A DNA stretch of 64,000 bases. It comes from an uncultured Candidatus Saccharibacteria bacterium (GTDB lineage Bacteria > Patescibacteriota > Saccharimonadia > Saccharimonadales > CAZNVG01). The stretch lies in the NCBI GenBank assembly GCA_964440975.1, contig CAYYKI010000001.1, forward strand, positions 2,591 to 66,590, in the 5' to 3' direction. Numbering within the stretch: position 1 is the stretch's first letter; each line of letters begins with the position of its first letter. This document shows positions 1 to 64,000 of this stretch, in pieces. The translations under genes and the position numbers were made by a program. The notes under the pieces were generated by a model, which saw nothing but the letters and a program-made list of their open reading frames with translations, made no database searches and was not told the DNA's origin.

Positions 1-250
1 TAAGCGATCGTAGTCCCTCTTTCTTAGCACGTAGTTAGCCACTACATTTTTACCCGAATCTATATGTTTGTTTATTGTTTTTATTGCTAGATCCATAGAC
101 TTGTCTAAATCTGTAGCCAAGTTAAAATTTGGGATGGTGTCGTTTAGGTCGTCTACATTAATAAATACGGCATCAAGCTTTTTTGCTAAGGCCTTGGACG
201 TTGTGGTTTTCCCGGAATTTATACTTCCACTTATAAAAACGAGCATGGGT
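1..250 (-). CDS. P-loop NTPase / kinase-like protein, N-terminal part (gene runs off window start)
   Basis: Minus-strand translation from ATG at 248-250: MLVFISGSINSGKTTTSKALAKKLDAVFINVDDLND.... It has a Walker A motif (GSINSGKTT) and no in-frame stop before position 1. It is absent from the ORF track only because it is truncated. The plus-strand ORF 68-259 is its antisense shadow. Confidence 0.5.
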
Positions 251-348
251 ATATCTTAGCAAATAAAAAATCCAGTAGCCCTAGCTAATGGATAGGTTAT
301 CAAATATATAGTTTCGGCTCCCGCTGGGGGCGCTCTTCGAACTAAATG

Positions 349-1005
349 CTACTTTATCGCGACTGATTCAAGTATTTTAACCAGCGTCGGGTAATCGCGA
401 CTGTTCTTGCTGATATCTTGAGAGCTCAAACTACCGGTGACATAGTATTTTCCACTTACAAAGACGATCGACCTTGCTGGCTGTGATTCGTAGCCATATT
501 CGTATTCATAGGCTGGTTTATCTCCGATCTTGCGAGCTTCTTTTGTTGGTCCTTTACCATCAGGCCAATTTTGCAAGCCAGGCTCGAAGCGCTGATCAAG
601 TGTCTTACCTAGTCGATCCTCTACCACCAGGCTAATATTAGTGCCTGCTGTTACAGCCTCACTACCTATAGGTTCGGTTTGCGACTTCATATCGGGACTG
701 TTTATTGTGTATGGCATTAACTTGCCAGCCTCTCCGTAGCCACCACTCTTAGCAGTCCAGTCAGCCGGGTACTTAAAAGTGATGCCGTTTGGATCGTCGC
801 TGTAGGTTTTCCAACCTTCGTAAGGGTCTTTTGATGCTTGTGGTGCCGATGTTGGGCTGTTTGATGATGTTTGTGTAGTAGATTGTGTCTTTTTATCAGT
901 CCGATGCTCTTTTATGTACCAACCGAGTCCACCAATAAGACCTAGGACAACCACAACGATTACAACCTCTACCGCCGAGAAGCCTTTTTGATTGAGTTTT
1001 TTCAT
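349..1005 (-). CDS. prepilin-type N-terminal cleavage/methylation domain protein (type IV pilin-like)
   Basis: N-terminus MKKLNQKG|FSAVEVVIVVVVLGLIGG is a class III (prepilin) signal: Gly at -1, Phe at +1, Glu at +5, then a hydrophobic helix. Start moved to the internal Met (1005) because pilin leaders are short; the ORF-track start was 1035. Confidence 0.6.
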   Translation of the reverse strand: MKKLNQKGFSAVEVVIVVVVLGLIGGLGWYIKEHRTDKKTQSTTQTSSNSPTSAPQASKDPYEGWKTYSDDPNGITFKYPADWTAKSGGYGEAGKLMPYTINSPDMKSQTEPIGSEAVTAGTNISLVVEDRLGKTLDQRFEPGLQNWPDGKGPTKEARKIGDKPAYEYEYGYESQPARSIVFVSGKYYVTGSLSSQDISKNSRDYPTLVKILESVAIK

Positions 1006-1089
1006 GTTCCCATCCTTAAGCATTACTATTTTCACCTAATTATACCCCCCTGAAAAATCCACACAAGACATATGAGGGACTTATACGAG

Positions 1090-4000
1090 TTAGCGTATTG
1101 CCACAGCACCCGATTCTGAACTTAGGCGTTTGAACAGCACATATCGTTTGCCATTGAAGACTCTGGCAAAGCCAGAACGGAGCACTTCTTCACGAGGAAT
1201 CATTGCGACACCACCATAAGTTGCTTTCAAGTCATCCATTCGCCGTAGCACTGCTTGCTCTTCTGCGAGGATTGTCTGGTCGTCTTCATTAAATACTGTT
1301 TCAACGACGTGCTCGCCAATCTCAAAAGCAACAGCCATCTTGCGTGAATCACGTAGTGACTCCTTGGTCTTCTTGAACTTGAGTGATTTAATGCCCGCAG
1401 CGCCAATTAAGCCTGCTAATTCAGGAGCAGACTTCTCGCAGTCGCGCACTTTCTCCAATACGATTACTTGGCTTCTAAAGTTTGAGCCACTCAACGCTAT
1501 GCCACTACGATCATCGATTACAAAACCAAGTTCATCCATAGACTTTACAAAGGTTTCGGAATCTTCAAGGTCGAGCGAGTAAATCATATCGACGACTGCC
1601 TTGCCGCCAGGCTTTAACACCCGGTTTAGCTCGCGTAAGACCTGCAGGCGCTCAACATTTTTTCTGCTCGGAACGAAGCTTGTGTAGTGCAGACCAAGCG
1701 ATAGGTTTACATAATCCATTGAGCCGTCTTGTGCCGGCAAGTTTGTGAAGCTACCCACAATTTGCTGAACGCCAGCCTTAGCAAAGTGCTTTGGATTGAT
1801 ATCGACACTTACGACTGCTTCTGCTAGTTCTTCAGAAATATGCCGCTTCAACATTTCTGGACCAGACGCCACATCGAGTACTCGCAAGTTTTTCGCATCT
1901 TGCTTTCGCTCAGCTACAAACGCGTGGATCAATGTGCCCGATAGCCGTGCGACGTTCGCCTGGTAGCTCCGTGCACCAACCAAGTTTGCGTAACTCTCCG
2001 CATACTCTTGGTCGTACTGTACCAAGAACTTTTTAAAGTCTTCTTCGCCGAGCTCTTTAACGTGTCCGTAAATGCGCATCATCTTATCCCACGACGAGAA
2101 GTAATACTCTGCAAGCTCTGAGTTAACCTCTAAGTTTGGATCGACCTGTTTTTCAGCCTGACGCAACATCTCTCGTTCAATTTCTGAGATTGGCACGCCG
2201 CGCAGTAGCTTTTGCACCGCTTGGTACTTAGTCTGAATATACCGATGAATTCCGTCTTCGATAGTGCCAGCTGCGACAAAGGTTCGTACAATTAGATCTT
2301 GCTTCAAGCCAGGACGATACACGCGAGATCGCTGCTGGTGTTTGTCATAGACCGTCCATGGTTCGTTGTAGAAGTAGACTTCTTCGGCTGCAGAGAAGTC
2401 GACCCCAACGTCAGCCGTTTGGCCACTCACGACCAATAGAACTTTTTGATTGGTCTGGCGGAGCTCGTTTTGAATTTCCAAACGGCGTTCCTTTTTAATT
2501 GAACCATCGACGGTAAAGACCTGCACATCCCTAGGGATATCGAGTGTGTCGAGAATGTGATTGTCGCCGCGCATCACACCGTCGATGTAGTCATTCACGA
2601 ACATAACAACCTTGTCTTTTACGGCAAAGGTCTGGTGAAGAGCTGCACTAACGGCGAATTGCTTGGATCCTTCAATGTTTGGTGTGGCATCAAACATCTG
2701 CGGGTTTAACGTAAACTGGCGAAGAATTCTAAGTTTGTCCATCGGGCTTAACTCGTCTTCTTCAACAAGTAAACTATAGACTTCTTGCTCCTCAGGAGTT
2801 AGCTCAAAGCGCACAACTTCTTCACGTATAGCTGGCATATTGATACTTTCGGCAAGTTCTTTTTGTTGCATGCGAGGTACGAGCAGGCTACGTAGATCAA
2901 GGATATCGCCATTGATGATTTGATTAACCAGCTCTTTGTTTTCGATATCCGCAAATTGTTCTGGGTAGAGTAATTTTAGTGACAATGCAACGTCGCTAAT
3001 AGTGTTTGGTACTGGCGTGCCAGAGAGCATCACGAGATATTTGTCATCTCCGGAAACTTGCTCGGCCAACTCCAACAGATACTCCGAACGCACGCCAGTT
3101 TTGAGGTTTTTAAGCTTGTGGACTTCGTCCGTGATGAGCATGTCGAAGGGCAGTTGCTTCAGCAGCGGCGTGTAAATACCGTTCAGTCTTTCTTGAGAAA
3201 TCACTACATAGTCGTAATCGTTTGGTTCAACATCAGTAAGGTCTTCTGGACTCCCAACAATCAAAACTCGAGGTTCTTGTCCCGGCTTAAAGTAGCCTTT
3301 TTGTTTGCCTTTATCATCAACTTCGCTAGACAAAAAATCCTGCCAAACTTCGACTACATTGCTCGGCACAATAACCAATGCTTGCTGCACACCAAGAATT
3401 TCTTTAGCCATGATAGCCGAGGCACTCTTGCCCAAACCCATCTCGTCAGCGATCAGCATGCGATGCTTGAAGGCAATTTCTTGGACGTTAATACGTTGGT
3501 TAATATCGGGGAAGAGACGGTCATCGCCAAGCGAGTCGACAAGATGGTCTGGTTTGTGAATATTCTCAAAGATCAGCTTGTAGTAAGCTTCAGCCTCGTC
3601 AAGCACTGACTCGAGTTCTGGCGTTATAAAGTCCGCTGTTTCTGCGCGGATGTGTGCGATATAGTCAGCGACCAGCGCAGCACTTGCGTCATCTGGTTCA
3701 AGTTGCCCGGCATCATGCAATGCCCGCAAACAGTCCGCCTTAACAATCTCAGTTAGCCCATCCCGAAAGACCGTTTCGGCTAAGAGTCCGATGCCTTTCT
3801 CAAGCCCTTCAAGAGAGAATTGACCGCGCACAATAAGGTACTCACCCAAATAATCCGTAAGCGCACTTTTAACGTAGGGGACTGGTAACTTTCGATACTC
3901 AGGGTGTTGCTGGTACAAAATGTCTACGGCGTAATCAGAACCAAACAGGCTTACGAGCGATTCGAAATCCTGAGCCTCAATAGACTCGCCTTCGCCTATT

Positions 4001-5232
4001 TCAATAATGAAGTTCTTTAGGTTATTTTGAAGTTTAATTTGTTCAGGATGAACTCCATTATTTGCTTTAATCTCGCGATAGATGTGTATTTGAGCCTTAA
4101 CTCTTTCAGATGATTCTTTGTATAGGTACGTTACTCGATTACCATTTGACGCCCTAAAGACTCCAAAGCAACCATTAGAAAGCGCTCCGACTTCTCCTGC
4201 TATCCGTTCAACATATTTTCTATTAGCACTGATCTCCTCAGCAATCGCTCTAATACTCTGTGCGCCTTCAGGCGGTCTTCCACCTTCAAGTAATCCATTT
4301 ACTCTTACTTCAATTGCTGCAACATAATCATCATAAATGTGCTCGCGCACAATTCCGTTTCCGCATCTATGGTACCCCATACTTTCTTGGTATTGCGGCC
4401 GGAGCTCTTCTATGATTGCATCTACCGTATAGTCATCAATTCCAAATTTGACTGCCAGTCCATGCCGGGTATAAGAACCCTTCGGCGCAGGAACTGACCT
4501 GCCTCTCTCTTCCTTGATTGCTGCAACAAGCTCTGGTTGATAGTAATCTGATACTCTTCCCGTGGAACCTTTTTGGGCTACAACTTGCCCCGGATACCTC
4601 TGAGCTAACGACGCTGCTATTGCTGTTATAGTTTCCTGACTAGCACCAAGCTCTTTTGCAAGAGCTTTATTACTGGCTGCACCTTCGGGTTTAGGCTGGT
4701 GTTTAGCATATTCAGCTGCAATCTTGCTAACCGAAGATGGATCAAAATGTAAGGCAGGGGTACTTGTGGATGTTCCTTTTAGCTCACTTGTTAGCTCCTG
4801 CTCCTCGGCTTCTAACCTACTGATTAATCTTTTAATCGTTGCTACGTCAGTTCCAACTTGACTAGCGATGGAGCTAGCGGTAAGCCATCCTACTTTCGGT
4901 CTGCCTCTATTGGATAAAGCTAGTTTTATTCTCCCTGTAAGCTCTGGTTCATAGTGCTCAGCCCACTTTTTATTATCAAGCCTCAATCTTACAATTGAAT
5001 CCGGAATATCTTCGGCTAGAGTCCTTGCTGTTTTCTTTACCAGACCGACGCTAACCTCGAGTTCTCTTGCAAGGTTAACTGCTGCTGAAGGAAGTTCAGG
5101 CTCTAAATTCCCATTCCCGTTCTCGGTTTGACCACTATACTTACCCTTCTCTTCCTGAGACACATCTAAACTACATACGGAGATGCCAGACTGCGACTCA
5201 AACTTTCCAGCTTCCGGTACGATCTCACTCAT
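1090..5232 (-). CDS. SNF2-family helicase with C-terminal SAM-dependent methyltransferase-like domain and N-terminal tandem HTH-like repeats (1380 aa)
   Basis: SNF2_N motifs: LIADEMGLGKSASAIMAKEIL (motif I) and MLITDEVHKLKN (DExH box). Helicase C-domain: VLLVVSGQTADVGVDFSAAEEVYFYNEPW...QQRSRVYRPG. C-terminal class I methyltransferase motifs: VLDVASGPE (motif I) ... VDIN ... LKPGGKAVV. The N-terminal ~500 aa contain about five repeats of a ~60-aa module ([IL]A.E[LIV]G.....[IV]..[IL]...[LV], plus recurring (H/D)Y.PEL). Confidence 0.7.
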   Translation of the reverse strand: MSEIVPEAGKFESQSGISVCSLDVSQEEKGKYSGQTENGNGNLEPELPSAAVNLARELEVSVGLVKKTARTLAEDIPDSIVRLRLDNKKWAEHYEPELTGRIKLALSNRGRPKVGWLTASSIASQVGTDVATIKRLISRLEAEEQELTSELKGTSTSTPALHFDPSSVSKIAAEYAKHQPKPEGAASNKALAKELGASQETITAIAASLAQRYPGQVVAQKGSTGRVSDYYQPELVAAIKEERGRSVPAPKGSYTRHGLAVKFGIDDYTVDAIIEELRPQYQESMGYHRCGNGIVREHIYDDYVAAIEVRVNGLLEGGRPPEGAQSIRAIAEEISANRKYVERIAGEVGALSNGCFGVFRASNGNRVTYLYKESSERVKAQIHIYREIKANNGVHPEQIKLQNNLKNFIIEIGEGESIEAQDFESLVSLFGSDYAVDILYQQHPEYRKLPVPYVKSALTDYLGEYLIVRGQFSLEGLEKGIGLLAETVFRDGLTEIVKADCLRALHDAGQLEPDDASAALVADYIAHIRAETADFITPELESVLDEAEAYYKLIFENIHKPDHLVDSLGDDRLFPDINQRINVQEIAFKHRMLIADEMGLGKSASAIMAKEILGVQQALVIVPSNVVEVWQDFLSSEVDDKGKQKGYFKPGQEPRVLIVGSPEDLTDVEPNDYDYVVISQERLNGIYTPLLKQLPFDMLITDEVHKLKNLKTGVRSEYLLELAEQVSGDDKYLVMLSGTPVPNTISDVALSLKLLYPEQFADIENKELVNQIINGDILDLRSLLVPRMQQKELAESINMPAIREEVVRFELTPEEQEVYSLLVEEDELSPMDKLRILRQFTLNPQMFDATPNIEGSKQFAVSAALHQTFAVKDKVVMFVNDYIDGVMRGDNHILDTLDIPRDVQVFTVDGSIKKERRLEIQNELRQTNQKVLLVVSGQTADVGVDFSAAEEVYFYNEPWTVYDKHQQRSRVYRPGLKQDLIVRTFVAAGTIEDGIHRYIQTKYQAVQKLLRGVPISEIEREMLRQAEKQVDPNLEVNSELAEYYFSSWDKMMRIYGHVKELGEEDFKKFLVQYDQEYAESYANLVGARSYQANVARLSGTLIHAFVAERKQDAKNLRVLDVASGPEMLKRHISEELAEAVVSVDINPKHFAKAGVQQIVGSFTNLPAQDGSMDYVNLSLGLHYTSFVPSRKNVERLQVLRELNRVLKPGGKAVVDMIYSLDLEDSETFVKSMDELGFVIDDRSGIALSGSNFRSQVIVLEKVRDCEKSAPELAGLIGAAGIKSLKFKKTKESLRDSRKMAVAFEIGEHVVETVFNEDDQTILAEEQAVLRRMDDLKATYGGVAMIPREEVLRSGFARVFNGKRYVLFKRLSSESGAVAIR

Positions 5233-5259
5233 AAAACAAAAAATACCATATAAATGGTA
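5233..5259 (-). terminator. rho-independent terminator downstream of the tRNA-Asn 3' end
   Basis: On the minus strand, directly after the CCA end: hairpin TACCAT-TTAT-ATGGTA (plus-strand 5244-5259) followed by TTTTTTGTTTT. Confidence 0.4.
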
Positions 5260-5312
5260 CTTTGTAAAACTTGGCTCCGGGGAAAGGATTCGAACCTTCG
5301 ACCTAGTGGTTA

Positions 5313-5870
5313 CACTTAATCACTGCTTTCACAGCGTGTGGACTATCTCATCTTGCTTATCAAAAATGATCTGCAAGCAGGGCGCTTATGAGAGATTATT
5401 GTTAGGCTCACTCTCTAGTCTCTGAACCTTCCTGAGTCTCTTAACCTAACTCAGGCTTGGCTGCGGATTACCATATCGTACGACGTAGGCTTCCCGACAA
5501 TTCACCCTGTTTTCACTATGGGATTACTCACCATAGGCTGCACTTTTACTAACCCTGCATGAATTTCTCTATGACAATTTGCGCATACAAGTATGCATTT
5601 ATCTGCTTCTGCCCTGACTTTTTCCCAAGAACGAGTAAGCCCTTTCGACGAAATTCCAAACTCTTTCTGAGATGCATCTATGTGATGAAGATCAAGCGCA
5701 TCAACACAATTGCTATAGCCACATTTCACGCACTGACCGCCTTTATACTCAACAAGCTTTCTGCGAACTGCCTTTCGACGTTTCGCAACTGCCATCTTGA
5801 GATAATCGGCACGATCAGCATAGGTTCGACGATCCGGCATACAACCTAGTGTATACCATTTGGTGTTCGT
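5313..5870 (-). mobile_element. group I self-splicing intron (558 bp) inserted between tRNA-Asn positions 35 and 36, carrying an HNH ORF
   Basis: The 5' exon ends in U (U35) and the intron ends in G (omegaG, complement of 5313). The intron 3' part, minus-strand sense, contains the conserved group I core elements: P-like ATTGTCGGGAAGCC directly after the ORF stop, Q-like AATCCGCAGCC, R-like GGTTCAGAGACTAGA, S-like AAGATGAGATAGTCC (P7 pairing GACTA/TAGTC). Confidence 0.8.
5502..5840 (-). CDS. HNH homing endonuclease (intron-encoded, 112 aa)
   Basis: CxxC...LHHID...CANCHREIH, i.e. the HNH motif with zinc-binding Cys pairs. The ORF starts 30 nt into the intron and ends one nucleotide before the P element. 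Confidence 0.75.
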   Translation of the reverse strand: MPDRRTYADRADYLKMAVAKRRKAVRRKLVEYKGGQCVKCGYSNCVDALDLHHIDASQKEFGISSKGLTRSWEKVRAEADKCILVCANCHREIHAGLVKVQPMVSNPIVKTG

Positions 5871-5904
5871 ACAGCCACCCGCTCTACCGCTGAGCTACCC
5901 CGGA

Positions 5905-5960
5905 ATGTATATAAAAGGTGCGATCACCACAGGTAATACAGGGGTAGATTATAGTTTGAA
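5905..5960 (-). promoter_or_regulatory. possible promoter for the tRNA-Asn gene
   Basis: Minus-strand sense upstream of tRNA nt 1: TTACCT-19nt-TATACA ending about 6 nt before +1. A perfect TATAAT lies further upstream. Weak, sequence-gazing only. Confidence 0.2.
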
Positions 5961-5990
5961 TGGAGTAGTTGGTCAAATAATATTGCCCTG

Positions 5991-6437
5991 CTAGCTTTTG
6001 CCCTTAATAGCCGTCAAGCGAGCAATGAATGAATTCGCCGCCCCATCCATGCCAAGCACCTTCAGTGCCCCAACCAATACATACAATTCATCAACTTTGT
6101 TCTTGTTGCCAGTTGGTTCTTGTTCCACCTGCCTAAAGTAGTGATCCACTTTCTCTACCAACCACTTTTCTTGGGTCTCGCTGACCGCGTTGGAGCTGAT
6201 TTTCGTTTCGATATTGCCATCAACAACCTCAAGTGACCTTGCTGACCGATCGCGTTTTCGTAAGTGACCTCTCTTGATGAGGCTATCAACATGCAGCGCT
6301 ACCGTTGCTACCGAGTTATAGCCGCACCCATTCATAATCTCGCGATAGCTGGGGCTGTACCCGTGCTCACCAATAAAGGCAGCGATAAATCGTAACAATT
6401 GCTGCTGCTTTTTAGTCGGACGAATTTGCTCGGCCAT
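5991..6437 (-). CDS. LexA-like winged-helix DNA-binding protein lacking an S24 peptidase domain
   Basis: N-terminus KKQQQLLRFIAAFIGEHGYSPSYREIMNGCGYNSVATVALHVDSLIKRGHLRKRD matches the LexA N-terminal DNA-binding domain pattern. The C-terminal 70 aa have no Ser/Lys peptidase motifs. Confidence 0.5.
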   Translation of the reverse strand: MAEQIRPTKKQQQLLRFIAAFIGEHGYSPSYREIMNGCGYNSVATVALHVDSLIKRGHLRKRDRSARSLEVVDGNIETKISSNAVSETQEKWLVEKVDHYFRQVEQEPTGNKNKVDELYVLVGALKVLGMDGAANSFIARLTAIKGKS

Positions 6438-6468
6438 AGATACCTATATTATACGCTATTGCTTACCA

Positions 6469-7848
6469 CTATGCTGCAAGCCGCTGATCCCACCCTTTAA
6501 GAAGGCTGTTTTTAATAGACTTACGTGCAATAGAATCTTTGCTCGCCGGAAATGTGAGCTGCGCTTTTGCTGGTAGATACAGTACGTATCCCGCAACACC
6601 CCACCATATTATTGCAAGGGTATCATCGGCCCATATGTGCAGCAATAGGCTCGCCACAGCCAGTCCCATGCCAGAAACAAACAGTGTGATTGGCCAACGG
6701 TACTTTCGCATACTGAATGCTCGCAGCAACACAGTGGCATATATCATCACAAACAACACTAGCCCTACAACGCCAACTTCTTGCGCAATCTGTACATAGT
6801 AATTTTCGGCCATACGCGTACCGCTCTTTTGTAAATTAACAGACGCCGGCCCTGCACTACCCGGCCCTGTCCCAAGTGGCTGATTTACAACGTCTTTGAG
6901 CCCAGCCTGCAATGCCGCAATATGACCATCGTTGCTAGTAACGGCAACGTTTGTTTCGTCGGTATGAAAAATGCTGTTCTCTATAAAGTTATTATCGCGG
7001 AAAGCTACCACAATTGCTGCTGCCACAACCATACCGACTACACCAAACGTAAGGCCTCTTTTTAACTGTGCAGGGGTCGCCTGCAATGCCGCATACAATG
7101 CAACCGCCAGCATAGCTGCAATCCACGCCGAGCGCGAAAAAGTACATACCAGCACCGCAAGACTTGCCGCAATCGCAACACGTGCCTGCTGCTTCTTAGC
7201 GCTGCGAACAAGGGGTAATAGTGCGCTCATTAGTACGACAATGTAGGCCCCGAACGGGTTGGGTCCTCGCAGGGTTGAACTGTATCGTAGTACATTCGAT
7301 CCGTCATGGAGCTTAGTGAATGGCCGAATAGTGCCTGGTCCAAAACCAAACCAGCGCAAAAAATCACTTGGTAGGACGGTTATTTGTAGTACGCCAAAAA
7401 CTATCGTCATGAGTCCAGTAGTCAATACTACTTTGGTAAGTAACTTCACGTCTTTTTTGTCTGTGTAGTGATGGGCGAGTATTTGCCCCAACAGGAACAT
7501 CGCTACAATGCGTAGGTTTATCATCAGCCCCGCAATCAACGCTCTCGCCTCCGGTCGACGCCAAGCAGCAATCGCGATATGCAAAACGATGTACCACAGC
7601 ACCAACCAGTTAACTCTGCGCCCCACCATTGCTAATCGCAGTTTTTTGTCTTTTGCAAATAGCCAAAACGCTAGCGGTGTAACTGCAGCAATCATTAGTT
7701 GCGGGACTATCTTAAACCAGTCAATGTGTCCAATGGTTGTGCCCGCCCATACATATATAAGTGCATGAAACGGCACATAGGCGAGTATCAACAAGAACCC
7801 TATCCATAGCAACTTGTTTGCAGTGTCGAGGTATTTGGGCGTAGCCAT
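6469..7848 (-). CDS. polytopic membrane protein, O-antigen ligase/polymerase (Wzy_C)-like
   Basis: About 10-12 predicted TM helices with a large periplasmic loop, sitting in a glycan-biosynthesis context. Family assignment is tentative. Confidence 0.4.
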   Translation of the reverse strand: MATPKYLDTANKLLWIGFLLILAYVPFHALIYVWAGTTIGHIDWFKIVPQLMIAAVTPLAFWLFAKDKKLRLAMVGRRVNWLVLWYIVLHIAIAAWRRPEARALIAGLMINLRIVAMFLLGQILAHHYTDKKDVKLLTKVVLTTGLMTIVFGVLQITVLPSDFLRWFGFGPGTIRPFTKLHDGSNVLRYSSTLRGPNPFGAYIVVLMSALLPLVRSAKKQQARVAIAASLAVLVCTFSRSAWIAAMLAVALYAALQATPAQLKRGLTFGVVGMVVAAAIVVAFRDNNFIENSIFHTDETNVAVTSNDGHIAALQAGLKDVVNQPLGTGPGSAGPASVNLQKSGTRMAENYYVQIAQEVGVVGLVLFVMIYATVLLRAFSMRKYRWPITLFVSGMGLAVASLLLHIWADDTLAIIWWGVAGYVLYLPAKAQLTFPASKDSIARKSIKNSLLKGWDQRLAA

Positions 7849-7853
7849 AGTAT

Positions 7854-9344
7854 ATGAACCATTATGGCGGTTTAGTATCAGTGGTACAATATGCCGGTAG
7901 CGTTATGCGTAATAATTCATCAACGATATACGGCAGCTTTTTGCTTATAGGCGACTTCTTTGCCCTCTTAGGCGCGTTTGTGATCGCCTACATATTTAGG
8001 GTCAGCCTCGATCATCGACCAATTGCCAATCAAATTGGTGCAGTAGAATTCTTACAAATCTTTACCTTGCTGGTACCGATAGTGTTGCTGATATTTGCAT
8101 CGCTTGGGCTCTATAGCCGGGCAATCTATGATAGCCGGGTACGAGAATTTGGACGGCTCATCGTCGGTTCATTCATTGGCATTCTTACCGTCATCAGCTA
8201 TGACTACATCAGTAATAAACCAATCCTGCCAGGTAAGCTTGTTGCACTCTACGCATTACTGCTTGGGTTTACCTTGCTTATTCTTGAACGATCAGTAGCG
8301 CGATGGCTACGAACCGCCCTGTTTAGTTATGGCGTAGGCATCAATAAAATTTTGATTGTCGGGAGCGGACGAACCACCAACGAACTTATTGAGAAAGTGT
8401 CCGACACAAAACACACCGGACAAAAAGTGGTGGCCGTAATAGGTAAAGAATCACCTATTATCCGCAAACTTGATATACCCGTTTACGAATCAATCGACAA
8501 CCTCAAGGAGATGGACGTCGACACGGTCATTCAAACGTCCTACCTTAACGACGACACTCTAACCAAAGACCTGATCGCGCGCGCGCAAGACGCCCATATT
8601 GCGTATCAGTTCTTGCCGGAGCAAACACGCCTGTACAGCGGTAACGCAAGTGTGGAGCTCTATCAAGGCCTCCCGATAGTTTCGGTGCACCCAACGGCGT
8701 TAATCGGCTGGGGAAGATTAGTGAAGCGCGGTTTTGATGTAATAAGCAGTCTTTTATTTCTGGTAGTTCTGTCGCCGGTTTTTGTGATTATCGGGCTAGC
8801 TATCAAGCTAACCGATCCAAGGGGTCCGATTTTGTTTCGACAAAAACGATTAACACGCTTTGATCAAGAATTCACGGTCTATAAATTCCGAAGTATGAAA
8901 CAAAAGTACAGTGGTCGCGGCGGTGATGAAATGGAAATTTTCAAAAAAATGGGCCGCCCAGATTTGGCAGAGGAATTCGAAAAAAATCGTGGCAAGGTAG
9001 CCAACGATCCACGAATCACCAGAGTTGGTCGCATCTTGCGCGCAACCAGTATGGACGAATTGCCACAATTCTTTAATGTACTTCGTGGCGATATTAGCCT
9101 TGTCGGGCCGCGCGCAATTGTCGAACATCATGCACAAGAATATAAAGAGAATCGATCGCTCATGTTAAGCGTCAAGACAGGCATCACCGGACTTGCTCAA
9201 GTATCTGGCCGCGACGACCTGTCACTGCAGGAACGCATTAATCTTGATATATATTATGTACAAAACTGGAGTTTTTGGATGGACCTCGGAATAATCTTTA
9301 AGACAGTGTATATATTGCTTTGGCGTAAAGGATTCAGGTCGTAA
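7854..9344 (+). CDS. polyprenyl-phosphate sugar phosphotransferase (WbaP/exopolysaccharide 'bacterial sugar transferase' family)
   Basis: C-terminal domain KRGFDVISSLLFLVVLSPVFVIIGLAIKLTDPRGPILFRQKRLTRFDQEFTVYKFRSM...DELPQFFNVLRGDISLVGPRA is the canonical sugar-transferase signature. N-terminal TM region plus a CoA-binding-like domain. Confidence 0.8.
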   Translation: MNHYGGLVSVVQYAGSVMRNNSSTIYGSFLLIGDFFALLGAFVIAYIFRVSLDHRPIANQIGAVEFLQIFTLLVPIVLLIFASLGLYSRAIYDSRVREFGRLIVGSFIGILTVISYDYISNKPILPGKLVALYALLLGFTLLILERSVARWLRTALFSYGVGINKILIVGSGRTTNELIEKVSDTKHTGQKVVAVIGKESPIIRKLDIPVYESIDNLKEMDVDTVIQTSYLNDDTLTKDLIARAQDAHIAYQFLPEQTRLYSGNASVELYQGLPIVSVHPTALIGWGRLVKRGFDVISSLLFLVVLSPVFVIIGLAIKLTDPRGPILFRQKRLTRFDQEFTVYKFRSMKQKYSGRGGDEMEIFKKMGRPDLAEEFEKNRGKVANDPRITRVGRILRATSMDELPQFFNVLRGDISLVGPRAIVEHHAQEYKENRSLMLSVKTGITGLAQVSGRDDLSLQERINLDIYYVQNWSFWMDLGIIFKTVYILLWRKGFRS

Positions 9345-9385
9345 CTAGTCCAAACCTCGCTAGTAACCACGACCTACCAAATCAT

Positions 9386-10540
9386 ATGAACGATTTCATT
9401 ATCAAACCAGCCAAGCAGCCAAACAAACCACGTGTTGCATTAGTGTGTGACTGGCTTACTGGTGGCGGCGCGGAAAGAGTTATGAAGGCGCTGCATCAAA
9501 TCTATCCAGATGCACCTATATATACTAGCTACGCCAGCCCTGCACAGCGACGAGTCTTTGATACTGCCGACGTTCGCACAAGCGGATTTTTGCAAACAAA
9601 ACTCGGCGGCAAATTACGAAAGTTCTTGCCAATCCTTCGTGAACGCTACTTTGAAAAGCTAGACCTTGGTGATTATGACATTGTGATATCTGCCAGTGGC
9701 GCAGAAGCTAAGGGGGTAAAAGTAGGAGAGGGCACACTACACATTAATTACTGTCACTCCCCTACCCATTACTACTGGGTGCGCTACGACGAATATGTCT
9801 CCAATCCTGGGTTTGGGTACTTTAATCCGATTGCGCGTCTAGGGCTCCGCATACTTGTTGCCAGTAGGCGTAAATGGGATCGAGCTGCGGCCCAAAGACC
9901 CCACATCATCATTGCTAATTCTTCGGTAACCCGTGACCGTATAGCCGAATACTACGGTCGTGAATCCACTGTAATATTTCCACCGGTAGACGTCGAGCAT
10001 TTTGGACTCAACACTAAACACAAGCGTATCGGCTTTGTTATCGCTGGTAGACAAACGATGTACAAGCGCTTCGATTTAGCAGTCGAGGTCTGTTCAAAAT
10101 TAAACCTCCCACTAAAAGTGGTTGGCGACGGCCCTGAACATAAAACATTGCGCTCAATTGCCGGCCCCAATGTAGAGTTCTTTACGAATGTGTCAGACAC
10201 AGAAATGGTGCATCACTTCCAAACAGCCGAGGCCTTTTTGTTTCCCGGCCTTGAAGACTTTGGTATAACACCGGTGGAGGCAATGGCCTGCGGCACTCCG
10301 GTACTGGCATATAAGGCTGGTGGCGCCCTTGATTACGTTGTACCGGGCCTAAGCGGTGATTTTTTTGCTCAGCAGACGGCTGCCTCACTACGTACGGCAC
10401 TGCGCGATTTCGATGCTTCTACGTACGAGCCACAAGCAATTCGTGCACATGCCGAAAAGTTTTCTACGCAAAAATTTGCTCAAGCAATTCATGCTTTTGT
10501 CGATAACGAATACGCTGCCTTTTCAGACAACAAACAGTAG
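9386..10540 (+). CDS. glycosyltransferase family 4 (GT-B, retaining)
   Basis: FLFPGLEDFGITPVEAMACGTPVLAYKAGGALDYV carries the EX7E-type motif. Confidence 0.8.
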   Translation: MNDFIIKPAKQPNKPRVALVCDWLTGGGAERVMKALHQIYPDAPIYTSYASPAQRRVFDTADVRTSGFLQTKLGGKLRKFLPILRERYFEKLDLGDYDIVISASGAEAKGVKVGEGTLHINYCHSPTHYYWVRYDEYVSNPGFGYFNPIARLGLRILVASRRKWDRAAAQRPHIIIANSSVTRDRIAEYYGRESTVIFPPVDVEHFGLNTKHKRIGFVIAGRQTMYKRFDLAVEVCSKLNLPLKVVGDGPEHKTLRSIAGPNVEFFTNVSDTEMVHHFQTAEAFLFPGLEDFGITPVEAMACGTPVLAYKAGGALDYVVPGLSGDFFAQQTAASLRTALRDFDASTYEPQAIRAHAEKFSTQKFAQAIHAFVDNEYAAFSDNKQ

Positions 10541-10542
10541 CC

Positions 10543-11028
10543 TTAGCGATGTTTTTTACGGAGATGTTTCTTTTCTGGACCCTTAAAGACCCAGAAACGG
10601 AATACCACATAATTCCAAAAGGTAAAGAAGAATGCTGCTAAATATTTGCCCCAATTCGGCGAAATACCATAGCGTTCCAAAACTTCTAGTATGACTACCG
10701 TTATGGCGTAATTAATAACCAGGACAATAGCATACCGTCGCGTTTCTTTTTTGATAGGATCACGCTTAGTCTGATTCTTAAAAACCCAGGCCCGCTCCAG
10801 TATGAAGTTTACGACGATTCCCACAACGTATGCCGGTGCTTGGGCGACCGGTACAGTCAGATCAAAGTGATTAAATCCTATATAAAACGTTAGATAGTCT
10901 GCATAAAAAACGATAATACCTGTGACTAGATACTGGATGACAGCACCCTTTAAAACCAGCCGCCACACGCCGTTTGAAGATTGCGCACTTGTTTTGCCTT
11001 TATTTTTTTGTAACCTTTTGCCAGCCAT
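10543..11028 (-). CDS. GtrA-like family membrane protein
   Basis: About 160 aa with 4 TM helices; the VIQYLVTGIIVFYADYLTFY...NFILERAWVFKN pattern is typical of the GtrA family. Confidence 0.55.
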   Translation of the reverse strand: MAGKRLQKNKGKTSAQSSNGVWRLVLKGAVIQYLVTGIIVFYADYLTFYIGFNHFDLTVPVAQAPAYVVGIVVNFILERAWVFKNQTKRDPIKKETRRYAIVLVINYAITVVILEVLERYGISPNWGKYLAAFFFTFWNYVVFRFWVFKGPEKKHLRKKHR

Positions 11029-11254
11029 ACTAGTTATGATTATAAACTAGCTGGATACCTGTAATGTAAATACTTTTGGATCGATAATAAGTTTGACAAG
11101 CAGTGAGTACGATTCTAAGGGCGATAGCCGAAGCCATCACATGCCTGCATAAACGGAACCCGTAGGGGTCCACCAGTAGCCGAAGCCGCTGATGGACCCC
11201 ATGGGCCCGGTCCCGTCGGATCTCAGTTGTTGTGCGCGGTTCTACCGCCGTCGA

Positions 11255-12049
11255 TCAGGACGTGGAGGCCGCCGTCTCGCTGGAGGCGTCGGGGTCGAGA
11301 CCCTCGCTGCCGCCGCTGGAGGCGCCCGCTCCCGACCACCAGTCGTCGCCGTTGGACGTGTCGGGGTCGAGACCACCGCCGCTGCTGCCGCTGCCACCGT
11401 CGGTCGATGCCGTCGTCTGCTGACGCGAGCCGGGGGAACCCCAGCCGTCGTCGAAGCTGCCGAAGACGGGCTGCCTGGAGGAGCCGAAGGGCCTGCCGAA
11501 GCCGCCGATGACGCGCAGGCCACCGATGTCGCCGGACAGGTTCCCGAAGAGGGCGCCACCGAACAGCTGCTCGAGGTTGAGAGAACCGCTGGCCTGCTGC
11601 AACTCGCCGAGGTAGTCGGTCAGGACCGGCTTGTACAGCCAGCTGGTGACCACGTCGACGACACCCTTGCCGACGATGCCCGGGAGGGCACGTCGGATGA
11701 CCTCCGCCGGCAGCGGCAGGTGCACCGTGGCGGTGATGGTGAGCGAGAGGCTGACGTCGTCGATCTCGGCGTTGAGGGTCGACACGATCTCGCCGGACGA
11801 ACCGTCGGTGGACGCGTCGTAGCCCTTCATCGCGCTGAACACGGAGTCGAGGCCGCGCGGGACAGCGGTGTTGAGGTTCTTGACGAGACGCTGCTGCGCC
11901 GTGTCGGCGATGGCGGCGAGCGTCTCGTCGTCCATCGATCCGGAGACGATGGTGGCAGGGTCGTAGGTCAGCTCGAGGACGGTGTTGATGGACGCGTGCG
12001 TGAACGAGACGTACGCCGCACGTGTGATCTGATGTCGATTGGACTGCAT
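11255..12049 (-). CDS. hypothetical protein encoded in a ~70% GC patch (264 aa; Gly/Ser/Asp-rich C-terminus)
   Basis: ORF with extreme GC3: nearly every codon ends in G/C (atg cag tcc aat cga cat cag atc ...). AGGAG sits about 11 nt upstream of the ATG. The overlapping plus-strand ORFs are Arg-rich antisense shadows. Confidence 0.5.
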   Translation of the reverse strand: MQSNRHQITRAAYVSFTHASINTVLELTYDPATIVSGSMDDETLAAIADTAQQRLVKNLNTAVPRGLDSVFSAMKGYDASTDGSSGEIVSTLNAEIDDVSLSLTITATVHLPLPAEVIRRALPGIVGKGVVDVVTSWLYKPVLTDYLGELQQASGSLNLEQLFGGALFGNLSGDIGGLRVIGGFGRPFGSSRQPVFGSFDDGWGSPGSRQQTTASTDGGSGSSGGGLDPDTSNGDDWWSGAGASSGGSEGLDPDASSETAASTS

Positions 12050-12360
12050 CGGAATGCTTTCTCCTCGCTATGGCAGGGTTGCCTAGCTCCCATTCATTAG
12101 GGGGCTATATGTGTACTCTTGACACACAAAGTGAGGACCAAACCCAGCTTCACCGAGCTTAGTTCTCACCTCGTGTATCTAAACTGCTTGTCAAGGAGCT
12201 TTGGAGCAAAATGCGCCAGTATATACACCGGCTGCAAACTCCGCTCAACAAAACTTTGCAAATTATAGTGTTTTTATTGCATATTGTCAATAGCTTTATG
12301 ACTGCAACCTTGTTTACTGTTATATGTTGTTTTAAACGCAAGACGGTATACTATTTTTAG

Positions 12361-13353
<993 letters not shown>

Positions 13354-13492
13354 TCGCGCTCACGGATGTCGGTATTGATCTTTTTTGATAGGTCCTATGC
13401 TGAGAGCCTACGCATCAAAGTACATATCCGGCAGAGCCCACTAATGAGACGAGTCGACAAACTTGCTATACTATTGCAGTATAAGGAGCACC

Positions 13493-14365
13493 ATGAAGGG
13501 AATTATTCTTGCCGGCGGTTCTGGCACTCGACTCTATCCAATCACCAAAGGTATTAGTAAGCAACTAATGCCGATTTATGACAAACCAATGGTGTATTAC
13601 CCGTTGAGCACCCTTATGCAGGCCGGCATAAAGGAGATCCTGATTATCACCACCCCGCAAGACAGTGAAAGCTTCCAGCGGCTGCTTGGAGACGGTAGCG
13701 ATTACGGTATATCGCTGAGCTATGCCGTGCAACCCGAGCCAAAAGGCCTTGCTCAGGCGTTTATTATTGGTGAAGATTTTATTGGTGACGATAAGGTGGC
13801 ATTAGTGCTCGGCGATAATATCTTTCATGGCGATGGGTTTGATGACATACTGGCTGGTTGCGTCAATCCTGACGGCGGCATTGTATTCGCCTACCGAGTC
13901 TCTGATCCAGAAAGGTACGGTGTTGTGGAGTTCGATGCCGAAAAGCGAGTTATTTCCGTTGAAGAAAAACCAACCAAGCCAAAGTCAAACTTTGCAATCA
14001 CCGGGCTATATTTTTATGATAACGACGTCGTTGAAATCGCCAAGCGAACTCAGCCAAGCGAGCGAGGAGAACTCGAAATAACAACCATTAACGAGGAGTA
14101 TCTCAAGAAGGGCAAGCTCCGCGTTGAGATACTGGACCGTGGTTCGGCATGGCTCGATACGGGAACCTTTGAGTCGATGATGCAGGCCAGCCAGTACGTT
14201 GAGGTTATCGAAAAGCGCACCGGCCTCAAACTTGGATGCGTCGAAGAAGTAGCGTATCAACGTGGATTTATCACCAAAGACCAGCTGCTTGCCCTGGCTG
14301 AACCGTTACATAAGAGTGGTTACGGGAAGTACTTGTCCAATCTCGCCCAGACTGAAGAATTATAA
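13493..14365 (+). CDS. rfbA: glucose-1-phosphate thymidylyltransferase
   Basis: [46 protein letters not shown] is the canonical RmlA N-terminus. Start placed at the internal Met (13493) rather than the ORF-track start 13463. Confidence 0.9.
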
Positions 14366-14491
14366 ATCAGATAGTCTTTGTGCTTTAAAAATAAAGTTGC
14401 TATTATAGATACAATATTGGGGTTTATTTCTTAGGAGGGTAGTCCGATCAGTGATCCCACACGACGCCGCGCCATAACCAGGGAGCCTAAG

Positions 14492-16165
14492 GTGGGTGAG
14501 AGAACATGGTTGCATGTCTTACGCAAGGTGGGGCTATTTTTTGTCGCACCAATTTTAGTATTTTCGTGTATATATTATCTTGTTAATCCTGGCCACCTGA
14601 GTAAATTCAACACATCGTTCTACTTAGACGCTGGTGATGGATACCAAAACGTGTGGAACAACTGGTGGGTCAATAAATCTATTGTTGATCACCGCGCAAG
14701 TCCATATCAAACTGATTATCTGCACTTCCCCAGCGGTGTCTCGTTGGCAACACAAACTATGAATATCTATAACGGCCTTGTCGGCATAGTGCTAATAAAT
14801 TTCCTAGGGGCCTCACTTGTACAAGCTACAAACATTGCCGTTTTGACCGGCTTTATTGGTACCGGCTTAACAATGTTCTGGTTATTATACTATCTCTTTC
14901 GCCGCTATGAAGCAGCCTTGCTTGGAGGCGGTATGTTTGCGTTTTCTAGCTACCATTTTGCCCACGGCATTGGCCACTTACAGCTTATTTCCTTACAGTT
15001 TGTTCCATTATTTGTACTTGCGTTCTTGGTTTTTATGCGGCGTTTGCGCTGGCAGAACGCAATATATGCCGGTATTACATTGGCGTTGGTTGGGCTCTGC
15101 GATTATTACTACCTCCTTTATTGTTGCATTTTTGCTGGCGGTTACGTTTTGTTTAAGGTTTTCTACAGAGAACTAGAAATTTCCTGGCGCAGTGTAAAGC
15201 TATTTTTAATTATGGCGATCAGCGGCTTAGCGATTCTTGGTTGGCCGATTTATCTACTACTGCAACTCACAAGCAGCCAGACCCTACTCGGCTCGCATGA
15301 TGCGCGAGCATTTAGTATGGACCTCCTTTCACCACTCATCCCTGGTGGAAATTGGCGTTGGTACGGATTAACAGACTGGTATTGGTCCCGCCTGCCCGGC
15401 TATCATTCTGAAACAAGTATATTTTTTGGTTTTGGGTTAATTAGTCTGTTGCTTTTTGCTCTGCTGAGACTACGTAAAAAACTCGTACCACGTGATATGT
15501 ATTTTTGGTGGGTCATAGCTATTATGTTTGGCATATTAGGCTTAGGGCCACGCTTAAGAATTTTTGGTGGCGGACTTGAGCTCATTCCTTTGCCTTATGC
15601 CCTGCTTGAACGGCTTGTTCCTACCTTCAAGATTTCTGGAATGCCAGTTCGGATGGTTGTGATGAGTTTACTTGCGGCAATCGTTATTGCAATGCAGGCC
15701 CTCAGTACGCTTAGTTTCTCAACCCGCAAAGTACGCGCATTATTTGTAGTACTTGTATTGGTCACTGCTTTAGATGTCTGGCCCCGCCCGCAGCCACTTT
15801 CAGCGACGACAGCTCCAAATTATGTTACCGCACTCAAACAGTTACCTCCTGGTGCTATTATCGACAACGGAGCGAATACCGCAACCGAAGCACTGTTCTT
15901 TCAGACAATACATGAACGAAAAATGGCGTTTGGATATGTCACCAGGTTGCCAGAAGTGATTGACAAGAAAGACCGCCTGCTCGAACAGGATCTTGAGGCT
16001 GGACGCTATGACTATATATGCCAGTTGTATAGAATTCGCTACCTAATTACTCGCGCCGACCTGCCTATCGTCCAGTATCCTGCCGTTTATAGTCAGCCAA
16101 AGAATATCAGTGATCCGTATGACAATTTACGTATTTACGATTTGAAAAATAGTGACCAATGTTAG
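14492..16165 (+). CDS. large polytopic membrane protein, possibly a GT-C-type glycosyltransferase
   Basis: 557 aa with more than 12 predicted TM helices. GTG start with GGGAG 6 nt upstream. Function inferred only from locus context. Confidence 0.45.
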   Translation: MGERTWLHVLRKVGLFFVAPILVFSCIYYLVNPGHLSKFNTSFYLDAGDGYQNVWNNWWVNKSIVDHRASPYQTDYLHFPSGVSLATQTMNIYNGLVGIVLINFLGASLVQATNIAVLTGFIGTGLTMFWLLYYLFRRYEAALLGGGMFAFSSYHFAHGIGHLQLISLQFVPLFVLAFLVFMRRLRWQNAIYAGITLALVGLCDYYYLLYCCIFAGGYVLFKVFYRELEISWRSVKLFLIMAISGLAILGWPIYLLLQLTSSQTLLGSHDARAFSMDLLSPLIPGGNWRWYGLTDWYWSRLPGYHSETSIFFGFGLISLLLFALLRLRKKLVPRDMYFWWVIAIMFGILGLGPRLRIFGGGLELIPLPYALLERLVPTFKISGMPVRMVVMSLLAAIVIAMQALSTLSFSTRKVRALFVVLVLVTALDVWPRPQPLSATTAPNYVTALKQLPPGAIIDNGANTATEALFFQTIHERKMAFGYVTRLPEVIDKKDRLLEQDLEAGRYDYICQLYRIRYLITRADLPIVQYPAVYSQPKNISDPYDNLRIYDLKNSDQC

Positions 16166-16303
16166 CAGTTCTTCTCATCCACAGACTATCCACGAAAGCT
16201 ACAATACTTACGCTTGCACTATAAATTGAGCTGTTTTACATTGCTAGAGTAAACGGGAGGGCAACATGATAATAGTAGTAAGCGGAGCGATTGGAGCTGC
16301 AAC

Positions 16304-16876
16304 ATGAAACGCCAATCGGCACTTATTATATTGATTAGCATTGCGTTGGTAGTGGCCGGTTTTACAGTGCTGGCACGTCGCGAAGAAGCTAGCAAGCAGT
16401 CAGACAACAACAGACCCAATGTGAGTCAAACCTACTTTGCCATACCCGAATGGGGCATCAATATTCCGGCAGATGCGTTTGGAGCAAGGCCTGCCGTATC
16501 CTACCTAATCGGTAGGTTTGCAGACTCACCCAGTGAGGCGATTGTATTTTTCGACAGACCTTTGGCGGATATTCAGTCGTCGATTGGTGAGACATATTTC
16601 AAGCAGTTAGTATCTTGCTTATCCTATACTCCAAGTATTTCTCGATCACCATCCGCCACCAACGCAGCAAATAATACGAACAATTCAGGCGTACCTCAAA
16701 ACCAAAAAGGCCGAGAACTCGATGGCTTCCGATATGAACCGATAACCCCTCAAGCAACTTGCCCAACTGCTACGGAGGATTACCCAGCAACCAAAATAGG
16801 AAATTACATGACCGGCTTATCTACAGAAACCGACCAAAGCCGAATAGAACAAGTCATCAACAGCATCACAAAGTAA
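16304..16876 (+). CDS. secreted or membrane-anchored hypothetical protein
   Basis: N-terminal signal/TM helix MKRQSALIILISIALVVAGFTVLA; GGAG 7 nt upstream of the ATG. Confidence 0.4.
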   Translation: MKRQSALIILISIALVVAGFTVLARREEASKQSDNNRPNVSQTYFAIPEWGINIPADAFGARPAVSYLIGRFADSPSEAIVFFDRPLADIQSSIGETYFKQLVSCLSYTPSISRSPSATNAANNTNNSGVPQNQKGRELDGFRYEPITPQATCPTATEDYPATKIGNYMTGLSTETDQSRIEQVINSITK

Positions 16877-16894
16877 TATCGCAGGAGCTATCAA

Positions 16895-18553
16895 ATGAAA
16901 TATGAGGCTATTATTAAAGACACCCTGAGTTCAGAATCGAACCCATTACTTAACAGAGTCAAGCGCTTGGCCGCGGTAGCCCTGGTAGGGCTTGGTACCA
17001 TCGGAGTTAACACGCTTATCGAGAACGAAGCAAGCGCCGCTCCAGACACTTACCCTTGGCAGCATGCCCAGGATTACAACCCAGGAAGCTATATGTGGTG
17101 GGTTGACGAAAACGGCAACGGCCGAGCAGATGTCACCTCTGCCCCAAACGACAATGATGAAGCCGTTGATCCCAATGGCTATTACTACCGAAACTGCACA
17201 TCGTACGCTGCCGCAAAACTTAAACAGCTTGGTTATGCTGGATCGATGAGTGGTCTAGGGAATGCAAAAAGCTGGGATGACATTGCACGTAGCAGAGGCG
17301 TCGGAGTAGATAATAGCCCCAGGGTCGGCGACGCCGCTGTCTGGGATTATATCGGCAACGACTCCCGATACGGCCATGTTGCTATCGTTGAAAAGGTGTA
17401 TGCCGATGGCTCTGTTGATGTAAGTGAGTACAATGCTGGACTACGTGGAGGCTATACCGCGAATCGTCATACTCGAGCACACAAGTATGTACATTTCCTG
17501 AATCGACCAAGCGGCACACCGAACATAGCTCCCCCAGCTAGCCAAATTCCGTATGCAGCTATAGCCGACGGGCAAGAGTACTTTAGCGATCAAAACTGGG
17601 TATACACAAAGGTTGGTGGCACCGCCTGGCCTATTAAGCACCGTAACGACTGGAATAGCGGTGATACTTTCAACTGGGGCGGTGCGCCGATAGGCCCTGT
17701 GAGCACACGTGAAACATGGGACCACGAGGCTGGCTATAACACCAACAACCAACGACAAGTTGGCGCCCATCCACCGACCGAAGGAACCGTTGTACATATC
17801 GAAGGAACTTCTCAGCAATATTACTTCTTCCGTGGGCATGCATATCCGATTGGCATAGAAGAGCTGGACGACCTACAGGCTCGCAATAAGGCGCGCAGGG
17901 TGCCTGCTTTTGGTAATCGGCTCATGGATTTTGTTGGAATAGTTCCACCGTTCGGAAATGGCGAGCTATACCGCTACGCCTCTGTGGCTCGAGTCAACCA
18001 ATTCATTACGAATGGTGATGGCTCTCATACAAGCTACCATGTAAACAATGACACCGTGCTCGATTGTCTAGAATTCAAGGAAGGTCGACACATTACGGTT
18101 CTCCCCAAGTCTGCGCAATCACTTATCACATTCAATCTTGGGCCAGAAGTCTCCCAGCCTGCTGCCTGCGATTATCCAAATAATAGTGTCGTATTAGGAC
18201 CAAACGGCGCAGAATTCTGGAAGATTAGAGGAGACAACAGCAGCACGCCCTATACTAGGCATTATATAGGGAACGAGCTAACCGCCTGGTTAAACTCTGG
18301 AGGGAGGCCAGTCTTACATCGCAGTCGAAGTGTTCAGGCTCTTAACGATATCCCACAAGGCCCAGACACATCAAACCCAGAAGGAATATACTTTGTAAAT
18401 AACGCAAACGGCGACGTATTTTTATGGCTAGATAACCAAGCCCATAAAGTTCCATCAAACGAAGTACTTAGCTGCCTAGGCAACCCGTCATTAGTCAGGG
18501 TTGACGGCCAAGTAGTTGGACCGCTACACCAAGCGGAGCCGGTTAGCTGTTAA
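16895..18553 (+). CDS. secreted CHAP-domain peptidoglycan amidase/peptidase with C-terminal extension
   Basis: Signal-like N-terminus. CHAP signature: [13 protein letters not shown] (catalytic Cys) ... GDAAVW ... GHVAIVEKV (catalytic His). Confidence 0.7.
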
Positions 18554-19287
18554 CTAGATTTTTTTGAACGGCGCACAGTCAGATTATAGTAGATAATTTC
18601 CCAGATGGCTTTAACGCCATCGCGCAGGCCAATCTTTTTGCCTTCTTCTTTGCTGCGACCGTAGTAGCTAATACCAATCTCGTAGACACGCGCACCGCTC
18701 TTGGCTACACGAGCGGTGATCTCTGGCTCAAAGCCAAATCGTTGCGCGTGCAAATCTTTGGCCAAGTCACGCACTAAGTCACCTTTGAACATTTTGTAGC
18801 AGGTTTCCATGTCGGTGAGGTTGAGGCCGGTAAAGACATTGCTGAGGAACGTGAGGAACTTGTTAGCCACTTGGTTACGGTAGTAGATAATGCGGTGTGG
18901 TTCGCCGCCAATAAAGCGCGAACCATATACGACGTCGGCATGTCCACGTTCAATTGGATACAACAGCCGGGGATATTCCTGTGGATCGTATTCGAGATCT
19001 GCATCTTGCACAATCACAACATCGCCGGTCGATTTGAGGATTCCTTTTTTAAGTGCGGCACCTTTGCCCTGGTTTTGCTTTTGGAAGATAAGCGTGATTG
19101 CTTTATTCTTTTCGGCCAGTTTTTTGAGTATATTGCGGGTACCGTCTTTGCTGCCGTCATCAACAATCAATATTTCTTTTTTGGTAGTTCCGAGGTTTAC
19201 CTCCATTACTTCGTCGAGGATTTTTTCGATAGTCGCTTTTTCGTTATAGCAAGGAATTACTATGGAAATTTTTTTAGCCTTTGACAT
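18550..19287 (-). CDS. GT2 glycosyltransferase, polyprenol-phosphate mannosyl/glucosyl-transferase-like
   Basis: [14 protein letters not shown] ... DDGSKDGT ... DADLEYDP are the GT-A DXD-type motifs. Start chosen at Met8 (19287), which has GGAG 5 nt upstream. Confidence 0.8.
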
Positions 19288-19356
19288 ATATGCTCCAATC
19301 TTAAGCATATATTAGCAAATAATTATAGAATTGAGCAAAGCTATTCAATGGCTATT

Positions 19357-19815
19357 CTAGGCGGATGTTGCGTGTTTTCCCGTCATTTGTTTACTTTTGC
19401 TAAATACAAACTTGCTGTTAAGAATATAGTTCCATATCAACGCGACTGCAGACCCTATTGCCAACGCAAGCCCATAAAACACATGGCCGTAATGAACTAG
19501 TGCGATTACTATGCCGCTATTAATACCTATACCCGCCCACGCTGTCATATGAAATTTTGCAAATTTTTTGTGTGTCGGATGGTGTTCGTGGCCAGTAAAG
19601 GCCCAGTAATTATTGCCGGTAAATGTGGCTAACAGGGCCAACTCTGCGCCAAATAGCTGCGCAATAACTATTGGTAGCGATAGTACGTCGTAGAGTGCTA
19701 TCAACGATATGTAGTTAACAATAAATCCTACAGTTCCGACGATCGCAAACCTTATAAAGCTGCGCTTTATCCATGTATTATAAAGTCTAATTACGCGTTG
19801 AATTATTTCCCTCAT
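19357..19815 (-). CDS. GtrA-like family membrane protein
   Basis: 152 aa, 4 TM helices; FIRFAIVGTVGFIVNYISL...NYILNSKFVFS is the GtrA pattern. It is adjacent to a GT2 gene, the classic GtrA/GtrB pairing. Confidence 0.55.
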   Translation of the reverse strand: MREIIQRVIRLYNTWIKRSFIRFAIVGTVGFIVNYISLIALYDVLSLPIVIAQLFGAELALLATFTGNNYWAFTGHEHHPTHKKFAKFHMTAWAGIGINSGIVIALVHYGHVFYGLALAIGSAVALIWNYILNSKFVFSKSKQMTGKHATSA

Positions 19816-19872
19816 GCTTTTTACAGTATACCCTAAAACAACAAACTAATACGGTATAATAAATGTGAATAT

Positions 19873-20685
19873 ATGACCAAGAGTGGACAAAATAAACACA
19901 TCAAGTCAACCCTGTTATCTATTGTTATCCCTGCCTACCAGGAACAAAAGATCATTGGTAAATCACTTAATACCCTTCATGCCTATTTGCAAAAGGAAAA
20001 ACTGCTCACCAAGTGTGAGGTAATTGTAGTATCAGCAGATGGTAAAGACAAAACTGCCCAGATCGCTAAGCGTTATGCTAAATTATTTCAACATTTTCAG
20101 GTTATTCAGCCTGGACCAAAGGCAGGAAAAGGCCGTGATGTTCGAGTTGGAGTGCTCGCGTCCAAAGCTAAATACGTTTTGTTTATGGATGCCGACCTTG
20201 CTACTCCATTACACCACATAAGAAGCCTTCTTGCCTCTCTAGAGGACGGGGCAGACATAGTGATAGGAGTACGCCGCTTAACTCGAATACATAGCGGTGT
20301 GCGAATGTATGTATCGATTTTTGGAAATCTTCTTTCGCGACTTATATTGCTCCCAAGAATCAGTGACACACAATGTGGTTTTAAGGGCTTCACAAGACAA
20401 GCAGCACAAAAAATATTTCGTGTTCAGCAAATAAATGGCTGGGGTTTTGACATGGAGGTACTTGCCATTGGGAAAAACTGGAAATTACGAATCCAAGAAG
20501 TACTAATCGATGATTGGCATGATCCAAAGATTGAACAGGGATTAGTCGGAGAATCTCGGATATCGGCAGTAGTCAACACGCTTACTGAACTATTCATAAT
20601 TCGCATACGACTGCTACGCGGAGTATATGATGCAAAACCAACAACTCAACGAGCCCGAAGTACTGGGTTGTCAAATAGAACTTGA
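19873..20685 (+). CDS. GT2 glycosyltransferase (dolichyl/undecaprenyl-phosphate hexosyltransferase-like)
   Basis: LSIVIPAYQEQ ... SADGKDKT ... FMDADLATP are GT-A motifs. Confidence 0.75.
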   Translation: MTKSGQNKHIKSTLLSIVIPAYQEQKIIGKSLNTLHAYLQKEKLLTKCEVIVVSADGKDKTAQIAKRYAKLFQHFQVIQPGPKAGKGRDVRVGVLASKAKYVLFMDADLATPLHHIRSLLASLEDGADIVIGVRRLTRIHSGVRMYVSIFGNLLSRLILLPRISDTQCGFKGFTRQAAQKIFRVQQINGWGFDMEVLAIGKNWKLRIQEVLIDDWHDPKIEQGLVGESRISAVVNTLTELFIIRIRLLRGVYDAKPTTQRARSTGLSNRT

Positions 20686-22727
20686 CCTGGTTCGTTTTCT
20701 TCGAATGTTACATCCAGGTGCTTTGCTGAAGATACTTTGATATTCACCAGGTCGTCACTTGCGCAAATACGACGCTCTTCTTGCTGCCTCTCAGTCCTCA
20801 GAACTACGATACCGCATGCTCCGAGTTGTTGAATAGAGGCATCCTGCCGGATACGAACAGACAACAGCGAATCACTGTTGGTGTTTTCCAATTTAATAGT
20901 TGCCTTTCGATCAACCAGTAGGGCGTTGCTAATGCCTGCCTGGCGATAATCCAATCCAGACACTGTAGCCTGTTTTCCCGAACGATACATATTAAACCGT
21001 GGATAAATCTCTAGTGAAGGCTTGTCTTTTGGAACCATCACCCATAAAGTTGCGTCATGAACGATTGTTTTAGTTACTTGGTAGTTTGTAGTTATATAGT
21101 TACTGATTCTCCACACCGCGCCAGAAAGAGCCTCTGCCTGCAAGACATCAAAAACAATGATCTGTGGTTTGGTTTCTTGCAGCTGCTGGATAGTACTATC
21201 CTGTTCTGCCTCGGTAACCTGCGGCTCAAACGTGAGCAACTTAGTGGCGTGTTTTGGAGCCAAACTATAGTAGATGGGCTGAATTGGAAAACTAAATAGT
21301 GTCCGTGGCTGAAGGCGATCAGTCACCTCTTTAACATCATAATATTCTGCGTATAAGCTCGGGCTAACCTGCACCCCTCCAATTTTCGGTTCAGCTGAAC
21401 GTCCATCGTGTAACTGAGCTCGCACAGAATTAATCGTTGCTATCATAGAGGGCGTTAGTATGTATATGAGTACTGTGAAGGTTGCGCCCAGAATGAGGTA
21501 GCTATTTACTGCAACTCGACCGCTGCGATCAATATCAGTAGACTGATACTCTGGACGATTTTTAACAGCTACGGCGATTACAAAAGGTATGAGAACTAGA
21601 AAGGCGCTTTTTGAGAAGATAGCCAAAAGAAGTGCTCCAAAAAAAGCTACGCCGTATGGTGCAAATGCGTGCAATGCCTTTTTATTTATTTGCACGCCTC
21701 GACAACTGAGCAAAAACAAAGGAACGATCAAGAATAACTCAGGGATAGAAAAATACAAGTGTCCAGCATCACTTCTCCCAAGCAGGGTTGTTAGCCGCAA
21801 AATCCCGAAACCTAATATAACTCCTTCTTCTTTTCCTAGTTTTTGGTTGAAATATAAAATCCCAAAACAGAGTCCATACAGTATGAATGGGAGATAATAA
21901 ACTATGGCGCTATAGCTAAATGAGGGGAACGGAAGGTCCATGAATTTTGGCTGTCGAACCATAGCATAGTACGTAGTGTAGTAAACGAATGCGCCAAAAC
22001 TTGAATAAAATAGTATATATAGTAGTAATGGGGCTGCACCAGCTAGCGCCCCACCAACAATCGCCTGCAGCCGCTTTATTAATCCAGTCCAACTTGAGCG
22101 CCACACCACTTCGTTTGCGACCATAGTTACAGCAGCAATCGCTGCCATTTCTTGTCCAAAAATAAATGTAACACCAGCCGTAACACCTGCGAGCTTTAGC
22201 GCTCGTTGTTTTATATCTACCAATTCAAGACTACGAATGTATAGGGCTACCGCCAGAAATGCAAGACCGGCCCGTAGCTGACCGAACGGTGGTATCAGCA
22301 TTGTTAGGCCCACAGCAAAACCACCATACCAAAAAGCTTGTTTCTTTTTTAAGGCCTTGAGTATTATCATGACTGAAAGGGCAAAAACGAGTGGATAGAA
22401 TATTAATGCTTCCGCATACAACGCGAGGGTCAAAGAATTCTGATGCATACCAAAAATTCGAATAAATAATGACCACAAAAAGTACGAGCCAGGAGTACGA
22501 AAGTGCACAAAGTCCTTGTATATGACCTCGCCTTTAGCGATATTACTTGCAAATGCATAGAAGGTTGATTGATCACCCCCACCAAGGTTATCGTCATAGA
22601 ATTTGATGGACATAAATGCCCCGGCTAGCAAAACAAGTCCACAAATAACAATCGTTGCCGCCCTCCAAGAGGATAACATCTTGCGCATTTGCAAGGCCTT
22701 ATTCGGTTTCTCTATTCTGCCTGCCAT
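20646..22727 (-). CDS. GT-C-like integral membrane glycosyltransferase candidate (ArnT/PMT-like) with C-terminal extracytoplasmic domain
   Basis: 693 aa. The N-terminal ~420 aa are highly polytopic and the C-terminal ~270 aa soluble. Its 3' end overlaps the convergent GT2 gene by 40 nt. Confidence 0.45.
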   Translation of the reverse strand: MAGRIEKPNKALQMRKMLSSWRAATIVICGLVLLAGAFMSIKFYDDNLGGGDQSTFYAFASNIAKGEVIYKDFVHFRTPGSYFLWSLFIRIFGMHQNSLTLALYAEALIFYPLVFALSVMIILKALKKKQAFWYGGFAVGLTMLIPPFGQLRAGLAFLAVALYIRSLELVDIKQRALKLAGVTAGVTFIFGQEMAAIAAVTMVANEVVWRSSWTGLIKRLQAIVGGALAGAAPLLLYILFYSSFGAFVYYTTYYAMVRQPKFMDLPFPSFSYSAIVYYLPFILYGLCFGILYFNQKLGKEEGVILGFGILRLTTLLGRSDAGHLYFSIPELFLIVPLFLLSCRGVQINKKALHAFAPYGVAFFGALLLAIFSKSAFLVLIPFVIAVAVKNRPEYQSTDIDRSGRVAVNSYLILGATFTVLIYILTPSMIATINSVRAQLHDGRSAEPKIGGVQVSPSLYAEYYDVKEVTDRLQPRTLFSFPIQPIYYSLAPKHATKLLTFEPQVTEAEQDSTIQQLQETKPQIIVFDVLQAEALSGAVWRISNYITTNYQVTKTIVHDATLWVMVPKDKPSLEIYPRFNMYRSGKQATVSGLDYRQAGISNALLVDRKATIKLENTNSDSLLSVRIRQDASIQQLGACGIVVLRTERQQEERRICASDDLVNIKVSSAKHLDVTFEENEPGQVLFDNPVLRAR

Positions 22728-22787
22728 CGTTACAGATATAGTAATGGTCTGGCTGCGATTGTCCTAATTTACGAGTTTGTGCTGACC

Positions 22788-25145
22788 CTACAGACTCGCG
22801 CCTGTCGGTATTGTTGCCGCGAAGTTGTCCGAAACTTGTAGCGTATTCTGCGACGTCCCCCCTTGCGTGGTATAGGTTTGCATGCTGGTTACGTGGCGTT
22901 TCTGCCCGCTCGCTATTTTGTATATTTTTCCATCGTTCGTACGAATAAAATTGGTGAGCTCTTGAGTTGATGTTGGTAAATAGCCGCAATTAACGCTATT
23001 TAAACTGTTGAATTGATTGTCAGCCCAGCCATAATCGTTTTGTACTGATAAGCTAACCGCAAATAGCGTGCCGTTGCTTGCAGCATACTTTGTGCCGTTG
23101 CAATTAATCAGATTAGTCAAGTTTCCAATCTCTTGGTATGTTGCCAAGCTACTCGAATCGACCGTTCGAACGTTACTACTCACACCCATATCGTTTGTTG
23201 TACCAAAGCTGCCCACATACCACTTACGCAGAAATCCATCTATATAATAGACGTTTGGACTGTTATTGGGTTTCACCAGGCTGTCTGTTACGTATGCTGG
23301 AGGCCCATCAGATATTGCGTTAGTCGATGAAGGATATAGCGTAGCAAATGAGCTAGAGTTTCCATTGAGCTTCACGAAATAATTCCAGTCTTCCATTGGG
23401 TACTTTTTAGCTCCTTGAACATAGTAGATGACTGGACTATTAGAGGGCTTAACGAAGCCGTTATTAATTGGCTGCGATGAGGTTGGAGTCTGAGAAATTA
23501 CACTATCGTCAAAATCAGTGTTGAAGGTTGACGACCAGTCACTTGGCGACGTGAGCTGCTTTTTACCAGAGCCATCGACAAGGAAATTGGAACCTGATGT
23601 ATTAGCAATAAATCCATTGAAACTGGGGTTTATGGTCGATCGCAAAATCGTATCATCAGTGAGGCTACCGTGCGTCATTCCAGCAATAAATGGGCTGGAA
23701 AGAAATTCACTAGGGATTGGTGTAAATTCTCCATCTCGATAGTAATAATAGTTTGCCGTGTAGAATCCACGTACAATCACATTACTTCGTATTACTGGAC
23801 TTCCAAGTGGTAGGTTTTCTATGGCATCTGCCTCAAGCCGGTTGTAGTAGCCACTCAACCCTGCGTTCTGCCTAGATTGCTCGTCGTATACCTCGCTCCG
23901 ACTTCCGCCTGAAATGTAGTAGTTTGTGTTATTTGTTGTCTGGAAGAATGCTGTCATGTCAGGACCAGTTTGCATGGCAGCCATTTGGTAATCATTCAAT
24001 ACTGCTTCTTGGCCACACGCCATGCCATAGGCCACAAGCATCTCACACGAGGTGAACTTGAGCTTATAGCCGGCATCAAAGAAATACAGATCGGCATTGG
24101 TGTTTGATTTAATAGCTCTTTTTAAAGCAGCGCCAGTCTGAAGGCTATCTAGGTACGCCTGTGATGTGTAGCTAACTTCACCCAGTGGCCTTGTAAGGTC
24201 GTACAACAACCCAGAACTATAAATGGGATATTTTTTATCGTATGCAATCAGGTATACCAGTGGGTTTTCATTCGTTCTCACTAATGAGGTGGATCGAGTA
24301 GAGCCAAACCAATCATTAAACATTCTCCAAAAGTTACGATTACCGTAGGCACTACAACCATCACCGATACCATATAAATTATTGAGTGCTGCAGCATTTG
24401 GCTGGTACGGCGTGTAGTTATATAAAGCAGCTGTAGCACCGTTTTGTATTGATATGTTAGAGCCCCCACATCCTGCGTTTGGGTTGTAGGCAATATAGCT
24501 TGTTCTTCCTGCGGCGTAGTTAAACGAGTTGGGCTGTAGAACATATCGTTTAAACTGTCGGGCTGCGCGATAGACTTGATTGAAGAATCCATAATACTCA
24601 GCATCACACGGAGCAGTATCGGGGCAGCCATATCCAGTCGCCGATCGATATTGTATGGGCCAAGGCCAGTCGTCGGTAATGAGGCTTTGTTCCTTTTGCA
24701 GCAATACAATGAGTGACTGCGGATTAATGCCGCAAACTTTTGCAACATCATAGATAATCATGGCGGCACTTTTGTTTCCTCCACTCATACCTCCACAAAA
24801 AGCGTCTGGAGCAATTTGTGGAACACTTTGGACGTAGTCCTTTACACAGGTATAGGGCGGTGGCACCCCGCTGGCTCTACCAAAGTCTGCACGAGTGGCA
24901 TAACCAGCTCTTCCCGACGGTTGGGAACCATTAGTATCGCAAGTCGGGACTTTGGAGTTTAAAAATGCCTGGATAGTACTAATATCCATTGTATTACTAT
25001 TGAAGAATATGCCGTCACCAATTATATTAGCGGCATTGAAGCTACTACCAGACAGCGCAGATGCACGAGAAGCACTAAATGGTGCAGCCTGAACTAAGGT
25101 TGCCAAAACAAATACAACGCCGAGGAATAGAGAGTGTCGCTTCAT
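22788..25145 (-). CDS. large secreted Asn/Tyr/Ser/Thr-rich surface protein (785 aa)
   Basis: Signal peptide MKRHSLFLGVVFVLATLVQAAPFSASRASA, no TM helices. Located inside the glycan locus. Confidence 0.5.
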   Translation of the reverse strand: MKRHSLFLGVVFVLATLVQAAPFSASRASALSGSSFNAANIIGDGIFFNSNTMDISTIQAFLNSKVPTCDTNGSQPSGRAGYATRADFGRASGVPPPYTCVKDYVQSVPQIAPDAFCGGMSGGNKSAAMIIYDVAKVCGINPQSLIVLLQKEQSLITDDWPWPIQYRSATGYGCPDTAPCDAEYYGFFNQVYRAARQFKRYVLQPNSFNYAAGRTSYIAYNPNAGCGGSNISIQNGATAALYNYTPYQPNAAALNNLYGIGDGCSAYGNRNFWRMFNDWFGSTRSTSLVRTNENPLVYLIAYDKKYPIYSSGLLYDLTRPLGEVSYTSQAYLDSLQTGAALKRAIKSNTNADLYFFDAGYKLKFTSCEMLVAYGMACGQEAVLNDYQMAAMQTGPDMTAFFQTTNNTNYYISGGSRSEVYDEQSRQNAGLSGYYNRLEADAIENLPLGSPVIRSNVIVRGFYTANYYYYRDGEFTPIPSEFLSSPFIAGMTHGSLTDDTILRSTINPSFNGFIANTSGSNFLVDGSGKKQLTSPSDWSSTFNTDFDDSVISQTPTSSQPINNGFVKPSNSPVIYYVQGAKKYPMEDWNYFVKLNGNSSSFATLYPSSTNAISDGPPAYVTDSLVKPNNSPNVYYIDGFLRKWYVGSFGTTNDMGVSSNVRTVDSSSLATYQEIGNLTNLINCNGTKYAASNGTLFAVSLSVQNDYGWADNQFNSLNSVNCGYLPTSTQELTNFIRTNDGKIYKIASGQKRHVTSMQTYTTQGGTSQNTLQVSDNFAATIPTGASL

Positions 25146-25675
25146 AATTTCACCTCTTTTTCGGCCGAAGTTCCCTGTGCTTTAGGGGAAGAGTACGAGA
25201 CGGAGAGTTTCCAAATGCCTGGCGCAGTAAAGTCTGAGCGATTGAACGTCGTATACTCACAATTTGTAGTAGTGGCGTTGGCCATCCCTGACACATTTCT
25301 GGATACCTTATTTGCTCCTTGTTGCAGTGTTATTGTGCAAACACCCCCATCTTCAATAATCCCGCTAACATAGCTAGCTATTTGTACCGATGCGTCGTCT
25401 ACGGTAGCAGACGTTATTGTGACAACTATAGAGTTGCCGTTGTTGCTTGTTTGCGGTGTCTGCGTTTGCTGCTTGGCTATATCATCTTTATGCTGCTCTG
25501 TTTCGGCCTTCTCTGTTTCAGTTGGAGGGTTGTAGTTTATCTCGCCAGTTGGATTTTCTGGTATTTGTGTTGGTGTTTTTGCATTATTTGGCCATAACAT
25601 CACCGCTCCGCCAACCGCCAGCAGAGTAACGCCGCCTGCAAGGGCAACCTTCTTGTACGCTAAGAGCCTATGCAT
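25142..25675 (-). CDS. membrane-anchored small hypothetical protein, co-transcribed with the 785-aa protein
   Basis: N-terminal TM helix AYKKVALAGGVTLLAVGGAVMLW; Thr/Gln-rich linker; ATGA start/stop overlap with the downstream gene. Confidence 0.4.
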   Translation of the reverse strand: MHRLLAYKKVALAGGVTLLAVGGAVMLWPNNAKTPTQIPENPTGEINYNPPTETEKAETEQHKDDIAKQQTQTPQTSNNGNSIVVTITSATVDDASVQIASYVSGIIEDGGVCTITLQQGANKVSRNVSGMANATTTNCEYTTFNRSDFTAPGIWKLSVSYSSPKAQGTSAEKEVKL

Positions 25676-25762
25676 GGGAGATATATTTTATCAGTTTTTA
25701 TCTTTTATGTTAGTGCTTTAATTGTATGCCAATTGTAAGTTATCCACAAGAGTATTTGTCTA

Positions 25763-26731
25763 TTATCTTTTGCGCGCTTTTTGCTCTAACGAATAGTTTT
25801 TGCCTTTCTTGTTGAATCGACTCTTAGCGCCCTTATCTGCGGCTCGACCGGCAGTACGTCGCAGTATGTTATATATCGGGGCTTGCATTAGCCAGCGAAG
25901 CTTTGCTTTTGTGGTGTAATCTTTATCTTTGATAATAAACTTGATGTCTTGCCAGCTATCTTTTAGCGAGCCAAACAGCAATTCCTGCACGCTAACTAGC
26001 TGGCGCTCTGGATACAGTCTCTTTAGGGCAGCATATTCGTCATACACCCGCCCGAAATACTCCTTCAGTTTGTAATTATGGGAATGAATGACTGATCCAT
26101 ATGGCACATATGCCTTAATTAAACCTTTATTAAGAATATCTTCGGCAAGATACCTGTCTTCAGCGTACGGCACGTCTCGATAAGGTATGTCTTTAAGCAG
26201 CGCAGTTCGACGGACCGCTGAGTTAGCATCGGAAAAAAATTCACTCGTTGCTGGAAAAGAATCGTTTACGAAGGGATCGCGATAATGAAGCGTCAGACTG
26301 CCGTCGGGCCCCTGACCAGCAAAAGCGTTAATCATATCTCGCTTGTTGAGCGGCATACAGTCAGGACGTGGAATTTGTTTGCCAAAAACAGCTACGATTT
26401 TTTCACTGATACTAAATGGGTGCATCATTTCGTTTAGCCAGTTCTCGTGTGCTGGCACTGCATCTTGCGTAAGGTACATTATGATTTCGCCCTTTGCCAG
26501 TTTGGCAATGGCATTTCGGGTTTTCCCGTGCCCAAATTCTGAATTGCTGATTTGTACCAGCCTAACCTTATCGCCAAACCGACGAATAATGTCGAGTGTT
26601 CGGTCGGTTGAACCGGAGTCAACTATCAGTAACTCGTATTGCTTTTTAGTCTTCTGACTAAGTATCGATTCTATGACTGACTCCATGAACTCTTCGCCAT
26701 TAAAGGTAGGGATCGCAACTGTCACATCCAT
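25763..26731 (-). CDS. GT2 glycosyltransferase
   Basis: VAIPTFNGEEF ... LLIVDSGSTDRT is the GT-A fold signature. Confidence 0.75.
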   Translation of the reverse strand: MDVTVAIPTFNGEEFMESVIESILSQKTKKQYELLIVDSGSTDRTLDIIRRFGDKVRLVQISNSEFGHGKTRNAIAKLAKGEIIMYLTQDAVPAHENWLNEMMHPFSISEKIVAVFGKQIPRPDCMPLNKRDMINAFAGQGPDGSLTLHYRDPFVNDSFPATSEFFSDANSAVRRTALLKDIPYRDVPYAEDRYLAEDILNKGLIKAYVPYGSVIHSHNYKLKEYFGRVYDEYAALKRLYPERQLVSVQELLFGSLKDSWQDIKFIIKDKDYTTKAKLRWLMQAPIYNILRRTAGRAADKGAKSRFNKKGKNYSLEQKARKR

Positions 26732-27981
26732 TATAGTCCTGCCTTCTTACGCATAAAGGTTTCGGCTGCATCCCAAGTCTTTCCCCACGGCTCAAGCCGC
26801 GCCTTTGACGAAGCCTCCTTGAAGTAAGTGGGTGCTGTATCAAATAATAACTTTTCAGCTTCCGCCACCATCTTGCTAGGATCCGGATCAATATAGCGCA
26901 TGTACGGGCTATCGAAAACCATTGAGTTATTATCAGCTTTATTAACAAGAGGTATGCAACCGGTTGCAAGCATTTCCTGGGGAATTAGTGACATATTCGT
27001 AAACGAAATTACTATACCAGTTCGACATCTATTGTAGATTTTGTTTAGTTGTTCGTGTGACGTAACGCCATGATCTTCATAGGTAAAATCAAATTTGTAT
27101 TTTTTTAAATCTCCACCAAAACAATGAATTTTAAGGTCTGGATGTTTACGGGCTAATTGTTCGAGCACCAGTATGCCTAACTCAAATCCGCGCCGAGGAG
27201 TTCCTGGTCGTGCATAAAAACATATATCTTTACGAGGTTTGTTTTGATTGAAATAAATATGATGATCAATACCAAAATCAAAGCTTTCACAATCCATGCC
27301 AAATTCATCATGAAGCTTATGCTTCAGCCACTTACCCGCAGTAATTCCGTATAGTCCGTACGTATAGGTGTTTTCCGCAAAGGTTGAGTAGGATCCAACT
27401 GCGTTAAACATTGGTTCGTAGTCTTGGACAAAATAGAAACGAGGACATTTGTTTTTTATGCTCAAACACCCGTATACAGAAGTCCAGTCAGTAGCATACA
27501 AAATATCTGCTTTTTCAGCACCTTCTAGTCCGTAAAACACCTCAGCCTTGAACTTAGCAAACTGTGTCTTGAGAATTTCAACCGCAACCTCGGGCTTTTT
27601 TGTCTTCAACGGATCATATATGTACAAGCTGACCTGATAATCCTTAGTTTCAAGAAACTGCACATACCTTGATATCGTAGTGTGTCCACCCGATCCAGGA
27701 TCTGCGGGGGGGACAATCATACCTATTTTAGTTCGACCCTGGTTTTTAGATACCTTATACTGAGTAACTTTTTTTGCACCAACAATATGCTTTTTTTCCG
27801 CGGGCCACACCACCTCTAAATCCTTTCCGGCGCCCCTGAGCATACGCACTTCAGCAGCCCACTCTTCGTTGCGTTCTTCGAGCTTTTCGATGGTACTACG
27901 GAGTGCGTCCACCTTTTTCATAACAATGCTCGCGGGATACGTTTTGCGTAACACTGACTTTGCTATCTGTCTCTTGTTCAT
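26731..27981 (-). CDS. putative GT-B glycosyltransferase, WsaF-like
   Basis: IGMIVPPADPGSGGHTTISRYV resembles the N-terminal nucleotide-sugar pocket of WsaF-type rhamnosyltransferases. Operonic with GT2 and sugar-modification genes. Tentative. Confidence 0.4.
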   Translation of the reverse strand: MNKRQIAKSVLRKTYPASIVMKKVDALRSTIEKLEERNEEWAAEVRMLRGAGKDLEVVWPAEKKHIVGAKKVTQYKVSKNQGRTKIGMIVPPADPGSGGHTTISRYVQFLETKDYQVSLYIYDPLKTKKPEVAVEILKTQFAKFKAEVFYGLEGAEKADILYATDWTSVYGCLSIKNKCPRFYFVQDYEPMFNAVGSYSTFAENTYTYGLYGITAGKWLKHKLHDEFGMDCESFDFGIDHHIYFNQNKPRKDICFYARPGTPRRGFELGILVLEQLARKHPDLKIHCFGGDLKKYKFDFTYEDHGVTSHEQLNKIYNRCRTGIVISFTNMSLIPQEMLATGCIPLVNKADNNSMVFDSPYMRYIDPDPSKMVAEAEKLLFDTAPTYFKEASSKARLEPWGKTWDAAETFMRKKAGL

Positions 27982-27999
27982 ACCTTGGAGAATCCTTTG

Positions 28000-28539
28000 T
28001 TATCTACTATTCTTTGCTATAAGCGTGTAGTGAAACGGCATCAAAAACCTATCAGCCTGTTCAAGTCCTTTCAGCTCAATCAGCTCAAAATCCTTAAATA
28101 ACTCTCGTAAGCCGTGTTCCGTAAACCGCCAACAATCAGGTAGCGGTCCATGGATCCTAAAATCAAAAGGTGTCGAAACCAAAGCAAGCCCGCCTTTTTT
28201 AAGGATTCGTCGAATCTCGGCAACTGCATTGAAGGGTTGTAGGGTGTGCTCTAGAACTTCAGTGCACACCACAATATCAAATGACTCACTTGGTATGGTT
28301 GCACTGTTATTGGTGCATAAATCAGCAATGTAATCAGCCCCAGACTCTGCGTCTATATCCATCGTCTTGATCGATGCGTTCGGAAAATAGGGAGATGCCC
28401 CCTCGTGATCTTGTGGTGCGATATCTAATATGGTCAGCCCATTATTGTCGTACTTTTGGCCGCATTGCTGCATAAAATTGCTAATGTTTTGGCGCATTTT
28501 TTTATGAATTTCTTTATCAAGATCGGATACTTCTGGCAT
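28000..28539 (-). CDS. class I SAM-dependent methyltransferase
   Basis: LTILDIAPQ ... VVCTEVLEHTLQPFNAVAEIRRILKKGGLALVSTP is a Methyltransf_11-type pattern. Confidence 0.65.
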   Translation of the reverse strand: MPEVSDLDKEIHKKMRQNISNFMQQCGQKYDNNGLTILDIAPQDHEGASPYFPNASIKTMDIDAESGADYIADLCTNNSATIPSESFDIVVCTEVLEHTLQPFNAVAEIRRILKKGGLALVSTPFDFRIHGPLPDCWRFTEHGLRELFKDFELIELKGLEQADRFLMPFHYTLIAKNSR

Positions 28540-28544
28540 AATTA

Positions 28545-29834
28545 CTAATCCTTTTCCATTAATGCTTCAATCATGTGTGAATCAAATACTGGCAGTCCGA
28601 GTTCTTTGTGTACAGATGCACGCTCAGCATGCGAATCATCTATGAATATTGCTTTTGTTTCCGTAATCCGTGACGGCTTTAACGAACCGTCCTGAATCCA
28701 TATTATCTCATCAAACATTTGTCCGAGTCGGTACTTTTTTAAGGTTTCGTTTAAGTCCTGTTTGTGCTTGGTGATCAAATGTAACTTAATACCCTTATTC
28801 AAACACTGGTACAAGAAAGCGACTATCTGAGTGTTCACTCTGTTGTTGAAAATGATAAGGTCGTCAAAATCAATATACACATGCTCATATTCGAGATTAT
28901 GCGTGTAGCGACTAGCGAGTGCTCGATCGATTGTCAGCTCGACGTCGTTTTCAAAGATGTCTACATCATAACCCATCCAGTCAAACAAGTTGAGTAGTGG
29001 TAAATTCACACCCGCACACCGAACCAGCCCCATTGTTCCGGCTACCCGTACGGCGACCTCCATGAGCACTAGTTCACCGTTTGATCTCTCTTTAACCTGG
29101 AAGAACCAGACGCCTCGCAGTTCCAAAATTTCATTAATTTTTTCTGCCATCTTCCTGAATCGACTGTCCTTTGTAGTCATAGAGCTAACACTAATTCCAT
29201 TTGAAATTCTCTTACGCTGTCTGCCCCGGACAAACCTGACTGCACCATGTCGGTCAGTAAAGCAATCTATGGTGTATTCCTTTCCAGGTAGGTATTCCAA
29301 CAATAGTAAGCTTGGGTTTTGGTTGAGGTAGAAGATGGCTTCGTCACTATTTTGGGCAACATGGGTGCCTTTTGAGCCCTGCCCAACATTTGGTTTCATA
29401 AAAATTGGGTATTGATCACCAGGGATGGCGCCTACAGCGCCGTAAACCCTCGGAGTCTCTACGGCTAACTGAAGATATTCATACGTCTTACGTTTTGAAC
29501 GCACAATCTGGTTTGTGCTATAGCTTGATGATATTACATCACAAGCAAGCAGACCCTTATCGCTCGCCTCGCTAAGCCGTAGTGCAACCTCATCATGTGC
29601 CGGAAAAATTGCTGCAATGTCGTGGGCCTTCACCGTGGCATTTATCGCCTCAATGAAGTTCCTATCATTAACATAGGGGAGTTCCGGAATATAGTTCTTG
29701 TAAACAAATTGGCCATGATCATCCTCCGATGATCCCCCCCAGAGCTCAAAGTGAGTAGAGAAGCAAACAGAGCGATAGATTTCTAAACCTATTTCCGAAC
29801 CGCACGGAAAGACCAAGACATTCTTTTTAGGCAT
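28545..29834 (-). CDS. ATP-grasp ligase fused to a C-terminal HAD-like hydrolase domain
   Basis: Central ATP-grasp motifs (PIFMKPNVGQGSKGTHV ... EYLPGKEYTIDCF ... LMEVAVRVAG). C-terminal HAD-like DFDDLII ... FIDDSHAE. Confidence 0.55.
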   Translation of the reverse strand: MPKKNVLVFPCGSEIGLEIYRSVCFSTHFELWGGSSEDDHGQFVYKNYIPELPYVNDRNFIEAINATVKAHDIAAIFPAHDEVALRLSEASDKGLLACDVISSSYSTNQIVRSKRKTYEYLQLAVETPRVYGAVGAIPGDQYPIFMKPNVGQGSKGTHVAQNSDEAIFYLNQNPSLLLLEYLPGKEYTIDCFTDRHGAVRFVRGRQRKRISNGISVSSMTTKDSRFRKMAEKINEILELRGVWFFQVKERSNGELVLMEVAVRVAGTMGLVRCAGVNLPLLNLFDWMGYDVDIFENDVELTIDRALASRYTHNLEYEHVYIDFDDLIIFNNRVNTQIVAFLYQCLNKGIKLHLITKHKQDLNETLKKYRLGQMFDEIIWIQDGSLKPSRITETKAIFIDDSHAERASVHKELGLPVFDSHMIEALMEKD

Positions 29835-30909
29835 TACACTTCCTTACAATCTTTGACACACGTGCAATGTCAGCCTCGGATATATCGTCAAATAGTGGCA
29901 AGCAAAGTATCGAGCTAGAAATCTTTTCAGAAATCGGACAAGCCTCATTGCTACCAGTGTAGGGGAGCGTATTAAGTGAAGGATAAAAGTATCTTCTTGG
30001 AAAAATACGTTCAGCCGTGAGTGCGTCAATGGTAGAGCGTAGCTTCTCTTCGTTTGTTAGCACGAGCGGATAATAGGCGTAGTTAGGCGTAGTGTCTTTT
30101 GCAATCTGTGGCCGCAATCCAATTCCCGATAACTCTTGGTCATATTGCTCACTTGCTATTTTACGTCGCGAAATTATCTGATCAATGTACGGCAAGTTAC
30201 ACAACCCCATGGCGGCATGAAACTCAGACGCCTTGGCATTAATGCCCAACATGAAATGTTCATCTCCGTGGTGCCCAAACCGCTTCATGAGCTCTACCCT
30301 GTCGCTTATTTTCTTATCGCGTGATATAACAGCACCACCTTCGATTGTTTGAAACAGCTTCGTAGCATGAAAGCTGCATGTAGAAACATCACCATAACTG
30401 AGTAGTGATTTGTCTTTATATGCCACACCAAATGCGTGCGCCGCGTCATATATGACTTTTAGGTTATGCCGTTTTGCGATAGCGTCAATTTTTTCTACAT
30501 CGCAAGCATTACCAAATACGTGTACAGGCATAATAGCTTTAGTATTTTCTGTAATCGCTGCTTCGATTTTATTCGGATCTAAGCAAAGAGTATTTTCGTC
30601 AATATCAACGTACACTGGTCGCAAGCCTTCCCACAATATTGCCGAGGTAGTGGCAACATAAGTGAAAGGGGTTGTTATAACCTCGCCCTGTGCCAGCCCT
30701 AGGGCTCGTAGCGACAACTGCAGAGCAACAGTACCATTCGCAACATAATGTAGGTTGGGAGTTTTTAAGTACTGGCTTACTTTTTCTTCGAATTCTTTTA
30801 GCAGCGGCCCTTGGTTGGTAAGCCAATTCTCGTTCCAGATTTTTTCTACATAGGCCTGATATTCTGCAATTGGCGGCAGAAATGTCTTGGTGACGTAGAG
30901 ATCACCCAC
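29827..30909 (-). CDS. DegT/DnrJ/EryC1/StrS-family PLP-dependent sugar aminotransferase
   Basis: FHATKLF (PLP lysine) and NAKASEFHAAMG are typical of nucleotide-sugar 3- or 4-aminotransferases. Confidence 0.85.
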   Translation of the reverse strand: MGDLYVTKTFLPPIAEYQAYVEKIWNENWLTNQGPLLKEFEEKVSQYLKTPNLHYVANGTVALQLSLRALGLAQGEVITTPFTYVATTSAILWEGLRPVYVDIDENTLCLDPNKIEAAITENTKAIMPVHVFGNACDVEKIDAIAKRHNLKVIYDAAHAFGVAYKDKSLLSYGDVSTCSFHATKLFQTIEGGAVISRDKKISDRVELMKRFGHHGDEHFMLGINAKASEFHAAMGLCNLPYIDQIISRRKIASEQYDQELSGIGLRPQIAKDTTPNYAYYPLVLTNEEKLRSTIDALTAERIFPRRYFYPSLNTLPYTGSNEACPISEKISSSILCLPLFDDISEADIARVSKIVRKCNA

Positions 30910-31024
30910 AGAGTGCCCCAGTGAACATGTCTTGATTCATCCTTTTGATTCTACAAGATACAGAGGTAAACATAAACTGTCCAGTTAAGATCTGTCACTT
31001 GCCGGTTACAACTGATAGAATGAT

Positions 31025-32272
31025 GTGGTGAAAAAAGGCACAAAACGACTTATCGTTTTTTTGCTACCACCAAAGAAGACAATCAATGGCGGTATTCTGT
31101 CCATCTATTCAATATGCCAAGTAAGCCGACAGTTTGAATCAACGCATCATGCGAAAGTTATTCTCGCGACATACCCTGGCTACAAAAGCTATGGCCATAA
31201 CGATCTTTTCGAGAATCAAGAGTCTATAAAATCTTTCAGGGAAATAGTAGAAGCGGGCCCATATGATTTTCTTATGCTGCATATCCCGGAATACGCATCC
31301 AATGAGGTATTTGATAATCTACAGAAATATAATGATTTCTTGCAATCCGTACCCGATCTACGAATAAATATCATGAACCAGAATATATTAATGATGCCTA
31401 AACCTACTGATATAGCGCGATGGTTTGAGCTTACCCCACGCGTTACACAAACAACCGCACACGACAAATACAGCACGGCCGATTTTGCTAATAAGTACGG
31501 CCTACCAACCCATCATCTTTCAACTTTTGTCCATGAAGGCCTATATAAAAAGCTTTCGTTCGATGAGAAGGAGGATCTTATCGTCGTATCACCAGATGAG
31601 CACCCTAAACGAAAGGCCATACTACTACTGCTGGAACGTGAGTACCCAGATTTTCGTTTTGTGACTATTAAGAATATGCGCTACGAAACCTACAAGGATC
31701 TGATGGCAAAAGCTAAGTTTGCCATAACTTTTGGTGAAGGTTTTGACGGATATTTTGTTGAGGGTTTTTTTAGCCATGGCGTAACTTTCGCTGTATACAA
31801 CGATGACTTTTTCCCAAGTGCTGAATTCAAATCACTCGCTAACGTATTCCGCACTTACACGGAAATGCAGGAAAACATTGCATTAAAAATTAAGGAGTTA
31901 CAGGATCGCGAATCTTACATGAGGTTAGTCGATGCCAACCTAGTCATAATTAACAGATTCTATAATTTTAAGACTTACATGGGGAAAGTTGGTGATTTTT
32001 ATAAAGATAAGTTATCTGTACTTCCAGAAAGTGCTGCGTTCCCTCCTATCATCGGAAACATATTGGTCGAAAAAAATAAACGAATTGAGGAATTAGAGAA
32101 ACAGCTTACTGCTAAGCACAACGAGGTCCTCGAAGTGGGCAAGGAAGTACTTGATCGTACGCGTGAGCTTCACGCAAAGCACGACGAGTTGCAGGATGTT
32201 CTTAATTCAAAGAGTTGGAAAATTACTAAGCCGCTGAGAGATATTTCAGCGATTCGAAAGCCTAAGGCTTGA
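31025..32272 (+). CDS. putative WsaF-like glycosyltransferase with C-terminal coiled coil
   Basis: KRLIVFLLPPKKTINGGILSIYSI resembles the N-terminus of the 26731-27981 protein. C-terminal heptad-rich segment ends in SWKITKPLR. Confidence 0.4.
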   Translation: MVKKGTKRLIVFLLPPKKTINGGILSIYSICQVSRQFESTHHAKVILATYPGYKSYGHNDLFENQESIKSFREIVEAGPYDFLMLHIPEYASNEVFDNLQKYNDFLQSVPDLRINIMNQNILMMPKPTDIARWFELTPRVTQTTAHDKYSTADFANKYGLPTHHLSTFVHEGLYKKLSFDEKEDLIVVSPDEHPKRKAILLLLEREYPDFRFVTIKNMRYETYKDLMAKAKFAITFGEGFDGYFVEGFFSHGVTFAVYNDDFFPSAEFKSLANVFRTYTEMQENIALKIKELQDRESYMRLVDANLVIINRFYNFKTYMGKVGDFYKDKLSVLPESAAFPPIIGNILVEKNKRIEELEKQLTAKHNEVLEVGKEVLDRTRELHAKHDELQDVLNSKSWKITKPLRDISAIRKPKA

Positions 32273-33488
32273 CCGGCTTCTTGCGAGCACGCCAATCGCC
32301 CTGAATATAGAATACGCCATCCTGATAACCTGTTGTGTTTATAATATTAAACTTAGGCATATCAACCCCATAATTTTTATCTATAACATCGATTAGATCA
32401 GGAACGTCGTCCATTGTATACACACTGAGCCCCATGTAATATTTGCCTTTTATAAGCTGCCCGGACCGTATCGTGCAGGTTAGAGTATGCTCGCCCTTAG
32501 CTGGTGTATATTGTTTGAGATCATGTGTGGAATTTACGCCAGCCAAATACTCTCCGTCCGCATTTAAGAAAAATAGATTTATCTGCACCTCAGCTGGCTT
32601 TCGCACACTTAGGTTTATTGTGGCAACAAGGTCTTCATCGACCGTATAGTTAGCGTCCTTACTTGCGCTTGGTTTTAGTGTCAACTCTTCTATTCGTATT
32701 GCCGGTTTCGTCGGTCTACGCAACTCCCCGTCATCTTCTTTAGTGCTGTTAGCAGAATTTGCAGCTTCGTAACGCAATGCAATTTTACGAGGTTCGCCAA
32801 TTTCTACAACCTCGGAATCTTGGATCATCATGGCACGATCACAAAATTCTTGGACTATGCTCATGTCGTGTGTAACAAATATGACTGTTTTACCGCTATC
32901 TTTTATTTGTCTGAACGTCTGGAAGCACTTGCGTTGAAAATTAGTATCACCAACCGCAAGCACTTCATCGATGAGTAGTATGTCGTTGTGCGCTTGGATG
33001 GCAATCGAAAAAGCAAGCCTAACCTGCATGCCGGATGAGTAATTCTTAAGCTTCTGATCCATGAATTTTTCGAGCTCCGAAAATGCCACTATCTCGTTAT
33101 ACTTCTGCTCGACTTCTTTGCGCGTTAAGCCAAGGATCGCCCCGTTCAAAAATACATTCTCACGACCAGTAAGCTCGGGATTAAACCCTATACCAAGCTC
33201 TATAAACGGAGTCAATGTTCCGTTTACTATTATTTCACCTGCAGTTGGTTGATATATCCCACCGATTAGTTTGAGTAGGGTGCTTTTTCCGCTCCCATTA
33301 CGACCAACTATTCCAAAGAATTCGCCCTTTTTAACATCAACGTTGATATCCCGAAGCGCATGGAACTTTTCATAGCTAATTTTTTTGCGCCAATTCAACG
33401 CAAGTTCTTTCAGTGAGTTGCGGCGTTCATGTGGCAATTTAAAGTCTTTATATACGTTGCGTATTGTTAGCGCTACCTCATCTTGCAT
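32262..33488 (-). CDS. ABC transporter ATP-binding protein for polysaccharide export (Wzt/TagH-like) with extra C-terminal domain
   Basis: Walker A GRNGSGKST, signature LSGGMQVRLAFSIA, Walker B ILLIDEVLAVGD. About 160 aa of C-terminal extension, as in Wzt glycan-binding domains. Confidence 0.85.
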   Translation of the reverse strand: MQDEVALTIRNVYKDFKLPHERRNSLKELALNWRKKISYEKFHALRDINVDVKKGEFFGIVGRNGSGKSTLLKLIGGIYQPTAGEIIVNGTLTPFIELGIGFNPELTGRENVFLNGAILGLTRKEVEQKYNEIVAFSELEKFMDQKLKNYSSGMQVRLAFSIAIQAHNDILLIDEVLAVGDTNFQRKCFQTFRQIKDSGKTVIFVTHDMSIVQEFCDRAMMIQDSEVVEIGEPRKIALRYEAANSANSTKEDDGELRRPTKPAIRIEELTLKPSASKDANYTVDEDLVATINLSVRKPAEVQINLFFLNADGEYLAGVNSTHDLKQYTPAKGEHTLTCTIRSGQLIKGKYYMGLSVYTMDDVPDLIDVIDKNYGVDMPKFNIINTTGYQDGVFYIQGDWRARKKPVKP

Positions 33489-34295
33489 CTAAAGTTCCTC
33501 CGCAAAGTACTTGGAATGACGTCTAAAATAAAGCCCAGCCACAACTAGCAGAACCAACACGACCGCTACCGAAACAATTCGAGCCAACTGGCTATTGAAT
33601 ATTTCTACTGTTGTAACGGTGGCTGGTGTAATGAGAACAGAACGAGCATCTTGGATGATTTGCATCACAGGGTTCAAAGCCAGTATTTTAGCGTACTTTG
33701 GCGACACTCGATCCATAGTATATATAATTGGCGTTGCATAGAACATGAGTTGCAGTACCACATCCCATATGTGGCTAAGATCTCGAAAACGCACGTATAG
33801 TGCCGATAAGAGGAATGAGATACCCAAGCATAGGAGAATTAATTCTCCTAGAATGAACGGTAGTAGGATTGCATTTGGCTGCAACTCCACATGCCCAATG
33901 AACATAAAGATAGCCACTATCACCATGTTGAGACACAGGTTGACGAACGCAGATATTGTAGTGCTTACAACGATGACATACTTGGGGATGCTCACTTTAC
34001 GTACCATATCTCCACGGCCAGTGATCGCGTTGAGCCCGGATATGGTTGACTCAACAAAAAAAGTCCACATCACCAACCCGAGTAACAGGTAGGTAGGATA
34101 GTTTGGAATACTTTGACCAAGCGGGAATACTACTGTAAAAACCACATACAAAACACCAAATAACATAAGTGGTCTAAGTAGCGACCATAGGTAACCCAGT
34201 ACTGAGTTTTGGTATCGCAACCGAAAGTCACTAACAACAAGCTCACGGATTAAGCTCCGATTACTTGGCTTAAACAGTCTGCGCATTCCGTCCAT
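33489..34295 (-). CDS. ABC-2 type polysaccharide export permease (Wzm/TagG-like)
   Basis: 268 aa, 6 TM helices, immediately upstream of and abutting the Wzt-like ATPase. Confidence 0.75.
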   Translation of the reverse strand: MDGMRRLFKPSNRSLIRELVVSDFRLRYQNSVLGYLWSLLRPLMLFGVLYVVFTVVFPLGQSIPNYPTYLLLGLVMWTFFVESTISGLNAITGRGDMVRKVSIPKYVIVVSTTISAFVNLCLNMVIVAIFMFIGHVELQPNAILLPFILGELILLCLGISFLLSALYVRFRDLSHIWDVVLQLMFYATPIIYTMDRVSPKYAKILALNPVMQIIQDARSVLITPATVTTVEIFNSQLARIVSVAVVLVLLVVAGLYFRRHSKYFAEEL

Positions 34296-36349
34296 TATTC
34301 TGCAATCCTTTTGTAAAACGACTCTACTTTATTCATTACCACGTCCCATCGATATTGTTGCGCAGTTTTTAGTCCTTCTTTTGATAGTGTGTTGCGTAAC
34401 TTCTCGTCGCTAAGTAAACGCTCTATCGCGGCGCTTAAGGCTGGCACATCATCATGCTCTACTATAAGGCAATTCTTCATATCATGACAGAAGTCTCGAT
34501 TGCCATGTGCGTCCGTGCAAATCACAGGGCACCCTGCAGCCATAGCTTCTAGTATTGGCAGGCTAAAGCCTTCATGCCTTGATGTTTGCACAAAGACCGT
34601 TGCCTGGTTATAGAGCTTATTAACTTCTTCGTTGCTGGGTTTTTCTGAGTAGGTAATTCTGCTGTCCATACGCTCCATGTCGGGCTCAACACCAAATAGC
34701 CACATATCTGGACGCTTATCGCCGAGTTTCCTCCAGGCCTTAAAGGTCATTGCAAAGTTCTTTTGAAAGAAACGACGCCCAACCCCAAGTAGGACGTTAT
34801 CCAATCTCTTCACATTTGGAAGCAGTTTATACGTAGCCGCATCGTATCCACAGGGAATCGCTGTTGCCTGTAACCCAATGGCTCTAATCTCTTCTAGGTT
34901 ATATTGCGATGTAGTCATGTTTATAAATTCTTTACGATAGCAGGAAACTACCGTCGATTGTGCAATGATATCGTCTGGATAGAACCATGATTCAAACTCT
35001 TGGATAAAGTACACTGGAACCCCAACTCTGATTGAAGATAACCAAACCGGGAATGCAGTCTCCCACCACGTTGCCACCTTTATGGCCTCTTGTGTTTCAA
35101 GTTCCTTCGTCATAACTTCATAATTTTTGAATGTTCTGATTTTTACCTTCGGATCAATATCCCATGGCGTCCCATGCCAATCCATTCCCCAAATTTCAAT
35201 CGCAAAGCCTTTGCGTTGTGCTAAGCGAGTGGCATGCTCAAAAACAATCTTTATGCCCCCGCTCATTCCCATTGTTTGAAGCACGAATATTATTCTTATG
35301 TTTCCTTCTTTGTCGTGCACATTGCGCCCATCAAACCATGTGCCCCATTTTTTCCAAAAGTACTCAAGAGACTGTTTTTCTTTTGGACCTAGAGTGGTGT
35401 TTTTTGGTCGAGTCGCTGACTCCACATGGGTGAGTGTCGCTGAGGGGAAATACAACGAACGATAGCCAGCCTCCCACGCTCTAATACACCAATCCATATC
35501 TTCAAAGGCAAACTGAAACTTGTCATCAAGTGGACCGATTGTGTCCAGGCAAGCGCGCGTTATGTACATACAAGCCCCTGTAACACCAATGCAATACTGT
35601 GGAATATTAGCTGGACCATAATTAGCGGGTTGAAAACGATAGTAGTGGTCAAACCATTCTGGAGACTCAGTGTTTCGATGGCTACCCGCACTCTGAATGC
35701 GACCATCCGGATATAAGAGTTTGGGACCTACTATGCCTGTATCCTTGCCAAACTTATATGCACCATATTGTAGCGCCGCCAACCAACCTTCATGGGCCAC
35801 AGTGTCGCTATTCAGCAAGACAATGTCGTGTTTTGTATTAGCGCTTCTGAGGCCGCTATTTACTGCCTTAGCAAAACCCCCGTTTTGTTTTCGGTATATA
35901 ACTGTCGTTACTTCACTCTCAAGCGTTTCGAGTTTCTTCTTGTTTTCTGGTTGGCAGTAATCATCAACGATGAAGATATGTATATTATTTGCGTCTGTAG
36001 TAGCTAATATACTTTCGACACATGGTTTTAATAACTCAAAGTCATTGTAGCTGGGTATAACAATGTCGACGGGCTTCGCATGCTTACCATACCAGTCTTC
36101 AATCGCACCAGACTTCACGCCAGTTACAAGTCCATTAGGGAATACTAGGTTGCTGCCCAGACTCTTATCGATACTGATCAATTCTTGTTTTACTTTTTGA
36201 ATAAAGCCTTTTGCGCCGTAGCGTTTTGCATACGAAGCAGCTCGACTAACAAGTTTATGTGGTGGTTGATTTTTGTATCTAATCTGTCCCTTAGCTGCTT
36301 TAACAGCTATTTTTTTGGTAACTCTAAGTAGTGTTTTAACTTTTCTCAT
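34295..36349 (-). CDS. bifunctional glycosyltransferase (N-terminal GT2 domain and C-terminal GT4 domain)
   Basis: N-terminal IVIPSYNDFELL ... FIVDDYCQ (GT-A). C-terminal EGFSLPILEAMAAGCPVICTD (GT4 EX7E). Confidence 0.7.
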   Translation of the reverse strand: MRKVKTLLRVTKKIAVKAAKGQIRYKNQPPHKLVSRAASYAKRYGAKGFIQKVKQELISIDKSLGSNLVFPNGLVTGVKSGAIEDWYGKHAKPVDIVIPSYNDFELLKPCVESILATTDANNIHIFIVDDYCQPENKKKLETLESEVTTVIYRKQNGGFAKAVNSGLRSANTKHDIVLLNSDTVAHEGWLAALQYGAYKFGKDTGIVGPKLLYPDGRIQSAGSHRNTESPEWFDHYYRFQPANYGPANIPQYCIGVTGACMYITRACLDTIGPLDDKFQFAFEDMDWCIRAWEAGYRSLYFPSATLTHVESATRPKNTTLGPKEKQSLEYFWKKWGTWFDGRNVHDKEGNIRIIFVLQTMGMSGGIKIVFEHATRLAQRKGFAIEIWGMDWHGTPWDIDPKVKIRTFKNYEVMTKELETQEAIKVATWWETAFPVWLSSIRVGVPVYFIQEFESWFYPDDIIAQSTVVSCYRKEFINMTTSQYNLEEIRAIGLQATAIPCGYDAATYKLLPNVKRLDNVLLGVGRRFFQKNFAMTFKAWRKLGDKRPDMWLFGVEPDMERMDSRITYSEKPSNEEVNKLYNQATVFVQTSRHEGFSLPILEAMAAGCPVICTDAHGNRDFCHDMKNCLIVEHDDVPALSAAIERLLSDEKLRNTLSKEGLKTAQQYRWDVVMNKVESFYKRIAE

Positions 36350-36386
36350 TGTTGTGCCAACGTAGGTTTAACTATACCATAATCTT

Positions 36387-37481
36387 ATGCGGATTACTGT
36401 TGACGCACGCGAATTGCGAACTACAAGCGGTCGCTATGTAGAGCGTCTACTGCATTACCTACAAAAGATCGACACGACTAATCATTACACCATTCTGCTT
36501 AAACCACCAGATATGGAGGGATGGCAGCCGAGCAATCCACACTTTAACGTCATCGCTGCTCCACAAAAAGAATTCACGTTTGCAGAACAGTTCAGCTTCA
36601 TGTCATTAATACGCTCAACGAACCCTGACCTAGTCTTTTTCCCGTTTGCTCAGCAGCCAGTGCTGTATCGCGGGAGAGTTGTCACAACAATCCAAGACCT
36701 TACGGCACTTCGATTCAACAACCCAAGTAAAAACCCAGTGCTTTTTAAGGTTAAGCAGGTGGTCTACGGCTTAGTTGTCAAGCGAGTCGCCCGACGGTCA
36801 TCCACAATCATTACACCTAGCCAGTTTGTGAAGGACGATGTTGTTGCCTACGCGGGCATTGATCCAAACAATGTAGTTGTCACACTGGAATCTGCCGATC
36901 CGATAACCCATAAAGCTGAGCCAGTTTCAGCTGTCAAAAATGCTAAGTATATTATGTATGTGGGCAGACCACAGCCGCATAAAAATCTTAGTCGACTCAT
37001 AGATGCGTTTGCACTATTACAAAAAACACATCCTGACTTAAAGCTAGTGTTGGCTGGTAAAAAAGATGTGTTATTTGATGCACACGAAGCCGACGTGCAA
37101 AAAAGAAAACTAAGTGGCGTTATATTTACTGGGTTTGTAAGCGAGGGCCAACTACGGTGGCTATACGAACATACGCAGGCGTATGTTTTCCCGAGTCTCA
37201 GTGAAGGTTTTGGGTTGCCTGGTTTAGAAGCTGCTTTGTGTGGTGCGCCGGTTGTTGCCAGTAACGCGAGTTGTTTGCCAGAGGTATATGGCGAGGGCGC
37301 ATATTATTTTGACCCGCTTGATCCTCAAGATATCGCGGACAAAGTGGGTCATATACTCGATGATCCAAAGTTGCGCACCCACTATGTAGCGGCGGGCAAA
37401 AAGCAAGCCGCGAAGTATTCATGGGAACGAATGGCAAAACAAACCCTAGCAGTGTTCGAGGCAGCTCTCAAAAAACCCTGA
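36387..37481 (+). CDS. glycosyltransferase family 4
   Basis: EGFGLPGLEAALCGAPVVASN is the EX7E motif. Confidence 0.8.
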   Translation: MRITVDARELRTTSGRYVERLLHYLQKIDTTNHYTILLKPPDMEGWQPSNPHFNVIAAPQKEFTFAEQFSFMSLIRSTNPDLVFFPFAQQPVLYRGRVVTTIQDLTALRFNNPSKNPVLFKVKQVVYGLVVKRVARRSSTIITPSQFVKDDVVAYAGIDPNNVVVTLESADPITHKAEPVSAVKNAKYIMYVGRPQPHKNLSRLIDAFALLQKTHPDLKLVLAGKKDVLFDAHEADVQKRKLSGVIFTGFVSEGQLRWLYEHTQAYVFPSLSEGFGLPGLEAALCGAPVVASNASCLPEVYGEGAYYFDPLDPQDIADKVGHILDDPKLRTHYVAAGKKQAAKYSWERMAKQTLAVFEAALKKP

Positions 37482-37493
37482 GTACTAGTTGGG

Positions 37494-38003
37494 TTACTCT
37501 GACTCTTCGTCGATTTCATTGTCTGTTGTTGCCTGACCATCATTGTCTTTAACGGCAATGTGTATGACAACGTGTCGATCGCGACCTTCGCCCTCTGATG
37601 CGCTCTGCACACTACCACTATCGGCGATTGCCTTATGGACAACCCTTCGATCAGCCGCGTTCATCGGGTTGAGGTGGCGAGACTTACCACTCTTGATTAC
37701 TTCTTGAATCCACTCATTCACTTGCTCAATAAGCCGCTCTTGACGCTGCTTCTTGTAATCTGCGATGTCCAGGTTAACGCGGTAGGTAGCATACCCTTGC
37801 TGACGAAGTGCTGTGCTGACCATAAACTGCAGGGCCCGCATGGTCTCTCCGCGCTGTCCAATCAAAAAGCCGTTTAAGTAGGTGGAGGGGATGGACAGCT
37901 CAATCACATCGTCCTCGTGTGTTGCGTATACGTCGGTATTTAGACCAAAGAATGACAATAGGTCTTCGATATATTTTTTAGCATAGGCGATTGCTTCTTC
38001 CAT
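37494..38003 (-). CDS. jag: Jag/KhpB RNA-binding protein (KH plus R3H domains)
   Basis: Jag_N-like N-terminus, then KH and R3H (RHLNPMNAADRRVVHKAIAD). Conserved position downstream of yidC. Confidence 0.8.
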   Translation of the reverse strand: MEEAIAYAKKYIEDLLSFFGLNTDVYATHEDDVIELSIPSTYLNGFLIGQRGETMRALQFMVSTALRQQGYATYRVNLDIADYKKQRQERLIEQVNEWIQEVIKSGKSRHLNPMNAADRRVVHKAIADSGSVQSASEGEGRDRHVVIHIAVKDNDGQATTDNEIDEESE

Positions 38004-38011
38004 GACACCCC

Positions 38012-38929
38012 CTAGCGTCGTTTCTTTTTAGTACTCTTCTTATTCTTCGGGGTGGTTTTGGTTGTTTTTTTAGGTTGCGTGATGGTTACTTTGCTGCCGT
38101 CTTCTGCGGCGGTGATAAGCTCTTCTTCGTCTTGTCCCAATATGCGACTTTGTTGGTAGTAAGCCACTACTCCGCTCACTAACCAGTAGAGTGGTAGGGC
38201 CGATGGAAGTCCTACCGAGATAAGCAGGATTAAACCGGGAATTAACAGGAGTGTAAATTTGCTAACTGCTGCGTTCATTTCGGCTTGGTCTGCTTGTTTG
38301 CCAGCCGCGCTTTCCTTTAGAATTTCGCGCACTGTTTTAGCCTTACCCTGGTCTGGCATAAGCTGCTTAGATTGGAAGTATTGCACTACCGCACTGCCGG
38401 CAGCAATGAGTAGCGCCGGGAAGTAATAGGCGCCATCAGTCATGGCGGCGCGTTTAAGATCTATACCTATAAAGTTATAGCTAAACTTACCCATATCTCC
38501 AGCCAACTCTTTAAGATAGCCGGTGTTTTTAAGAGGTTCATAAGCATACTTAATGATGTTGTTTGGGTCGTCGATGACACGCCGTAACCCAATGTATAGT
38601 CCAATGAGAATAGGTAGCTGCACGAGTACAATTCCTAGCGAAGAAAATGGACTGATCTCACGTTCTTTGTACAGCGCCATTGTGAGCTGAGCTTCTTTTT
38701 GTCGGTCCCCTTTGGCTTCTTTTTTAATACGCTTCAGCTCGGGTTGTAGCTGGCGCATCGCCTTGGTGTGATGCAGCTGCTTTTTAAGCAGTGGCCACAG
38801 TAAGATACGGACTATGATCGTAAAGATAATGATTGACACACCGAGGTTATGCCCAGGAACAAAACTCTGGATAAAAATGAGTATGTTAAGGATAGGGATA
38901 ACGATAAAGTTCTCAAACATCAGGAGCAA
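38012..38929 (-). CDS. yidC: membrane protein insertase YidC/Oxa1 family (short Gram-positive type)
   Basis: FTIIVRILLWPLLKKQ...MRQLQPELKRIK...LPILIGLY core motifs; Lys-rich C-terminal tail. Confidence 0.85.
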   Translation of the reverse strand: MLLMFENFIVIPILNILIFIQSFVPGHNLGVSIIIFTIIVRILLWPLLKKQLHHTKAMRQLQPELKRIKKEAKGDRQKEAQLTMALYKEREISPFSSLGIVLVQLPILIGLYIGLRRVIDDPNNIIKYAYEPLKNTGYLKELAGDMGKFSYNFIGIDLKRAAMTDGAYYFPALLIAAGSAVVQYFQSKQLMPDQGKAKTVREILKESAAGKQADQAEMNAAVSKFTLLLIPGLILLISVGLPSALPLYWLVSGVVAYYQQSRILGQDEEELITAAEDGSKVTITQPKKTTKTTPKNKKSTKKKRR

Positions 38930-38955
38930 TCATACCATAATTTGCTGGAGTTGCG

Positions 38956-39630
38956 CTAGCTTTGAAGCCAAGGTTGCAACAGCTTAGCTTCACGCTCCGA
39001 TACGCCATCGCTCATGATAGCTTCAACACCAATTCGAACGCTTTGACAATACGGTTCGTCGTTGTTGCCATAATAGCCATGGTTAAGCCACTTCTTATTA
39101 AGTGTTCGTGCCATACCCCCACCAAGCTCAACAGCTCCTGAAAGCATTAAATCGCCTACGAACGATGGCAAGCCATTCTGATCGTTTATATATGGACTAC
39201 TGACCTCGAATTGCCAGGCTCCGGTATCAACTTCTTCGGTTGGCAGAAAGCAGCCAACGCCGGTAAGCCCACGAGCACCGGTTGCACCACCCAGTGCGTC
39301 ACTCACCCAACGACCATCCTGATACGTACCTATTAAATCGCCAGGCTTTGCTTTGTTCAGCTCATCAACGAGTTGCTTGTGGTGTTTAAGCGCTTTGTCT
39401 GTTTGACCCTGCACCGTATACATAGCGGCTATATATAGTTCAACGTCTTTAGTAACACCACGCATGGTGTCGACTATAAGAGAGGCTGCTTCAACCGAAA
39501 GCTCTAGTTGGCGTTGGGGCTGGTTTTCACCAATCTGGCGAGCACGTTCTATGAATTCTTGGCCGATAGTAGGGGTAGGTTGTGTTGTCATAGCCCGATT
39601 ATTGCCTTGACGGCCATTGTTTGCAAGCAT
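38956..39630 (-). CDS. hypothetical protein in the position usually occupied by yidD
   Basis: 224 aa, no TM helix, no recognisable motifs. Lies between rnpA and yidC. Confidence 0.4.
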   Translation of the reverse strand: MLANNGRQGNNRAMTTQPTPTIGQEFIERARQIGENQPQRQLELSVEAASLIVDTMRGVTKDVELYIAAMYTVQGQTDKALKHHKQLVDELNKAKPGDLIGTYQDGRWVSDALGGATGARGLTGVGCFLPTEEVDTGAWQFEVSSPYINDQNGLPSFVGDLMLSGAVELGGGMARTLNKKWLNHGYYGNNDEPYCQSVRIGVEAIMSDGVSEREAKLLQPWLQS

Positions 39631-39650
39631 GACCGAATTATTGCATGGTC

Positions 39651-39998
39651 TTATTTGGTCACGCCGCCACGTTTAAGTAGTGTGGTGATAAGCTTTTTTA
39701 ATTCCTTGGTGGGCATGTCGGCGGCCTGCCGATCATACACGATGATAGCAAAGTCTTGGTTTGGACCTATATGTTCGGCTTGCAGTCGGACAATTTCGTA
39801 AATACGACGCCTGATACGGTTACGTTCAGGTGAGTTTTTAGCTACCTTTTTTGCCACAATCACCGAACACCGCCACTTAGGTCGCCGAGGATTGGGTGTA
39901 ACTCGCAAACTAACGAAGAACATCCTCGTAGTTTGTCCACGACGAAATAGGTAGTTCAAGCTACCATAGCCATGGAAGCGATGGGTACGAGTAAGCAT
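39651..39998 (-). CDS. rnpA: ribonuclease P protein component
   Basis: Basic ~115-aa protein with FVSLRV...KKVAKNSPERNRIRRRIYEIVR (RNR-like motif), directly downstream of rpmH. Confidence 0.8.
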   Translation of the reverse strand: MLTRTHRFHGYGSLNYLFRRGQTTRMFFVSLRVTPNPRRPKWRCSVIVAKKVAKNSPERNRIRRRIYEIVRLQAEHIGPNQDFAIIVYDRQAADMPTKELKKLITTLLKRGGVTK

Positions 39999-40011
39999 GT
40001 ATGTCAGCGGT

Positions 40012-40149
40012 TTAGTGGCTAAGACGCACGCGGCCTTTTAGGCGACGAGCTTTCAGCACCGCACGACCACCAGCGCTAGCCATTCGAGCACGAAAACCAT
40101 GTTCGCGCTTTCGTTGTTTAACTTTTGGTTGATACGTTCGTTTCGGCAT
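40012..40149 (-). CDS. rpmH: 50S ribosomal protein L34
   Basis: Minus-strand translation [45 protein letters not shown] is essentially the L34 consensus (45 aa). It is below the ORF-track size cutoff. Confidence 0.85.
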
Positions 40150-40225
40150 TGCGATAATCCTACCAGATAATTACCCCTAAAATCAAGCCACTCGACTACG
40201 GCTAAACAACATTGTCAAGAGTAAG

Positions 40226-40255
40226 TTATCCACACAACCCCTACTGTTATCCACA
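40226..40255 (+). promoter_or_regulatory. two perfect DnaA boxes (TTATCCACA) upstream of dnaA
   Basis: TTATCCACA at 40226-40234 and 40247-40255, same orientation, 21 bp apart. A weaker ACTATCCAT lies about 30 bp downstream. Confidence 0.6.
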
Positions 40256-40443
40256 GTTTAACAGGGGTGGGCTTGTTTTGTGCATAACTATCCATCTGTT
40301 GGACTTTGCGGCAAAAATCATGAAAAATCATGTGGAAAAGTAATACAATAGTCAGGTACTATAGGGGTACTAAGTCAGGAGGGTTAGTCACCAAGCCTCA
40401 TACGCAGTGGTGATTGGCAGGGTATAAAACATGGGGTTTCTTT

Positions 40444-41808
40444 ATGGTAGATAAGGTCTGGCAGACCGTTTTGGGAGAGATAGAACTTTCCGTTTCTAAG
40501 GGCAGTTTTATCACGTGGTTTAAAAACACCACGTTGCTAGACCACGACAACTCGACGGTGATAATCGGGGTACCCAATATTTTTGCCAAACAACAGTTGG
40601 AGGTTAAGTTTAACAGCCTCGTGTCGGATGTTCTGAAGCGCAACGGACTGCCAGCAAAGAACATTCAATATAAGATTCACTCGTCCTTAACCACCAAACG
40701 CGCCACACCGCGTGAAGGTCTACTGTCTGCCGTCAATAATCACGCCAACAAAGAACCCGCTCGAGCGACAATAACTACATCATCTCGGCAACCGATACGC
40801 CAAGGCTTGAACGAAAAATATTCTTTCGAGTCTTTCATTGTGGGATCGGGTAATGAGCTGGCATATGCAGCATGCCAGGCAATCGTTAAGTCGCCAGGTG
40901 AAAAATATAACCCGTTGTTTGTCTATGGTGGGGTAGGGCTTGGTAAGACCCATCTCATCCAGGCAGTAGGCAACGCGATAGCTGCCAACAACCCGAGCCT
41001 TAAGGTGTTGTACGTCACAAGCGAGACCTTTGTGCAGGAGTTCTTGGATGCAATTCGTTCCAAGAAGCCTTTTTCGGACAGATATCGCCGAACAGACGTT
41101 TTGATAATCGACGACATGCAATTCATCGCCGGAAAGGAAAAAACCCAAGAAGAGTTCTTCCACACATTCAACGCATTGCACCAGGCAAACAAACAAATCA
41201 TTATCAGTAGCGACAAGCCCCCGAAATCAATCCCAACACTAGAGGAACGACTACGATCGCGCTTTGAATGGGGCATGACTATTGATATCCAAGCGCCTGA
41301 CTTTGAAACACGCTGTGCAATCCTACAGACAAAAGCCACTAGCCACAATGTAACTCTGGAGCAGGGGGTAGTTGAGTACCTAGCGACACATATTCAGACG
41401 AATATTCGTGAGCTGGAAGGTGGCCTTAATCAACTCTTGGCTTTCTGTGAAATGCGGGGGATTGAACCAGACCTAGAAACGGCCACAGAATTAATGAGCA
41501 ATGTCCGAACCCGACCCAAGCATGTCACTCCAAAACAGATCATAGAGCGAACAGCCAGGCACTTCCAGATTGAGCTAAACGACTTGGTGGGCCCAAAGAG
41601 AGATAAAGACATCGTGGTACCACGCCAGATAGCCATGTACTTACTCCGCAGCGAGCTACACCTAAGTTTTCCCAAGGTGGCTCGTGAACTAGGGAGGAAG
41701 GATCATACCACCGCGATTCATTCTATTGATAAAATCGAGCGCGCCTTACGACAGGATCAAATCACTCGTGAGCACGTCAATCAAATTAAGGACCGCTTGT
41801 ATGCATAG
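40444..41808 (+). CDS. dnaA: chromosomal replication initiator protein DnaA
   Basis: AAA+ Walker A GGVGLGKTHL and Walker B VLIIDDMQF; the sensor and C-terminal DNA-binding helix-turn-helix are present. Start chosen at MVDKVWQTVL (40444), the conserved DnaA N-terminus. Confidence 0.9.
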   Translation: MVDKVWQTVLGEIELSVSKGSFITWFKNTTLLDHDNSTVIIGVPNIFAKQQLEVKFNSLVSDVLKRNGLPAKNIQYKIHSSLTTKRATPREGLLSAVNNHANKEPARATITTSSRQPIRQGLNEKYSFESFIVGSGNELAYAACQAIVKSPGEKYNPLFVYGGVGLGKTHLIQAVGNAIAANNPSLKVLYVTSETFVQEFLDAIRSKKPFSDRYRRTDVLIIDDMQFIAGKEKTQEEFFHTFNALHQANKQIIISSDKPPKSIPTLEERLRSRFEWGMTIDIQAPDFETRCAILQTKATSHNVTLEQGVVEYLATHIQTNIRELEGGLNQLLAFCEMRGIEPDLETATELMSNVRTRPKHVTPKQIIERTARHFQIELNDLVGPKRDKDIVVPRQIAMYLLRSELHLSFPKVARELGRKDHTTAIHSIDKIERALRQDQITREHVNQIKDRLYA

Positions 41809-42165
41809 CTCCCCTACCTTGTTTTATCCACAATTTGACTTAGGCGCTATTTTAGTTCAATACAATAGTATTTTTAACCTAAATGTTTTACAATGTATTG
41901 AAATATTTGCAAGTGGTATAAAATGTGTACAACTGAATGATTTCAGTGAGGAAAACCTGTTCAAACCCCCTACCCTTACCCACAGGACTGTACAAATAAT
42001 CAGCACAAGACGTTTTAATACTCATGTTCTACACAATAGCTATCAACAGCTAGCGACACATATCCACGCCCACTTCACGGCTCTACTCGATAGCGTTTCA
42101 CGGCTTTACACACTATCCACAGTGCCTATTACTACTACTAATTATATAAAGAGAAGGGATTAAGG
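41809..42165 (+). promoter_or_regulatory. dnaA-dnaN intergenic oriC candidate with DnaA boxes and AT-rich unwinding element
   Basis: TTATCCACA at 41824-41832, CTATCCACA at 42113-42121, ATATCCACG at ~42060. A strongly AT-rich stretch at ~41840-41960 is a DUE candidate. Confidence 0.6.
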
Positions 42166-43266
42166 ATGAAGTTAGCAGTAACGCAAGAGAATCTTTCCAA
42201 GGGTCTAGGCCTTGTAAGTCGCGTAGCCGGAGGCAGCCGAACATCCTTACCGGTACTCCAGAATGTATTAATAGCAACCGACGGCAACTCGCTTCGTCTC
42301 GCCGCAACCAACCTGGAGATTGCTATTAGACTGACTATCGGTGCAAAGGTTGAACAACAAGGAACCATTACTGTACCAGCGCGATTAGCGCAGGATTTTG
42401 TGGCTTCACTCCCGGCTGGCCCTATCAACCTCAAGCTAGATGGGACGCGTCTTGATGTTGTGACCGATAACTATAAGTCGGTGCTTAATGGTGTACCAGC
42501 CGACGAGTTCCCTGCTATTCCAGAGGTGGGTAGCGACAAACAGCTGACTATCGACGCAGCTACCCTCAAGGATGCGATTAGTCAGGTGGTAATCGCCGCT
42601 TCGCACGATGAGACGCGTCCGGTATTAACTGGTGTGTGGCTGCATAGCTACGAAAAAAACTTATACATGGTAGCTACCGATAGTTACCGGCTAGCTGAAC
42701 GCAAACTGGGCCCGACTGAAGAGGAAATCAACCTGTTAGTACCAGTTAACGCTATGCAAGACGTTCTTCGTATCCTTGGTGATGCAGAAGAAGAAGTAGT
42801 TATAGCTTACGACGAGCAACAGGTCTGCTTTAGGATTGGGCAGATTGAGCTCACTAGTCGTCTTATTGACGGCAAGTACCCCGACTATCGACAGCTTATC
42901 CCCAAGAAAACGAGCCTGTCAGCCAGCTTAAGTCGACAAGATCTCATAAATATAACTAAGGTGTCGAGTTTGTTTGCTCGAGAATCAGCCGGGAGTGTTA
43001 CGTTGGAGCTAAACGAGGGAGATCAGTCGCTAAGTATTCGTTCGGTTGCCAGCCAAGTTGGTGAAAACACCGCCAAAGCTAATGCGTTAGTTGAAGGTGA
43101 CCTCGAAGTGGCGCTTAACTCTCGCTATTTACTCGACGCGCTTGGCGTTATCGACGAAGCTGAGGTTGTCTTTGCATGTGACGGCAAAACTAACCCATGT
43201 ATTCTTCGCCCAGGCGGCAAAAAGCCAACCGCGTACACCCATATCATCATGCCGCTGCGTAGTTAG
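42166..43266 (+). CDS. dnaN: DNA polymerase III beta sliding clamp
   Basis: 366 aa with the three-domain clamp pattern, beginning MKLAVTQENLSKGL...LPVLQNVLI. Position directly after dnaA. Confidence 0.9.
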   Translation: MKLAVTQENLSKGLGLVSRVAGGSRTSLPVLQNVLIATDGNSLRLAATNLEIAIRLTIGAKVEQQGTITVPARLAQDFVASLPAGPINLKLDGTRLDVVTDNYKSVLNGVPADEFPAIPEVGSDKQLTIDAATLKDAISQVVIAASHDETRPVLTGVWLHSYEKNLYMVATDSYRLAERKLGPTEEEINLLVPVNAMQDVLRILGDAEEEVVIAYDEQQVCFRIGQIELTSRLIDGKYPDYRQLIPKKTSLSASLSRQDLINITKVSSLFARESAGSVTLELNEGDQSLSIRSVASQVGENTAKANALVEGDLEVALNSRYLLDALGVIDEAEVVFACDGKTNPCILRPGGKKPTAYTHIIMPLRS

Positions 43267-43321
43267 AACCGGTGCTCGGGTACCCATAGTGTCTAAGCTA
43301 TGGGTGGTGGATGTGTATTGC

Positions 43322-43927
43322 CTAGGCGGCTAAACGAGGAGGTAATGACCGGTAGGTTTCCTCGGCAGTGATACTTACAGCAACTTCTTTAGGTCCTTTT
43401 GCAGCTCCCATCACTAAAACATCAGGAAGTCCTGCATTGTAGGCCACTCTCAGGTCGGGCCAATCACTTGTCATGCCCACAAAAGCACGAGCTACTTGCA
43501 TGGCTCTGCCGAGGCGACCACGCTGATAATAAGCATCTACCTGTGCCTGGTTTTGTTCCCGCTTAACGACTAACGCCTCGGCTTCAGAGCGATCAAGTGG
43601 GCCGGTCGGCTTCTTTGGTTGGGTTATGCTAAAAGAAAAAGTTGCAGTCGGCTCATTTTGTAGTCTGTTCCGACGATTTTCCAGCATCTTTTCGTATACA
43701 GCTACGCGTTCTGCATAACCCCAGGGGTGCACATCTAATACCTCTAATGGCCCGCGATCAGTTCCTGTCACATGGATAGTCCGCGTTGCGAGGTCACCCA
43801 AGGCAATTACGTCAACATATTTTTCTCTAAACTCAGAGTAATCTAACAGGCAAACTTCGGTCGTTTCATCAAAACCCCACCATCGATGGTCCATTCCGTT
43901 GTATAGTTCACTTACATCGTATGCCAT
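43322..43927 (-). CDS. hypothetical protein
   Basis: 201 aa, soluble, no recognised motifs; convergent with dnaN. Confidence 0.4.
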   Translation of the reverse strand: MAYDVSELYNGMDHRWWGFDETTEVCLLDYSEFREKYVDVIALGDLATRTIHVTGTDRGPLEVLDVHPWGYAERVAVYEKMLENRRNRLQNEPTATFSFSITQPKKPTGPLDRSEAEALVVKREQNQAQVDAYYQRGRLGRAMQVARAFVGMTSDWPDLRVAYNAGLPDVLVMGAAKGPKEVAVSITAEETYRSLPPRLAA

Positions 43928-43978
43928 AAAACTCCTTTCTCACCACTATACACTGAACGCAAATGCTATCATAGGACA

Positions 43979-45046
43979 ATGGTTATCACTTCCTTGCAAC
44001 TCACCGGATTCCGTTCCTATTTGGATGCTGAATTTGAGTTTGGAGATGGAGTGAATATTGTAGTTGGTCCAAACGCGAGCGGCAAAACCAACCTCCTTGA
44101 AGCACTGTTGGTGACTTGCTTGGGAAAATCCTACCGTGCTGAAACCGCTGACCTGGTTAATAACGAAAGCAACCTAGCCCGCATCCAGTCAACATACAAG
44201 GATGGTGACCGCGTAATCACCATAGAGAAGCATGATGGCCATAGTGTTCGGCGGCTACTAGTAAATGGTTCAGAACATGCGCGGTGGCGGCGTGATGACA
44301 CATTGCCGGTTGTGCTGTTTGAGCCACAGCACATGATGCTCGTAAACGGTTCACCAAGCTCCAGACGGGCATATCTGGATGGAATCCTGGAATCTACCGT
44401 AACCGGATATAAGTCGGCCTTGGCGCGCTTTACACGCGCTTTGGCACAACGCAATCGTCTGCTCAAGACCGCTGGTGTTAGTGAACAGCAGTTTTTTGTT
44501 TGGGATATGAAATTTGCCGAATATGCCAGTGAAATTATCCATTGGCGCAGGCAACTGGTTGACCGTTTGAATGCCGTACTACCCTCTCATTACGCTAGCA
44601 TTGCTGGCCGACAAACTCCCATTGTTGCTAGCTACCACAGTACCATCGGCGCAAAAGATTATCAGACAGGATTGCTTGCAGCACTACACAGGCGTCGAGC
44701 TGATGAGCAACTGCGAGGCTACACACTGAGTGGTCCTCACCGTGATGATCTGCGCATTGAGCTCAACCACCAGCCTGCGGAGATATCTGCATCACGAGGA
44801 GAAAGTCGCAGTATTGTACTGAGCCTCAAGCTTGCCGAAATGAGTATTCTGCAAGATTCGCACGACGCCTCACCACTTATACTGCTCGATGACGTGTTCA
44901 GTGAACTAGACAAAGACCGTCAAAAAGCCCTGGCAGCTACGCTTAAGGACCATCAAACTATCATCACTACGACCAATGCTGACGCGTGGGTGCGTTTTGG
45001 TAACAAGCACTTTGAAACAATCGTTCTTGGCGGAAATGCGGCCTAG
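43979..45046 (+). CDS. recF: DNA replication and repair protein RecF
   Basis: Walker A GPNASGKTN, an SMC-like ABC signature region, and Walker B ILLDDVFSELD. Confidence 0.85.
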   Translation: MVITSLQLTGFRSYLDAEFEFGDGVNIVVGPNASGKTNLLEALLVTCLGKSYRAETADLVNNESNLARIQSTYKDGDRVITIEKHDGHSVRRLLVNGSEHARWRRDDTLPVVLFEPQHMMLVNGSPSSRRAYLDGILESTVTGYKSALARFTRALAQRNRLLKTAGVSEQQFFVWDMKFAEYASEIIHWRRQLVDRLNAVLPSHYASIAGRQTPIVASYHSTIGAKDYQTGLLAALHRRRADEQLRGYTLSGPHRDDLRIELNHQPAEISASRGESRSIVLSLKLAEMSILQDSHDASPLILLDDVFSELDKDRQKALAATLKDHQTIITTTNADAWVRFGNKHFETIVLGGNAA

Positions 45047-45058
45047 TCCACTGACTGA

Positions 45059-46444
45059 CTACTCTTCTGGCGCAGGCAAAAGTGGGCTGTTGTATTCGAA
45101 GTGGTAGTCCAGGAGATTGATATCGATATCGGCCTCGCGAAGTTGCTTGAATACTTTTTCCCTCGCTTGGTCGCTATCCTCGAACATGGTGATATTCAAC
45201 ACGCCAAGTGAGGAAACCTCGTATGTATATGTTCCGTCGTCCTTATCTTCTATAGACTTGAGCTTGCTTTCCATATCGGTTGGTACTTTGACAGTATCCT
45301 TACTCAAGATATCTATGGTGCGCGCGTTGGTTAGCACAAAAAGTCGGCCGTTTTCAGTCGTCATGGAAAGTGGCTGTTCACGATATCCCTTGTCGGTTTT
45401 TGATTGGGTGTTTGGTAGTATTCGCGTAAAGCTTTTCGTATCAACGTTCGCCTGCACGAGTGAATACGGTCGATCCTTGCTTGTAAAGTCGCTTCCAAAA
45501 ATGTAGAGGATGTTATTGTGCCAGGCCAAGCTGGCTTCGCTTGAGAAACCACCGTCGCGTAATACCGTCTTTTTTGAGTTTAGGTCTAATATGGTGAGTT
45601 TTGCTTCAGCTTCACCGTCACCCTCTCCACTGCCTTGTGCTTGCAAATACGCCGAGTGCTTGCCGTCATTTGAAACATAGATGGTTTCTGCCGCATCATC
45701 ACTCTGTGATACGGTCTTGGTTTCAACGTCGATCAGGTTTAGTACCCCAACCGCGTCAGCATCTCTCTTTATATCCGCCATGACGTAGAGAGTATTATCC
45801 GTAGCAACCACTGTTTGCGCGGCGCCTGCAACCTCGTAGCTGTCAGCCTGCCTCAAGTCTTCGCCTATCCCCACTACGGAGCTGGTATCGCCGCTGTCTG
45901 CCTCCGCCCCCTCTTCCGTGTCAGCTTCGAAGGGACTGGTAGTTACATAGAAAGGATACTTCTTATTGCCCGTGAAGCACTGTTCAAGATCGGTACCTAT
46001 AAAGCTAAAGGCTTTTGTTTGCAAGTCAAAACCCCACCAGTATTCATCATCGAGTGATTGGTTCTGAGCGACAATTATCTTGCCAAGGTCATCGTCTTCC
46101 AAATACCCTTTAGCTCTAAACACAACCTTGTTGCGTTGCTTGTTCCAGCACATTCGCTCGATAATTGGCAGTTTAAACGTCGGAGTGGTAGCGGTAGTGG
46201 CACCGGTTGCAAGATCTAATTCTGAAAAGTTTTTACCGTTAAACAACGACAGCTTCTTGCCGTCTTCACTAGACACAGCCTTTACGTCACCGCTGGTTAT
46301 GCCACTATAAATTTGCAGAGTTTCGGTGTTGTACGTTGGCCCTCGACGCGTCAGCATAAATACAACCAGCAGCACTGCCGTGGCAATCGCGCCAATGATG
46401 AAAAGTTTTTTCTTGTTGTTTTTTGGTGTGACTGTTGGGTCCAT
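45059..46444 (-). CDS. membrane-anchored extracytoplasmic beta-rich protein, last gene of the T4SS-like operon
   Basis: N-terminal TM helix LFIIGAIATAVLLVVFML. The remainder has alternating beta-strand-like segments and acidic patches. Confidence 0.45.
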   Translation of the reverse strand: MDPTVTPKNNKKKLFIIGAIATAVLLVVFMLTRRGPTYNTETLQIYSGITSGDVKAVSSEDGKKLSLFNGKNFSELDLATGATTATTPTFKLPIIERMCWNKQRNKVVFRAKGYLEDDDLGKIIVAQNQSLDDEYWWGFDLQTKAFSFIGTDLEQCFTGNKKYPFYVTTSPFEADTEEGAEADSGDTSSVVGIGEDLRQADSYEVAGAAQTVVATDNTLYVMADIKRDADAVGVLNLIDVETKTVSQSDDAAETIYVSNDGKHSAYLQAQGSGEGDGEAEAKLTILDLNSKKTVLRDGGFSSEASLAWHNNILYIFGSDFTSKDRPYSLVQANVDTKSFTRILPNTQSKTDKGYREQPLSMTTENGRLFVLTNARTIDILSKDTVKVPTDMESKLKSIEDKDDGTYTYEVSSLGVLNITMFEDSDQAREKVFKQLREADIDINLLDYHFEYNSPLLPAPEE

Positions 46445-46446
46445 GG

Positions 46447-47877
46447 CTACTCCGGTACGGATTTATATGCTTCTCTGAGGAATGGTTGTACGGTAATGAA
46501 TCTACCCGGATAATCTTTGAGACACTCGTTGGCAGAACAGCTTGGGCGAGAGGCGCCGTTGGTCATGTCAAAGTGTAGGTGTGCTTCTGTTCCGTTAGCA
46601 TTTTTGCTTTCGCCGCTATGGCCCAGTAGTTGCCCAGCAGTTATGGTATCGCCGACATGTACCACATTGCCGTCCTTAGGCATGTGGGTGTAGTAATAGT
46701 TGATGCCATCATCTCCCTTTATTTGCACATTTCGTCCGAATTTATCAGAGTACCCTGTCCGTACTACCTTACCGGGTCGCGAGGCTACTATAGGAGTGCC
46801 CGGGGGCGTAAAGATGTCAGCGGCATTGTAATGGTGGTGGCAATTGGTGTTATTATTTTCGCACCACTGATCTGGTTTTTGAGAACGTATAATCGACTTT
46901 TTTACTTGTAGTGGGAACACAAAACCACTGGCACTTACTGCGACTTGTGGCACTGTTCCGGGGGTGCACTGCTCGCTAGCCGGGGCCGCTGGGCCATCCG
47001 GTGCCGGAGATATGCCGCCTGGAATAGCATCGGCCTCATAGACGGTACCAGACTCGACTGACTGATCTGGCGCCCAGCGATACTGTAAGTCGTCACCCTG
47101 TGAGTTGCGCCTACCGCCAGACGGCCCACCGTATTGCCATTGGGCTGCATCAATAGCCTTCATTGCAGCGGGCGCCAATCCAGCAACCCGTCCATCATAT
47201 TCGGCGGGAGTTCCTTCGACATATCCCGACCAATAGCTCGGTACACTACCCCTAGAGTTGCTTTTAGTGCCCGTCCATGGTGCGGGTCCAGTTTCTATAA
47301 GGGCCGTAACCACTGCCTTCTTGGTGCGCGGGTTAATGACTAGTATTTTGCGTAGTGCGCTGTAGTACCAGCCTTTGGTGTCTTTTTCGGAGCCATTTAC
47401 TTTGCTACTACCGTCCCATTTCCAGGTGAACGGTCGCGTACGCATGTTGGAATAAAACTTTACATCAATTGGTTTAAGGATATTTTTCATAGAACCACCA
47501 ACAGCGAGAGATGGCTGGCCGGCGATATGAAGGAGTCGCACTACCCCATTTGAGTCAATAAATGCTTCACTCTCTTGCCCCGTTCCACCATGGGTTGCCG
47601 GCAGCTTATGCCCCTCAAGGGTGTCTGAGCCACCAGCTGGTATGGGCCCGGCAGGAGTGGTTGTCGTTGTGGTGGTAGGCGTGGCTGGGCAGGTGATGCC
47701 GTAGTCGCACGCATCTAGCACGTCAACATTATTTTTGCGGAGGGCTGCTTCCCGGCCTGGTGAACAGTCCTTACCGATCTTAGCGTGTACCGGTTTAGGG
47801 ACAAATGCCAACATTACAGACAGCATAAATATAGACACGGTGACAATAGCCTGTATACGATGCAGCAGCTTAGTCAT
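46447..47877 (-). CDS. secreted M23 (LytM) family peptidase
   Basis: Signal peptide. C-terminal M23 motifs HHHYNAADI (HxxxD) ... GHSGESKNANGTEAHLHFD (HxH). Confidence 0.75.
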   Translation of the reverse strand: MTKLLHRIQAIVTVSIFMLSVMLAFVPKPVHAKIGKDCSPGREAALRKNNVDVLDACDYGITCPATPTTTTTTTPAGPIPAGGSDTLEGHKLPATHGGTGQESEAFIDSNGVVRLLHIAGQPSLAVGGSMKNILKPIDVKFYSNMRTRPFTWKWDGSSKVNGSEKDTKGWYYSALRKILVINPRTKKAVVTALIETGPAPWTGTKSNSRGSVPSYWSGYVEGTPAEYDGRVAGLAPAAMKAIDAAQWQYGGPSGGRRNSQGDDLQYRWAPDQSVESGTVYEADAIPGGISPAPDGPAAPASEQCTPGTVPQVAVSASGFVFPLQVKKSIIRSQKPDQWCENNNTNCHHHYNAADIFTPPGTPIVASRPGKVVRTGYSDKFGRNVQIKGDDGINYYYTHMPKDGNVVHVGDTITAGQLLGHSGESKNANGTEAHLHFDMTNGASRPSCSANECLKDYPGRFITVQPFLREAYKSVPE

Positions 47878-50800
47878 TTGGACACCCCGCTAGGATTCGA
47901 GGACCCTTAACCGACACGTGAATATGATTGGCATGGTCTCTGAGTGTCCCTGAGCCATAGCTATGTGGCTCGCCCTGTTTAAGGTTAGATGTGCCCGGGG
48001 GTGGATTGGAGTAAATCAACTCGTTAATGTTGAGCGCAGCACGGTTGTTATACAGATACGGCATAAGCTGCGGCGCAACAGACTCGTTACCGATATCAAT
48101 AGCATATCCTCCGTAATGGTTTGAGGTGACCTTTGTTTGTCGTGTGCAGGGATTGTGTCCTGTTTGGATAACTGACGGCTCAAGGGTAACTTTAGCCTGC
48201 TCTAGCATGGCTACTATCAGCTGAACCAAACCATCCTTAGCCACGCCATTTTGGATATCAACGGTTGGCCTATTGGTCTGCGGTTTCCAGCCAGGATTGT
48301 TGAAAATACGGTTTACCAATTGAGCCCTCTCTCCTGCAGGTAGTGTGCCGCCGGGAGTTGGGCCGGTTTCTCCAGTAATTGCCTGGGCGACAACGTCATT
48401 GACGATTAGCTGGGCAAGAATGGTATAGCAGTTGGCTCCTGGGTGGACACCCGCAGCCTCTGTAATACATGCTGACCTGTTAATGCGGCCGTCATCAAAG
48501 TAGGCCTTAAGATCAATTATCTTAAAGTTCTTAGCGATAGCCTGCAGCTTAAGAATGTTGTTATAGGTATCATACTTTGCCTGGCCAGCTCCGCCAGAAT
48601 AGATATTTACAAAATATATTGAGATATTTGGGTTTGCCGCGCGCGCTTTATCCACTGCCTCGACAATTTTTGCACCATAACCGTCTGGCGTCTCCAGTGC
48701 ATTAGTACCGAGCGCAATAACGAGTGTACCTGCTCGAGCAATCTCGGCAGTGTGTGCGTCGATTTGTTGAACGCCCCAAGTCAGGGCCTGGCCACCAACA
48801 GCATTAATGGTTGATGTCCAGCCGGCGGCTTGGAATTTATCGGTAATTTTTACATTGTTATATCCAACAGTAAGTGAATCCCCAATCATATAAACCGACT
48901 TATTCACCGCAGCGGGGCTAGGTGTTGGGGCTATCGGCTCGTCATCTGATGTGTCGCTCAGATCACCAGTAATATTGTCAGAGATTGAGGTGCTGAGGTC
49001 TAGGTCCATTACATATACACGCATACGATTCTTTTCCTCGCTATTGTCCTTGCATTCGGTGCGTTCACCAAAATCACCCGTATCGGTAGAGCTATTATAT
49101 TCAACATCTACCGGGTCAATACAGCTCTTTTTGAATTTATCAAACTCACTATCGGGCACTGGCTTGCCGGCTTCGTCTACGTAGTTCTGGTCCATCATCC
49201 AGCGTTCATTTTCGCCAGGATCTATAGTCTCGGTAACGTTATCTGGTAGGCCCATTATCGGGTTTCCAAAGGCATCGTGGGCAATTTCGTCGGGGTCTTC
49301 TGCAGCAAAGGCCTTATTGGTGGTTACATCGAGTACTGATCCGAACATGGCAGGTATGCCGGCAAAACTCATGCTCCCAATTGCTCCAACGTTCGCAAGT
49401 TGACTATATCCAGAAATCAAGCTAGTTGAGGCCAGTGAAGTGGGATTGCCGAGGCTAATGTAGCGTTCAAACAGACTTTGCTTGGCGAGTTCGGTGCGGC
49501 GGGTTTCGTCCACCTCTTGTTGCAGCGCAAATACTTGGCGATTTTTAAGCGGTTTCATGCCCATACTATGTCCACGCATTTGCGACATGGCTCCCGCTCC
49601 CGATACTAAGGCTGCTGCCAGGTTGTCACCACTTTCGTCACCAGTTATGACGGCCCCTGCCAAGGTTCGGGCCAAGATTGGAAGTAGCACGGCTTTTGCG
49701 ATTTCTAGGGTTGCTGAAATAGCACCTGCGCTTGCTGCACTGGCTGCAACTGCTGTCGCGGTAAGTGTTCCTCCGGTAGCAATACCGCCTCCAATCCTGA
49801 CGACGACTAACTCGGTTGCGCTGGTTGCGATTTGGAAGATTGGATTTCCAGCCACCTTACAAATACCTTTAGTTGGCAGATAATGATCTGCGGCATCCAG
49901 GAACGATCCAAGGTCGCCACCGATTTTTCCATCAACCGAATATCGATTACGCTCCCTGCCAACTACTCCCGGGTTCTTTCGTTTGTTGCTCACATAATTC
50001 CAGGAGCCCGAACTATAGAATGATTTGCCTGTCGACTTGTTTAGAGTGTGGGCCAGGGCCATAAAGCCCGCCATGTCCTGACCGTCGATATCACCATCTT
50101 TAACTGAATCAGCCATAACAAATATAGCCGTAGCAAATTTCGCTAGCTGCATTGCGCGCATCACCCGGCTCGCACCACGAACTGCTTGGGCAAAGGCATA
50201 GGCCTGACAGCTATAGTCGGCAACGGCTGCAAAGCCTCCAATTGCGCCTTTAGCTGCACCTTCTGCACCCTCTTTTACGGTCTTGCCGGCAATATCTGCA
50301 GCTTCACTTTCAATCCGCTCTAAGGACTCTTCACCAACATCCCCCGCAATGCGCCCGGCTGGATCAGCATCAACTTGCTCTGCGATTTCATCCGCAAGCT
50401 TGTTCGCATCATCTAATTCACTAGCAGCCTGGTCGATGTCTGCATCGGCTCGCTCGCGTTCTGGGTCTGGCGATTCTGGGTCATCTGGCCCCGGATCTGT
50501 CTTGGCCTCCCCTTTGCCTTTAGCGGTAACATCATAGCCCGGGATCAATCCCATAAGCGCACCGCGCATCTTAGCTTTAAATTTTTCCCTAAAGTTAAAT
50601 TTGCGTCCTAGTTTTTCACGTAGCTCCAACTCTTTCCGCTCGAGCCAGTCAACTACCCGATTGTCCCTGATCCAGTTTTTGCGGATTAAACCATATCGCT
50701 TGAATACAGCTCGCGCTTTACGTCCGCGCCAAAAAGCACTCCTCCCAGAGTGCCGTTCTGCGATTGCCTCTTTGATCGCTGAGCGTCGTTTCCAGATTGA

Positions 50801-51529
50801 TTCAAACTGATCTGCTGTATTGATACGGGTACCATCTGGCCCTATCAGCTCAGAGAGTGTTCCTCGATTTGTGTTCATCTTAAAGTCGTAGCCATTTGCG
50901 CGCATATCGGCAACAAACTTATCTGACTGGATGTTTTTATAAATTGAAGTTAACTTACCACGTGACTTATACCCATCAAATTCCCCCTCGTGGAAGAAAA
51001 ACCCTCTCGAAAACACCTTACCTGACCGTGTCGTTACTACTTGGGACTGTATGCCCCCGTATTCGCGAAGCATTATTTCTTTAATATGTACCAGCTCAAA
51101 AGCCGGCATAAAGATTGATCCGGCGATAGTTAGGCCAAGGGCAGCAAGCGAACCAAACCCGGCAATCATGAGGGCGCGTTTTCGGTTTCTTAGGGTGGTT
51201 CCTAGGCCACCGCCCTTCTTTTTACGCCCAAGTAGCCGTTTTTTCCCGTCATCCTTTTTATCAAAGTCACCTTCTTTATAAAGGAGGTTCGGGTCACGCT
51301 CTTCCTCGTCCTTTTTATCCTTTTTGCCCTTTTTCGGGCCGGAGCCGTCGGTTTCTTTAGCAGCTAACTCATCGTGGGCATCGCTTTGTTCTTCGTCGCT
51401 GTCGGCATAGTAGCCAGAATCTCCTTGTTCTAGCAGGGCATTTGCTTCGTCGTCATCCATGCCTCCAGAATCTTGGTTGGCGATTGGTCGTGTTTCTTCT
51501 CGTTCTTTATCGTATACGTCATTTGGCAT
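47870..51529 (-). CDS. giant membrane-anchored multi-domain cell-wall hydrolase candidate (1219 aa): SGNH/GDSL hydrolase plus LAS (M15-like) metallopeptidase domains
   Basis: Charged N-terminal tail, one TM helix (ALMIAGFGSLAALGLTIAGSIF), and an Ala/Gly-rich central region. MIGDSLTVGYNN is a GDSL-like motif. C-terminal SNHYGGYAIDIG ... DHANHIHVSV is the LAS-family HxxxxxxD ... HxH zinc site. Confidence 0.55.
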   Translation of the reverse strand: MPNDVYDKEREETRPIANQDSGGMDDDEANALLEQGDSGYYADSDEEQSDAHDELAAKETDGSGPKKGKKDKKDEEERDPNLLYKEGDFDKKDDGKKRLLGRKKKGGGLGTTLRNRKRALMIAGFGSLAALGLTIAGSIFMPAFELVHIKEIMLREYGGIQSQVVTTRSGKVFSRGFFFHEGEFDGYKSRGKLTSIYKNIQSDKFVADMRANGYDFKMNTNRGTLSELIGPDGTRINTADQFESIWKRRSAIKEAIAERHSGRSAFWRGRKARAVFKRYGLIRKNWIRDNRVVDWLERKELELREKLGRKFNFREKFKAKMRGALMGLIPGYDVTAKGKGEAKTDPGPDDPESPDPERERADADIDQAASELDDANKLADEIAEQVDADPAGRIAGDVGEESLERIESEAADIAGKTVKEGAEGAAKGAIGGFAAVADYSCQAYAFAQAVRGASRVMRAMQLAKFATAIFVMADSVKDGDIDGQDMAGFMALAHTLNKSTGKSFYSSGSWNYVSNKRKNPGVVGRERNRYSVDGKIGGDLGSFLDAADHYLPTKGICKVAGNPIFQIATSATELVVVRIGGGIATGGTLTATAVAASAASAGAISATLEIAKAVLLPILARTLAGAVITGDESGDNLAAALVSGAGAMSQMRGHSMGMKPLKNRQVFALQQEVDETRRTELAKQSLFERYISLGNPTSLASTSLISGYSQLANVGAIGSMSFAGIPAMFGSVLDVTTNKAFAAEDPDEIAHDAFGNPIMGLPDNVTETIDPGENERWMMDQNYVDEAGKPVPDSEFDKFKKSCIDPVDVEYNSSTDTGDFGERTECKDNSEEKNRMRVYVMDLDLSTSISDNITGDLSDTSDDEPIAPTPSPAAVNKSVYMIGDSLTVGYNNVKITDKFQAAGWTSTINAVGGQALTWGVQQIDAHTAEIARAGTLVIALGTNALETPDGYGAKIVEAVDKARAANPNISIYFVNIYSGGAGQAKYDTYNNILKLQAIAKNFKIIDLKAYFDDGRINRSACITEAAGVHPGANCYTILAQLIVNDVVAQAITGETGPTPGGTLPAGERAQLVNRIFNNPGWKPQTNRPTVDIQNGVAKDGLVQLIVAMLEQAKVTLEPSVIQTGHNPCTRQTKVTSNHYGGYAIDIGNESVAPQLMPYLYNNRAALNINELIYSNPPPGTSNLKQGEPHSYGSGTLRDHANHIHVSVKGPRILAGCPND

Positions 51530-51531
51530 GG

Positions 51532-53472
51532 CTATTGCATAGGCCCGTTAGGTTGCGTATTTTGCGGCCCGGGAGCGGGTGCTGACTCCAACGGTTCGTC
51601 TAGGTAGTCCTGGTCTTCTTCGGCGGTGGCTCGCTCCTGCTGCTGTTGCTGTAGCTGCGCGGGGTTTGTGGTGATAAGACTGGCTTCTGTGGGGCTTGGA
51701 GTGATTTGGATATGAACGTGATTCTGGCCAGCAAAGAACAAGCCCTGCCCTACCGGGAACTGACTCAGTCGCTTTCGTTCTTCACTGGTGAGCTTGAACG
51801 TGTCTGCCAGTACGTCTACGGCACTCGTGGATTGCTTGAGGAGAATTTGCATTGAGGCGTTAGCGACAATCGCCCGTCCCATGCGCGACCCCATAAAGTC
51901 TTCAACATCCTGCGTGATGGTCGTTAACCCAAGGTAGTATTTACGGCAACGCTTAGCAATGCTAAAGAGGAAGCTAGCTGAATCCTCATACTTCATTAGC
52001 TGCCACGCCTCATCAACAAGTAGCAGTCGTTTTTTCTTATCGGATTTAGTGCGATTCCAGATGTAGTTGAGCACAATATACATGGCAACTGGGCGGAGTT
52101 CGTCCTCGAGATCACGAATATTAAACACCACCAGCGCATTGTTAATGTCAACATTTGATTGCTGAGAGAAAATACCCGCAAACGTACCACTCGTATATTT
52201 GCGCAGTCGTTGGGCTAATTGTGGACCGGTGCCACCCATATGAAGCAGCGTATCGTATAGGTCGTTGATGGTTGGGGGCGGCGATTTGTGTGTCAACGGG
52301 TCGGTTGTGATCCCGGCTTTGGCATAGGTGTCGATGAGGGCTTGGTCGAGGTCGGCTTCCTCAACAGGATTAAGCGCTGGCGCGAACTGCCCGGCACCCT
52401 CGCCGGCCATTTGTGCTTGCGCCCCACCCATCATCAAGCGTAATAGCCCATGCAATGTAATGAGATTAGACCGCAAGGCGTTGTCCCCGTCGTCGGTATC
52501 GATGACCTGTGGCAAATCAAACGGATTAATGCGTGTTTGCGAATTAAGACTCAGGCGAATGTACGAACCACCGACTGCTTCACACATGCGTTGGTATTCA
52601 TTCTCCGGGTCAATAATCATCACCTCGGTGCCAAGCATCATGCTGCGGAGCGCCTCTAATTTAACCGTGAACGACTTACCGGCGCCTGCCTTTGCAAATA
52701 CCACTGAGTTAGCGTTCTCTAACGTAAAGCGGTCAAAGATCACCAGTCCCGAGTTGTGCATATTGATGCCATACAAAATACCATTCTCTTGGCTCAAATC
52801 GGCCGAGGTAAAAGGAAAGCTAGTGCTAATTGCACCCGTGTTCATGTTGCGCCTAATTTGCAGCTGATCCATAAATTGCGGGACGATGGAGTTGAATCCT
52901 TGTTCCATTTGAGCGGTTGCTGCTTTGCTATAGACGAGCTGCTGGCCAAGAATTGACTCGATTTTATGATGAATGAAATCGAGTTCTTCCAGGCTGCTCG
53001 CATATACATTCATATACAAGCCAAAGCGGAAGAACCGCTCTTCACCTACTTGGAGCTTATCTCGGAGCTCTTCGGCGTCGAGAATGGCAGCTTGCTTTCC
53101 TGGATCACGGACGCGTCCCTTCTCGTTATCAATCTGGATCCCTGCCTCTAGTTGAGAGACTTTTTTGCGCAAATTATCTAGCACCACCTGGCTCTCCACC
53201 GGATAGATATAGATAGAGATGTTCATTTCTTCATCTATGTTGATGATGGGGCTCAGCCAGCCGGTAAATATTTGACGCGGATATCCGTACACATAAAACG
53301 TGCGTGCGTAGCGGGTGCCAAGTCGGAAGTAGCCAGACTGATACTCCAAGCTGCTCGGAGCAATAAAATCGCGGAGCGCCGTTACACCCTTTTGGAACGC
53401 CTGCTCAACCTCTTGCTGTTCGCGAAGACGCTGTTCCTCTGCTATTTGAATTGGATCTTTCTTCTTTGCCAT
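51532..53472 (-). CDS. VirB4/TrbE/CagE-family type IV secretion ATPase
   Basis: N-terminal VirB4 region (DFIAPSSLEY...YFRLGTRYARTFYVYGYPRQIFTGWL), Walker A KAGAGKSF, Walker B LLLVDEAWQL. 646 aa. Confidence 0.85.
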   Translation of the reverse strand: MAKKKDPIQIAEEQRLREQQEVEQAFQKGVTALRDFIAPSSLEYQSGYFRLGTRYARTFYVYGYPRQIFTGWLSPIINIDEEMNISIYIYPVESQVVLDNLRKKVSQLEAGIQIDNEKGRVRDPGKQAAILDAEELRDKLQVGEERFFRFGLYMNVYASSLEELDFIHHKIESILGQQLVYSKAATAQMEQGFNSIVPQFMDQLQIRRNMNTGAISTSFPFTSADLSQENGILYGINMHNSGLVIFDRFTLENANSVVFAKAGAGKSFTVKLEALRSMMLGTEVMIIDPENEYQRMCEAVGGSYIRLSLNSQTRINPFDLPQVIDTDDGDNALRSNLITLHGLLRLMMGGAQAQMAGEGAGQFAPALNPVEEADLDQALIDTYAKAGITTDPLTHKSPPPTINDLYDTLLHMGGTGPQLAQRLRKYTSGTFAGIFSQQSNVDINNALVVFNIRDLEDELRPVAMYIVLNYIWNRTKSDKKKRLLLVDEAWQLMKYEDSASFLFSIAKRCRKYYLGLTTITQDVEDFMGSRMGRAIVANASMQILLKQSTSAVDVLADTFKLTSEERKRLSQFPVGQGLFFAGQNHVHIQITPSPTEASLITTNPAQLQQQQQERATAEEDQDYLDEPLESAPAPGPQNTQPNGPMQ

Positions 53473-54497
53473 TACATTGCCAACGTATTATCTAGATTAG
53501 GTTGCGAAGCTTCACCTTGTCCTTTGGTAACTACTGGCGCGGTGAGATCATCGAAGTTTTGGATCTGCTGACGGGTGGCTGTATCTGGATTGTAAACATC
53601 GTAATATAACTCTATAAGCTCCTGGGTATCGAGCGGCAGGGCCTGGATTCCCATTTGGGTGAGGCTGTTAAGCACTGCCTGAACCTGGTTGCGCAATTCT
53701 GTTTTTGCCTTTTCAAGCGTTGCCTCATCAATAACCACGGTCTCTTGCTTTTTATTGAAGCCAAAGATGTTATCGAAAAAGCTTTTACCCTTTTGGACTG
53801 TCTGGGCGGTTGTGTTCGGTGGTGTATACGGAATGACCATGTAAAACTTCTTGTCCATGATATTGGTTTGCTGGGTCAATACGGCCATAAACTCTATGTA
53901 GTCTTCCATCAAAAGTGCGAGCAGCATATTGTCGTGCTCGAGTCGGATTTTATTGAGGCGTTCCAGGTATGGGCGCATGTCAACTTTAGTGCTTTTGATA
54001 AATATCTGCACCGGAAAATAGAGCGAGTTCAAAAAGCTCTGATAACTAAACTCTACCGCCTCTCGTTCACCCTGGCTCATGAGGTCAAAGTTGATCGTCT
54101 TACACATAATAACCGACCGAAACGTTCCGTCGTTCATGATGACGACCCCGTCACGAATTTCGCTTATCTTGAGCGTATTTTGGGTACTGTTCGGGTTTGT
54201 CTTGGCCGGTGGCGTCTGACCGAGTGGCTTGCCGTTCTGGTCGACTTGGCCAGCTTGCACCTGACCTGGTACAGCTGGTGTCCCCACTGGCCCACCAGTG
54301 GGTACACCGGGCGTCATAGAGGCATCGGGAATCGCCTGCTGCGCCTGCATCATTGGAGTGACCGCATATTGCGCAACATGCGCCTGCTGATCGTTGGGCG
54401 TTGCTTGTGGGGGTGGAGGCGTGGTTGGCACTCCCTGGTACCCAGGGGGAGCTTGACCGCCGGCCGGTGGTTGGAATTGGTTTTGTTGTGGATCCAT
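53472..54497 (-). CDS. T4SS-associated hypothetical protein with Pro/Gln-rich disordered N-terminus
   Basis: 341 aa, no TM helix. Its stop overlaps the VirB4-like start, indicating translational coupling. Confidence 0.4.
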   Translation of the reverse strand: MDPQQNQFQPPAGGQAPPGYQGVPTTPPPPQATPNDQQAHVAQYAVTPMMQAQQAIPDASMTPGVPTGGPVGTPAVPGQVQAGQVDQNGKPLGQTPPAKTNPNSTQNTLKISEIRDGVVIMNDGTFRSVIMCKTINFDLMSQGEREAVEFSYQSFLNSLYFPVQIFIKSTKVDMRPYLERLNKIRLEHDNMLLALLMEDYIEFMAVLTQQTNIMDKKFYMVIPYTPPNTTAQTVQKGKSFFDNIFGFNKKQETVVIDEATLEKAKTELRNQVQAVLNSLTQMGIQALPLDTQELIELYYDVYNPDTATRQQIQNFDDLTAPVVTKGQGEASQPNLDNTLAM

Positions 54498-54550
54498 AAA
54501 AGTTTTACGCGAACAACTGATGACCAGATGGTGGCGAACCCTCCGAGCGA

Positions 54551-55591
54551 CTAATGTAGTTTGATGACGACTTCGTCACCGTCACCACTGGCCACCCTAT
54601 CAGCTTCGCGCGCTATTACATCTAAGTTTAAGTCATCACGCTGCGATAACTCAAGTTTAGCAGATTCAGGGAGCGAAACGGTAGTGGCTTTATCGTCTTT
54701 GGCGGGAGTACCCCTATGGCTTTTGCTTGGATCGAGTACGTGCTGGCGCATCGACGAGGGGTATGGGTCGTAATGTGGTGCCGCACCTCCTGCGTTAATA
54801 AACGGCATGGTACTACCATTGTCGACTGTCGTTGTAGGAGTGGTTGGCGGAGCCTGTGTTGGGGTGATGACCGATGGCTGAGTGGCGCTTGATTGATACG
54901 GTGCGGCCTGATTATTCCAGGCGGTCACCGGTTGTCCGGCTTGGGCTGATTGCATCTGGGTAAGGGCGGCATCACGAACACTGCTGGTGGCTTTGCTGGC
55001 CAATTCGTCCATGTGATGGGCTAAGTAGCTAGCGTTAGGGTCTAATATATCGTCTGCTGCCGTTATGTCGCTATCTGGAACCATTTGCGGGAGCGCTGTG
55101 GCGGGCACTAAACGGTCGGATGGGCCGCTGGAAGGAAATAAATCATTCGACGAATCATTCACGTAGGCATTCTTTGTTGCCCATCCGCGGCTATCGATGG
55201 TCGTGGCTAGTATCTCCAGTCGAGAACGGACTTCCCTTTGATTGAGTCCATTGGAATATTGGTGTTCAATTTTTTTCGGAACCGTAATGCGTACCAGCTC
55301 TTCCATGCCGGCCTGATCCCACACTCGTCGCCGGGGCTTGAGCAGGAAACGCAACCTCGCGCCAAGATACACATCCGTGGGTTGATCGCGCTGAAACGGT
55401 GCGGCCAGGTAGCCAAACAAGGCGATGCCGGGCAAGAAAGGAATAACCAACAGCGGCTGTGCCTTACCCGCTAAAAACGCCAAATAACACAGCAGTATAG
55501 TAATAATTGCAAAAATAAACTGCTTGAGGGTCAACGGCCCTAAGAGCTTATCTTCGGCCTCGACATCTTGCGGTACTTTATACGTCGACAT
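54551..55591 (-). CDS. T4SS-associated membrane protein, possible VirB3-like N-terminal domain with C-terminal extension
   Basis: N-terminal ~100 aa with two closely spaced TM helices (FIFAIITILLCYLAFLAG / LLVIPFLPGIALFGYLAAPF). A small hairpin membrane gene just upstream of the VirB4 region is typical of VirB3/PrgI/ConD. Assignment by topology and position only. Confidence 0.35.
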   Translation of the reverse strand: MSTYKVPQDVEAEDKLLGPLTLKQFIFAIITILLCYLAFLAGKAQPLLVIPFLPGIALFGYLAAPFQRDQPTDVYLGARLRFLLKPRRRVWDQAGMEELVRITVPKKIEHQYSNGLNQREVRSRLEILATTIDSRGWATKNAYVNDSSNDLFPSSGPSDRLVPATALPQMVPDSDITAADDILDPNASYLAHHMDELASKATSSVRDAALTQMQSAQAGQPVTAWNNQAAPYQSSATQPSVITPTQAPPTTPTTTVDNGSTMPFINAGGAAPHYDPYPSSMRQHVLDPSKSHRGTPAKDDKATTVSLPESAKLELSQRDDLNLDVIAREADRVASGDGDEVVIKLH

Positions 55592-55634
55592 GGTCGACTA
55601 AAGTATACCGTATGTGGCTAAATGGGGCCTAGTT

Positions 55635-57179
55635 TTATATTTGGCCGCGGCGTTGCCAGCGGTTGCGACTTGCTTTGCGAGCTGAGTATGTTTCGGCGAC
55701 GGTATCCATCGGGTGAAGGCGGTTGCCTCTTTGGTTGCCGGTACGCAGGGCGTCTTTAATGGCATGACGCACTCCATTGCGCTGGAACTCCTTGCCTGAC
55801 CGAACAACGGTGACCAGGCTGTCTTTAAGCTGTGCAAAGCGGTCACGATAGTCACGCTCGTCGAGGCCAACTTTCATGCGTGGACCCTTGGGGCTTACTT
55901 TTACACGTAGGCCAAAGCCACTAAACGCTTCATCGTATCGTATCTTAGCTTGGTCCATAAGGGCTGCCCGGTCCTTCTTGTTTGGGTTCGCCTCGATAGC
56001 TTCCATGAGCCGCTTAAAATCCAGTTCAATGTCGAGCATTTGTGATTCAAGGTCGACAGCGCGTAGCACCACACGTTCGATATGGACGCCATTTTGTTGT
56101 TCAATCGGGGGTTTTTCTTCAGGGCGTGGAACTAATTTTTCTCGATCTTTACCCCTTGGGCGTAAGTAGTTAAGGTCGTATTGTAGTTGCTCTACTTCTG
56201 CTTTACGGGCAGCTTGCAAAGCTTTGATTGCTGCAACTTCTGCCGATATCTGATCAGATAGAAGCTGATGCTGAATTTCTTTTTCCGCATCACTTAGCGT
56301 GTCGTCGGCGTTTATTGCACGTTTGGCTGCAGATGCCTTTGGGCCATCAAATCCGTACGTAAAAGGACTCTCGTCAACTGGGGGTATTTGCAAATTTGCG
56401 TCGTAACGGGCGTCTAATGCCTTGTTGGCCTCAACCCACTGCTGGGTGCTGAGTTTTTGCAGTGCTTCACGTGCTACTGAGTCGTATCCTAAAAATAGCT
56501 GTTGTGAGCGGATGGATGCTCGGAATAGCCACTTGTAGCGGTTCTGGCTTGCTTCTAGATCAGCCGAGCTAAGATCTGCCCAATCCTGCCGTTCAATAGC
56601 CATTTGCTGATTAGTGGCCTCGTATACCGCGCCAAATACAAACCGGTTAACTTCGGCAAATACCAGTAGCTGTCGATCGGTAAACTGGCGAGTATCGATT
56701 AAGGTTGGATCTTCTAGTTCGGCGTCTGCTCCTGTAAGTTGTCCGGCAGCAGCCATGCGCTCTATGACATCTCGGGTTAAGCCAAAGATTCGGGCGTGGT
56801 GGCGCATCTCCAGGTCTTTGATAAAAGGAATCTGTCCTTCTACGTTGGCAGCGTCAAGATCGGCATCACCTGCTTCGTTAAACATTTGGGATGCAGCATT
56901 CCACTTACCCTCAGCTCGCAAAGCGGTTGCTTTAGCTCGTAGCTGACTGGCTTTTGAGCGGTATTCCTCCGCCTGAATAGGCATAAAGTCGGAGTTTGCA
57001 TCCTCGTACTGCAGGGTTGTAGCGGTGTGGTACACAACTTCATCAAACCGGTTCTGTAGGGTTGGGTCGGCGTCAAAATGATCACCGATCATTTCGGTGT
57101 AGGCATCTTGGTGTGTTGCTAACTCTTCGGGCTTAATTGCCCTCGAGTAGCGATCTTCTTGTAGCGAAGAAGTTTCCAT
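55635..57179 (-). CDS. T4SS-associated hypothetical protein (largely alpha-helical, 514 aa)
   Basis: No TM helices or catalytic motifs recognised. Sits between the VirB6-like and VirB3-like genes. Confidence 0.4.
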   Translation of the reverse strand: METSSLQEDRYSRAIKPEELATHQDAYTEMIGDHFDADPTLQNRFDEVVYHTATTLQYEDANSDFMPIQAEEYRSKASQLRAKATALRAEGKWNAASQMFNEAGDADLDAANVEGQIPFIKDLEMRHHARIFGLTRDVIERMAAAGQLTGADAELEDPTLIDTRQFTDRQLLVFAEVNRFVFGAVYEATNQQMAIERQDWADLSSADLEASQNRYKWLFRASIRSQQLFLGYDSVAREALQKLSTQQWVEANKALDARYDANLQIPPVDESPFTYGFDGPKASAAKRAINADDTLSDAEKEIQHQLLSDQISAEVAAIKALQAARKAEVEQLQYDLNYLRPRGKDREKLVPRPEEKPPIEQQNGVHIERVVLRAVDLESQMLDIELDFKRLMEAIEANPNKKDRAALMDQAKIRYDEAFSGFGLRVKVSPKGPRMKVGLDERDYRDRFAQLKDSLVTVVRSGKEFQRNGVRHAIKDALRTGNQRGNRLHPMDTVAETYSARKASRNRWQRRGQI

Positions 57180-57234
57180 AACTAAAACATTAGCATAAAT
57201 AACTGTTTAAGTCAATATTATGTTAATGCAAGTA

Positions 57235-60200
57235 CTATGGCGCTGAATCGTCAGGGCTTGATGAGTTAGCTCCTTCGTCGATCATAGCAATCTCTCCTGC
57301 GGTATATCTTGGATTGACTCCGCTGTAATCAGAAGGTGTCGGCTCCGGGTGTTGCTCGCTCGCATGCGCTGGGTCGTGCTCAATAGCAATTGCAGTACCC
57401 TCCTGCGCGACCTTTTGATTACCAATATTGCCTTGAGGTAAGTTTGTACTGAGCAACGATCTAACCCGTTTAGCATTATCAACGGTCTCTGCGTCAACTG
57501 CATCGCTGCCCTCTAGGTTGAGTACTGCATTTGAAGATTCGGCCAGGTTTTTAACTGAATTACCCTTAAGCCGTCCTGCTTGCAGTGCATCTACCGACTT
57601 GCCACCCTCAACATGGGCGCGGTGCTTGTTTCGCTCCAGTCGTTCGTCTGAAGCGGCTGAAGGCCCACGTAAATGGGCTCGTGCGTCGTCAATGTCACTC
57701 ATACTGACGCCTGATAGCTCGTTGCGATACGCTTCTTTCTGTTTGGCCTTGTTGAAGCCCCATAACGATTCTTGGGTCTCAAAGTTGTCGCCGGCAATAC
57801 GGGCAATAGTTTCGGATACGTCTCGAGCGTCCGTAAAGGCGGTGCCGTTCATCACCATCTGTTTAAAGGCTGCTTCGCGGTTATTGAAGCCGAGGGCGCC
57901 AGCGGCACGGCGGGCGGTAACCTTGCCGTCACGCTCTGCTTTGGCGAGGGCGGCTTGACCTGCTGCGCTCGCCTCCCAATCGGCCCTACTTTCGACGCCA
58001 CTTTCGGCAAAGGCTTTGTCGGCATAGAAATCTTTCATGCCCACTTCGGCAGCACGTTGGTTGCGATACGTTGCGGCGCGGATGAGGTCGTCGCGTCGTG
58101 CCGAGGCTACCCAACGTGGGTCGCGGAGTCTTTCTTCTTGGGCTGCAGAGCGTCGGCTGGCATATACCTCACGACCACGTGCTCCGAGGCCAAAGCGGCC
58201 ACCAACACCCGCGCCAAGCCCACCACTGACACGGTTGAAACCGCGCCCGAACGGGTTGCTATCCTTGAAGCGGTTACCGGTAGCATTAGCTGCGCGCCTC
58301 GCGGCATTTTGTTCGGCAGTGCGTTTGCGGCGAGTATCCAAGATTCCCCTTGAGCGGTCGTTGACCATGCCGCCAACGGTAGAGATTAGCCCGCCCGCAA
58401 ACTTAAAGGTAAACGGAATCATCATGTAAGGCGCAAAATACGCAGCAATTGCAGCAAGTTTAATAAAGGTATTGCCGCCACCATCAGTTTGGGCAAGCCA
58501 TGGGGCAACATTCCAGTTTGACCAGATGTTGCCAATACTACCTCCGCTCGCAAAACCAGACATAATCAGCGAACTGGCAATGCGACCGGATACGAGCAGC
58601 ATAACGATGAGTGGATACATGAGCAGAGACTTGGTAAAGAAGTTCCACCAGGCTTTAAAGACTCCCTGAGTATTAGGCAGAATCCAGGCAATAAAGGCTA
58701 TAGGCGCGCCGACGATACAAGCAACAATCACCAAGTAACGCACGAGCACCACAAAGAACGCGGCCAGCACTGCAAAACTTACGGCTATAAGGACGGTGCC
58801 GAGTGAGCTCCAGAGCCCAATACCTGATGCAATAGCAGCAGCTCCACCACCAACGAATGTTAGTAGAGAGTCTGCTCCCCCTATGTCTACGTTTTGTAGC
58901 ACTCCCGATTTTGCAAACGGAGCTAAAATCAGATCCTTAGTTGTGTCACCGAGGGCCTGGATCAAGCCAACCAACCAGGCGGCAACAAACCATGATAACT
59001 GCACAACAATAGCAGCGATAACTAACCTTGGGAGTGCTTTTTTGACGGTATACGCACTAAGCGACTCAATCGAAATAATCTGCGACAAAATGATAATGAG
59101 CGTAATGATAATGAGCAGCACGTTAGCTATCGATCGGAACGACGCCCAAGAAACATACAACCCGCGATCCTTGCTATCCGTTTGAGTAGCAGCATTTGCT
59201 GAAATATCAAATCGTAGCAATAGCACCAGCTGATCTCCAAACCAGCCAACCAAGTCATCAAGTATTTTGATGCCTGCACAGAGGATCCATGAGAGCGTGT
59301 AGCCACTGGCTTCGCAGGGGTCGACATCCTGGTTTGCGATGCCGCTGGGTGCGATCTCCAGTTCCGATGTCCCGCCATTTTTCAGGTCCTCTGCTTCAGC
59401 GTCGGCATAGGCTTGCGCCAACGATTTGTTTTTGAGTTCTTCGAGGAGGTCGCCGCAACTCACTTGAACGTTGTCCTCGGTCTTATCAGCGCCGGCATTG
59501 TACACTCCCCAGCCGACGTTGGCTTCTTCTTCGTCTTGCAGTACGCCGTTCACCTCTACTGGCTTACCGTCTTTGACAATCCATATTTTCTCGTGTCTAT
59601 TTGTAGAGCCTGCAATATCCTCGTCTTTCATGTCGGTGCTAAAGCCACAGGCACTATTTCGTAGTGCTGAGTAGTATAGCCACCATCTCGCACCAGGTGA
59701 GAGGTTGTCTATGCCGCCATCGCCAGGTTCGGCTTTTTCTGCTTTACTCTCTACATAAGCCTTGAAAATTGCTTCGAAAGCCCGCGACGAAATATCTCTG
59801 GTACCGCTCCCTGGTGAATATAGGATGTCTATGAGTTCTTTTGTGTCTTTTATACCCATGTAAGGTAGGTATTTGTCCATTTCTTCGACATTAGTGCACA
59901 CAATCTCACCATCATCTTTTTCTACATGCTCTCCAATATATGCCGTGCGCGATCCGTCAAATATATCAATGAGTTGATTTCTACGTAATTCGCTGCCGGT
60001 TCCACTCTGCGGTTCTAATTTTGTGCCAATGTGTAGACCAGGAGATGTATCAGGCCCACCTTGTATACAATTTCGAAAAATTCCCCAGAACACCGAATGT
60101 GTCTTAGCCTCGTTCTGTAGTTTTTTGGCATTTTCATTTTTTGCGTAGGCTTGCTCTACTGGGTGGACGGTTTGCACAATGTTAAACGCAAACACAGCCA

Positions 60201-60237
60201 GGACAACCCCAAGAGCAATTCGCATACGGTTTTTCAT
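57235..60237 (-). CDS. VirB6/TrbL-like polytopic channel protein candidate with large N-terminal ectodomain and ~400-aa Arg/Ala/Gly-rich C-terminal tail
   Basis: Signal/TM at the N-terminus (MKNRMRIALGVVLAVFAF). A cluster of about 6-8 TM helices in the middle (residues ~380-640). Low-complexity C-terminal tail. First gene of the operon. Confidence 0.45.
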   Translation of the reverse strand: MKNRMRIALGVVLAVFAFNIVQTVHPVEQAYAKNENAKKLQNEAKTHSVFWGIFRNCIQGGPDTSPGLHIGTKLEPQSGTGSELRRNQLIDIFDGSRTAYIGEHVEKDDGEIVCTNVEEMDKYLPYMGIKDTKELIDILYSPGSGTRDISSRAFEAIFKAYVESKAEKAEPGDGGIDNLSPGARWWLYYSALRNSACGFSTDMKDEDIAGSTNRHEKIWIVKDGKPVEVNGVLQDEEEANVGWGVYNAGADKTEDNVQVSCGDLLEELKNKSLAQAYADAEAEDLKNGGTSELEIAPSGIANQDVDPCEASGYTLSWILCAGIKILDDLVGWFGDQLVLLLRFDISANAATQTDSKDRGLYVSWASFRSIANVLLIIITLIIILSQIISIESLSAYTVKKALPRLVIAAIVVQLSWFVAAWLVGLIQALGDTTKDLILAPFAKSGVLQNVDIGGADSLLTFVGGGAAAIASGIGLWSSLGTVLIAVSFAVLAAFFVVLVRYLVIVACIVGAPIAFIAWILPNTQGVFKAWWNFFTKSLLMYPLIVMLLVSGRIASSLIMSGFASGGSIGNIWSNWNVAPWLAQTDGGGNTFIKLAAIAAYFAPYMMIPFTFKFAGGLISTVGGMVNDRSRGILDTRRKRTAEQNAARRAANATGNRFKDSNPFGRGFNRVSGGLGAGVGGRFGLGARGREVYASRRSAAQEERLRDPRWVASARRDDLIRAATYRNQRAAEVGMKDFYADKAFAESGVESRADWEASAAGQAALAKAERDGKVTARRAAGALGFNNREAAFKQMVMNGTAFTDARDVSETIARIAGDNFETQESLWGFNKAKQKEAYRNELSGVSMSDIDDARAHLRGPSAASDERLERNKHRAHVEGGKSVDALQAGRLKGNSVKNLAESSNAVLNLEGSDAVDAETVDNAKRVRSLLSTNLPQGNIGNQKVAQEGTAIAIEHDPAHASEQHPEPTPSDYSGVNPRYTAGEIAMIDEGANSSSPDDSAP

Positions 60238-60374
60238 ATTCACGGTTATTATAGGCCTTTGGCGATACGGCCACAAGTATTTGATAGCCATTTCTGGTCA
60301 GCTCAATTCGCTGAGGCGTTTACAGCTTACGGCAGATATGATTGAATGAACATATTCGGTATACTAATAAAAAG

Positions 60375-61124
60375 ATGAAACACAACTCTATTCTAAGTTT
60401 AGCTCACCAAGCCACTCGTGTGGCTGTGCTGCTGTTGGCACTTGCTGCACTGCTAGGGCAAGCTACCCCTGCGCGCGCCCAAAGTCCCGACTCCATCGAC
60501 CGTGATGTCTCGCCCGATTTTGCAGCAACGTGTTATCAGCAGAAAGGCACCTTTAAGTATGACAACCCAGATACTCCCACCGACGAGAATATGACGCTTA
60601 AAAAATATGAAGAGATTAACTGTGCAGATTTGCAGTCAGTTGACGGAGGTAAAGATTACCAAGCAGCAACGGCTTGCTACGAGCTCGTCACAACAAGTGA
60701 AGGTGGTCGCCAAGCAAAAACCGTGCTGGTTGCAAATTGCAACGAAATCCGTTTTTTGCGCGCCCTGGAGCAAAACAATGGCGCCACCGAAGAAGATCCT
60801 GATGGCGGCGGCGGTGGAGGCTCAGAAACCACACCAAAATCACCCCGTAACTTTGGCAACTTGGAGTCAAATGACTTACCCGTGCAGGACCAGCCGTTTT
60901 TTAAGGACTACCTCATCCCCATTGTTAATATTCTTTCGGGTGGTGTTGTAGCGCTGGCAGCGGTCTTTATGGTTGTGGCTGGAGTGCAATATTCGACCGG
61001 TCGCGACAACCCGCAAATGGTTGCTGCGGCTAAGGCGCGTATCGTTAATGTACTGATTGGCTTGCTCGCCTACCTATTCATCTATGGCTTCTTGCAGTGG
61101 ATTATTCCAGGGGGCGCACTGTAA
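60375..61124 (+). CDS. VirB2/TrbC-like pilin paralog 1 (large N-terminal domain)
   Basis: Signal peptide, ~150-aa head, then the conserved C-terminal two-helix hairpin ...GVVALAAVFMVVAGVQYSTGRDNPQMVAAAKARIVNVLIGLLAYLF. Confidence 0.5.
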   Translation: MKHNSILSLAHQATRVAVLLLALAALLGQATPARAQSPDSIDRDVSPDFAATCYQQKGTFKYDNPDTPTDENMTLKKYEEINCADLQSVDGGKDYQAATACYELVTTSEGGRQAKTVLVANCNEIRFLRALEQNNGATEEDPDGGGGGGSETTPKSPRNFGNLESNDLPVQDQPFFKDYLIPIVNILSGGVVALAAVFMVVAGVQYSTGRDNPQMVAAAKARIVNVLIGLLAYLFIYGFLQWIIPGGAL

Positions 61125-61525
61125 TGTTTAGCTATGTAGCAGTGACCGTGAGCCAGTGGGGCTTTCAGCTAGCACAACTTGCCGGAACCTGCGATAAAAA
61201 CCGCACCTTTTTGGGGCTCAAGCCGTGGTATCACTACGCAAACTTTGACGCCAGCTGCGCCTACCTGCCAGCTAATGGCAGCGGGTTTACCGGTGCTGAT
61301 GTTTGGCCGATATTAGCGGTTGTATTCGAAGATTTGTTAGTGATTGCCGCGTATGTGGCGATAGCTTATGTGCTGGTGGGCTCTTTTCAGATGATGACCG
61401 CACAGGGCGAGCCAGATAAGTTCAAGTCTGCACGTGGTACGGTAATCAATGCCCTGATCGGCTTGGTGATTGCAGTAATTGGCGGCCGATTGGTCGGTTT
61501 CCTCTTTAACGGAGTCTTTAAATGA
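61124..61525 (+). CDS. VirB2/TrbC-like pilin paralog 2
   Basis: Start overlaps the previous stop (TAATG). C-terminal hairpin LVIAAYVAIAYVLVGSFQMMTAQGEPDKFKSARGTVINALIGLVIAVIGG. Confidence 0.5.
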   Translation: MFSYVAVTVSQWGFQLAQLAGTCDKNRTFLGLKPWYHYANFDASCAYLPANGSGFTGADVWPILAVVFEDLLVIAAYVAIAYVLVGSFQMMTAQGEPDKFKSARGTVINALIGLVIAVIGGRLVGFLFNGVFK

Positions 61526-61824
61526 TTAGTCAGCTATATTTGTTCTTTGGCCAAACGTGCAACAACCCGTATGGCATTGTTATTCCCTGCCGCGATACTT
61601 CAAGCAATCCAATCGAAACAGCCATTAAGCTGGCGATTGCTGTTGCAGCTGGAGTAAGTATCTTATTTGTCACCATCGGCGCCTTTCGGTACGTCATAAG
61701 TGCCGGAGATCCAGGTAATATTTCGAAAGCCAAAAACACCATCATTTATGCGCTCGTTGGACTTGTTGTTTCAGTGACAGTGTATGGACTGGTAACCTTT
61801 GTAATTGATCGGGCGGCTGGATAA
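61522..61824 (+). CDS. VirB2/TrbC-like pilin paralog 3
   Basis: ATGA overlap with the previous gene. IAVAAGVSILFVTIGAFRYVISAGDPGNISKAKNTIIYALVGLVVSVTVYG. Confidence 0.55.
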   Translation: MISQLYLFFGQTCNNPYGIVIPCRDTSSNPIETAIKLAIAVAAGVSILFVTIGAFRYVISAGDPGNISKAKNTIIYALVGLVVSVTVYGLVTFVIDRAAG

Positions 61825-61825
61825 T

Positions 61826-62260
61826 ATGAAGCGACGATTAGTACAACTCGCGTTGGCAATTGTAGCTGTACTTTCGATGGCCTCTGTTTCGCCGGTGCAC
61901 GTAGATGCCCTTGACTGTTCAAAAGACCCTGATCGGGGATCGGCTGCCTGTAATCCAGAAAACCAGAACAACCCCTGCGTTAACCCCGAAGTTGCCAAGA
62001 GCGCATTGTGCGAAAGTACGCGCAACAACCAGGATCCTATTAATGGTCCCGACGGCATACTGACCCGCGCGGTTGAATTGATGTCATATTTAGTTGGTAT
62101 CGCCTCTATAGTTGTTGTAATCGTTGGTGCCATTAGGTTCACCACTTCTTCCGGCGACGCCAATGGTATTTCGGCAGCAAAAAAGATGATAGTTTACGCA
62201 TTAATCGGTATTGTAGTTGCTATATTCGCCCAAGCTCTGGTAATTTTGGTATTGAAATGA
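61826..62260 (+). CDS. VirB2/TrbC-like pilin paralog 4 (Cys-rich variable head)
   Basis: Signal peptide MKRRLVQLALAIVAVLSMASVSPVHVDA, a head with 4 Cys, and hairpin LVGIASIVVVIVGAIRFTTSSGDANGISAAKKMIVYALIGIVVAIFAQALV. Confidence 0.55.
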   Translation: MKRRLVQLALAIVAVLSMASVSPVHVDALDCSKDPDRGSAACNPENQNNPCVNPEVAKSALCESTRNNQDPINGPDGILTRAVELMSYLVGIASIVVVIVGAIRFTTSSGDANGISAAKKMIVYALIGIVVAIFAQALVILVLK

Positions 62261-62655
62261 TGAAAAAACTCAGTCTACTCGTTCTCCCCATTGCTGCCAT
62301 GTTTAGTTTGTTGGCTGCGCCTGTAATTGCCACAGCGCAATCTAAAACTGCCGCGCAAATCGCCTGCGAATCAGCTGGTGGTAGCTGGAGTGGCAGCGGT
62401 TGTGTAAAAAGCAATCCGGCCGAAAAAGGTGTAGACGACACGGTGCGCGCCGCCGTCAGCATCTTGTCGTACATCGCTGGTGTCGCTTCTATAGTTATGG
62501 TTATCGTTGGTGGAATCAAGTATGTCGTATCAAGCGGTGATTCTAATGCGGTCGGTAGCGCCAAGAATACCATCACCTATGCCTTGGTCGGTTTAGTGAT
62601 CGCTATTATGGCACAAGCTATGGTGCGATTTGTGTTTACGAAGTCAACGAGTTAG
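62257..62655 (+). CDS. VirB2/TrbC-like pilin paralog 5
   Basis: ATGA overlap. Signal peptide, 2-Cys head (ACESAGGSWSGSGC), hairpin IAGVASIVMVIVGGIKYVVSSGDSNAVGSAKNTITYALVGLVIAIMAQAMVRFV. Confidence 0.6.
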   Translation: MMKKLSLLVLPIAAMFSLLAAPVIATAQSKTAAQIACESAGGSWSGSGCVKSNPAEKGVDDTVRAAVSILSYIAGVASIVMVIVGGIKYVVSSGDSNAVGSAKNTITYALVGLVIAIMAQAMVRFVFTKSTS

Positions 62656-62722
62656 CCTTGCATAGCTGGGGTCAAACTGCTAGCATACAAAAGATAAGAT
62701 AGTTACTAAACAGGAAAACAAC

Positions 62723-63136
62723 ATGATACAACGCATAAAGTTATTAATCGTTAGCTTGGGTGCTGTTTTTGCCGTAGCGGCACCAGCAGTAGCAGTTTCG
62801 GCGCAGACTGGCGTTACTGAACCAAACGTCGCGTGTGGAATTGAACTTAAGGGTACCAATTGTGGTACAAGTGTTAATCCAGACGAAGGTGAGAACCGCG
62901 TTGTTAACATTATCAAAACTATCATCAACGTTCTCTCGTTGATTGTTGGTGCGATTTGTATCATCATGATTGTCTTCGGCGGCTTTAAGTACATGACATC
63001 AGGTGGTGAGTCGGCCGGTGTGAGTGGTGCAAAGAATACTATTCTGTACGCTGTTGTCGGCTTGGTAGTCGTATTGCTAGCGCAGGCGATTGTCCGCTTT
63101 GTGTTCACCCGAACAACCACCAACCCTACTCCGTAA
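62723..63136 (+). CDS. VirB2/TrbC-like pilin paralog 6
   Basis: Signal peptide, 2-Cys head (VACGIELKGTNCGTS), hairpin LIVGAICIIMIVFGGFKYMTSGGESAGVSGAKNTILYAVVGLVVVLLAQAIVRFV. Confidence 0.6.
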   Translation: MIQRIKLLIVSLGAVFAVAAPAVAVSAQTGVTEPNVACGIELKGTNCGTSVNPDEGENRVVNIIKTIINVLSLIVGAICIIMIVFGGFKYMTSGGESAGVSGAKNTILYAVVGLVVVLLAQAIVRFVFTRTTTNPTP

Positions 63137-63156
63137 GTACCGCACGAACGAAAACT

Positions 63157-63186
63157 ACAGCCGGCCCGCAGCCGGCTGTTTTTATT
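63157..63186 (+). terminator. rho-independent terminator after pilin paralog 6
   Basis: Perfect 9-bp stem ACAGCCGGC / GCCGGCTGT with a 5-nt loop, followed by TTTTTATT. Confidence 0.5.
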
Positions 63187-63221
63187 ACCCCCGTTGCTAA
63201 CCAGTTGCTACCAGTGGTAAA

Positions 63222-63677
63222 ATGCCAAGTATGAGACACCGCATCAACCTACTGGTCCTAGCTTTATTAACTCCGCTGATTTCCGTTGTCGCTGCCCTAT
63301 CGGTTCAGCCGCAAATGGTATCTGCGCAAGATTCTAGTGTTACTCTGCCCGACAATAGCACCAGCGTGACCCAAGGCCCGGTTGCCTGTGGTATTGAGCT
63401 TACTACCGGTACTAACTGTGCGGTTGATGGCACAAAGGGCGAAAGTAAGGTACTTGGGATCATCAAGCAGGTTATAAATGTTACTTCCCTGCTGGTAGGC
63501 GCTATTTGTGTGATTATGATTATATTTGGTGGCTTTAGGTATATGGTTTCAGGGGGCGACTCTTCTGGAGTATCAAACGCCAAGAACACCATTCTATACG
63601 CCGTTGTTGGTTTGATCATCGTGTTGCTTGCGCAAGCACTGGTTCGCTTCGTGTTCTCGCGTGCGACGGCAGCCTAG
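63222..63677 (+). CDS. VirB2/TrbC-like pilin paralog 7
   Basis: Signal peptide, 2-Cys head (VACGIELTTGTNCAVDG), hairpin LLVGAICVIMIIFGGFRYMVSGGDSSGVSNAKNTILYAVVGLIIVLLAQALVRFV; closest sibling of paralog 6. Confidence 0.6.
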   Translation: MPSMRHRINLLVLALLTPLISVVAALSVQPQMVSAQDSSVTLPDNSTSVTQGPVACGIELTTGTNCAVDGTKGESKVLGIIKQVINVTSLLVGAICVIMIIFGGFRYMVSGGDSSGVSNAKNTILYAVVGLIIVLLAQALVRFVFSRATAA

Positions 63678-63803
63678 CAAGAGACGATAGCAACATACGA
63701 ACTCATACTGCTTACTTTTGTGGCAGACGGGCGCCATGGGGTGCTAAAAAATGCGCACATAATGCTCTTTAAACGTTTTGTGGAGCTCGGCGGTTGCTAA
63801 TAC

Positions 63804-64000
63804 CTAGAGTACTTGAATCTTTTTGACGGTTTCTTGGACTTTCTTAAAGCCAATAGTGAGGACACCGTCTTTGAGTGTAGCTTCGATTTCGTCTTCTTTA
63901 ACCTGGACGGGTAACGTGATGCTTCGGGAGAATTCACCCCAGTAACATTCCTGAACGTAGTAGTTAACAGCTTCTGGGTCATCGCCACTATTGAGTGTTC
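63804..64000 (-). CDS. Hsp20/alpha-crystallin family small heat-shock protein, C-terminal part (gene runs off window end)
   Basis: Minus-strand frame ending at stop 63804-63806 reads ...YVQECYWGEFSRSITLPVQVKEDEIEATLKDGVLTIGFKKVQETVKKIQVL*, a typical Hsp20 C-terminal pattern. The ORF-track entry 63797-63988 is an overlapping wrong frame. Confidence 0.6.
   Translation of the reverse strand, partial: TLNSGDDPEAVNYYVQECYWGEFSRSITLPVQVKEDEIEATLKDGVLTIGFKKVQETVKKIQVL

Follow-up and report, generated by a model that had tools for sequence, protein, structure and literature searches.

The 64-kb stretch of Saccharibacteria DNA analysed here (the window) carries, immediately 3' of its tRNA-Asn gene, a gene for a 1380-aa SNF2-methyltransferase fusion protein (SNF2-MTase) and a pilin-like gene, and a preliminary description proposed that they belong to an accessory island at the tRNA 3' end. 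This raises the question of what kind of mobile DNA, if any, the locus contains. We favor, with a probability of roughly 0.7, a reading in which two separate mobile-DNA features stand side by side: a group I intron with an HNH endonuclease open reading frame (ORF) inside the tRNA-Asn gene, and a genome-specific block of ~5 kb (window ~247-5271) downstream of it.

The block downstream of tRNA-Asn is specific to this genome

The SNF2-MTase and pilin-like genes were found at the tRNA-Asn site in none of 119 relatives, a comparison that the preliminary description had called for, and the upstream side of the tRNA gene is conserved in several of them (genes for LexA-like, O-antigen-ligase-like, and sugar transferase proteins), with the LexA-like gene directly upstream of tRNA-Asn in L082, L089, and L101. 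The best neighboring proteins of the relatives are only 57-79% identical, and no closer relative was available; the presence/absence pattern therefore applies at species or genus distance. At the DNA level, the window is similar to two of these genomes (L059 and L106) only in the tRNA exons, in the core of the intron, and in the P-loop gene at its left edge, and it covers only 5.2 kb downstream of tRNA-Asn. L059 and L106 have full-length homologues of this P-loop gene (157 aa, 76% identity), at 1.3 and 3.7 kb downstream of tRNA-Asn; the family matches of these homologues are weak only (AAA_18, Cytidylate_kin2, and CPT). Because the gene is also found 3' of tRNA-Asn in these two genomes, the specific insert may end before it. 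The prepilin-like gene, the P-loop kinase gene (as a partial ORF), and, across the tRNA gene and outside the block, the LexA-like protein were all recovered as previously described (Table 1); a domain search of the latter detected the LexA DNA-binding domain and no peptidase domain.

Table 1. Features of the tRNA-Asn locus (positions in the window)
Feature	Position	Strand	Basis
P-loop NTPase/kinase-like gene, N-terminal 82 codons, runs off the window	1-246	-	Translation shows GSINSGKTT
Type IV pilin-like protein, 228 aa	349-1035	-	Pfam N_methyl 9e-5, PsbP_2 1.3e-8; TIGR02532 prepilin N-terminal domain
SNF2-MTase fusion protein, 1380 aa	1090-5232	-	Pfam, family alignment, PDB profile search
Class I SAM-methyltransferase domain (aa ~1088-1243) and conserved C-terminal domain (to aa 1380)	1093-1971	-	Methyltransf_11 9.5e-11
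SNF2-type ATPase core (aa ~579-1026)	2155-3498	-	SNF2-rel_dom 2.5e-13, Helicase_C 3.2e-9
Five tandem ~66-aa wHTH-like repeats (aa 51-382)	4087-5082	-	Repeat HMM
39-nt spacer, tRNA 3' end to SNF2-MTase start codon	5233-5271	-	AT-rich hairpin and T-run, weak promoter-like match
tRNA-Asn(GUU) 3' exon, U36 to CCA	5272-5312	-	Splice reconstruction; junction identical in intron-less alleles of relatives
Group I intron, 558 nt, omega-G end at 5313	5313-5870	-	Rfam RF00028; 34-sequence alignment
HNH homing-endonuclease ORF, 112 aa, in P1 loop	5502-5840	-	PHROG HNH families
Internal guide sequence GCAGCC, 3' strand of P1	5536-5541	-	Pairs with exon GGCUGU
tRNA-Asn(GUU) 5' exon, positions 1-35	5871-5904	-	Exact pattern matches in 119 Saccharibacteria genomes
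Promoter-like site TTGACC-17-TATAAT, ~44 nt upstream of tRNA 5' end	5948-5976	-	Consensus match only, 11/12
LexA-DNA-binding-domain-only protein, 148 aa	5991-6437	-	LexA_DNA_bind 4.7e-13

The SNF2-methyltransferase fusion protein

The 1380-aa protein begins with five wHTH-like repeats, followed by a conserved middle domain, then by the SNF2 ATPase and the class I methyltransferase, and it ends in a C-terminal domain. Pfam bore out the SNF2 core and the methyltransferase-like domain first read from its sequence. The repeats, initially counted as about five modules of ~60 aa, are exactly five (aa 51-108, 115-175, 182-242, 250-312, and 321-382) when searched with an HMM built from homologues only (i-E 6e-12 to 1.5e-3), and their consensus weakly matches winged-HTH families (HTH_29, E = 1e-5, just under the curated cut-off). 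Walker A (DEMGLGKS), DEVH, and motif VI are family-invariant columns. The SNF2 core matches phrog_62 at 1.6e-41, and its best PDB match is the Rad54-like SNF2 protein of Sulfolobus (1z63, 1.4e-16). In the 39-nt spacer, the promoter-like match is TTTACA-17-TATTTT (5268->5240); the motif T.TGTATAAT, conserved upstream of SNF2-MTase homologues, is absent from it.

The methyltransferase domain also matches Ubie_methyltran and Methyltransf_8 in Pfam. An AF2 model of this region (pLDDT 76) gave RRP8/nucleomethylin, an rRNA m1A methyltransferase (PDB 2zfu), as the top Foldseek match (7e-9), followed by generic class I methyltransferases, and 2zfu is also the sole PDB match by sequence profile (9e-5). 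The two differ in that identity is ~22%, TM scores are low (0.38/0.56), and the domain of the window is joined in one protein to an SNF2 ATPase and to another C-terminal domain of ~135 aa. No DNA methylase was found among the sequence and Foldseek matches, and the earlier comparison with helicase-methylases gives way to a domain that is Methyltransf_11/UbiE-like by sequence and closest to RRP8 by structure, an outcome of the kind that the preliminary description had named as counting against its reading. The protein is probably an ATPase that translocates along dsDNA, with the wHTH array positioning it and a class I SAM methyltransferase coupled to it; what it methylates is probably RNA or protein and not the bases of DNA.

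In a library of 1.84 billion representatives, the SNF2-MTase module recurs in 142 clusters (E<=1e-30), a family of fairly large size. Close homologues are encoded immediately 3' of tRNA-Glu and tRNA-Gln genes; distant members occupy housekeeping-type contexts with no upstream tRNA, which fits vertical inheritance as well as mobility. The block could accordingly be a vertically inherited, lineage-specific part of the chromosome, with SNF2-MTase a chromosomal family acting in transcription or on RNA (a RapA-like remodeler plus an RNA methyltransferase) and with flank variability that reflects fast gene-order turnover in small genomes. We consider this unlikely. It would agree with the conserved core of the 142 clusters, the location of distant members beside RecG, RsmD-like, and HisRS genes or glycosyltransferases, the conserved promoter that homologues possess, the lack of a GC shift at the block, and the closeness of the methyltransferase to rRNA and tRNA methyltransferases. 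However, 142 clusters are few for a core gene in a library of this size, none of the 119 relatives has the gene in its tRNA-Asn flank, and the genes around it differ at every homologue locus. In addition, close homologues adjoin three different tRNA identities, two homologues appear frameshifted, and the N-terminal repeat arrays are hypervariable.

The tRNA-Asn 3' flank is an integration hot spot

The DNA 3' of tRNA-Asn is hypervariable in Saccharibacteria and is a hot spot of integration. This flank is different in every relative, and the first downstream gene encodes a large serine recombinase (Pfam Resolvase, Recombinase, and Zn_ribbon_recom) in 14 of 77 relatives, with the 3' end of the recombinase gene overlapping that of the tRNA in at least 8 of these; the other first genes are almost all singletons. 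Direct repeats of the tRNA 3' end are present in several relatives. The cargo at this site in relatives includes Fic, CdiA_C, AbiEii, and TOTE genes.

The proposal of an accessory island therefore holds for the setting, a hypervariable flank with recombinases, but not for the signatures expected of the island itself: no integrase or recombinase and no att-like repeat of the tRNA-Asn end were found in the 64-kb window, and the block shows no compositional (GC) shift. For these reasons, the mobility of the block is circumstantial. As the window holds neither a recombinase nor an att repeat, the block would most likely be an old, immobilized insertion in a flank repeatedly targeted by large-serine-recombinase elements, or have been acquired in some other way. 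It resembles tRNA-linked genomic islands in abutting a tRNA 3' end within a flank of this kind, and it differs from them in having no recombinase, repeat, or compositional signature; moreover, the recombinases of the relatives are of the large serine type and are not tyrosine integrases.

It is quite improbable that the block forms the end, next to the tRNA, of an integrated defense or plasmid-like island, with a helicase/DNA methylase of the DISARM or conjugative-plasmid type and with its integrase and att repeat just left of the window. Such an island would suit a proven hot spot and the cargo genes listed above, but the recombinase gene of relatives lies against the tRNA 3' end or overlaps it, and here that place is taken by SNF2-MTase on the tRNA strand; the P-loop gene shared with two genomes also suggests that the specific insert ends before that gene. 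The protein itself shares with DrmD (DISARM), ZorD (Zorya), DpdE (Dpd), and plasmid or phage helicase-methylases an SNF2 core (~20-26% identity), a very large multidomain build, and a methyltransferase domain. The matches to DrmD, ZorD, and DpdE are nevertheless at domain level and far under the curated cut-offs (NCBIfam DrmD, 44 bits against 950; DpdE, 36 against 500), partner genes are lacking, and the methyltransferase is of the Methyltransf_11/RRP8-like class I rather than an N6, N4, or C5 DNA methyltransferase. In plasmid and phage records, the similarity extends over the SNF2 core only (22-26% identity), and none has a counterpart of the wHTH repeat array and middle domain. The suggested kinship with DISARM components and with conjugative plasmid or phage helicase-methylases was not found.

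The tRNA-Asn gene is split by a group I intron

ARAGORN reported no intact tRNA in the 64-kb window because tRNA-Asn(GUU) (5272-5904, minus strand) contains a 558-nt group I intron inserted after U35. The preliminary description had treated the gene as a plain tRNA and did not mention the intron and HNH ORF, although both lie in the region it covered. The intron matches Rfam RF00028 over a full-length core (5320-5560; 76.5 bits, E ~1e-17 to 1e-18), and deletion of 5313-5870 in silico yields a canonical 75-nt tRNA-Asn(GUU) with exactly the same exon junction as 79 uninterrupted alleles of relatives. The same intron occupies the same site in 39 of 118 Saccharibacteria species representatives, the remaining 79 being uninterrupted, and the majority of its copies have no ORF.

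In an alignment of 34 intron sequences, the fold is strongly supported by covariation: 96.5% of cells are paired, compared with 31-45% when partners are slid, and compensatory changes occur in 31 of 56 pairs, which was matched by 0 of 500 shuffles. P1 pairs exon GGCUGU with guide GCAGCC and has a U.G wobble at the splice site; its pairs are invariant, as is P7. The guide sequence is present in all complete introns of the set, as is the terminal G except in L067, where the boundary call is probably off; P10 was not identified. An extra hairpin lies between the P7 5' strand and the P3 3' strand, which distinguishes the intron from known tRNA introns; such a hairpin is a feature of subgroup IA, and the known tRNA introns belong to IC3.

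The gene is probably transcribed as one exon-intron-exon precursor from the promoter-like site ~44 nt upstream, the best promoter match of the region. The ribozyme between U35 and U36 of the anticodon would then excise itself from the precursor, with the U.G pair of P1 at the 5' splice site and the omega-G as the 3' end, to leave a normal 75-nt tRNA. That the gene is instead dead, its intron no longer splicing and a second, intact tRNA-Asn elsewhere serving translation, is very improbable: the visible 64 kb of genome contains no other tRNA, as such a reading would have it, but neither exon is damaged and both agree with functional alleles, the structure of the intron core is clearly constrained over 34 species with P1 and P7 unchanged, one third of species carry the intron at this site, and genomes of the phylum are small (~1 Mb contigs) with tRNA genes that are usually single-copy.

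Group I introns in bacterial tRNA anticodon loops are known from cyanobacterial tRNA-Leu(UAA) and tRNA-fMet, Azoarcus tRNA-Ile, and Agrobacterium tRNA-Arg (reviewed in PMC3984707). The tRNA-Asn intron, predicted from sequence, resembles them in being of the self-splicing group I type in the anticodon loop, in drawing P1 from the anticodon-stem/loop exon, in its patchy occurrence among related species, and in mostly lacking an ORF. It differs in its host gene, tRNA-Asn(GUU), and in its insertion between positions 35 and 36, for which we found no report in the literature. Its host phylum, Saccharibacteria (CPR), is also different, and the literature found on this phylum holds only a passing remark that some tRNAs have group I introns (PMC8172020).

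The intronic HNH endonuclease and its free-standing relatives

The last ~13 codons of the HNH ORF overlap the guide sequence, P2, and the P3 5' strand. Its product matches two PHROG HNH families (E = 2.8e-28 and 2.8e-25), conserves the catalytic and zinc motif CxxC..HH..CxxCH, and is of the beta-beta-alpha-metal type with a Cys4 zinc site. The intronic HNH is intact or probably intact in five relatives (listed as intact: the window, L009, L092, L104, and L117) and decayed in three (L091, L114, and L052), and four others have a free-standing HNH beside an ORF-less tRNA-Asn allele (L113, L121, L073, and L118). The full life cycle of the intron and its HNH is displayed in Saccharibacteria: empty site, ORF-less intron, ORF-less intron with free-standing HNH, HNH in P1, and decayed HNH.

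Phage relatives of the HNH (45-65% identity) are located in tRNA arrays, where the nearest tRNA has the anticodon GUU (GTT) in 17 of 22 loci, and three tRNA-Asn genes adjoining phage HNHs carry 48-51-nt insertions in the anticodon loop. From this gene adjacency, we infer that the enzyme may cut or nick tRNA(GUU) genes that lack the intron, at the anticodon-loop sequence CTGT|TAA or close to it, and repair would then copy the intron into the empty allele (homing). T5 HNH nickases and T4 SegB are also located in tRNA gene regions. In a rough NJ tree, the intronic and the free-standing HNHs form sister clades and the phage copies fall outside them, and it is from this tree that a direction of HNH capture might be read.

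I-Ssp6803I is a PD-(D/E)XK enzyme, whereas the window encodes a predicted HNH enzyme with a Cys4 zinc site, placed in the P1 loop and having free-standing sisters and phage relatives. I-Ssp6803I is the endonuclease of the Synechocystis tRNA-fMet intron (Bonocora and Shub 2001, as cited in PMC3984707). Collaborative (trans) homing, with free-standing endonucleases beside phage intron sites, has been put forward as a model (PMC3984707), and T4 mobE is a phage case of a free-standing endonuclease (PMC2790892). The tRNA-Asn system is similar in that one HNH lineage occurs both within the intron and free-standing beside ORF-less alleles, its phage copies standing free in tRNA arrays; it differs in that the whole series is found at one tRNA site on the chromosome, spread over many species of a cellular phylum, beyond phage protein-coding genes.

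A group I intron interrupts the tRNA-Asn gene

The most notable content of the locus is a group I intron with an HNH endonuclease gene in tRNA-Asn, together with the wider pattern that this intron reveals. The first 6,500 nt of the window hold five ORFs, all on the minus strand, and all genes listed in the preliminary description are present (table below); the tRNA-Asn gene to which that description had anchored them, however, is split by an intron that it had not recognised, and ARAGORN reported 0 tRNAs over the whole 64-kb window. The 5' half of the gene begins exactly where the description had ended its island-like block. Excision of 558 nt yields a canonical 75-nt tRNA-Asn(GUU) cloverleaf. 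An alternative junction two bases away (5873/5314) would yield tRNA-Thr(UGU); this identity was ruled out in favour of Asn because the uninterrupted alleles of relatives read CTGT|TAACCAC (the vertical bar marks the insertion site) and because helix P1 places its U.G wobble after U35. A promoter-like match about 44 nt upstream of the 5' exon (11/12) is the strongest in the region. The intron is the one Rfam feature in the whole window: it scores 76.5 bits against RF00028 (threshold 50; E about 1e-17 to 1e-18) over model positions 1-253 of 253, and the introns of relatives score 92-102 bits. Upstream of the tRNA, the 148-aa LexA-like protein carries LexA_DNA_bind only (aa 8-67), is without the S24 autopeptidase domain and reaches 49.8 bits against TIGR00498 (cut-off 110.95); it is, as described earlier, a LexA-like protein without a protease domain and not a full LexA repressor.

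Coordinates of features in the window and in loci from other genomes and contigs (L numbers; L188-L209 are viral)
Locus	Feature	Position	Strand	Remarks
Window	P-loop ORF, partial	1-246	-	ORF call
Window	Pilin-like ORF, 228 aa	349-1035	-	ORF call
Window	SNF2-MTase ORF, 1380 aa	1090-5232	-	ORF call
Window	Weak hairpin and T-run	5233-5271		
Window	tRNA-Asn 3' half, CCA end	5272	-	
Window	Group I intron	5313-5870	-	
Window	RF00028 match	5320-5560	-	
Window	HNH ORF, 112 aa	5502-5840	-	ORF call, PHROG
Window	tRNA-Asn 5' half, start	5904	-	
Window	LexA-like ORF, 148 aa	5991-6437	-	ORF call
Window	GC-rich patch	11190-12100		
L113	Free-standing HNH	288-581	+	upstream of tRNA-Asn, same strand
L121	Free-standing HNH	4664-5095	+	upstream of tRNA-Asn, same strand
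L073	Free-standing HNH	4562-4879	+	upstream of tRNA-Asn, same strand
L118	Free-standing HNH	6358-6660	-	downstream of tRNA-Asn, convergent
L188-L209	Phage HNH genes	~3001-3250		in most loci
L202	tRNA-Asn, 51-nt anticodon-loop insertion	3293-3418		at CTGT|TAA position
L203	tRNA-Asn, 51-nt anticodon-loop insertion	700-825		at CTGT|TAA position
L198	tRNA-Asn, 48-nt anticodon-loop insertion	2194-2316		
L194	tRNA-Asn, ~96-nt insertion	3650-3817		at CTGT|TAA position
L089	Serine recombinase	4654-6132	-	first gene downstream of tRNA-Asn
L022	Cobalamin riboswitch match	3149-3241		
L186	SNF2-MTase homologue, two overlapping ORFs	1663-3000 / 2997-6791		metagenomic
L187	SNF2-MTase homologue, two overlapping ORFs	1122-4784 / 4747-5421		metagenomic

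The intron is widespread in Saccharibacteria and its fold is constrained

Each species was represented by a single genome in a search for the 34-nt 5' exon, in which two positions were left free; it gave at least 119 matching loci, almost all of them from Candidatus Saccharibacteria/Saccharimonadales, the lineage to which the window is therefore assigned. Among the 119 loci listed, with unclassified ones assigned by eye, the gene is uninterrupted in 79 (...GGCTGT|TAACCAC..., anticodon GTT) and interrupted directly after CTGT in 39; one ends within the tRNA-Asn region and belongs to neither class. Complete introns number 35 with that of the window. Most (27/35, with L067 counted here) are ORF-less and 224-314 nt long, those with an intact 103-115-aa ORF measure 540-558 nt (the window, L009, L092, L104 and L117), and L091 (71-aa ORF), L114 (511 nt) and L052 (343 nt) are decayed intermediates. 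The intron of L055 runs past the end of its locus and contains a 96-aa HNH match at 74% identity. The terminal G (omega-G) is found in 34 of the 35 complete introns, the exception being L067, where the boundary call is probably off, and the guide GCAGC[C/T] is found in all 35. Where the intron has no ORF, 6-39 nt separate this guide from the 5' splice site, and where it has one, ~325 nt do; since the guide is distant only in the latter case, the ORF resides in the P1 loop.

The helices of the window intron were spelled out from P1 to P9, with a pseudoknotted P7 and an additional hairpin located between the P7 5' strand and the P3 3' strand, and were tallied on an alignment of 34 sequences. Across these sequences, 96.5% of cells are paired, versus 31-45% with slid partners; double compensatory changes occur in 31 of 56 pairs, and the covariation score is 0.413 versus at most 0.085 for the slid controls. 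The observed pairing and covariation values were reached by none of 500 shuffles. P1 (GGCUGU/GCAGCC, with a U.G wobble at the 5' splice site) and P7 are both invariant in the 34 sequences. The RF00028 score, P1 together with omega-G, and a P3-P9 core including the P3/P7 pseudoknot place the intron in group I; judged from these comparisons, it is a constrained ribozyme and not a relic, and it is predicted to self-splice with guanosine and Mg2+. The intron alignment also contains two subtypes, which differ between the P7 5' strand and the P3 3' strand: one has a single hairpin with a conserved GTGAGCCTAACAATAATC loop, the other a TTCC..GGAA hairpin plus a second hairpin, with L118, L059, L015, L112, L072, L109, L110, L081 and L083 on one side of the split and the other introns on the opposite side.

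The intronic HNH endonuclease has free-standing relatives beside ORF-less introns

The intronic ORF of the window matches two PHROG HNH families (2.8e-28 and 2.8e-25) and no Pfam HNH model at E<=0.01, and a free-standing homologue in L121 does match Pfam HNH. A CxxC..HH..CANCH (CxxC..HH..CxxCH) signature is kept in 8 in-frame copies, a count that leaves out L092, whose row is out of frame in the alignment. At its 3' end, the ORF shares ~13 codons with the guide sequence, P2 and the P3 5' strand. The beta-beta-alpha-metal HNH motif with its catalytic His/Asn/His and its zinc-binding cysteines, the location within the P1 loop and the occurrence of empty (79) and occupied (39) alleles among the loci listed are those of an HNH homing endonuclease. 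Its putative activity would be site-specific cutting or nicking of the intron-less allele, and the associations with tRNA(GUU) suggest the anticodon-loop DNA around CTGT|TAA as a candidate target.

In four relatives with ORF-less introns (L113, L121, L073 and L118), a free-standing HNH homologue with 50-57% identity to the intronic HNH resides just outside the tRNA, ~50-200 nt from it, which is the layout expected for collaborative (trans) homing. A rough neighbour-joining tree places the intronic copies in a clade that is sister to the free-standing Saccharibacteria copies, with the phage copies outside.

Phage relatives of the endonuclease lie in tRNA arrays, mostly next to a tRNA with anticodon GUU

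Viral contigs of IMG/VR encode relatives of the HNH at 45-65% identity (34% in the weakest locus, L209), and some of these HNH/tRNA arrays reside on contigs of more than 400 kb. The phage gene is inside a dense same-strand tRNA array in 20/20 scanned loci, and no group I intron was detected in these 20. Using intron-aware ARAGORN, we found that the tRNA nearest to the phage HNH has the anticodon GTT in 17/22 loci, or about 14/18 after removal of redundancy. Several of the GUU tRNAs beside the phage HNH are 85-89 nt long, with a long variable arm and a class II-like body. Four phage tRNA-Asn genes beside the HNH carry anticodon-loop insertions of 48, 51 or ~96 nt, which are far too short for group I introns; those of L202/L203 and L194 share their position with the Saccharibacteria intron.

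Read jointly, these patterns suggest that one HNH lineage may have specialised on tRNA(GUU) anticodon-loop DNA and moved between phage tRNA arrays and Saccharibacteria chromosomes, and that the tRNA-Asn locus, across >100 species, may keep all the steps by which a mobile group I intron arises and dies out; we put this reading at slightly under even odds (about 0.45). The stages would run from an empty site to an ORF-less ribozyme, then to a ribozyme with an adjacent free-standing endonuclease (collaborative homing), to capture of the ORF in the P1 loop and finally to decay. If the reading is true, the target site would also be protected or interrupted in another way not yet described, by the 48-96-nt insertions of phage tRNA-Asn genes.

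A 2014 review of bacterial group I introns places tRNA introns in Leu, fMet, Ile and Arg genes, with one tRNA-fMet intron endonuclease, and gives a collaborative-homing model (PMC3984707). For CPR genomes, we found a passing remark that some tRNAs contain group I introns (PMC8172020) and nothing further. The literature searched, incomplete in coverage and so no proof of absence, yielded nothing relevant on introns in tRNA-Asn or on tRNA introns that carry an HNH gene. Very few endonuclease-bearing group I introns in bacterial tRNA genes were on record, and here a large natural series occurs at one site, in which the copies of one endonuclease lineage are intronic, free-standing or phage-borne; the proposed route by which a free-standing endonuclease and an ORF-less intron combine into a composite mobile intron therefore becomes testable. 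There is also a practical consequence. The interrupted tRNA-Asn is invisible to tRNA finders and common to about one-third of the sampled Saccharibacteria species, so that the genomes of these species will seem to be without tRNA-Asn, and such apparent loss affects inferences about translation in CPR bacteria as well as estimates of their genome completeness.

The 3' flank of tRNA-Asn is an integration hot spot

We compared both flanks of tRNA-Asn with those of the relatives by tblastn of the window proteins. A LexA-like gene is directly upstream of tRNA-Asn in L082, L089 and L101, accompanied by an O-antigen-ligase-like gene in 3/3 and a sugar-transferase gene in 2/3; the upstream side of tRNA-Asn is conserved. 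The SNF2-MTase and pilin-like proteins had no match at tRNA-Asn of the 119 loci listed, and the SNF2-MTase gene starts 39 nt past the CCA end, as in an insert at the tRNA 3' end that relatives do not have.

Among 77 loci with at least 1.2 kb downstream of tRNA-Asn, the first downstream ORF falls into one cluster at 14, and the remainder are almost all singletons. The cluster (L011, L023, L043, L049, L053, L088, L089, L090 and others) encodes a large serine recombinase with Resolvase, Recombinase and Zn_ribbon_recom domains (Pfam), on the strand opposite to tRNA-Asn, and in at least eight loci the complement of the tRNA 3' end supplies the final codons of its gene. It looks like a tRNA-Asn-specific family of integrative elements in Saccharibacteria, which marks this flank as an integration hot spot in an uncultured phylum. 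Other cargo at the same flank in relatives includes Fic, CdiA_C, AbiEii and TOTE primase, and in several relatives the downstream sequence contains direct repeats of the tRNA 3' end.

The island proposed in the preliminary description is upheld in part. The hot spot and the accessory-like genes, absent from the tRNA-Asn loci of the relatives listed, speak for it. Against it, no recombinase is found among the ORFs of 1-5904, the relatives' serine recombinase has no match anywhere in the 64-kb window, a search of the window that allowed up to 3 mismatches found no repeat of the tRNA 3' end (the distal border may be located outside the window), and GC content shows no step at 5272, staying at 0.43-0.48 over 1-10 kb. 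L059 and L106 also have the P-loop gene (76% identity), 1.3 and 3.7 kb, respectively, downstream of their tRNA-Asn, and DNA similarity to these two loci is confined to the tRNA exons, the intron core and this gene; the window-specific insert therefore spans roughly 247-5271. We conclude that the block sits in an integration hot spot and that mobility of the block itself is not demonstrable.

Three further features of the region were recorded. At least 16 of the 119 loci listed (L017, L033, L051, L076, L080, L091, L110, L067 and others), and not the window, carry a conserved ~130-160-nt tRNA-like element just downstream of tRNA-Asn: an acceptor-like strand and variable-loop/T-stem sequence are followed by a ~65-nt insert with a co-varying hairpin and by the element's own T-stem/acceptor/CCA, a 3' end identical to that of the same genome's tRNA-Asn. 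No Rfam family matches it; it could have been left behind by the serine-recombinase elements as an att scar, or it could represent a tRNA-derived RNA that is so far undescribed. The Saccharibacteria locus L022 has a cobalamin riboswitch match (33.8 bits; Rfam threshold 31.5). In the window, a 0.9-kb patch of 64% GC against a background of ~46% is located inside a cell-envelope polysaccharide cluster; its overlapping low-complexity ORFs, on both strands, had no Pfam match, and the patch may stem from foreign DNA or from a chimeric assembly.

The SNF2-methyltransferase fusion belongs to a family with variable N-terminal arrays

The 1380-aa protein encoded 3' of tRNA-Asn (SNF2-MTase) joins N-terminal winged-helix (wHTH)-like repeats, a middle domain, an SNF2 ATPase, a class I methyltransferase and a C-terminal domain. 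An HMM built without the window protein found five repeats, in agreement with the "about five" HTH-like repeats described earlier, and their consensus matches wHTH families weakly. The SNF2 core, whose ATPase motifs are invariant across the family, is closest to a Sulfolobus Rad54-like enzyme and to chromatin remodellers. The middle domain (aa 400-580) has no Pfam match. A usable AF2 model (pLDDT 76) was obtained for the last 340 aa, and Foldseek returned RRP8/nucleomethylin as its best match (7e-9), followed by generic class I enzymes such as Bud23, Trm11, RlmA and SAMTOR; no DNA methyltransferase was among the matches, and sequence profiles agree.

The kinship with known systems that the preliminary description had suggested was not borne out. 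The methyltransferase domain is Methyltransf_11/RRP8-like by Pfam and Foldseek. In no plasmid or phage record does the match extend over more than 41% of the protein; the matches are confined to aa ~450-1026 (aa ~590-1012 only for IMG/VR), so the part shared with plasmid and phage helicase-methylases is the SNF2 core only. A DISARM-like role, and known defence systems in general, fared no better, as PADLOC and NCBIfam gave domain-level matches only. DISARM combines the SNF2 helicase DrmD with a DNA methylase (DrmMI/MII), whereas here the methyltransferase is of another type and the neighbours are pilin-like and P-loop genes, for which PADLOC returned no strong match and no DrmA/B/C partners. 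The PADLOC match to DrmD is limited to aa 592-821; NF038318 scores 44.2 bits (cut-off 950) and NF038317 25 (cut-off 610), and the curated DrmD, DpdE, RapA and pilus-Snf2 models all score far under their cut-offs. Most economically, the protein would be an ATPase that tracks along DNA, with a wHTH array that reads sequence and a methyltransferase whose substrate is something other than DNA bases.

A word-index protein search found five other clusters of the family (6 in total), and two more loci came from a metagenome scan. When the C-terminal module was used for an exhaustive profile search, however, 142 clusters were returned at E<=1e-30, and the notion that the family is extremely rare was dropped. 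In these clusters, the module is nearly always at the C-terminus of 1000-2600-aa proteins. From the comparison emerges a family in which SNF2 is fused to a class I methyltransferase and the N-terminal repeat arrays are hypervariable: the middle domain, SNF2, methyltransferase and C-terminal domain are constant, and the arrays differ in repeat type and number, with about ten PEGW-type wHTH repeats in the family protein P0012, about sixteen of a different type in P0025, other types in P0048 and P0078, and none in P0015. This variability suggests that the array is a fast-evolving recognition module.

In the close subfamily, the gene is directly 3' of a same-strand tRNA in 4/7 informative loci (Asn, Glu and twice Gln). 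Distant members show no tRNA adjacency and have partly housekeeping-type neighbours; the tRNA link is therefore suggestive only. Most close homologues have a conserved promoter, T.TGTATAAT, an extended -10 motif ~25-30 nt before the ATG that is common to L001-L005. The window copy is without this motif and follows the tRNA closely, after a weak hairpin and T-run, and may therefore need tRNA read-through or a weak leaderless promoter. Two metagenomic homologues, L186 and L187, are each split into two overlapping ORFs and are either frameshifted pseudogenes or assembly errors.

Follow-up and report, generated by a model that had tools for sequence, protein, structure and literature searches.

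An IA-like group I intron with a predicted HNH homing-endonuclease gene in the tRNA-Asn(GUU) gene of a Saccharimonadia bacterium

A chromosomal tRNA-Asn(GUU) gene of Saccharimonadia is very probably interrupted between U35 and U36 by an IA-like, self-splicing group I intron that carries an HNH endonuclease gene. The gene lies in a 64-kb stretch of DNA, the whole of which was analysed and is called the window here, and the features described below are on its minus strand. In this paper we establish the anatomy of the locus, its homology to a proven self-splicing intron, a set of helices backed by covariation and an intact endonuclease motif, and we find that the intron and its endonuclease gene are both polymorphic for presence and absence among relatives.

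Bacterial tRNA introns are also found at tRNA-Leu(UAA) 34/35, tRNA-fMet 33/34, tRNA-Arg(CCU) 36/37 and in tRNA-Ile(CAU), and the tRNA-fMet 33/34 intron is associated with the PD-(D/E)XK endonuclease I-Ssp6803I (PMC13011429). The cyanobacterial and proteobacterial tRNA introns are likewise self-splicing group I introns of the anticodon loop, few of them with homing-endonuclease genes; they differ in being mostly IC3, in their positions within the loop, and in endonucleases that belong to the PD-(D/E)XK and LAGLIDADG families. Group I introns at position 35/36 of tRNA-Asn were catalogued, as cited in PMC13011429, by Williams 2020 (bioRxiv 10.1101/2020.01.27.920355), where the class is labelled 'Asn.4Ug', and were characterised by Nakagawa et al. 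2026, who showed splicing in vitro (PMC13011429). That class comprises insertions at 35/36 of tRNA-Asn or tRNA-Asp in Patescibacteria. Among 95 complete Patescibacteria genomes there were 15 tRNA-Asn introns, four with HNH genes, and the intron of GCA_016700035.1 was shown to splice in vitro, with sequencing of the ligated tRNA placing the junction at 35/36 (PMC13011429). The window intron, inserted at 35/36 in a Patescibacteria genome, is a member of this published class and is ordinary for the phylum, although its exact sequence is absent from Table S3 of PMC13011429. An earlier sequence-only reading of the window had called an ORF-bearing tRNA-Asn intron at this site unusual, a statement now out of date, with the class catalogued in 2020, self-splicing reported in 2026 and four HNH-bearing members in print.

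Results

The tRNA-Asn gene

The minus-strand halves 5904..5871 and 5312..5272, when joined, give a 75-nt tRNA-Asn(gtt) cloverleaf in ARAGORN, so that the identity, the coordinates of the halves and the 558-bp gap given by the sequence-only reading all hold. The 5' exon (5871..5904, 34 nt, nucleotides 1-35, ending in GGCTGT) contains the 5' strand of the acceptor stem, the D arm, the 5' strand of the anticodon stem and C32 U33 G34 U35. The 3' exon (5272..5312, 41 nt, starting with TAACC) contains U36 A37 A38, the 3' strand of the anticodon stem, a 5-nt variable loop, the T arm, the 3' strand of the acceptor stem and the discriminator G73 (position 5275), and it ends in an encoded CCA. Default ARAGORN reported zero tRNAs in the window, a false negative that was mended by the intron mode, which on the genomic sequence returned tRNA-Asn(gtt) with i(35,558). 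This was the sole tRNA in the 64 kb, in line with the earlier claim that a single tRNA-Asn copy is visible.

A 28-nt piece of the 5' exon recurs without change in 110 uninterrupted tRNA-Asn genes from other genomes, and the joined tRNA matches the tRNA-Asn of GCA_016700375.1 at 71 of 75 bases. Its U1-A72 pair and G73 are those of E. coli tRNA-Asn. The T stem is GAAGG/CCUUU, where the common Saccharimonadia allele has GCUGG/CCAGU, and since these are two compensatory double changes they argue that the tRNA is probably under selection. A candidate sigma-70-like promoter (5948..5976; TTGACC, 17 nt, TATAAT; 11 of 12 consensus positions) lies some 45 nt upstream of where the tRNA begins and may drive the gene, and a search for an intrinsic terminator-like site after the tRNA found none.

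The intron and its fold

The intron is 558 nt long (5313..5870), starts with ACGAAC, ends with AAGTG, and was placed between U35 and U36 by ARAGORN. A search with the Rfam model RF00028 (Intron_gpI), which had been suggested earlier, gave a match at 5560..5320 (-) that spans the full model (1-253), scores 76.5 bits against a gathering threshold of 50 (E = 1.1e-17) and is the only Rfam match in the window. The strings that the sequence-only reading had assigned to the P, Q, R and S elements of a group I core are all present, at 5501..5491 (ATTGTCGGGAA), 5469..5460 (AATCCGCAGC), 5427..5416 (GTTCAGAGACTA) and 5348..5340 (AGATAGTCC), respectively. Its estimate of 190 nt for the ribozyme part was too short, the span being about 229 nt (5541..5313).

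Folding P1 with the exon end GGCUGU, as was also proposed, locates the internal guide sequence (IGS) GCAGCC at 5541..5536, inside the ORF codons Val-Gln-Pro. It pairs with GGCUGU (5876..5871) in a 6-bp P1 with a U35-G pair at the splice site; together with the ARAGORN call this pairing bears out an insertion after U35, at the 35/36 site. The P1 is identical to that of the experimentally spliced homologue. In homologous ORF-less introns the IGS is 5-47 nt past the splice site, and in the window it is 329 nt past it, the intervening L1 (5542..5870, 329 nt) being the loop of P1 that houses most of the endonuclease gene.

The helices were examined in an alignment of the window intron with 10 published ORF-less tRNA-Asn introns. 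Over the whole alignment 91% of cells pair and compensatory changes occur in 36 of 53 pairs, a level reached by none of 500 shuffles, while slid registers gave only 33-44%. P2 (5517..5535) is a 7-bp hairpin within the ORF with one bulged U and a GUAA loop, and has compensatory changes in six of its seven pairs. The 5' strand of P3, CAGGGUG (5503..5509), pairs with CGCCCUG (5378..5384), with 98.7% of cells paired and compensatory changes in three pairs. The P4-P5 domain (5462..5499) contains the P and Q elements; P4 (5499..5493 with 5467..5462) is 100% paired, with compensatory changes in 5/6 pairs, and P5 is 5489..5488 with 5472..5471. In the following P6 and P6a (5426..5461), P6 (5461..5459 with 5428..5426) is invariant and all seven pairs of P6a (5455..5449 with 5437..5431) covary. 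P7, which in group I introns carries the guanosine-binding site and here forms a pseudoknot with P3, is made by GACUA of the R element (5416..5420) and UAGUC of the S element (5341..5345), both strands being within the RF00028 match as well as the alignment; it does not vary in any of the 11 sequences, and covariation is silent for P7 as it is for P6. The P8 hairpin (5352..5377, CUUGC...GCAAG) has an inner AUCA/UGAU stem and outer pairs that covary in 5/5. The P9 hairpin (5321..5336, CGCUGU-GAAA-GCAGUG) covaries in five of six pairs, and its 70% of paired cells comes from a sequence-only alignment.

Between P7 and the 3' strand of P3 there is a P7.1-like hairpin, GAGAG...CUCUC (5390..5415), with compensatory changes in four of five pairs, which is an insertion relative to RF00028. 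An extra P7.1/P7.2 pairing at this place is typical of subgroup IA, and the fold of the window intron points to an IA-like ribozyme; the homologous published tRNA-Asn introns are classed as IA (PMC13011429). The intron ends, as claimed, in a G, the omega-G at 5313, with UAACC next. No convincing P10 pairing was found; GGUUA (5554..5550), inside the ORF and 8 nt from the IGS, complements the start of the 3' exon, UAACC.

The endonuclease ORF

The ORF at 5502..5840 encodes 112 amino acids plus a stop codon and is predicted, from its motif, PHROG matches and homologues, to be an HNH homing endonuclease, in agreement with the sequence-only reading. The motif CxxCG..HH..CxxCHxExH occupies residues 37-94 (C37xxC40 ... 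H53H54 ... C86xxC89-H90-x-E-x-H94); among the 120 closest clusters of homologues it is complete in 105. PHROG HNH families match the ORF with E = 2.8e-28. The Pfam model PF01844 gave 14.7 bits, below its cutoff of 21.4, and the best match in a search of solved structures was a weak one to the HNH domain of a group II intron maturase (E = 0.002), so that the HNH call leans on the PHROG families and the motif. The protein is identical to one from an NCBI contig (P0241), which also encodes a DnaA identical to that of the window, and the intron-borne form of the endonuclease comprises more than 100 distinct clusters at 90% identity. By blastn against phage genomes the similarity is short, weak and limited to the HNH core of the gene, the matches being HNH genes of jumbo phages.

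A weak Shine-Dalgarno-like AGG (5847..5845) precedes the ORF, which fills the P1 loop. The ORF had been assigned to the 5' peripheral region; its place is more exactly the loop of P1, from which its last 13 codons and stop run over the IGS, P2 and J2/3 and into the 5' strand of P3. Nor does it end one base before the P element, as had been stated, for no base separates the P string from the TGA stop codon (5504..5502), whose T and G also form the end of P3 on its 5' side. A search for ORF flanks that resemble the homing site, an invasion signature of the Loizos type, found the 8-mer CACTAGGT at 5851..5844 in L1 and again at 5308..5301 in the 3' exon, where by our estimate about 0.1 such matches are expected by chance. 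L1 of the related intron L006 has no such homing-site-like 8-mer match, and the repeat is a weak sign of invasion by the ORF.

Intron and endonuclease gene among relatives

Genomes with the same 28-nt stretch of the 5' exon numbered 120. Intron-less tRNA-Asn alleles, which the sequence-only reading had proposed to look for in related genomes, account for 110 of them, and the other 10 have the intron. One of these 10 (L006) has an intact endonuclease gene, 77% identical in amino acids to the window ORF, two have an ORF-less remnant in L1, 119 nt long in one and 38 nt in the other, and seven have an L1 of only 5-9 nt. Relatives that have the exon in common thus form a graded series in which the endonuclease gene is intact, a remnant or absent, as a homing cycle predicts. 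The junction in the intron-less tRNA-Asn allele of L098 is GGGTGGCTGT/TAACCACTAGG; synteny of the window with L098 by way of a LexA-like gene, about 2.4 kb from the tRNA, is unsupported. In metagenome loci with an endonuclease at least 62% identical, the ribozyme is directly downstream in the 8 loci with enough contig, and tRNA-Asn halves are present in the 4 loci that reach both exons.

More distant homologues of the endonuclease (39-66% amino acid identity) are encoded by free-standing genes of phage-like tRNA arrays. In 48 of 71 loci the immediate neighbour of such a gene is a tRNA-Asn gene, and in two loci the neighbouring tRNA-Asn contains an ORF-less intron of the same family. The evidence ties this endonuclease clade to tRNA-Asn in three settings, namely as a free-standing gene, beside an ORF-less intron, and inside the intron. 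We favour, with some reserve, the joint reading that tRNA-Asn 35/36 is a target common to one HNH clade in phages and Patescibacteria, and that a free-standing, phage-type HNH gene already targeting tRNA-Asn invaded the P1 loop, three stages of which would be those seen in public data.

Phage tRNA-Asn genes also contain insertions of another kind, 40-76 nt long and tRNA-like, at the same 35/36 site in at least 52 genes from viral contigs. They consist of a closing stem and a T-arm-like hairpin, and we found no description of them in the literature. Dependence of these insertions on the HNH gene was considered and rejected, a homologue being within 1.5 kb in only 9 of 48, as was an origin of the hairpin by duplication of the host T arm, with stem identity mostly 2-6 of 10 and unrelated flanks. 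It is a tentative and rather doubtful proposal that they are a second, unrelated intervening sequence at 35/36 and, if removed from the RNA, a new and probably protein-dependent type of tRNA intron.

Discussion

The window intron and the published introns have in common the host gene, the 35/36 site and the P1 GGCUGU/GCAGCC, and both have an IA-like core with the P7.1-like insert, with ribozyme identities of 68-84%; the highest similarity is to the Saccharimonadia tRNA-Asn intron of GCA_016700035.1, to which the ribozyme part is 84% identical. The four HNH-bearing published introns (GCA_000503835.1, GCA_001029735.1, GCA_016699425.1 and GCA_023898525.1) have ORFs 55-70% identical to that of the window, and in them too the endonuclease gene is in L1 and reads through the IGS, whereas the window ORF continues beyond this and stops only within P3. 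Those four are from WWE3, UBA1384 and Paceibacteria, while the window copy is from Saccharimonadia, and none of the six published Saccharimonadia tRNA-Asn introns (Table S3) has an endonuclease gene.

Among phages, the DNA-polymerase intron of Bacillus phage SPO1, of subgroup IA, encodes the HNH endonuclease I-HmuI. Introns of this type likewise have an IA-type core, P7.1/P7.2-type additions and an HNH gene in a peripheral loop; they differ in that their hosts are phage protein-coding genes and their ORFs lie outside L1, and the likeness is one of description. [quoted passage not shown] SegB belongs to a nuclease family other than HNH, and the window gene differs further in being intron-borne and on a bacterial chromosome.

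From the fold and the homology we infer that the window copy splices. Its own promoter would probably give a precursor of about 680 nt, in which the exon bases GGCUGU and the IGS GCAGCC, 329 nt downstream, would form P1. Exogenous guanosine would attack after U35, the omega-G would next occupy the G-binding site, and ligation of the exons would restore the anticodon loop CUGUUAA. By analogy with intron-encoded homing endonucleases, the HNH protein may be active on intron-less tRNA-Asn genes, cutting them near GGCUGU/UAACC, and repair would then copy the intron in. Because the last 40 nt of the ORF, stop codon included, double as the IGS, P2 and the P3 5' strand, no single RNA molecule should be able to fold as a ribozyme while a ribosome translates it, and translation would probably conflict with splicing.

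A shift of both boundaries by two bases (CU/GUACG...UUAAG/UGUAACC) also yields a seven-base anticodon loop and would make the gene a tRNA-Thr(UGU) with an intron at 33/34; ARAGORN calls the shifted join tRNA-Thr(tgt), and ARAGORN and tFind make the tRNA-Thr call for many homologous introns as well (PMC13011429 Table 1). We reject this register, which has next to no chance of being right, since P1 pairing, the identity elements and homology all speak against it. The IGS pairs with a GGCUGU that ends at U35 and no guide is seen for a splice after U33, the U1-A72 pair and G73 are those of E. coli tRNA-Asn, and 28 nt of the 5' half are those of the 110 uninterrupted tRNA-Asn genes. The 84%-identical homologue, moreover, was sequenced as spliced at 35/36 (PMC13011429). 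It is also very unlikely that the tRNA-Asn gene is dead, with splicing lost and Asn codons read by another tRNA-Asn of the genome. The view is limited to 64 kb and a second tRNA-Asn could lie beyond it, but the core helices are all intact, as are the splice-site U-G pair and the omega-G, the differences from homologues are compensatory, those in the T stem included, and interrupted and uninterrupted copies for one anticodon are rare in the same genome (PMC13011429). That the region is a phage or other mobile element instead of a chromosome is scarcely credible. In its favour are the weak DNA similarity of the HNH core to jumbo-phage HNH genes and a T4SS-like cluster at 45-60 kb. The window, however, also contains dnaA and dnaN, the closest named relatives of the DnaA are Candidatus Saccharimonadales/Saccharibacteria, and we therefore read the context as chromosomal Saccharimonadia; a pilin-like N_methyl protein and the T4SS-like cluster accompany these genes in the Patescibacteria host. 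The genes that flank the tRNA are of cell-envelope and housekeeping types with no tRNA array, and the closest relatives of the intron are in chromosomal Saccharimonadia genes.

With a splicing intron in a functional chromosomal tRNA-Asn gene as the preferred reading, it could still be that the intron is immobile and inherited only vertically, its ORF intact by chance or for a maturase or regulatory role, which we consider unlikely. The overlap with the ribozyme could constrain the ORF whatever its endonuclease activity, most tRNA introns are without endonuclease genes, and the authors of the published survey inferred limited horizontal transfer (PMC13011429). Mobility is favoured, on the other hand, by a catalytic and zinc-binding motif that is complete and is kept in most of the close clusters (105/120), by the more than 100 clusters of the intron-borne form, by the graded series and by the free-standing relatives beside tRNA-Asn genes, which point to a DNA target there.

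Standard tRNA annotation misses the published introns as it misses this one, and where tRNA finders miss the gene, a genome is scored as being without tRNA-Asn and completeness estimates suffer, a pitfall already described in PMC13011429. The endonuclease gene of the window copy is still intact, which adds an example of this kind from Saccharimonadia. Outside the window, the item most worth following up is the short tRNA-like insertions found at 35/36 of phage tRNA-Asn genes. The graded series and the tie of the endonuclease clade to tRNA-Asn are new beyond the published survey of complete genomes, and with them the origin of a composite mobile intron becomes testable by cleavage assays.

Results

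The split tRNA-Asn gene and its register

The tRNA-Asn gene lies on the minus strand, with its 5' half at 5904..5871 (TCCGGGGTAGCTCAGCGGTAGAGCGGGTGGCTGT) and its 3' half at 5312..5272 (TAACCACTAGGTCGAAGGTTCGAATCCTTTCCCCGGAGCCA), and the two are separated by a 558-nt intron (5870..5313) that starts with ACGAAC and ends with AAGTG. ARAGORN recognises the joined halves as a tRNA-Asn(gtt) of 75 nt whose arms are canonical. With introns allowed, the program reports from the genomic sequence itself a tRNA-Asn(gtt) interrupted by a 558-nt intron, and no further tRNA in the 64-kb window; in default mode it reports zero tRNAs across the window. The Rfam group I intron model (RF00028) is matched over its whole length at 5560..5320 (-), with 76.5 bits (gathering score 50) and E = 1.1e-17, and no other Rfam family exceeds threshold in the 64 kb. 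The sequence itself, ARAGORN and Rfam bear out all of the coordinates proposed in the sequence-only reading for the split tRNA-Asn and its intron, and also its remark that this is the only tRNA-Asn copy visible here. A promoter-like site close to consensus (TTGACC, 17 nt, TATAAT) precedes the tRNA by about 45 nt.

Folding the exon end GGCUGU, as that reading had suggested, located its partner GCAGCC at 5541..5536; the resulting P1 has 6 bp and the usual U-G at the splice site. Shifting both boundaries by 2 bases would turn the gene into tRNA-Thr(UGU). This register was rejected because P1 ends at U35, because the gene has U1-A72 and G73, the tRNA-Asn pattern, as in E. coli tRNA-Asn, and because at least 110 uninterrupted tRNA-Asn genes contain 28 contiguous nt of the 5' half unchanged. 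The nearest characterised homologue also argues for Asn, since its splicing at 35/36 was demonstrated by sequencing; the same Asn/Thr ambiguity has been noted before for tRNA-Asn introns of this class (PMC13011429).

Intron anatomy

[quoted passage not shown] The IGS lies 329 nt downstream of the splice site, as against 5-47 nt in published ORF-less introns, and the ORF is therefore located in L1, the loop of P1. On the minus strand we assigned P2 (5535..5517), P3 (5509..5503 with 5384..5378), P4/P5 (5499..5462), P6/P6a (5461..5426), P7 (5420..5416 with 5345..5341), a P7.1-like hairpin (5415..5390), P8 (5377..5352) and P9 (5336..5321). In an alignment of the window intron with ten published ORF-less tRNA-Asn introns, standard pairs occupy 91.3% of cells and both partners change in 36 of 53 pairs; in 500 shuffles these values were never reached, and pairing fell to 33-44% when the 3' partners were slid by 1-3 columns. 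RNAalifold independently recovered P2, P3, P4 and P6/P6a, while P6 and P7 are invariant in the alignment and so neutral as to covariation. The predicted hairpin that separates P7 from P3' agrees with the placement of the clade in subgroup IA in PMC13011429.

The endonuclease ORF

The ORF (5840..5502, minus strand) encodes 112 aa with the motif CxxCG...HH...CxxCHxExH at residues 37-94. It scores 14.7 bits with the Pfam HNH model, below the cutoff of 21.4, and its product matches PHROG HNH-endonuclease families with E = 2.8e-28. The product is 55-70% identical to the endonucleases of four published tRNA-Asn introns that bear a homing-endonuclease gene (HEG), and in each of these the reading frame also runs on through the IGS. 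In the window, 5541..5502 holds the last 13 codons and the stop, and spans the IGS (inside Val-Gln-Pro), the whole of P2, J2/3 and the P3 5' strand, whose final two bases are the T and G of the TGA stop. Overlap of an ORF with the intron core is an arrangement already known (PMC3984707). The IGS-encoded '...Q[PL]' tail is present in at least 101 of the best 120 protein clusters (90%-identity clusters), so the intron-borne form is plentiful in public data.

On the minus strand, one copy of the 8-mer CACTAGGT lies in L1 shortly before the start of the ORF (5851-5844) and another in the 3' exon (5308-5301), with approximately 0.1 chance matches expected by our own estimate. No such match was seen in L1 of L006, a related intron-bearing locus. 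The repeat may have been left by an endonuclease gene that invaded a target-like site.

Presence and absence in relatives

A scan for the 28-nt 5' exon stretch in one genome per species returned at least 120 loci, and with them the intron-less tRNA-Asn alleles that the sequence-only reading had proposed to look for in related genomes, at least 110 of which share the stretch. Among the matches listed, 110 are uninterrupted tRNA-Asn genes from Saccharimonadia and also from Verrucomicrobiota and other phyla, and ten have an intron at the same site, these being labelled Saccharibacteria/Saccharimonadales or just as 'bacterium' bins. L006 combines a 544-nt intron with an intact endonuclease gene of 103 aa (77% aa identity); the L1 of L117 measures 119 nt and lacks an ORF, that of L085 measures 38 nt, and in the seven others of the ten listed L1 is 5-9 nt. 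Such a graded series, with the gene intact, reduced to a remnant or absent, is expected if endonuclease genes are repeatedly gained, decay and are lost. The L1 of both L117 and L085 starts with ACGA(A/C)AC, as in HEG-bearing introns, and these loops are therefore probably decayed endonuclease genes.

An extended ORF-less P1 loop (33 nt) is also present in the GCA_016700375.1 intron (PMC13011429 Table S3). As printed there, this intron ends ...gataagca before TAACC, with A instead of omega-G, which may be a boundary or sequence oddity.

At metagenome loci with an endonuclease at least 62% identical, the ribozyme family lies directly downstream wherever the contig is long enough (8 loci), and contigs that reach both exons give tRNA-Asn with a 546-570-nt intron in ARAGORN.

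Endonuclease relatives and insertions in tRNA arrays

More distant homologues (39-66% aa identity) are found outside introns as free-standing genes on large viral contigs, nearly all in tRNA gene arrays; PMC13011429 makes no mention of them. Among 71 non-redundant loci, taken from metagenomes and from viral contigs of IMG/VR (L130-L222; for example L198 1315-1791 and L149 1408-2178), tRNA-Asn(gtt) is immediately upstream in 36, immediately downstream in 19 and on one side or the other in 48, often abutting the HNH stop codon, and no other isoacceptor adjoins more than 6. At two loci an HNH homologue lies just outside a tRNA-Asn(gtt) with an ORF-less intron: L191 (tRNA ~1316-1585, 196-nt intron, ORF 495-1325) and L183 (tRNA ~405-670, 189-nt intron, ORF 710-1462). 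Both introns are at 35/36 and of the same group I family as that of the window, and RF00028 falls below its gathering score at both.

Beside phage HNH genes, many of the tRNA(GUU) genes measure 83-92 nt and combine a long variable arm with a D stem of 3 bp and with G73 (L149 1249-1340; L133 790-879; L218 859-946; L206 1029-1115; others). Several have the anticodon arm AGCAGACUGUUAAUCUGC, which is that of E. coli tRNA-Tyr with A36 changed to U. By sequence, these genes appear as a class-II body with an Asn anticodon.

Some phage HNH genes are adjoined by a second tRNA-Asn-like gene with perfect stems and a short insertion at 35/36 (CTGT|...|TAA). The Rfam tRNA model spans the insertion-bearing copies (47-56 bits), and they match no Rfam intron family. 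A pattern scan of viral contigs gave 67 stretches, 48 of which yield tRNA-Asn(gtt) once their halves are joined; when the pattern was given an Asp-type junction instead, it found 2. These 48 loci (among L223-L289) and four earlier ones (L198 1793-1918; L136 1820-1942; L152 1179-1329; L153 1748-1893) make a set of 52 with 30 distinct insertions of 40-76 nt, far too short for group I introns. The 30 have no common overall sequence and a common architecture, in which a closing stem of 4-7 bp is followed by a hairpin with a T-loop-like 7-nt loop (TTCGATT, TTCAAAT, TGCAAAT) that ends 0-2 nt (in a few, 4-6 nt) before the 3' strand of the closing stem. Of the 30 insertions, 28 have this T-arm-like hairpin, against a shuffle mean of 1.2 and maximum of 4, and comparison with the host T arm ruled out that it is a copy of it. 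An HNH homologue is nearby in only 9 of the 48 loci, and 22 of 26 distinct insertion types have no other tRNA-Asn within 4 kb. No description of 40-76-nt tRNA-Asn insertions was found in a literature search of incomplete coverage. The insertions and other side loci lie outside the window and leave the verdict on its element unaffected.

Genomic context

The window carries dnaA (40414..41808) and dnaN (42166..43266), and the region 39999-43266, where gaps of 415 and 357 nt precede the respective genes, is likely the replication origin region. Among named relatives, the DnaA proteins closest to that of the window (66-69% identity) come from Candidatus Saccharimonadales/Saccharibacteria, and the window also encodes rfb and glycosyltransferase genes, an O-antigen-ligase-like gene, a pilin-like protein and a T4SS-like cluster; it is a Saccharimonadia chromosome close to its likely replication origin, not a phage. 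The T4SS-like cluster is a run of large minus-strand genes (~45059-60291) with a TraG/VirB4-like P-loop ATPase, a PrgI-family protein, an M23 peptidase and a 1219-aa protein with a GDSL lipase domain; several large ORFs there have no Pfam match. Starting 40 nt downstream of the tRNA, 1090-5232 (-) encodes a 1380-aa protein in which a SNF2-type helicase, with N-terminal HTH-like repeats, is fused to a C-terminal class I methyltransferase domain. At 11192-12100 G+C rises to 0.546 (~0.45 in adjacent DNA), and long ORFs of 302 aa (+) and 264 aa (-) overlap on both strands, neither with a Pfam match.

Discussion

The window element belongs to an already known class and is of low surprise. Williams 2020 (bioRxiv 10.1101/2020.01.27.920355), the source cited by Nakagawa et al. 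for 'Asn.4Ug' (PMC13011429), expanded the known group I introns of tRNA genes from 4 types to 21. Nakagawa et al. surveyed 95 complete Patescibacteria genomes and found 15 tRNA-Asn introns at 35/36, assigned them to IA, reported HNH endonucleases in four, demonstrated self-splicing in vitro and predicted more such introns from draft genomes (PMC13011429). Every class feature that could be tested is present in the window element. It differs in a slightly longer ORF tail and in being a Saccharimonadia intron that retains its endonuclease gene; none of the six Saccharimonadia tRNA-Asn introns there has one.

The anatomy, homology and polymorphism of the window intron are observed directly. Splicing of this copy, as predicted by homology, would take the course common to all group I introns: P1 would present U35 to attack by exogenous G, omega-G would then swap into the G site, and exon ligation would yield CUGUUAA. 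The ORF overlaps the IGS, P2 and P3, and a ribosome completing it would disrupt the fold of the ribozyme's 5' part; we therefore infer that translation and splicing are mutually exclusive on one molecule. Homing would take the usual path, in which the endonuclease, if active, would cut an intron-less allele near the junction and the cut would be repaired from the intron-containing copy.

Free-standing endonucleases are known from phage tRNA clusters, such as T4 SegB, whose preferred site is within a tRNA-Asn gene, and T5 F-TflI/II/IV (PMC2330249). 'Collaborative homing' is a known route to composite introns (PMC3984707), and L191 and L183 have its layout, between the free-standing and intron-borne forms. 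Taken together, the three layouts of this endonuclease family, free-standing, beside an ORF-less intron and intron-borne, fit the collaborative homing route.

Follow-up and report, generated by a model that had tools for sequence, protein, structure and literature searches.

A 0.9-kb high-GC island with an orphan, apparently chimeric gene in the gtrA-rmlB slot of a probable Saccharimonadia-type Patescibacterium

The window analysed here, a stretch of 64,000 nucleotides, includes a cell-surface polysaccharide locus with genes for Wzy_C, Bac_transf, GT4, GtrA, RmlB and RmlA, and between gtrA and rmlB its base composition changes abruptly. When GC is read in 200-nt windows, positions 11100-11999 give 0.635-0.735 and the flanks 0.36-0.51; when it is read in 1-kb bins, the bin at 11001-12000 reaches 0.639, whereas the remaining 63 bins range from 0.388 to 0.547. 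The top 900-nt window (GC 0.678) lies 6.4 SD out from the non-island windows (mean 0.467, sd 0.033, maximum 0.581). GC rises from 0.40 to 0.60-0.70 across 11090-11160 and is down to 0.47 at 12020, and fine-scale GC and GC3 profiles place the island proper, a high-GC foreign body, at 11120-12019, where GC is 64-73% against 39-55% in the surrounding chromosome, a shift of +21 points. The high-GC patch in a lower-GC locus that the first-pass annotation had claimed is thus borne out; the right end of the interval that it had drawn (11120-12075) is not, as GC3 puts the end of the foreign sequence near 12019. The island is made up of codons 11-264 of an open reading frame (ORF) and 135 nt of 3′ untranslated sequence.

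This ORF lies on the minus strand at 11255-12049, encodes 264 amino acids and has GC1/2/3 values of 0.61/0.53/0.90, whereas GC3 in 29 genes of the recipient is 0.46 ± 0.04, with a maximum of 0.56; the deviation from the rest of the window in GC3 and codon usage is clear, and both composition and codon usage mark the patch as foreign. A second ORF of 302 amino acids runs along the plus strand at 11192-12100, and its GC1 of 0.86 and GC3 of 0.61 are the signature of an antisense frame, a shadow of the gene and not a gene itself. All frames had been described as open across the patch, which is true of these two antiparallel ORFs, but the others measure only 63-105 amino acids. The minus strand is the coding frame because GC3 periodicity and the frame itself survive in two very different tail alleles, one in the window and the other in a second strain (L001, assembly GCA_964532835.1), both of which, despite indels, keep GC3 near 0.9 to the same stop codon. 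Both public assemblies call the wrong strand: the protein collection contains the 302-aa plus-strand product (P0005) but lacks the 264-aa one, and the annotation of L001 repeats the antisense miscall. Gene callers trained on low-GC sequence picked the shadow ORF, with the consequence that protein databases lack the true product and searches there cannot see it, and small foreign islands in other metagenome-assembled genomes are probably miscalled in the same way.

The 264-aa product is predicted to be soluble: it is acidic (pI 4.29), and sequence prediction gives it neither a transmembrane segment nor a signal peptide. It would consist of an ordered N-domain at about residues 10-170 and a disordered tail, rich in Gly, Ser, Asp and Trp, at residues 191-264. 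Such a tail had been noted in the first-pass annotation together with a hydrophobic core; the tail stands, while the core does not qualify as a membrane segment (19-residue Kyte-Doolittle maximum of 1.19). The N-domain is identical in the window and in L001, and a duplication within it, considered as a candidate, is not supported. By contrast, the tail tract at 11292-11458 (minus strand) is hypervariable and accounts for every difference between the two copies of the island, with 74 codons after the motif RQPVF in the window and 83 in L001, and with large in-frame indels around the shared core GLDxDxSxGxDWWSGAGASS. The tract also contains a 39-nt internal repeat. Diversification by a DGR-type system was rejected, as large indels and substitutions of every kind separate the alleles, and no second copy of the tail that could serve as template repeat is found in the 64 kb.

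The beginning of the gene is different in character from its body. The first ten codons (MQSNRHQITR; 12020-12049, minus strand) have recipient-like composition, with G or C at the third position in 5/10, whereas each later block of ten has 8-10/10; among 46 actinobacterial genes with GC3 of at least 0.85, none has a start with 5/10 or fewer. These ten codons are thus probably, as judged by their composition, the recipient-derived start of a chimeric gene. They are preceded by a strong AGGAG Shine-Dalgarno (SD) sequence and by a structured 5′ leader of about 205 nt with recipient-like GC (12050-12255, minus strand), upstream of which lies a perfect sigma-70 promoter, TTGACA-17-TATAAT (12262-12290, minus strand), that points into leader and ORF. 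This site, with 12/12 matches, is the sole one of its kind in the 64 kb, where 0.05 would be expected by chance, and none occurs in 32 other loci. As the first ten codons, the SD, the leader and the promoter are all recipient-like in composition, a chimeric, promoter-captured gene is suggested.

The leader has a predicted fold of -89.1 kcal/mol (z = -6.2; 0/200 shuffles were equally stable), in which 16/78 pairs are G-U, whereas its opposite strand reaches -63.8 kcal/mol (z = -1.75). The fold comprises a first hairpin at 12198-12254, a 27-bp hairpin at 12121-12179 and an anti-SD element at 12192-12197 paired with the SD at 12062-12067 (all on the minus strand), the pairing probability of the SD being 0.63-1.0. 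According to this model, the leader would mask the SD and gate translation. No Rfam family matched at E ≤ 1 in 10500-12800, a covariance model of the leader found no further match in the window or in 18 loci, and BLAST with the leader returned no match; the two copies of the leader are identical. Lying under a perfect promoter, it is a candidate new cis-regulatory RNA on thermodynamic grounds.

Downstream of the ORF, two hairpins fall within the 3′ untranslated part of the island. Hairpin A (11165-11200, minus strand) reaches -29.5 kcal/mol and has no U tract; its 12-bp helix continues, past an internal mismatch of 1 nt, into three more pairs (G-C, G-C and C-G) that close a UUCG tetraloop. Hairpin B (11121-11140, minus strand) lies at the left edge of the island and has an 8-bp stem and a UUCG loop. 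Both have in common the 11-nt core TAGCCGAAGCC, and hairpin A is a candidate terminator or stabiliser brought in with the foreign DNA. The island is bracketed by a perfect 12-bp inverted repeat, with its left arm TTGACAAGCAGT at 11093-11104 and its right arm ACTGCTTGTCAA at 12183-12194 (both given on the plus strand), the latter at the base of the large hairpin of the leader. The repeat, a doubtful candidate for the ends of a mobile element, has no other copy in the 64 kb, no extension past 12 bp and no target duplication; by our estimate, about 0.06 such repeats would be expected locally. The orphan is the sole gene of the island, at which no integrase, IS element or target-site duplication was found; neither microhomology nor duplication was identified at its junctions, and the 64 kb contain no tRNA. 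Besides the patch itself, which the first-pass annotation had described, the locus thus presents a probable chimeric start, a consensus promoter, a structured leader, a hypervariable tail and a wrong-strand annotation in both assemblies.

The organism itself is probably a Patescibacterium of the Saccharimonadia type, as indicated by the architecture of its type IV secretion system (T4SS) and by one named RmlB relative. A VirB4 gene of the CD1110 family (MPF_FATA-type) lies at 51532-53472 and a TrsD-like gene at 53472-54497, about 7 kb away from dnaA, dnaN and recF (40.4-45 kb), and seven tandem PF18895 genes (T4SS_pilin, VirB2-like) follow at 60342-63677. In its VirB4 and TrsD genes, their proximity to dnaA/dnaN and the VirB2-like pilin array, this arrangement matches the pattern described in Patescibacteria, where the VirB4 is chromosomal and of the MPF_FATA type and no relaxase accompanies it (bioRxiv 10.1101/2025.01.22.634366). 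The sole named relative of the RmlB is from Candidatus Microsaccharimonas (70% identity); the window holds no rRNA or ribosomal protein, and its proteins are all singletons at 90% identity. A Saccharibacteria-type epibiont, as the first-pass annotation had supposed, is therefore probable from the VirB4 and TrsD genes, the pilin array and the RmlB relative. Saccharibacteria live as epibionts on Actinobacteria and have natural competence (PMC10633639).

We consider that the locus is best explained, with a probability of about 0.6, by the recent horizontal acquisition of some 0.9 kb of DNA, likely actinobacterial, that was fused into a chimeric regulated gene in the gtrA-rmlB slot. In this model, an unsampled high-GC organism would have been the source of a fragment of about 0.9 kb that entered the variable slot with most of an ORF and two GC-rich UUCG hairpins but no mobility genes. 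The 5′ end of the fragment would have been joined in frame to a recipient-like start codon and about ten codons, and the recipient-like sequence would also have supplied a strong SD, an SD-masking leader of about 205 nt and the sole perfect sigma-70 promoter. The outcome would be a regulated fusion gene, and its 264-aa product, acidic and soluble, would have a tail that is diversifying between strains. Entry may have occurred via natural transformation and illegitimate recombination, expression would be under leader-mediated control, and the protein is presumably functional. As a best guess, it would be a dispensable, strain-variable accessory factor tied to the envelope or to interaction with a host. 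The insertion would be very recent because the DNA is unadapted (GC3 of 0.90), has no homolog and is common to two near-identical strains only.

It could also be thought that a random piece of foreign high-GC DNA was integrated and is tolerated, with an ORF that has no function and is kept open by GC-rich sequence that is poor in stop codons, an alternative that we regard as unlikely but worth serious consideration. The antisense frame is, after all, open for 302 codons as well, and the identity of the N-domain in both copies means that purifying selection cannot be read from the pair. Additionally, the searches yielded no homolog, family, fold or defence-system match. The 264-aa protein has no homolog in about 15 billion proteins, whether by word-indexed search of 5.8 billion clusters or by exhaustive phmmer against 1.84 billion representatives, and a search with the antisense product found none either. 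No credible homolog was found in species-representative genomes, Actinomycetota included, nor any homolog in JGI metagenomes and IMG/VR viral contigs; with tblastn, 50,697 phage records yielded nothing and 72,556 plasmids nothing credible, as plasmid matches at E = 0.7 were set aside as noise. A match in a Tannerella metagenome-assembled genome (L002) was likewise rejected, as it reflects a chance LTITATVH pattern in a repetitive surface protein of 1762 amino acids. Pfam, NCBIfam, PHROGs and PADLOC returned no credible match (the lone entry, at E = 0.31, was a PHROG whose function is unknown), and PDB sequences no match at E ≤ 10. AlphaFold2 models reached a pLDDT of 46 for the full protein and 51 for the N-domain, which is too low for use, and Foldseek with the low-confidence model against the PDB gave nothing meaningful (best E of 0.14). 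By contrast, a mere passenger sits poorly with two very divergent tail alleles that, with their indels, keep both the frame and the high GC3 to the same stop, with an ORF that starts exactly at a strong SD downstream of the sole perfect promoter and a strand-specific structured leader, and with an island kept in two strains between which recombination tracts make up the other differences.

The origin of the DNA was addressed through synonymous-codon likelihoods under nine high-GC references, mostly plasmids and phages, of which five were from Actinomycetota and the others from Thermus, Xanthomonas, Deinococcus and Cupriavidus. The model of the recipient gave -1.99 bits/codon, the five Actinomycetota -1.17 to -1.25 (-290 to -309 bits in total) and the four outgroups -1.32 to -1.37 (-328 to -340 bits), with each actinobacterial reference at least 19 bits ahead of each outgroup for the window allele. 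The ranking is the same for the L001 allele, although the lowest-scoring Actinomycetota reference is there only about 5 bits ahead of Thermus. When the N-domain is taken alone, all Actinomycetota references stand above the four outgroups, and the tail alone gives nearly the same order, Xanthomonas tying with the lowest actinobacterial reference. As a control, samples of 250 codons were drawn, and 75-100% of trials returned the model of origin; the Actinomyces phage Av-1 reference (GC3 of 0.57) is uninformative as a high-GC model. Actinobacterial-type codon usage, as first proposed, is thus upheld among the nine high-GC references tested.

It is nevertheless conceivable, if rather improbable, that the transfer is real and its donor was not actinobacterial, that is, that the DNA came from another high-GC bacterial or archaeal phylum, from a eukaryote, or from a mobile element or virus of these. 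The codon test had only four non-actinobacterial references, in a set without haloarchaea, Alphaproteobacteria, Myxococcota and eukaryotes; no actinobacterial homolog appears in species-representative genomes or protein collections, and orphan genes are typical of the accessory genes of phages and plasmids. Against such donors, the five Actinomycetota references beat the outgroups with both alleles and the N-domain, and nearly so with the tail; CTC is preferred over CTG (1.9) and GTC over GTG (3.5), which is the actinobacterial direction, and a mobile-element source finds no credible tblastn match in the phage, plasmid and IMG/VR collections. The search for relatives in Actinomycetota that the first-pass annotation had recommended found none there or in any other taxon, and this weighs against a sampled actinobacterium as donor because a recent transfer should leave a near-identical donor gene. 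The donor would be a high-GC organism that is unsampled, in all likelihood an actinobacterium and possibly the epibiont's own host. The host-to-symbiont transfer that had been raised at first is backed by no homolog and is a possibility drawn from composition, codon usage and lifestyle.

That the gene is native to the lineage, with its GC raised locally by selection or biased repair, seems very improbable. The sole other copy is indeed in the same lineage and has the same GC. However, GC3 of 0.90 against GC2 of 0.44-0.53 speaks for genome-wide mutational bias and not for selection at the protein level, GC elsewhere in the 64 kb does not exceed 0.58 in any window of 900 nt, and the codon likelihoods strongly reject the recipient model. 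The ORF is also missing from 13 related loci with the same GT4 gene as neighbour, and no comparable island is present in any of them; the island is known in the window and L001 only, and another locus (L012) has a HAD-like gene of 42% GC in the same GT4-rmlB slot, so that the distribution in sister genomes, a check that the first-pass annotation had advised, is patchy. An exact empty-site sister genome was not found among the loci compared. One candidate (L003) was rejected as an empty site, its GT4 being 25% identical and thus no ortholog and its rmlB being high-GC and at a contig end; synteny upstream of rmlB is conserved at none of the loci that encode the closest RmlB relatives (L004-L009).

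An assembly chimera or contamination, in which a high-GC read or fragment was misjoined into a low-GC contig, as the first-pass annotation had also envisaged, is hardly credible in spite of the abrupt switch in composition, a 10-N gap within the patch of L001 and a low-to-high GC junction at a contig end in the unrelated L003 locus, because the assembly of a different strain, with 54 substitutions confined to mosaic tracts and another tail allele, reproduces both junctions base for base, and because the ORF is in frame with recipient-like start codons and SD. The two junctions, separated by about 900 bp, are both in the interior of a 112-kb contig, and the insertion is, as far as the assembled sequences tell, in the chromosome.

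The preferred reading, a captured foreign fragment, may be compared with several known systems. Atypical islets in surface-polysaccharide loci (O-antigen or capsule type) likewise show an abrupt break in GC and codon usage inside a glycan locus, with slot cargo that varies, as in L012, and strain-level mosaic recombination around it. Here, however, the cargo is an orphan soluble protein and not a glycan enzyme, the GC shift of +21 points is extreme, and integrase, IS element, tRNA and target-site duplication are all missing. Horizontally acquired genes have been reported in these lineages, for instance those unique to mammal-associated Saccharibacteria (PMC7427843), and the T4SS of Patescibacteria has been proposed to be monoderm-derived (bioRxiv 10.1101/2025.01.22.634366). 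Those transfers share with the present case a probable epibiont recipient, an inferred Gram-positive or actinobacterial source and competence as the uptake route (PMC10633639), but they were recognised from the phylogeny of identifiable, composition-adapted genes, whereas here the DNA is unadapted and the gene has no homolog. Promoter capture after illegitimate recombination also places a foreign body in frame with start codons, SD, leader and promoter of the recipient type, although the fusion is read here from composition, with no junction microhomology or duplication identified. Similarly, SD-sequestering leaders of the riboswitch or RNA-thermometer type have a long, strand-specific, structured 5′ region whose SD is base-paired with an anti-SD; unlike those families, this leader has no Rfam match, no homologs for covariation and no identified ligand or alternative fold.

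A wider interpretation, which we put forward tentatively and at well below even odds, is a very recent flow of DNA from host to epibiont, in which a competent Saccharimonadia bacterium took up a fragment of the genome of its unsampled actinobacterial host, integrated it without any mobile element and, by joining it to a strong resident promoter, a structured leader that masks the SD and a start codon, made of it a new chimeric gene whose tail is diversifying between strains. One possibility is that the product then acts on the host or mimics it, for instance as cargo of the nearby T4SS. If the donor was the host of the epibiont, the island would show cleanly how a member of the Patescibacteria has captured host DNA that is still unadapted, and several matters would become testable: whether competence feeds gene gain in reduced-genome epibionts, how new genes come under the control of promoters already in place and whether the hosts of uncultured epibionts may be inferred from composition.

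The island is a genuine and recent horizontal acquisition, an orphan gene whose codon usage is of actinobacterial type, on what is probably a Saccharimonadia chromosome. The compositional jump is extreme, and it is real: GC content, taken in 200-nt windows, is 0.37-0.44 at 10900-11199, 0.635-0.735 over 11100-11999 and again 0.36-0.43 by 12100-12400. The 1-kb bin 11001-12000 (GC 0.639) is the only one of the 64 above 0.55, the others ranging from 0.388 to 0.547, and the richest 900-nt window (GC 0.678) lies 6.4 SD from the remainder (mean 0.467, sd 0.033, maximum 0.581). Similarly, the minus-strand 264-aa ORF (11255-12049) has GC1/2/3 of 0.61/0.53/0.90, while host genes (n=29) show a GC3 of 0.46 ± 0.04, with a maximum of 0.56. 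The first-pass annotation was thus right about an abrupt jump with G or C at nearly all third positions. Of the patch it delimited, 11120-12075, the high-GC body stands and the right end does not: codons 1-10 of the ORF have G or C at 5 of 10 third positions and each later block at 8-10 of 10, which places the foreign body at approximately 11120-12019.

An assembly chimera or contamination, which the same annotation had offered as the alternative, is rejected. The flanking proteins sit on a 112,248-bp NCBI contig, and the patch occupies the same place in a second assembly (GCA_964532835.1, contig CAZHJQ010000118.1; locus L001), whose sequence is identical to that of the window through both junctions. 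If the join were chimeric, independent data would not repeat it at both internal junctions, and the two assemblies represent different strains. Outside the island they differ by 54 substitutions, all within two mosaic tracts: one at the 3′ end of GT4 (10216-10513; 24 synonymous and 3 non-synonymous) and one at the 5′ end of gtrA (10819-11048; 15 synonymous and 11 non-synonymous, with a single further substitution in the intergenic DNA immediately upstream of the gene). Window 9639-11048 is otherwise identical to L001, with about 9% divergence in these short tracts, a pattern that indicates homologous recombination with a diverged relative inside the glycan locus. Within the island, a single substitution (11461) adds to these, and the tail allele is strongly divergent.

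This tail, the C-terminal 74 residues, is rich in Gly/Ser/Asp/Trp. The window has 74 codons after the residues RQPVF and L001 has 83, with large in-frame indels around a kept core (GLDxDxSxGxDWWSGAGASS) and the last 11 residues identical. As GC3 is maintained in both alleles, these in-frame indels support the minus frame as coding. The variation would stem either from an internal 39-nt repeat that slips or recombines rapidly, or from a divergent allele having replaced the earlier one. The overlapping plus-strand ORF of 302 aa has GC1 0.86 and GC3 0.61, the mirror image of the minus frame, and is therefore an antisense shadow. It is, in fact, what both public assemblies call (302 aa at 11192-12100, plus strand, in the window; 269 aa at 245-1054, minus strand, in L001). 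As a consequence, the 264-aa product is missing from the 15-billion-protein collection, and the public protein collection holds the 302-aa antisense product of the source contig (P0005) in its place, so that searches of protein databases cannot see the real gene.

The 264-aa protein is acidic (pI 4.29) and soluble by prediction, with a maximum 19-residue hydropathy of 1.19 and no predicted signal peptide. Two AlphaFold2 runs concur on a secondary structure of beta-hairpin and long helix, twice, at low confidence (pLDDT 46 and 51), and a fold search with this low-confidence model was uninformative. No match was found in Pfam, NCBIfam, PADLOC or the PDB, and one PHROG of unknown function was obtained at E = 0.31. 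No homolog, in Actinomycetota (the check proposed initially) or elsewhere, was found in any source searched: there was no match among 5.8 billion clusters (word-indexed search) or 1.84 billion representatives (exhaustive phmmer), in phages, in JGI metagenomes or in IMG/VR viral contigs; 185,579 species-representative genomes, scanned as DNA, gave one chance match, and plasmids only matches at E = 0.7. Since gene callers choose the antisense ORF here, its product was also used as a query, and it found only itself.

Synonymous-codon likelihoods were compared between five high-GC Actinomycetota references and four other high-GC taxa; in control trials on 250-codon samples, the correct model was recovered 75-100% of the time. 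The ORF scores -290 to -309 bits under Streptomyces, a Microbacterium phage, Gordonia, Rhodococcus and Pseudarthrobacter, against -328 to -340 bits under Thermus, Xanthomonas, Deinococcus and Cupriavidus; the host codon model is far worse (-1.99 bits/codon). Scored by itself, the N-domain also places the actinobacterial references above the outgroups, as does the L001 allele; for the tail alone this order is nearly kept, Xanthomonas being level with the lowest actinobacterial reference. Among the taxa tested, therefore, the actinobacterial-type usage described at first reading is borne out, and the donor is an unsampled organism.

The island gene is probably connected to the recipient's own expression signals. 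A perfect TTGACA-17-TATAAT promoter (12290-12262, minus strand), the sole copy in 64 kb (0.05 expected) and absent from 32 other loci, precedes a leader of about 205 nt with host-like GC. The leader folds at -89.1 kcal/mol (z = -6.2; none of 200 shuffles as stable) and its opposite strand only at -63.8 kcal/mol (z = -1.75); 16 of the 78 pairs are G-U, which argues for a structure that acts as RNA. In the predicted fold, an anti-Shine-Dalgarno stretch (12192-12197) pairs with the Shine-Dalgarno (SD) sequence (12062-12067) with a probability of 0.63-1.0. The leader has no Rfam match and no structural homolog. In 87 annotated actinobacterial genes, codons 1-10 average 8.0 GC3 positions, and none of the 46 with GC3 ≥ 0.85 is as low as 5; the ten host-like codons thus suggest a chimeric gene with a start derived from the recipient. 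Beyond the stop, within high-GC DNA, lie two hairpins (-29.5 and -11.9 kcal/mol) that have UUCG loops and lack a U tract. The island is bracketed by a 12-bp perfect inverted repeat, TTGACAAGCAGT (arms 11093-11104 and 12183-12194), which is unique in the window and through which the 5′ leader and 3′ end of the minus-strand transcript could base-pair.

Roughly one in four genes of the window carries a GGTATAaT-type -10 box just 7-13 nt ahead of the start codon, for instance those at 349-1035, 19357-19815, 19873-20685 and 54551-55591; such boxes also precede rmlB (12338-12345) and gtrA (11041-11046), the latter with its own TATAAT 12 nt ahead of the start. An SD-like motif is present in just 14 of 44 genes. 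This arrangement suggests that leaderless or short-leader transcription may be widespread in this lineage, and sets the long leader and strong SD of the island gene apart as unusual for this genome.

The surrounding surface-polysaccharide locus reads Wzy_C, Bac_transf, GT4, GtrA, island, RmlB, RmlA. The GT4 neighbour is encoded in 13 JGI loci at 49-62% identity, the Wzy-transferase-GT4 order is kept in 6, and a syntenic relative (L012) runs on to RmlB (69%) and RmlA (75%). The island is present in the window and L001; neither the ORF nor any GC island occurs in the 13 JGI loci, and the GT4-rmlB slot of L012 holds a 257-aa HAD-like gene (42% GC, minus strand). The site is therefore a slot for variable cargo, with the island restricted to this lineage. 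None of the relatives' loci gives an exact empty site. In the stretch from the GT4 stop to the HAD-like gene, L012 carries a perfect 28-bp inverted repeat (7131-7158/7270-7297, spacer about 111 nt); this repeat is a possible bidirectional terminator or miniature element. Additionally, on an unrelated contig (L003; ENA ERZ27234174 k141_275783; about 45% GC), the terminal 1.4 kb (7001-8385), containing rmlB, leaps to 66-70% GC beside choline-binding, LicD and GT4 genes, a second low-to-high junction at a glycan locus; lying at a contig end, it may be a chimera.

With dnaA, dnaN and recF at 40.4-45 kb, the window is chromosomal. About 7 kb away, a CD1110/MPF_FATA-type VirB4 adjoins a TrsD-like gene (51.5-54.5 kb), and seven tandem T4SS_pilin (PF18895) genes form a VirB2-like array beside this cluster (60342-63677, plus strand). 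This matches the T4SS architecture reported for Patescibacteria, namely VirB4 with TrsD, often near dnaA/dnaN, and VirB2-like pilin arrays, the latter especially common in Saccharibacteria and Microgenomates (bioRxiv 10.1101/2025.01.22.634366). All tested window proteins are singletons at 90% identity; the nearest RmlB is 76% identical, and the sole relative with an organism name is Candidatus Microsaccharimonas sp. (70%). Judging from this architecture and the RmlB relatives, the recipient is likely a Saccharimonadia-type epibiont. ARAGORN found no tRNA or tmRNA genes in the full 64 kb (1-64000), and a 1380-aa protein (1090-5232, minus strand) fuses an SNF2-type helicase domain to a C-terminal class I methyltransferase domain.

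Small compositional islands of this kind are already known. Saccharibacteria are epibionts of Actinobacteria and naturally competent via ComEC (PMC10633639), which offers a plausible path by which a high-GC fragment without mobility genes would have been taken up; host-to-symbiont transfer is plausible. Speculatively, the 264-aa protein would be a dispensable, strain-variable accessory factor.
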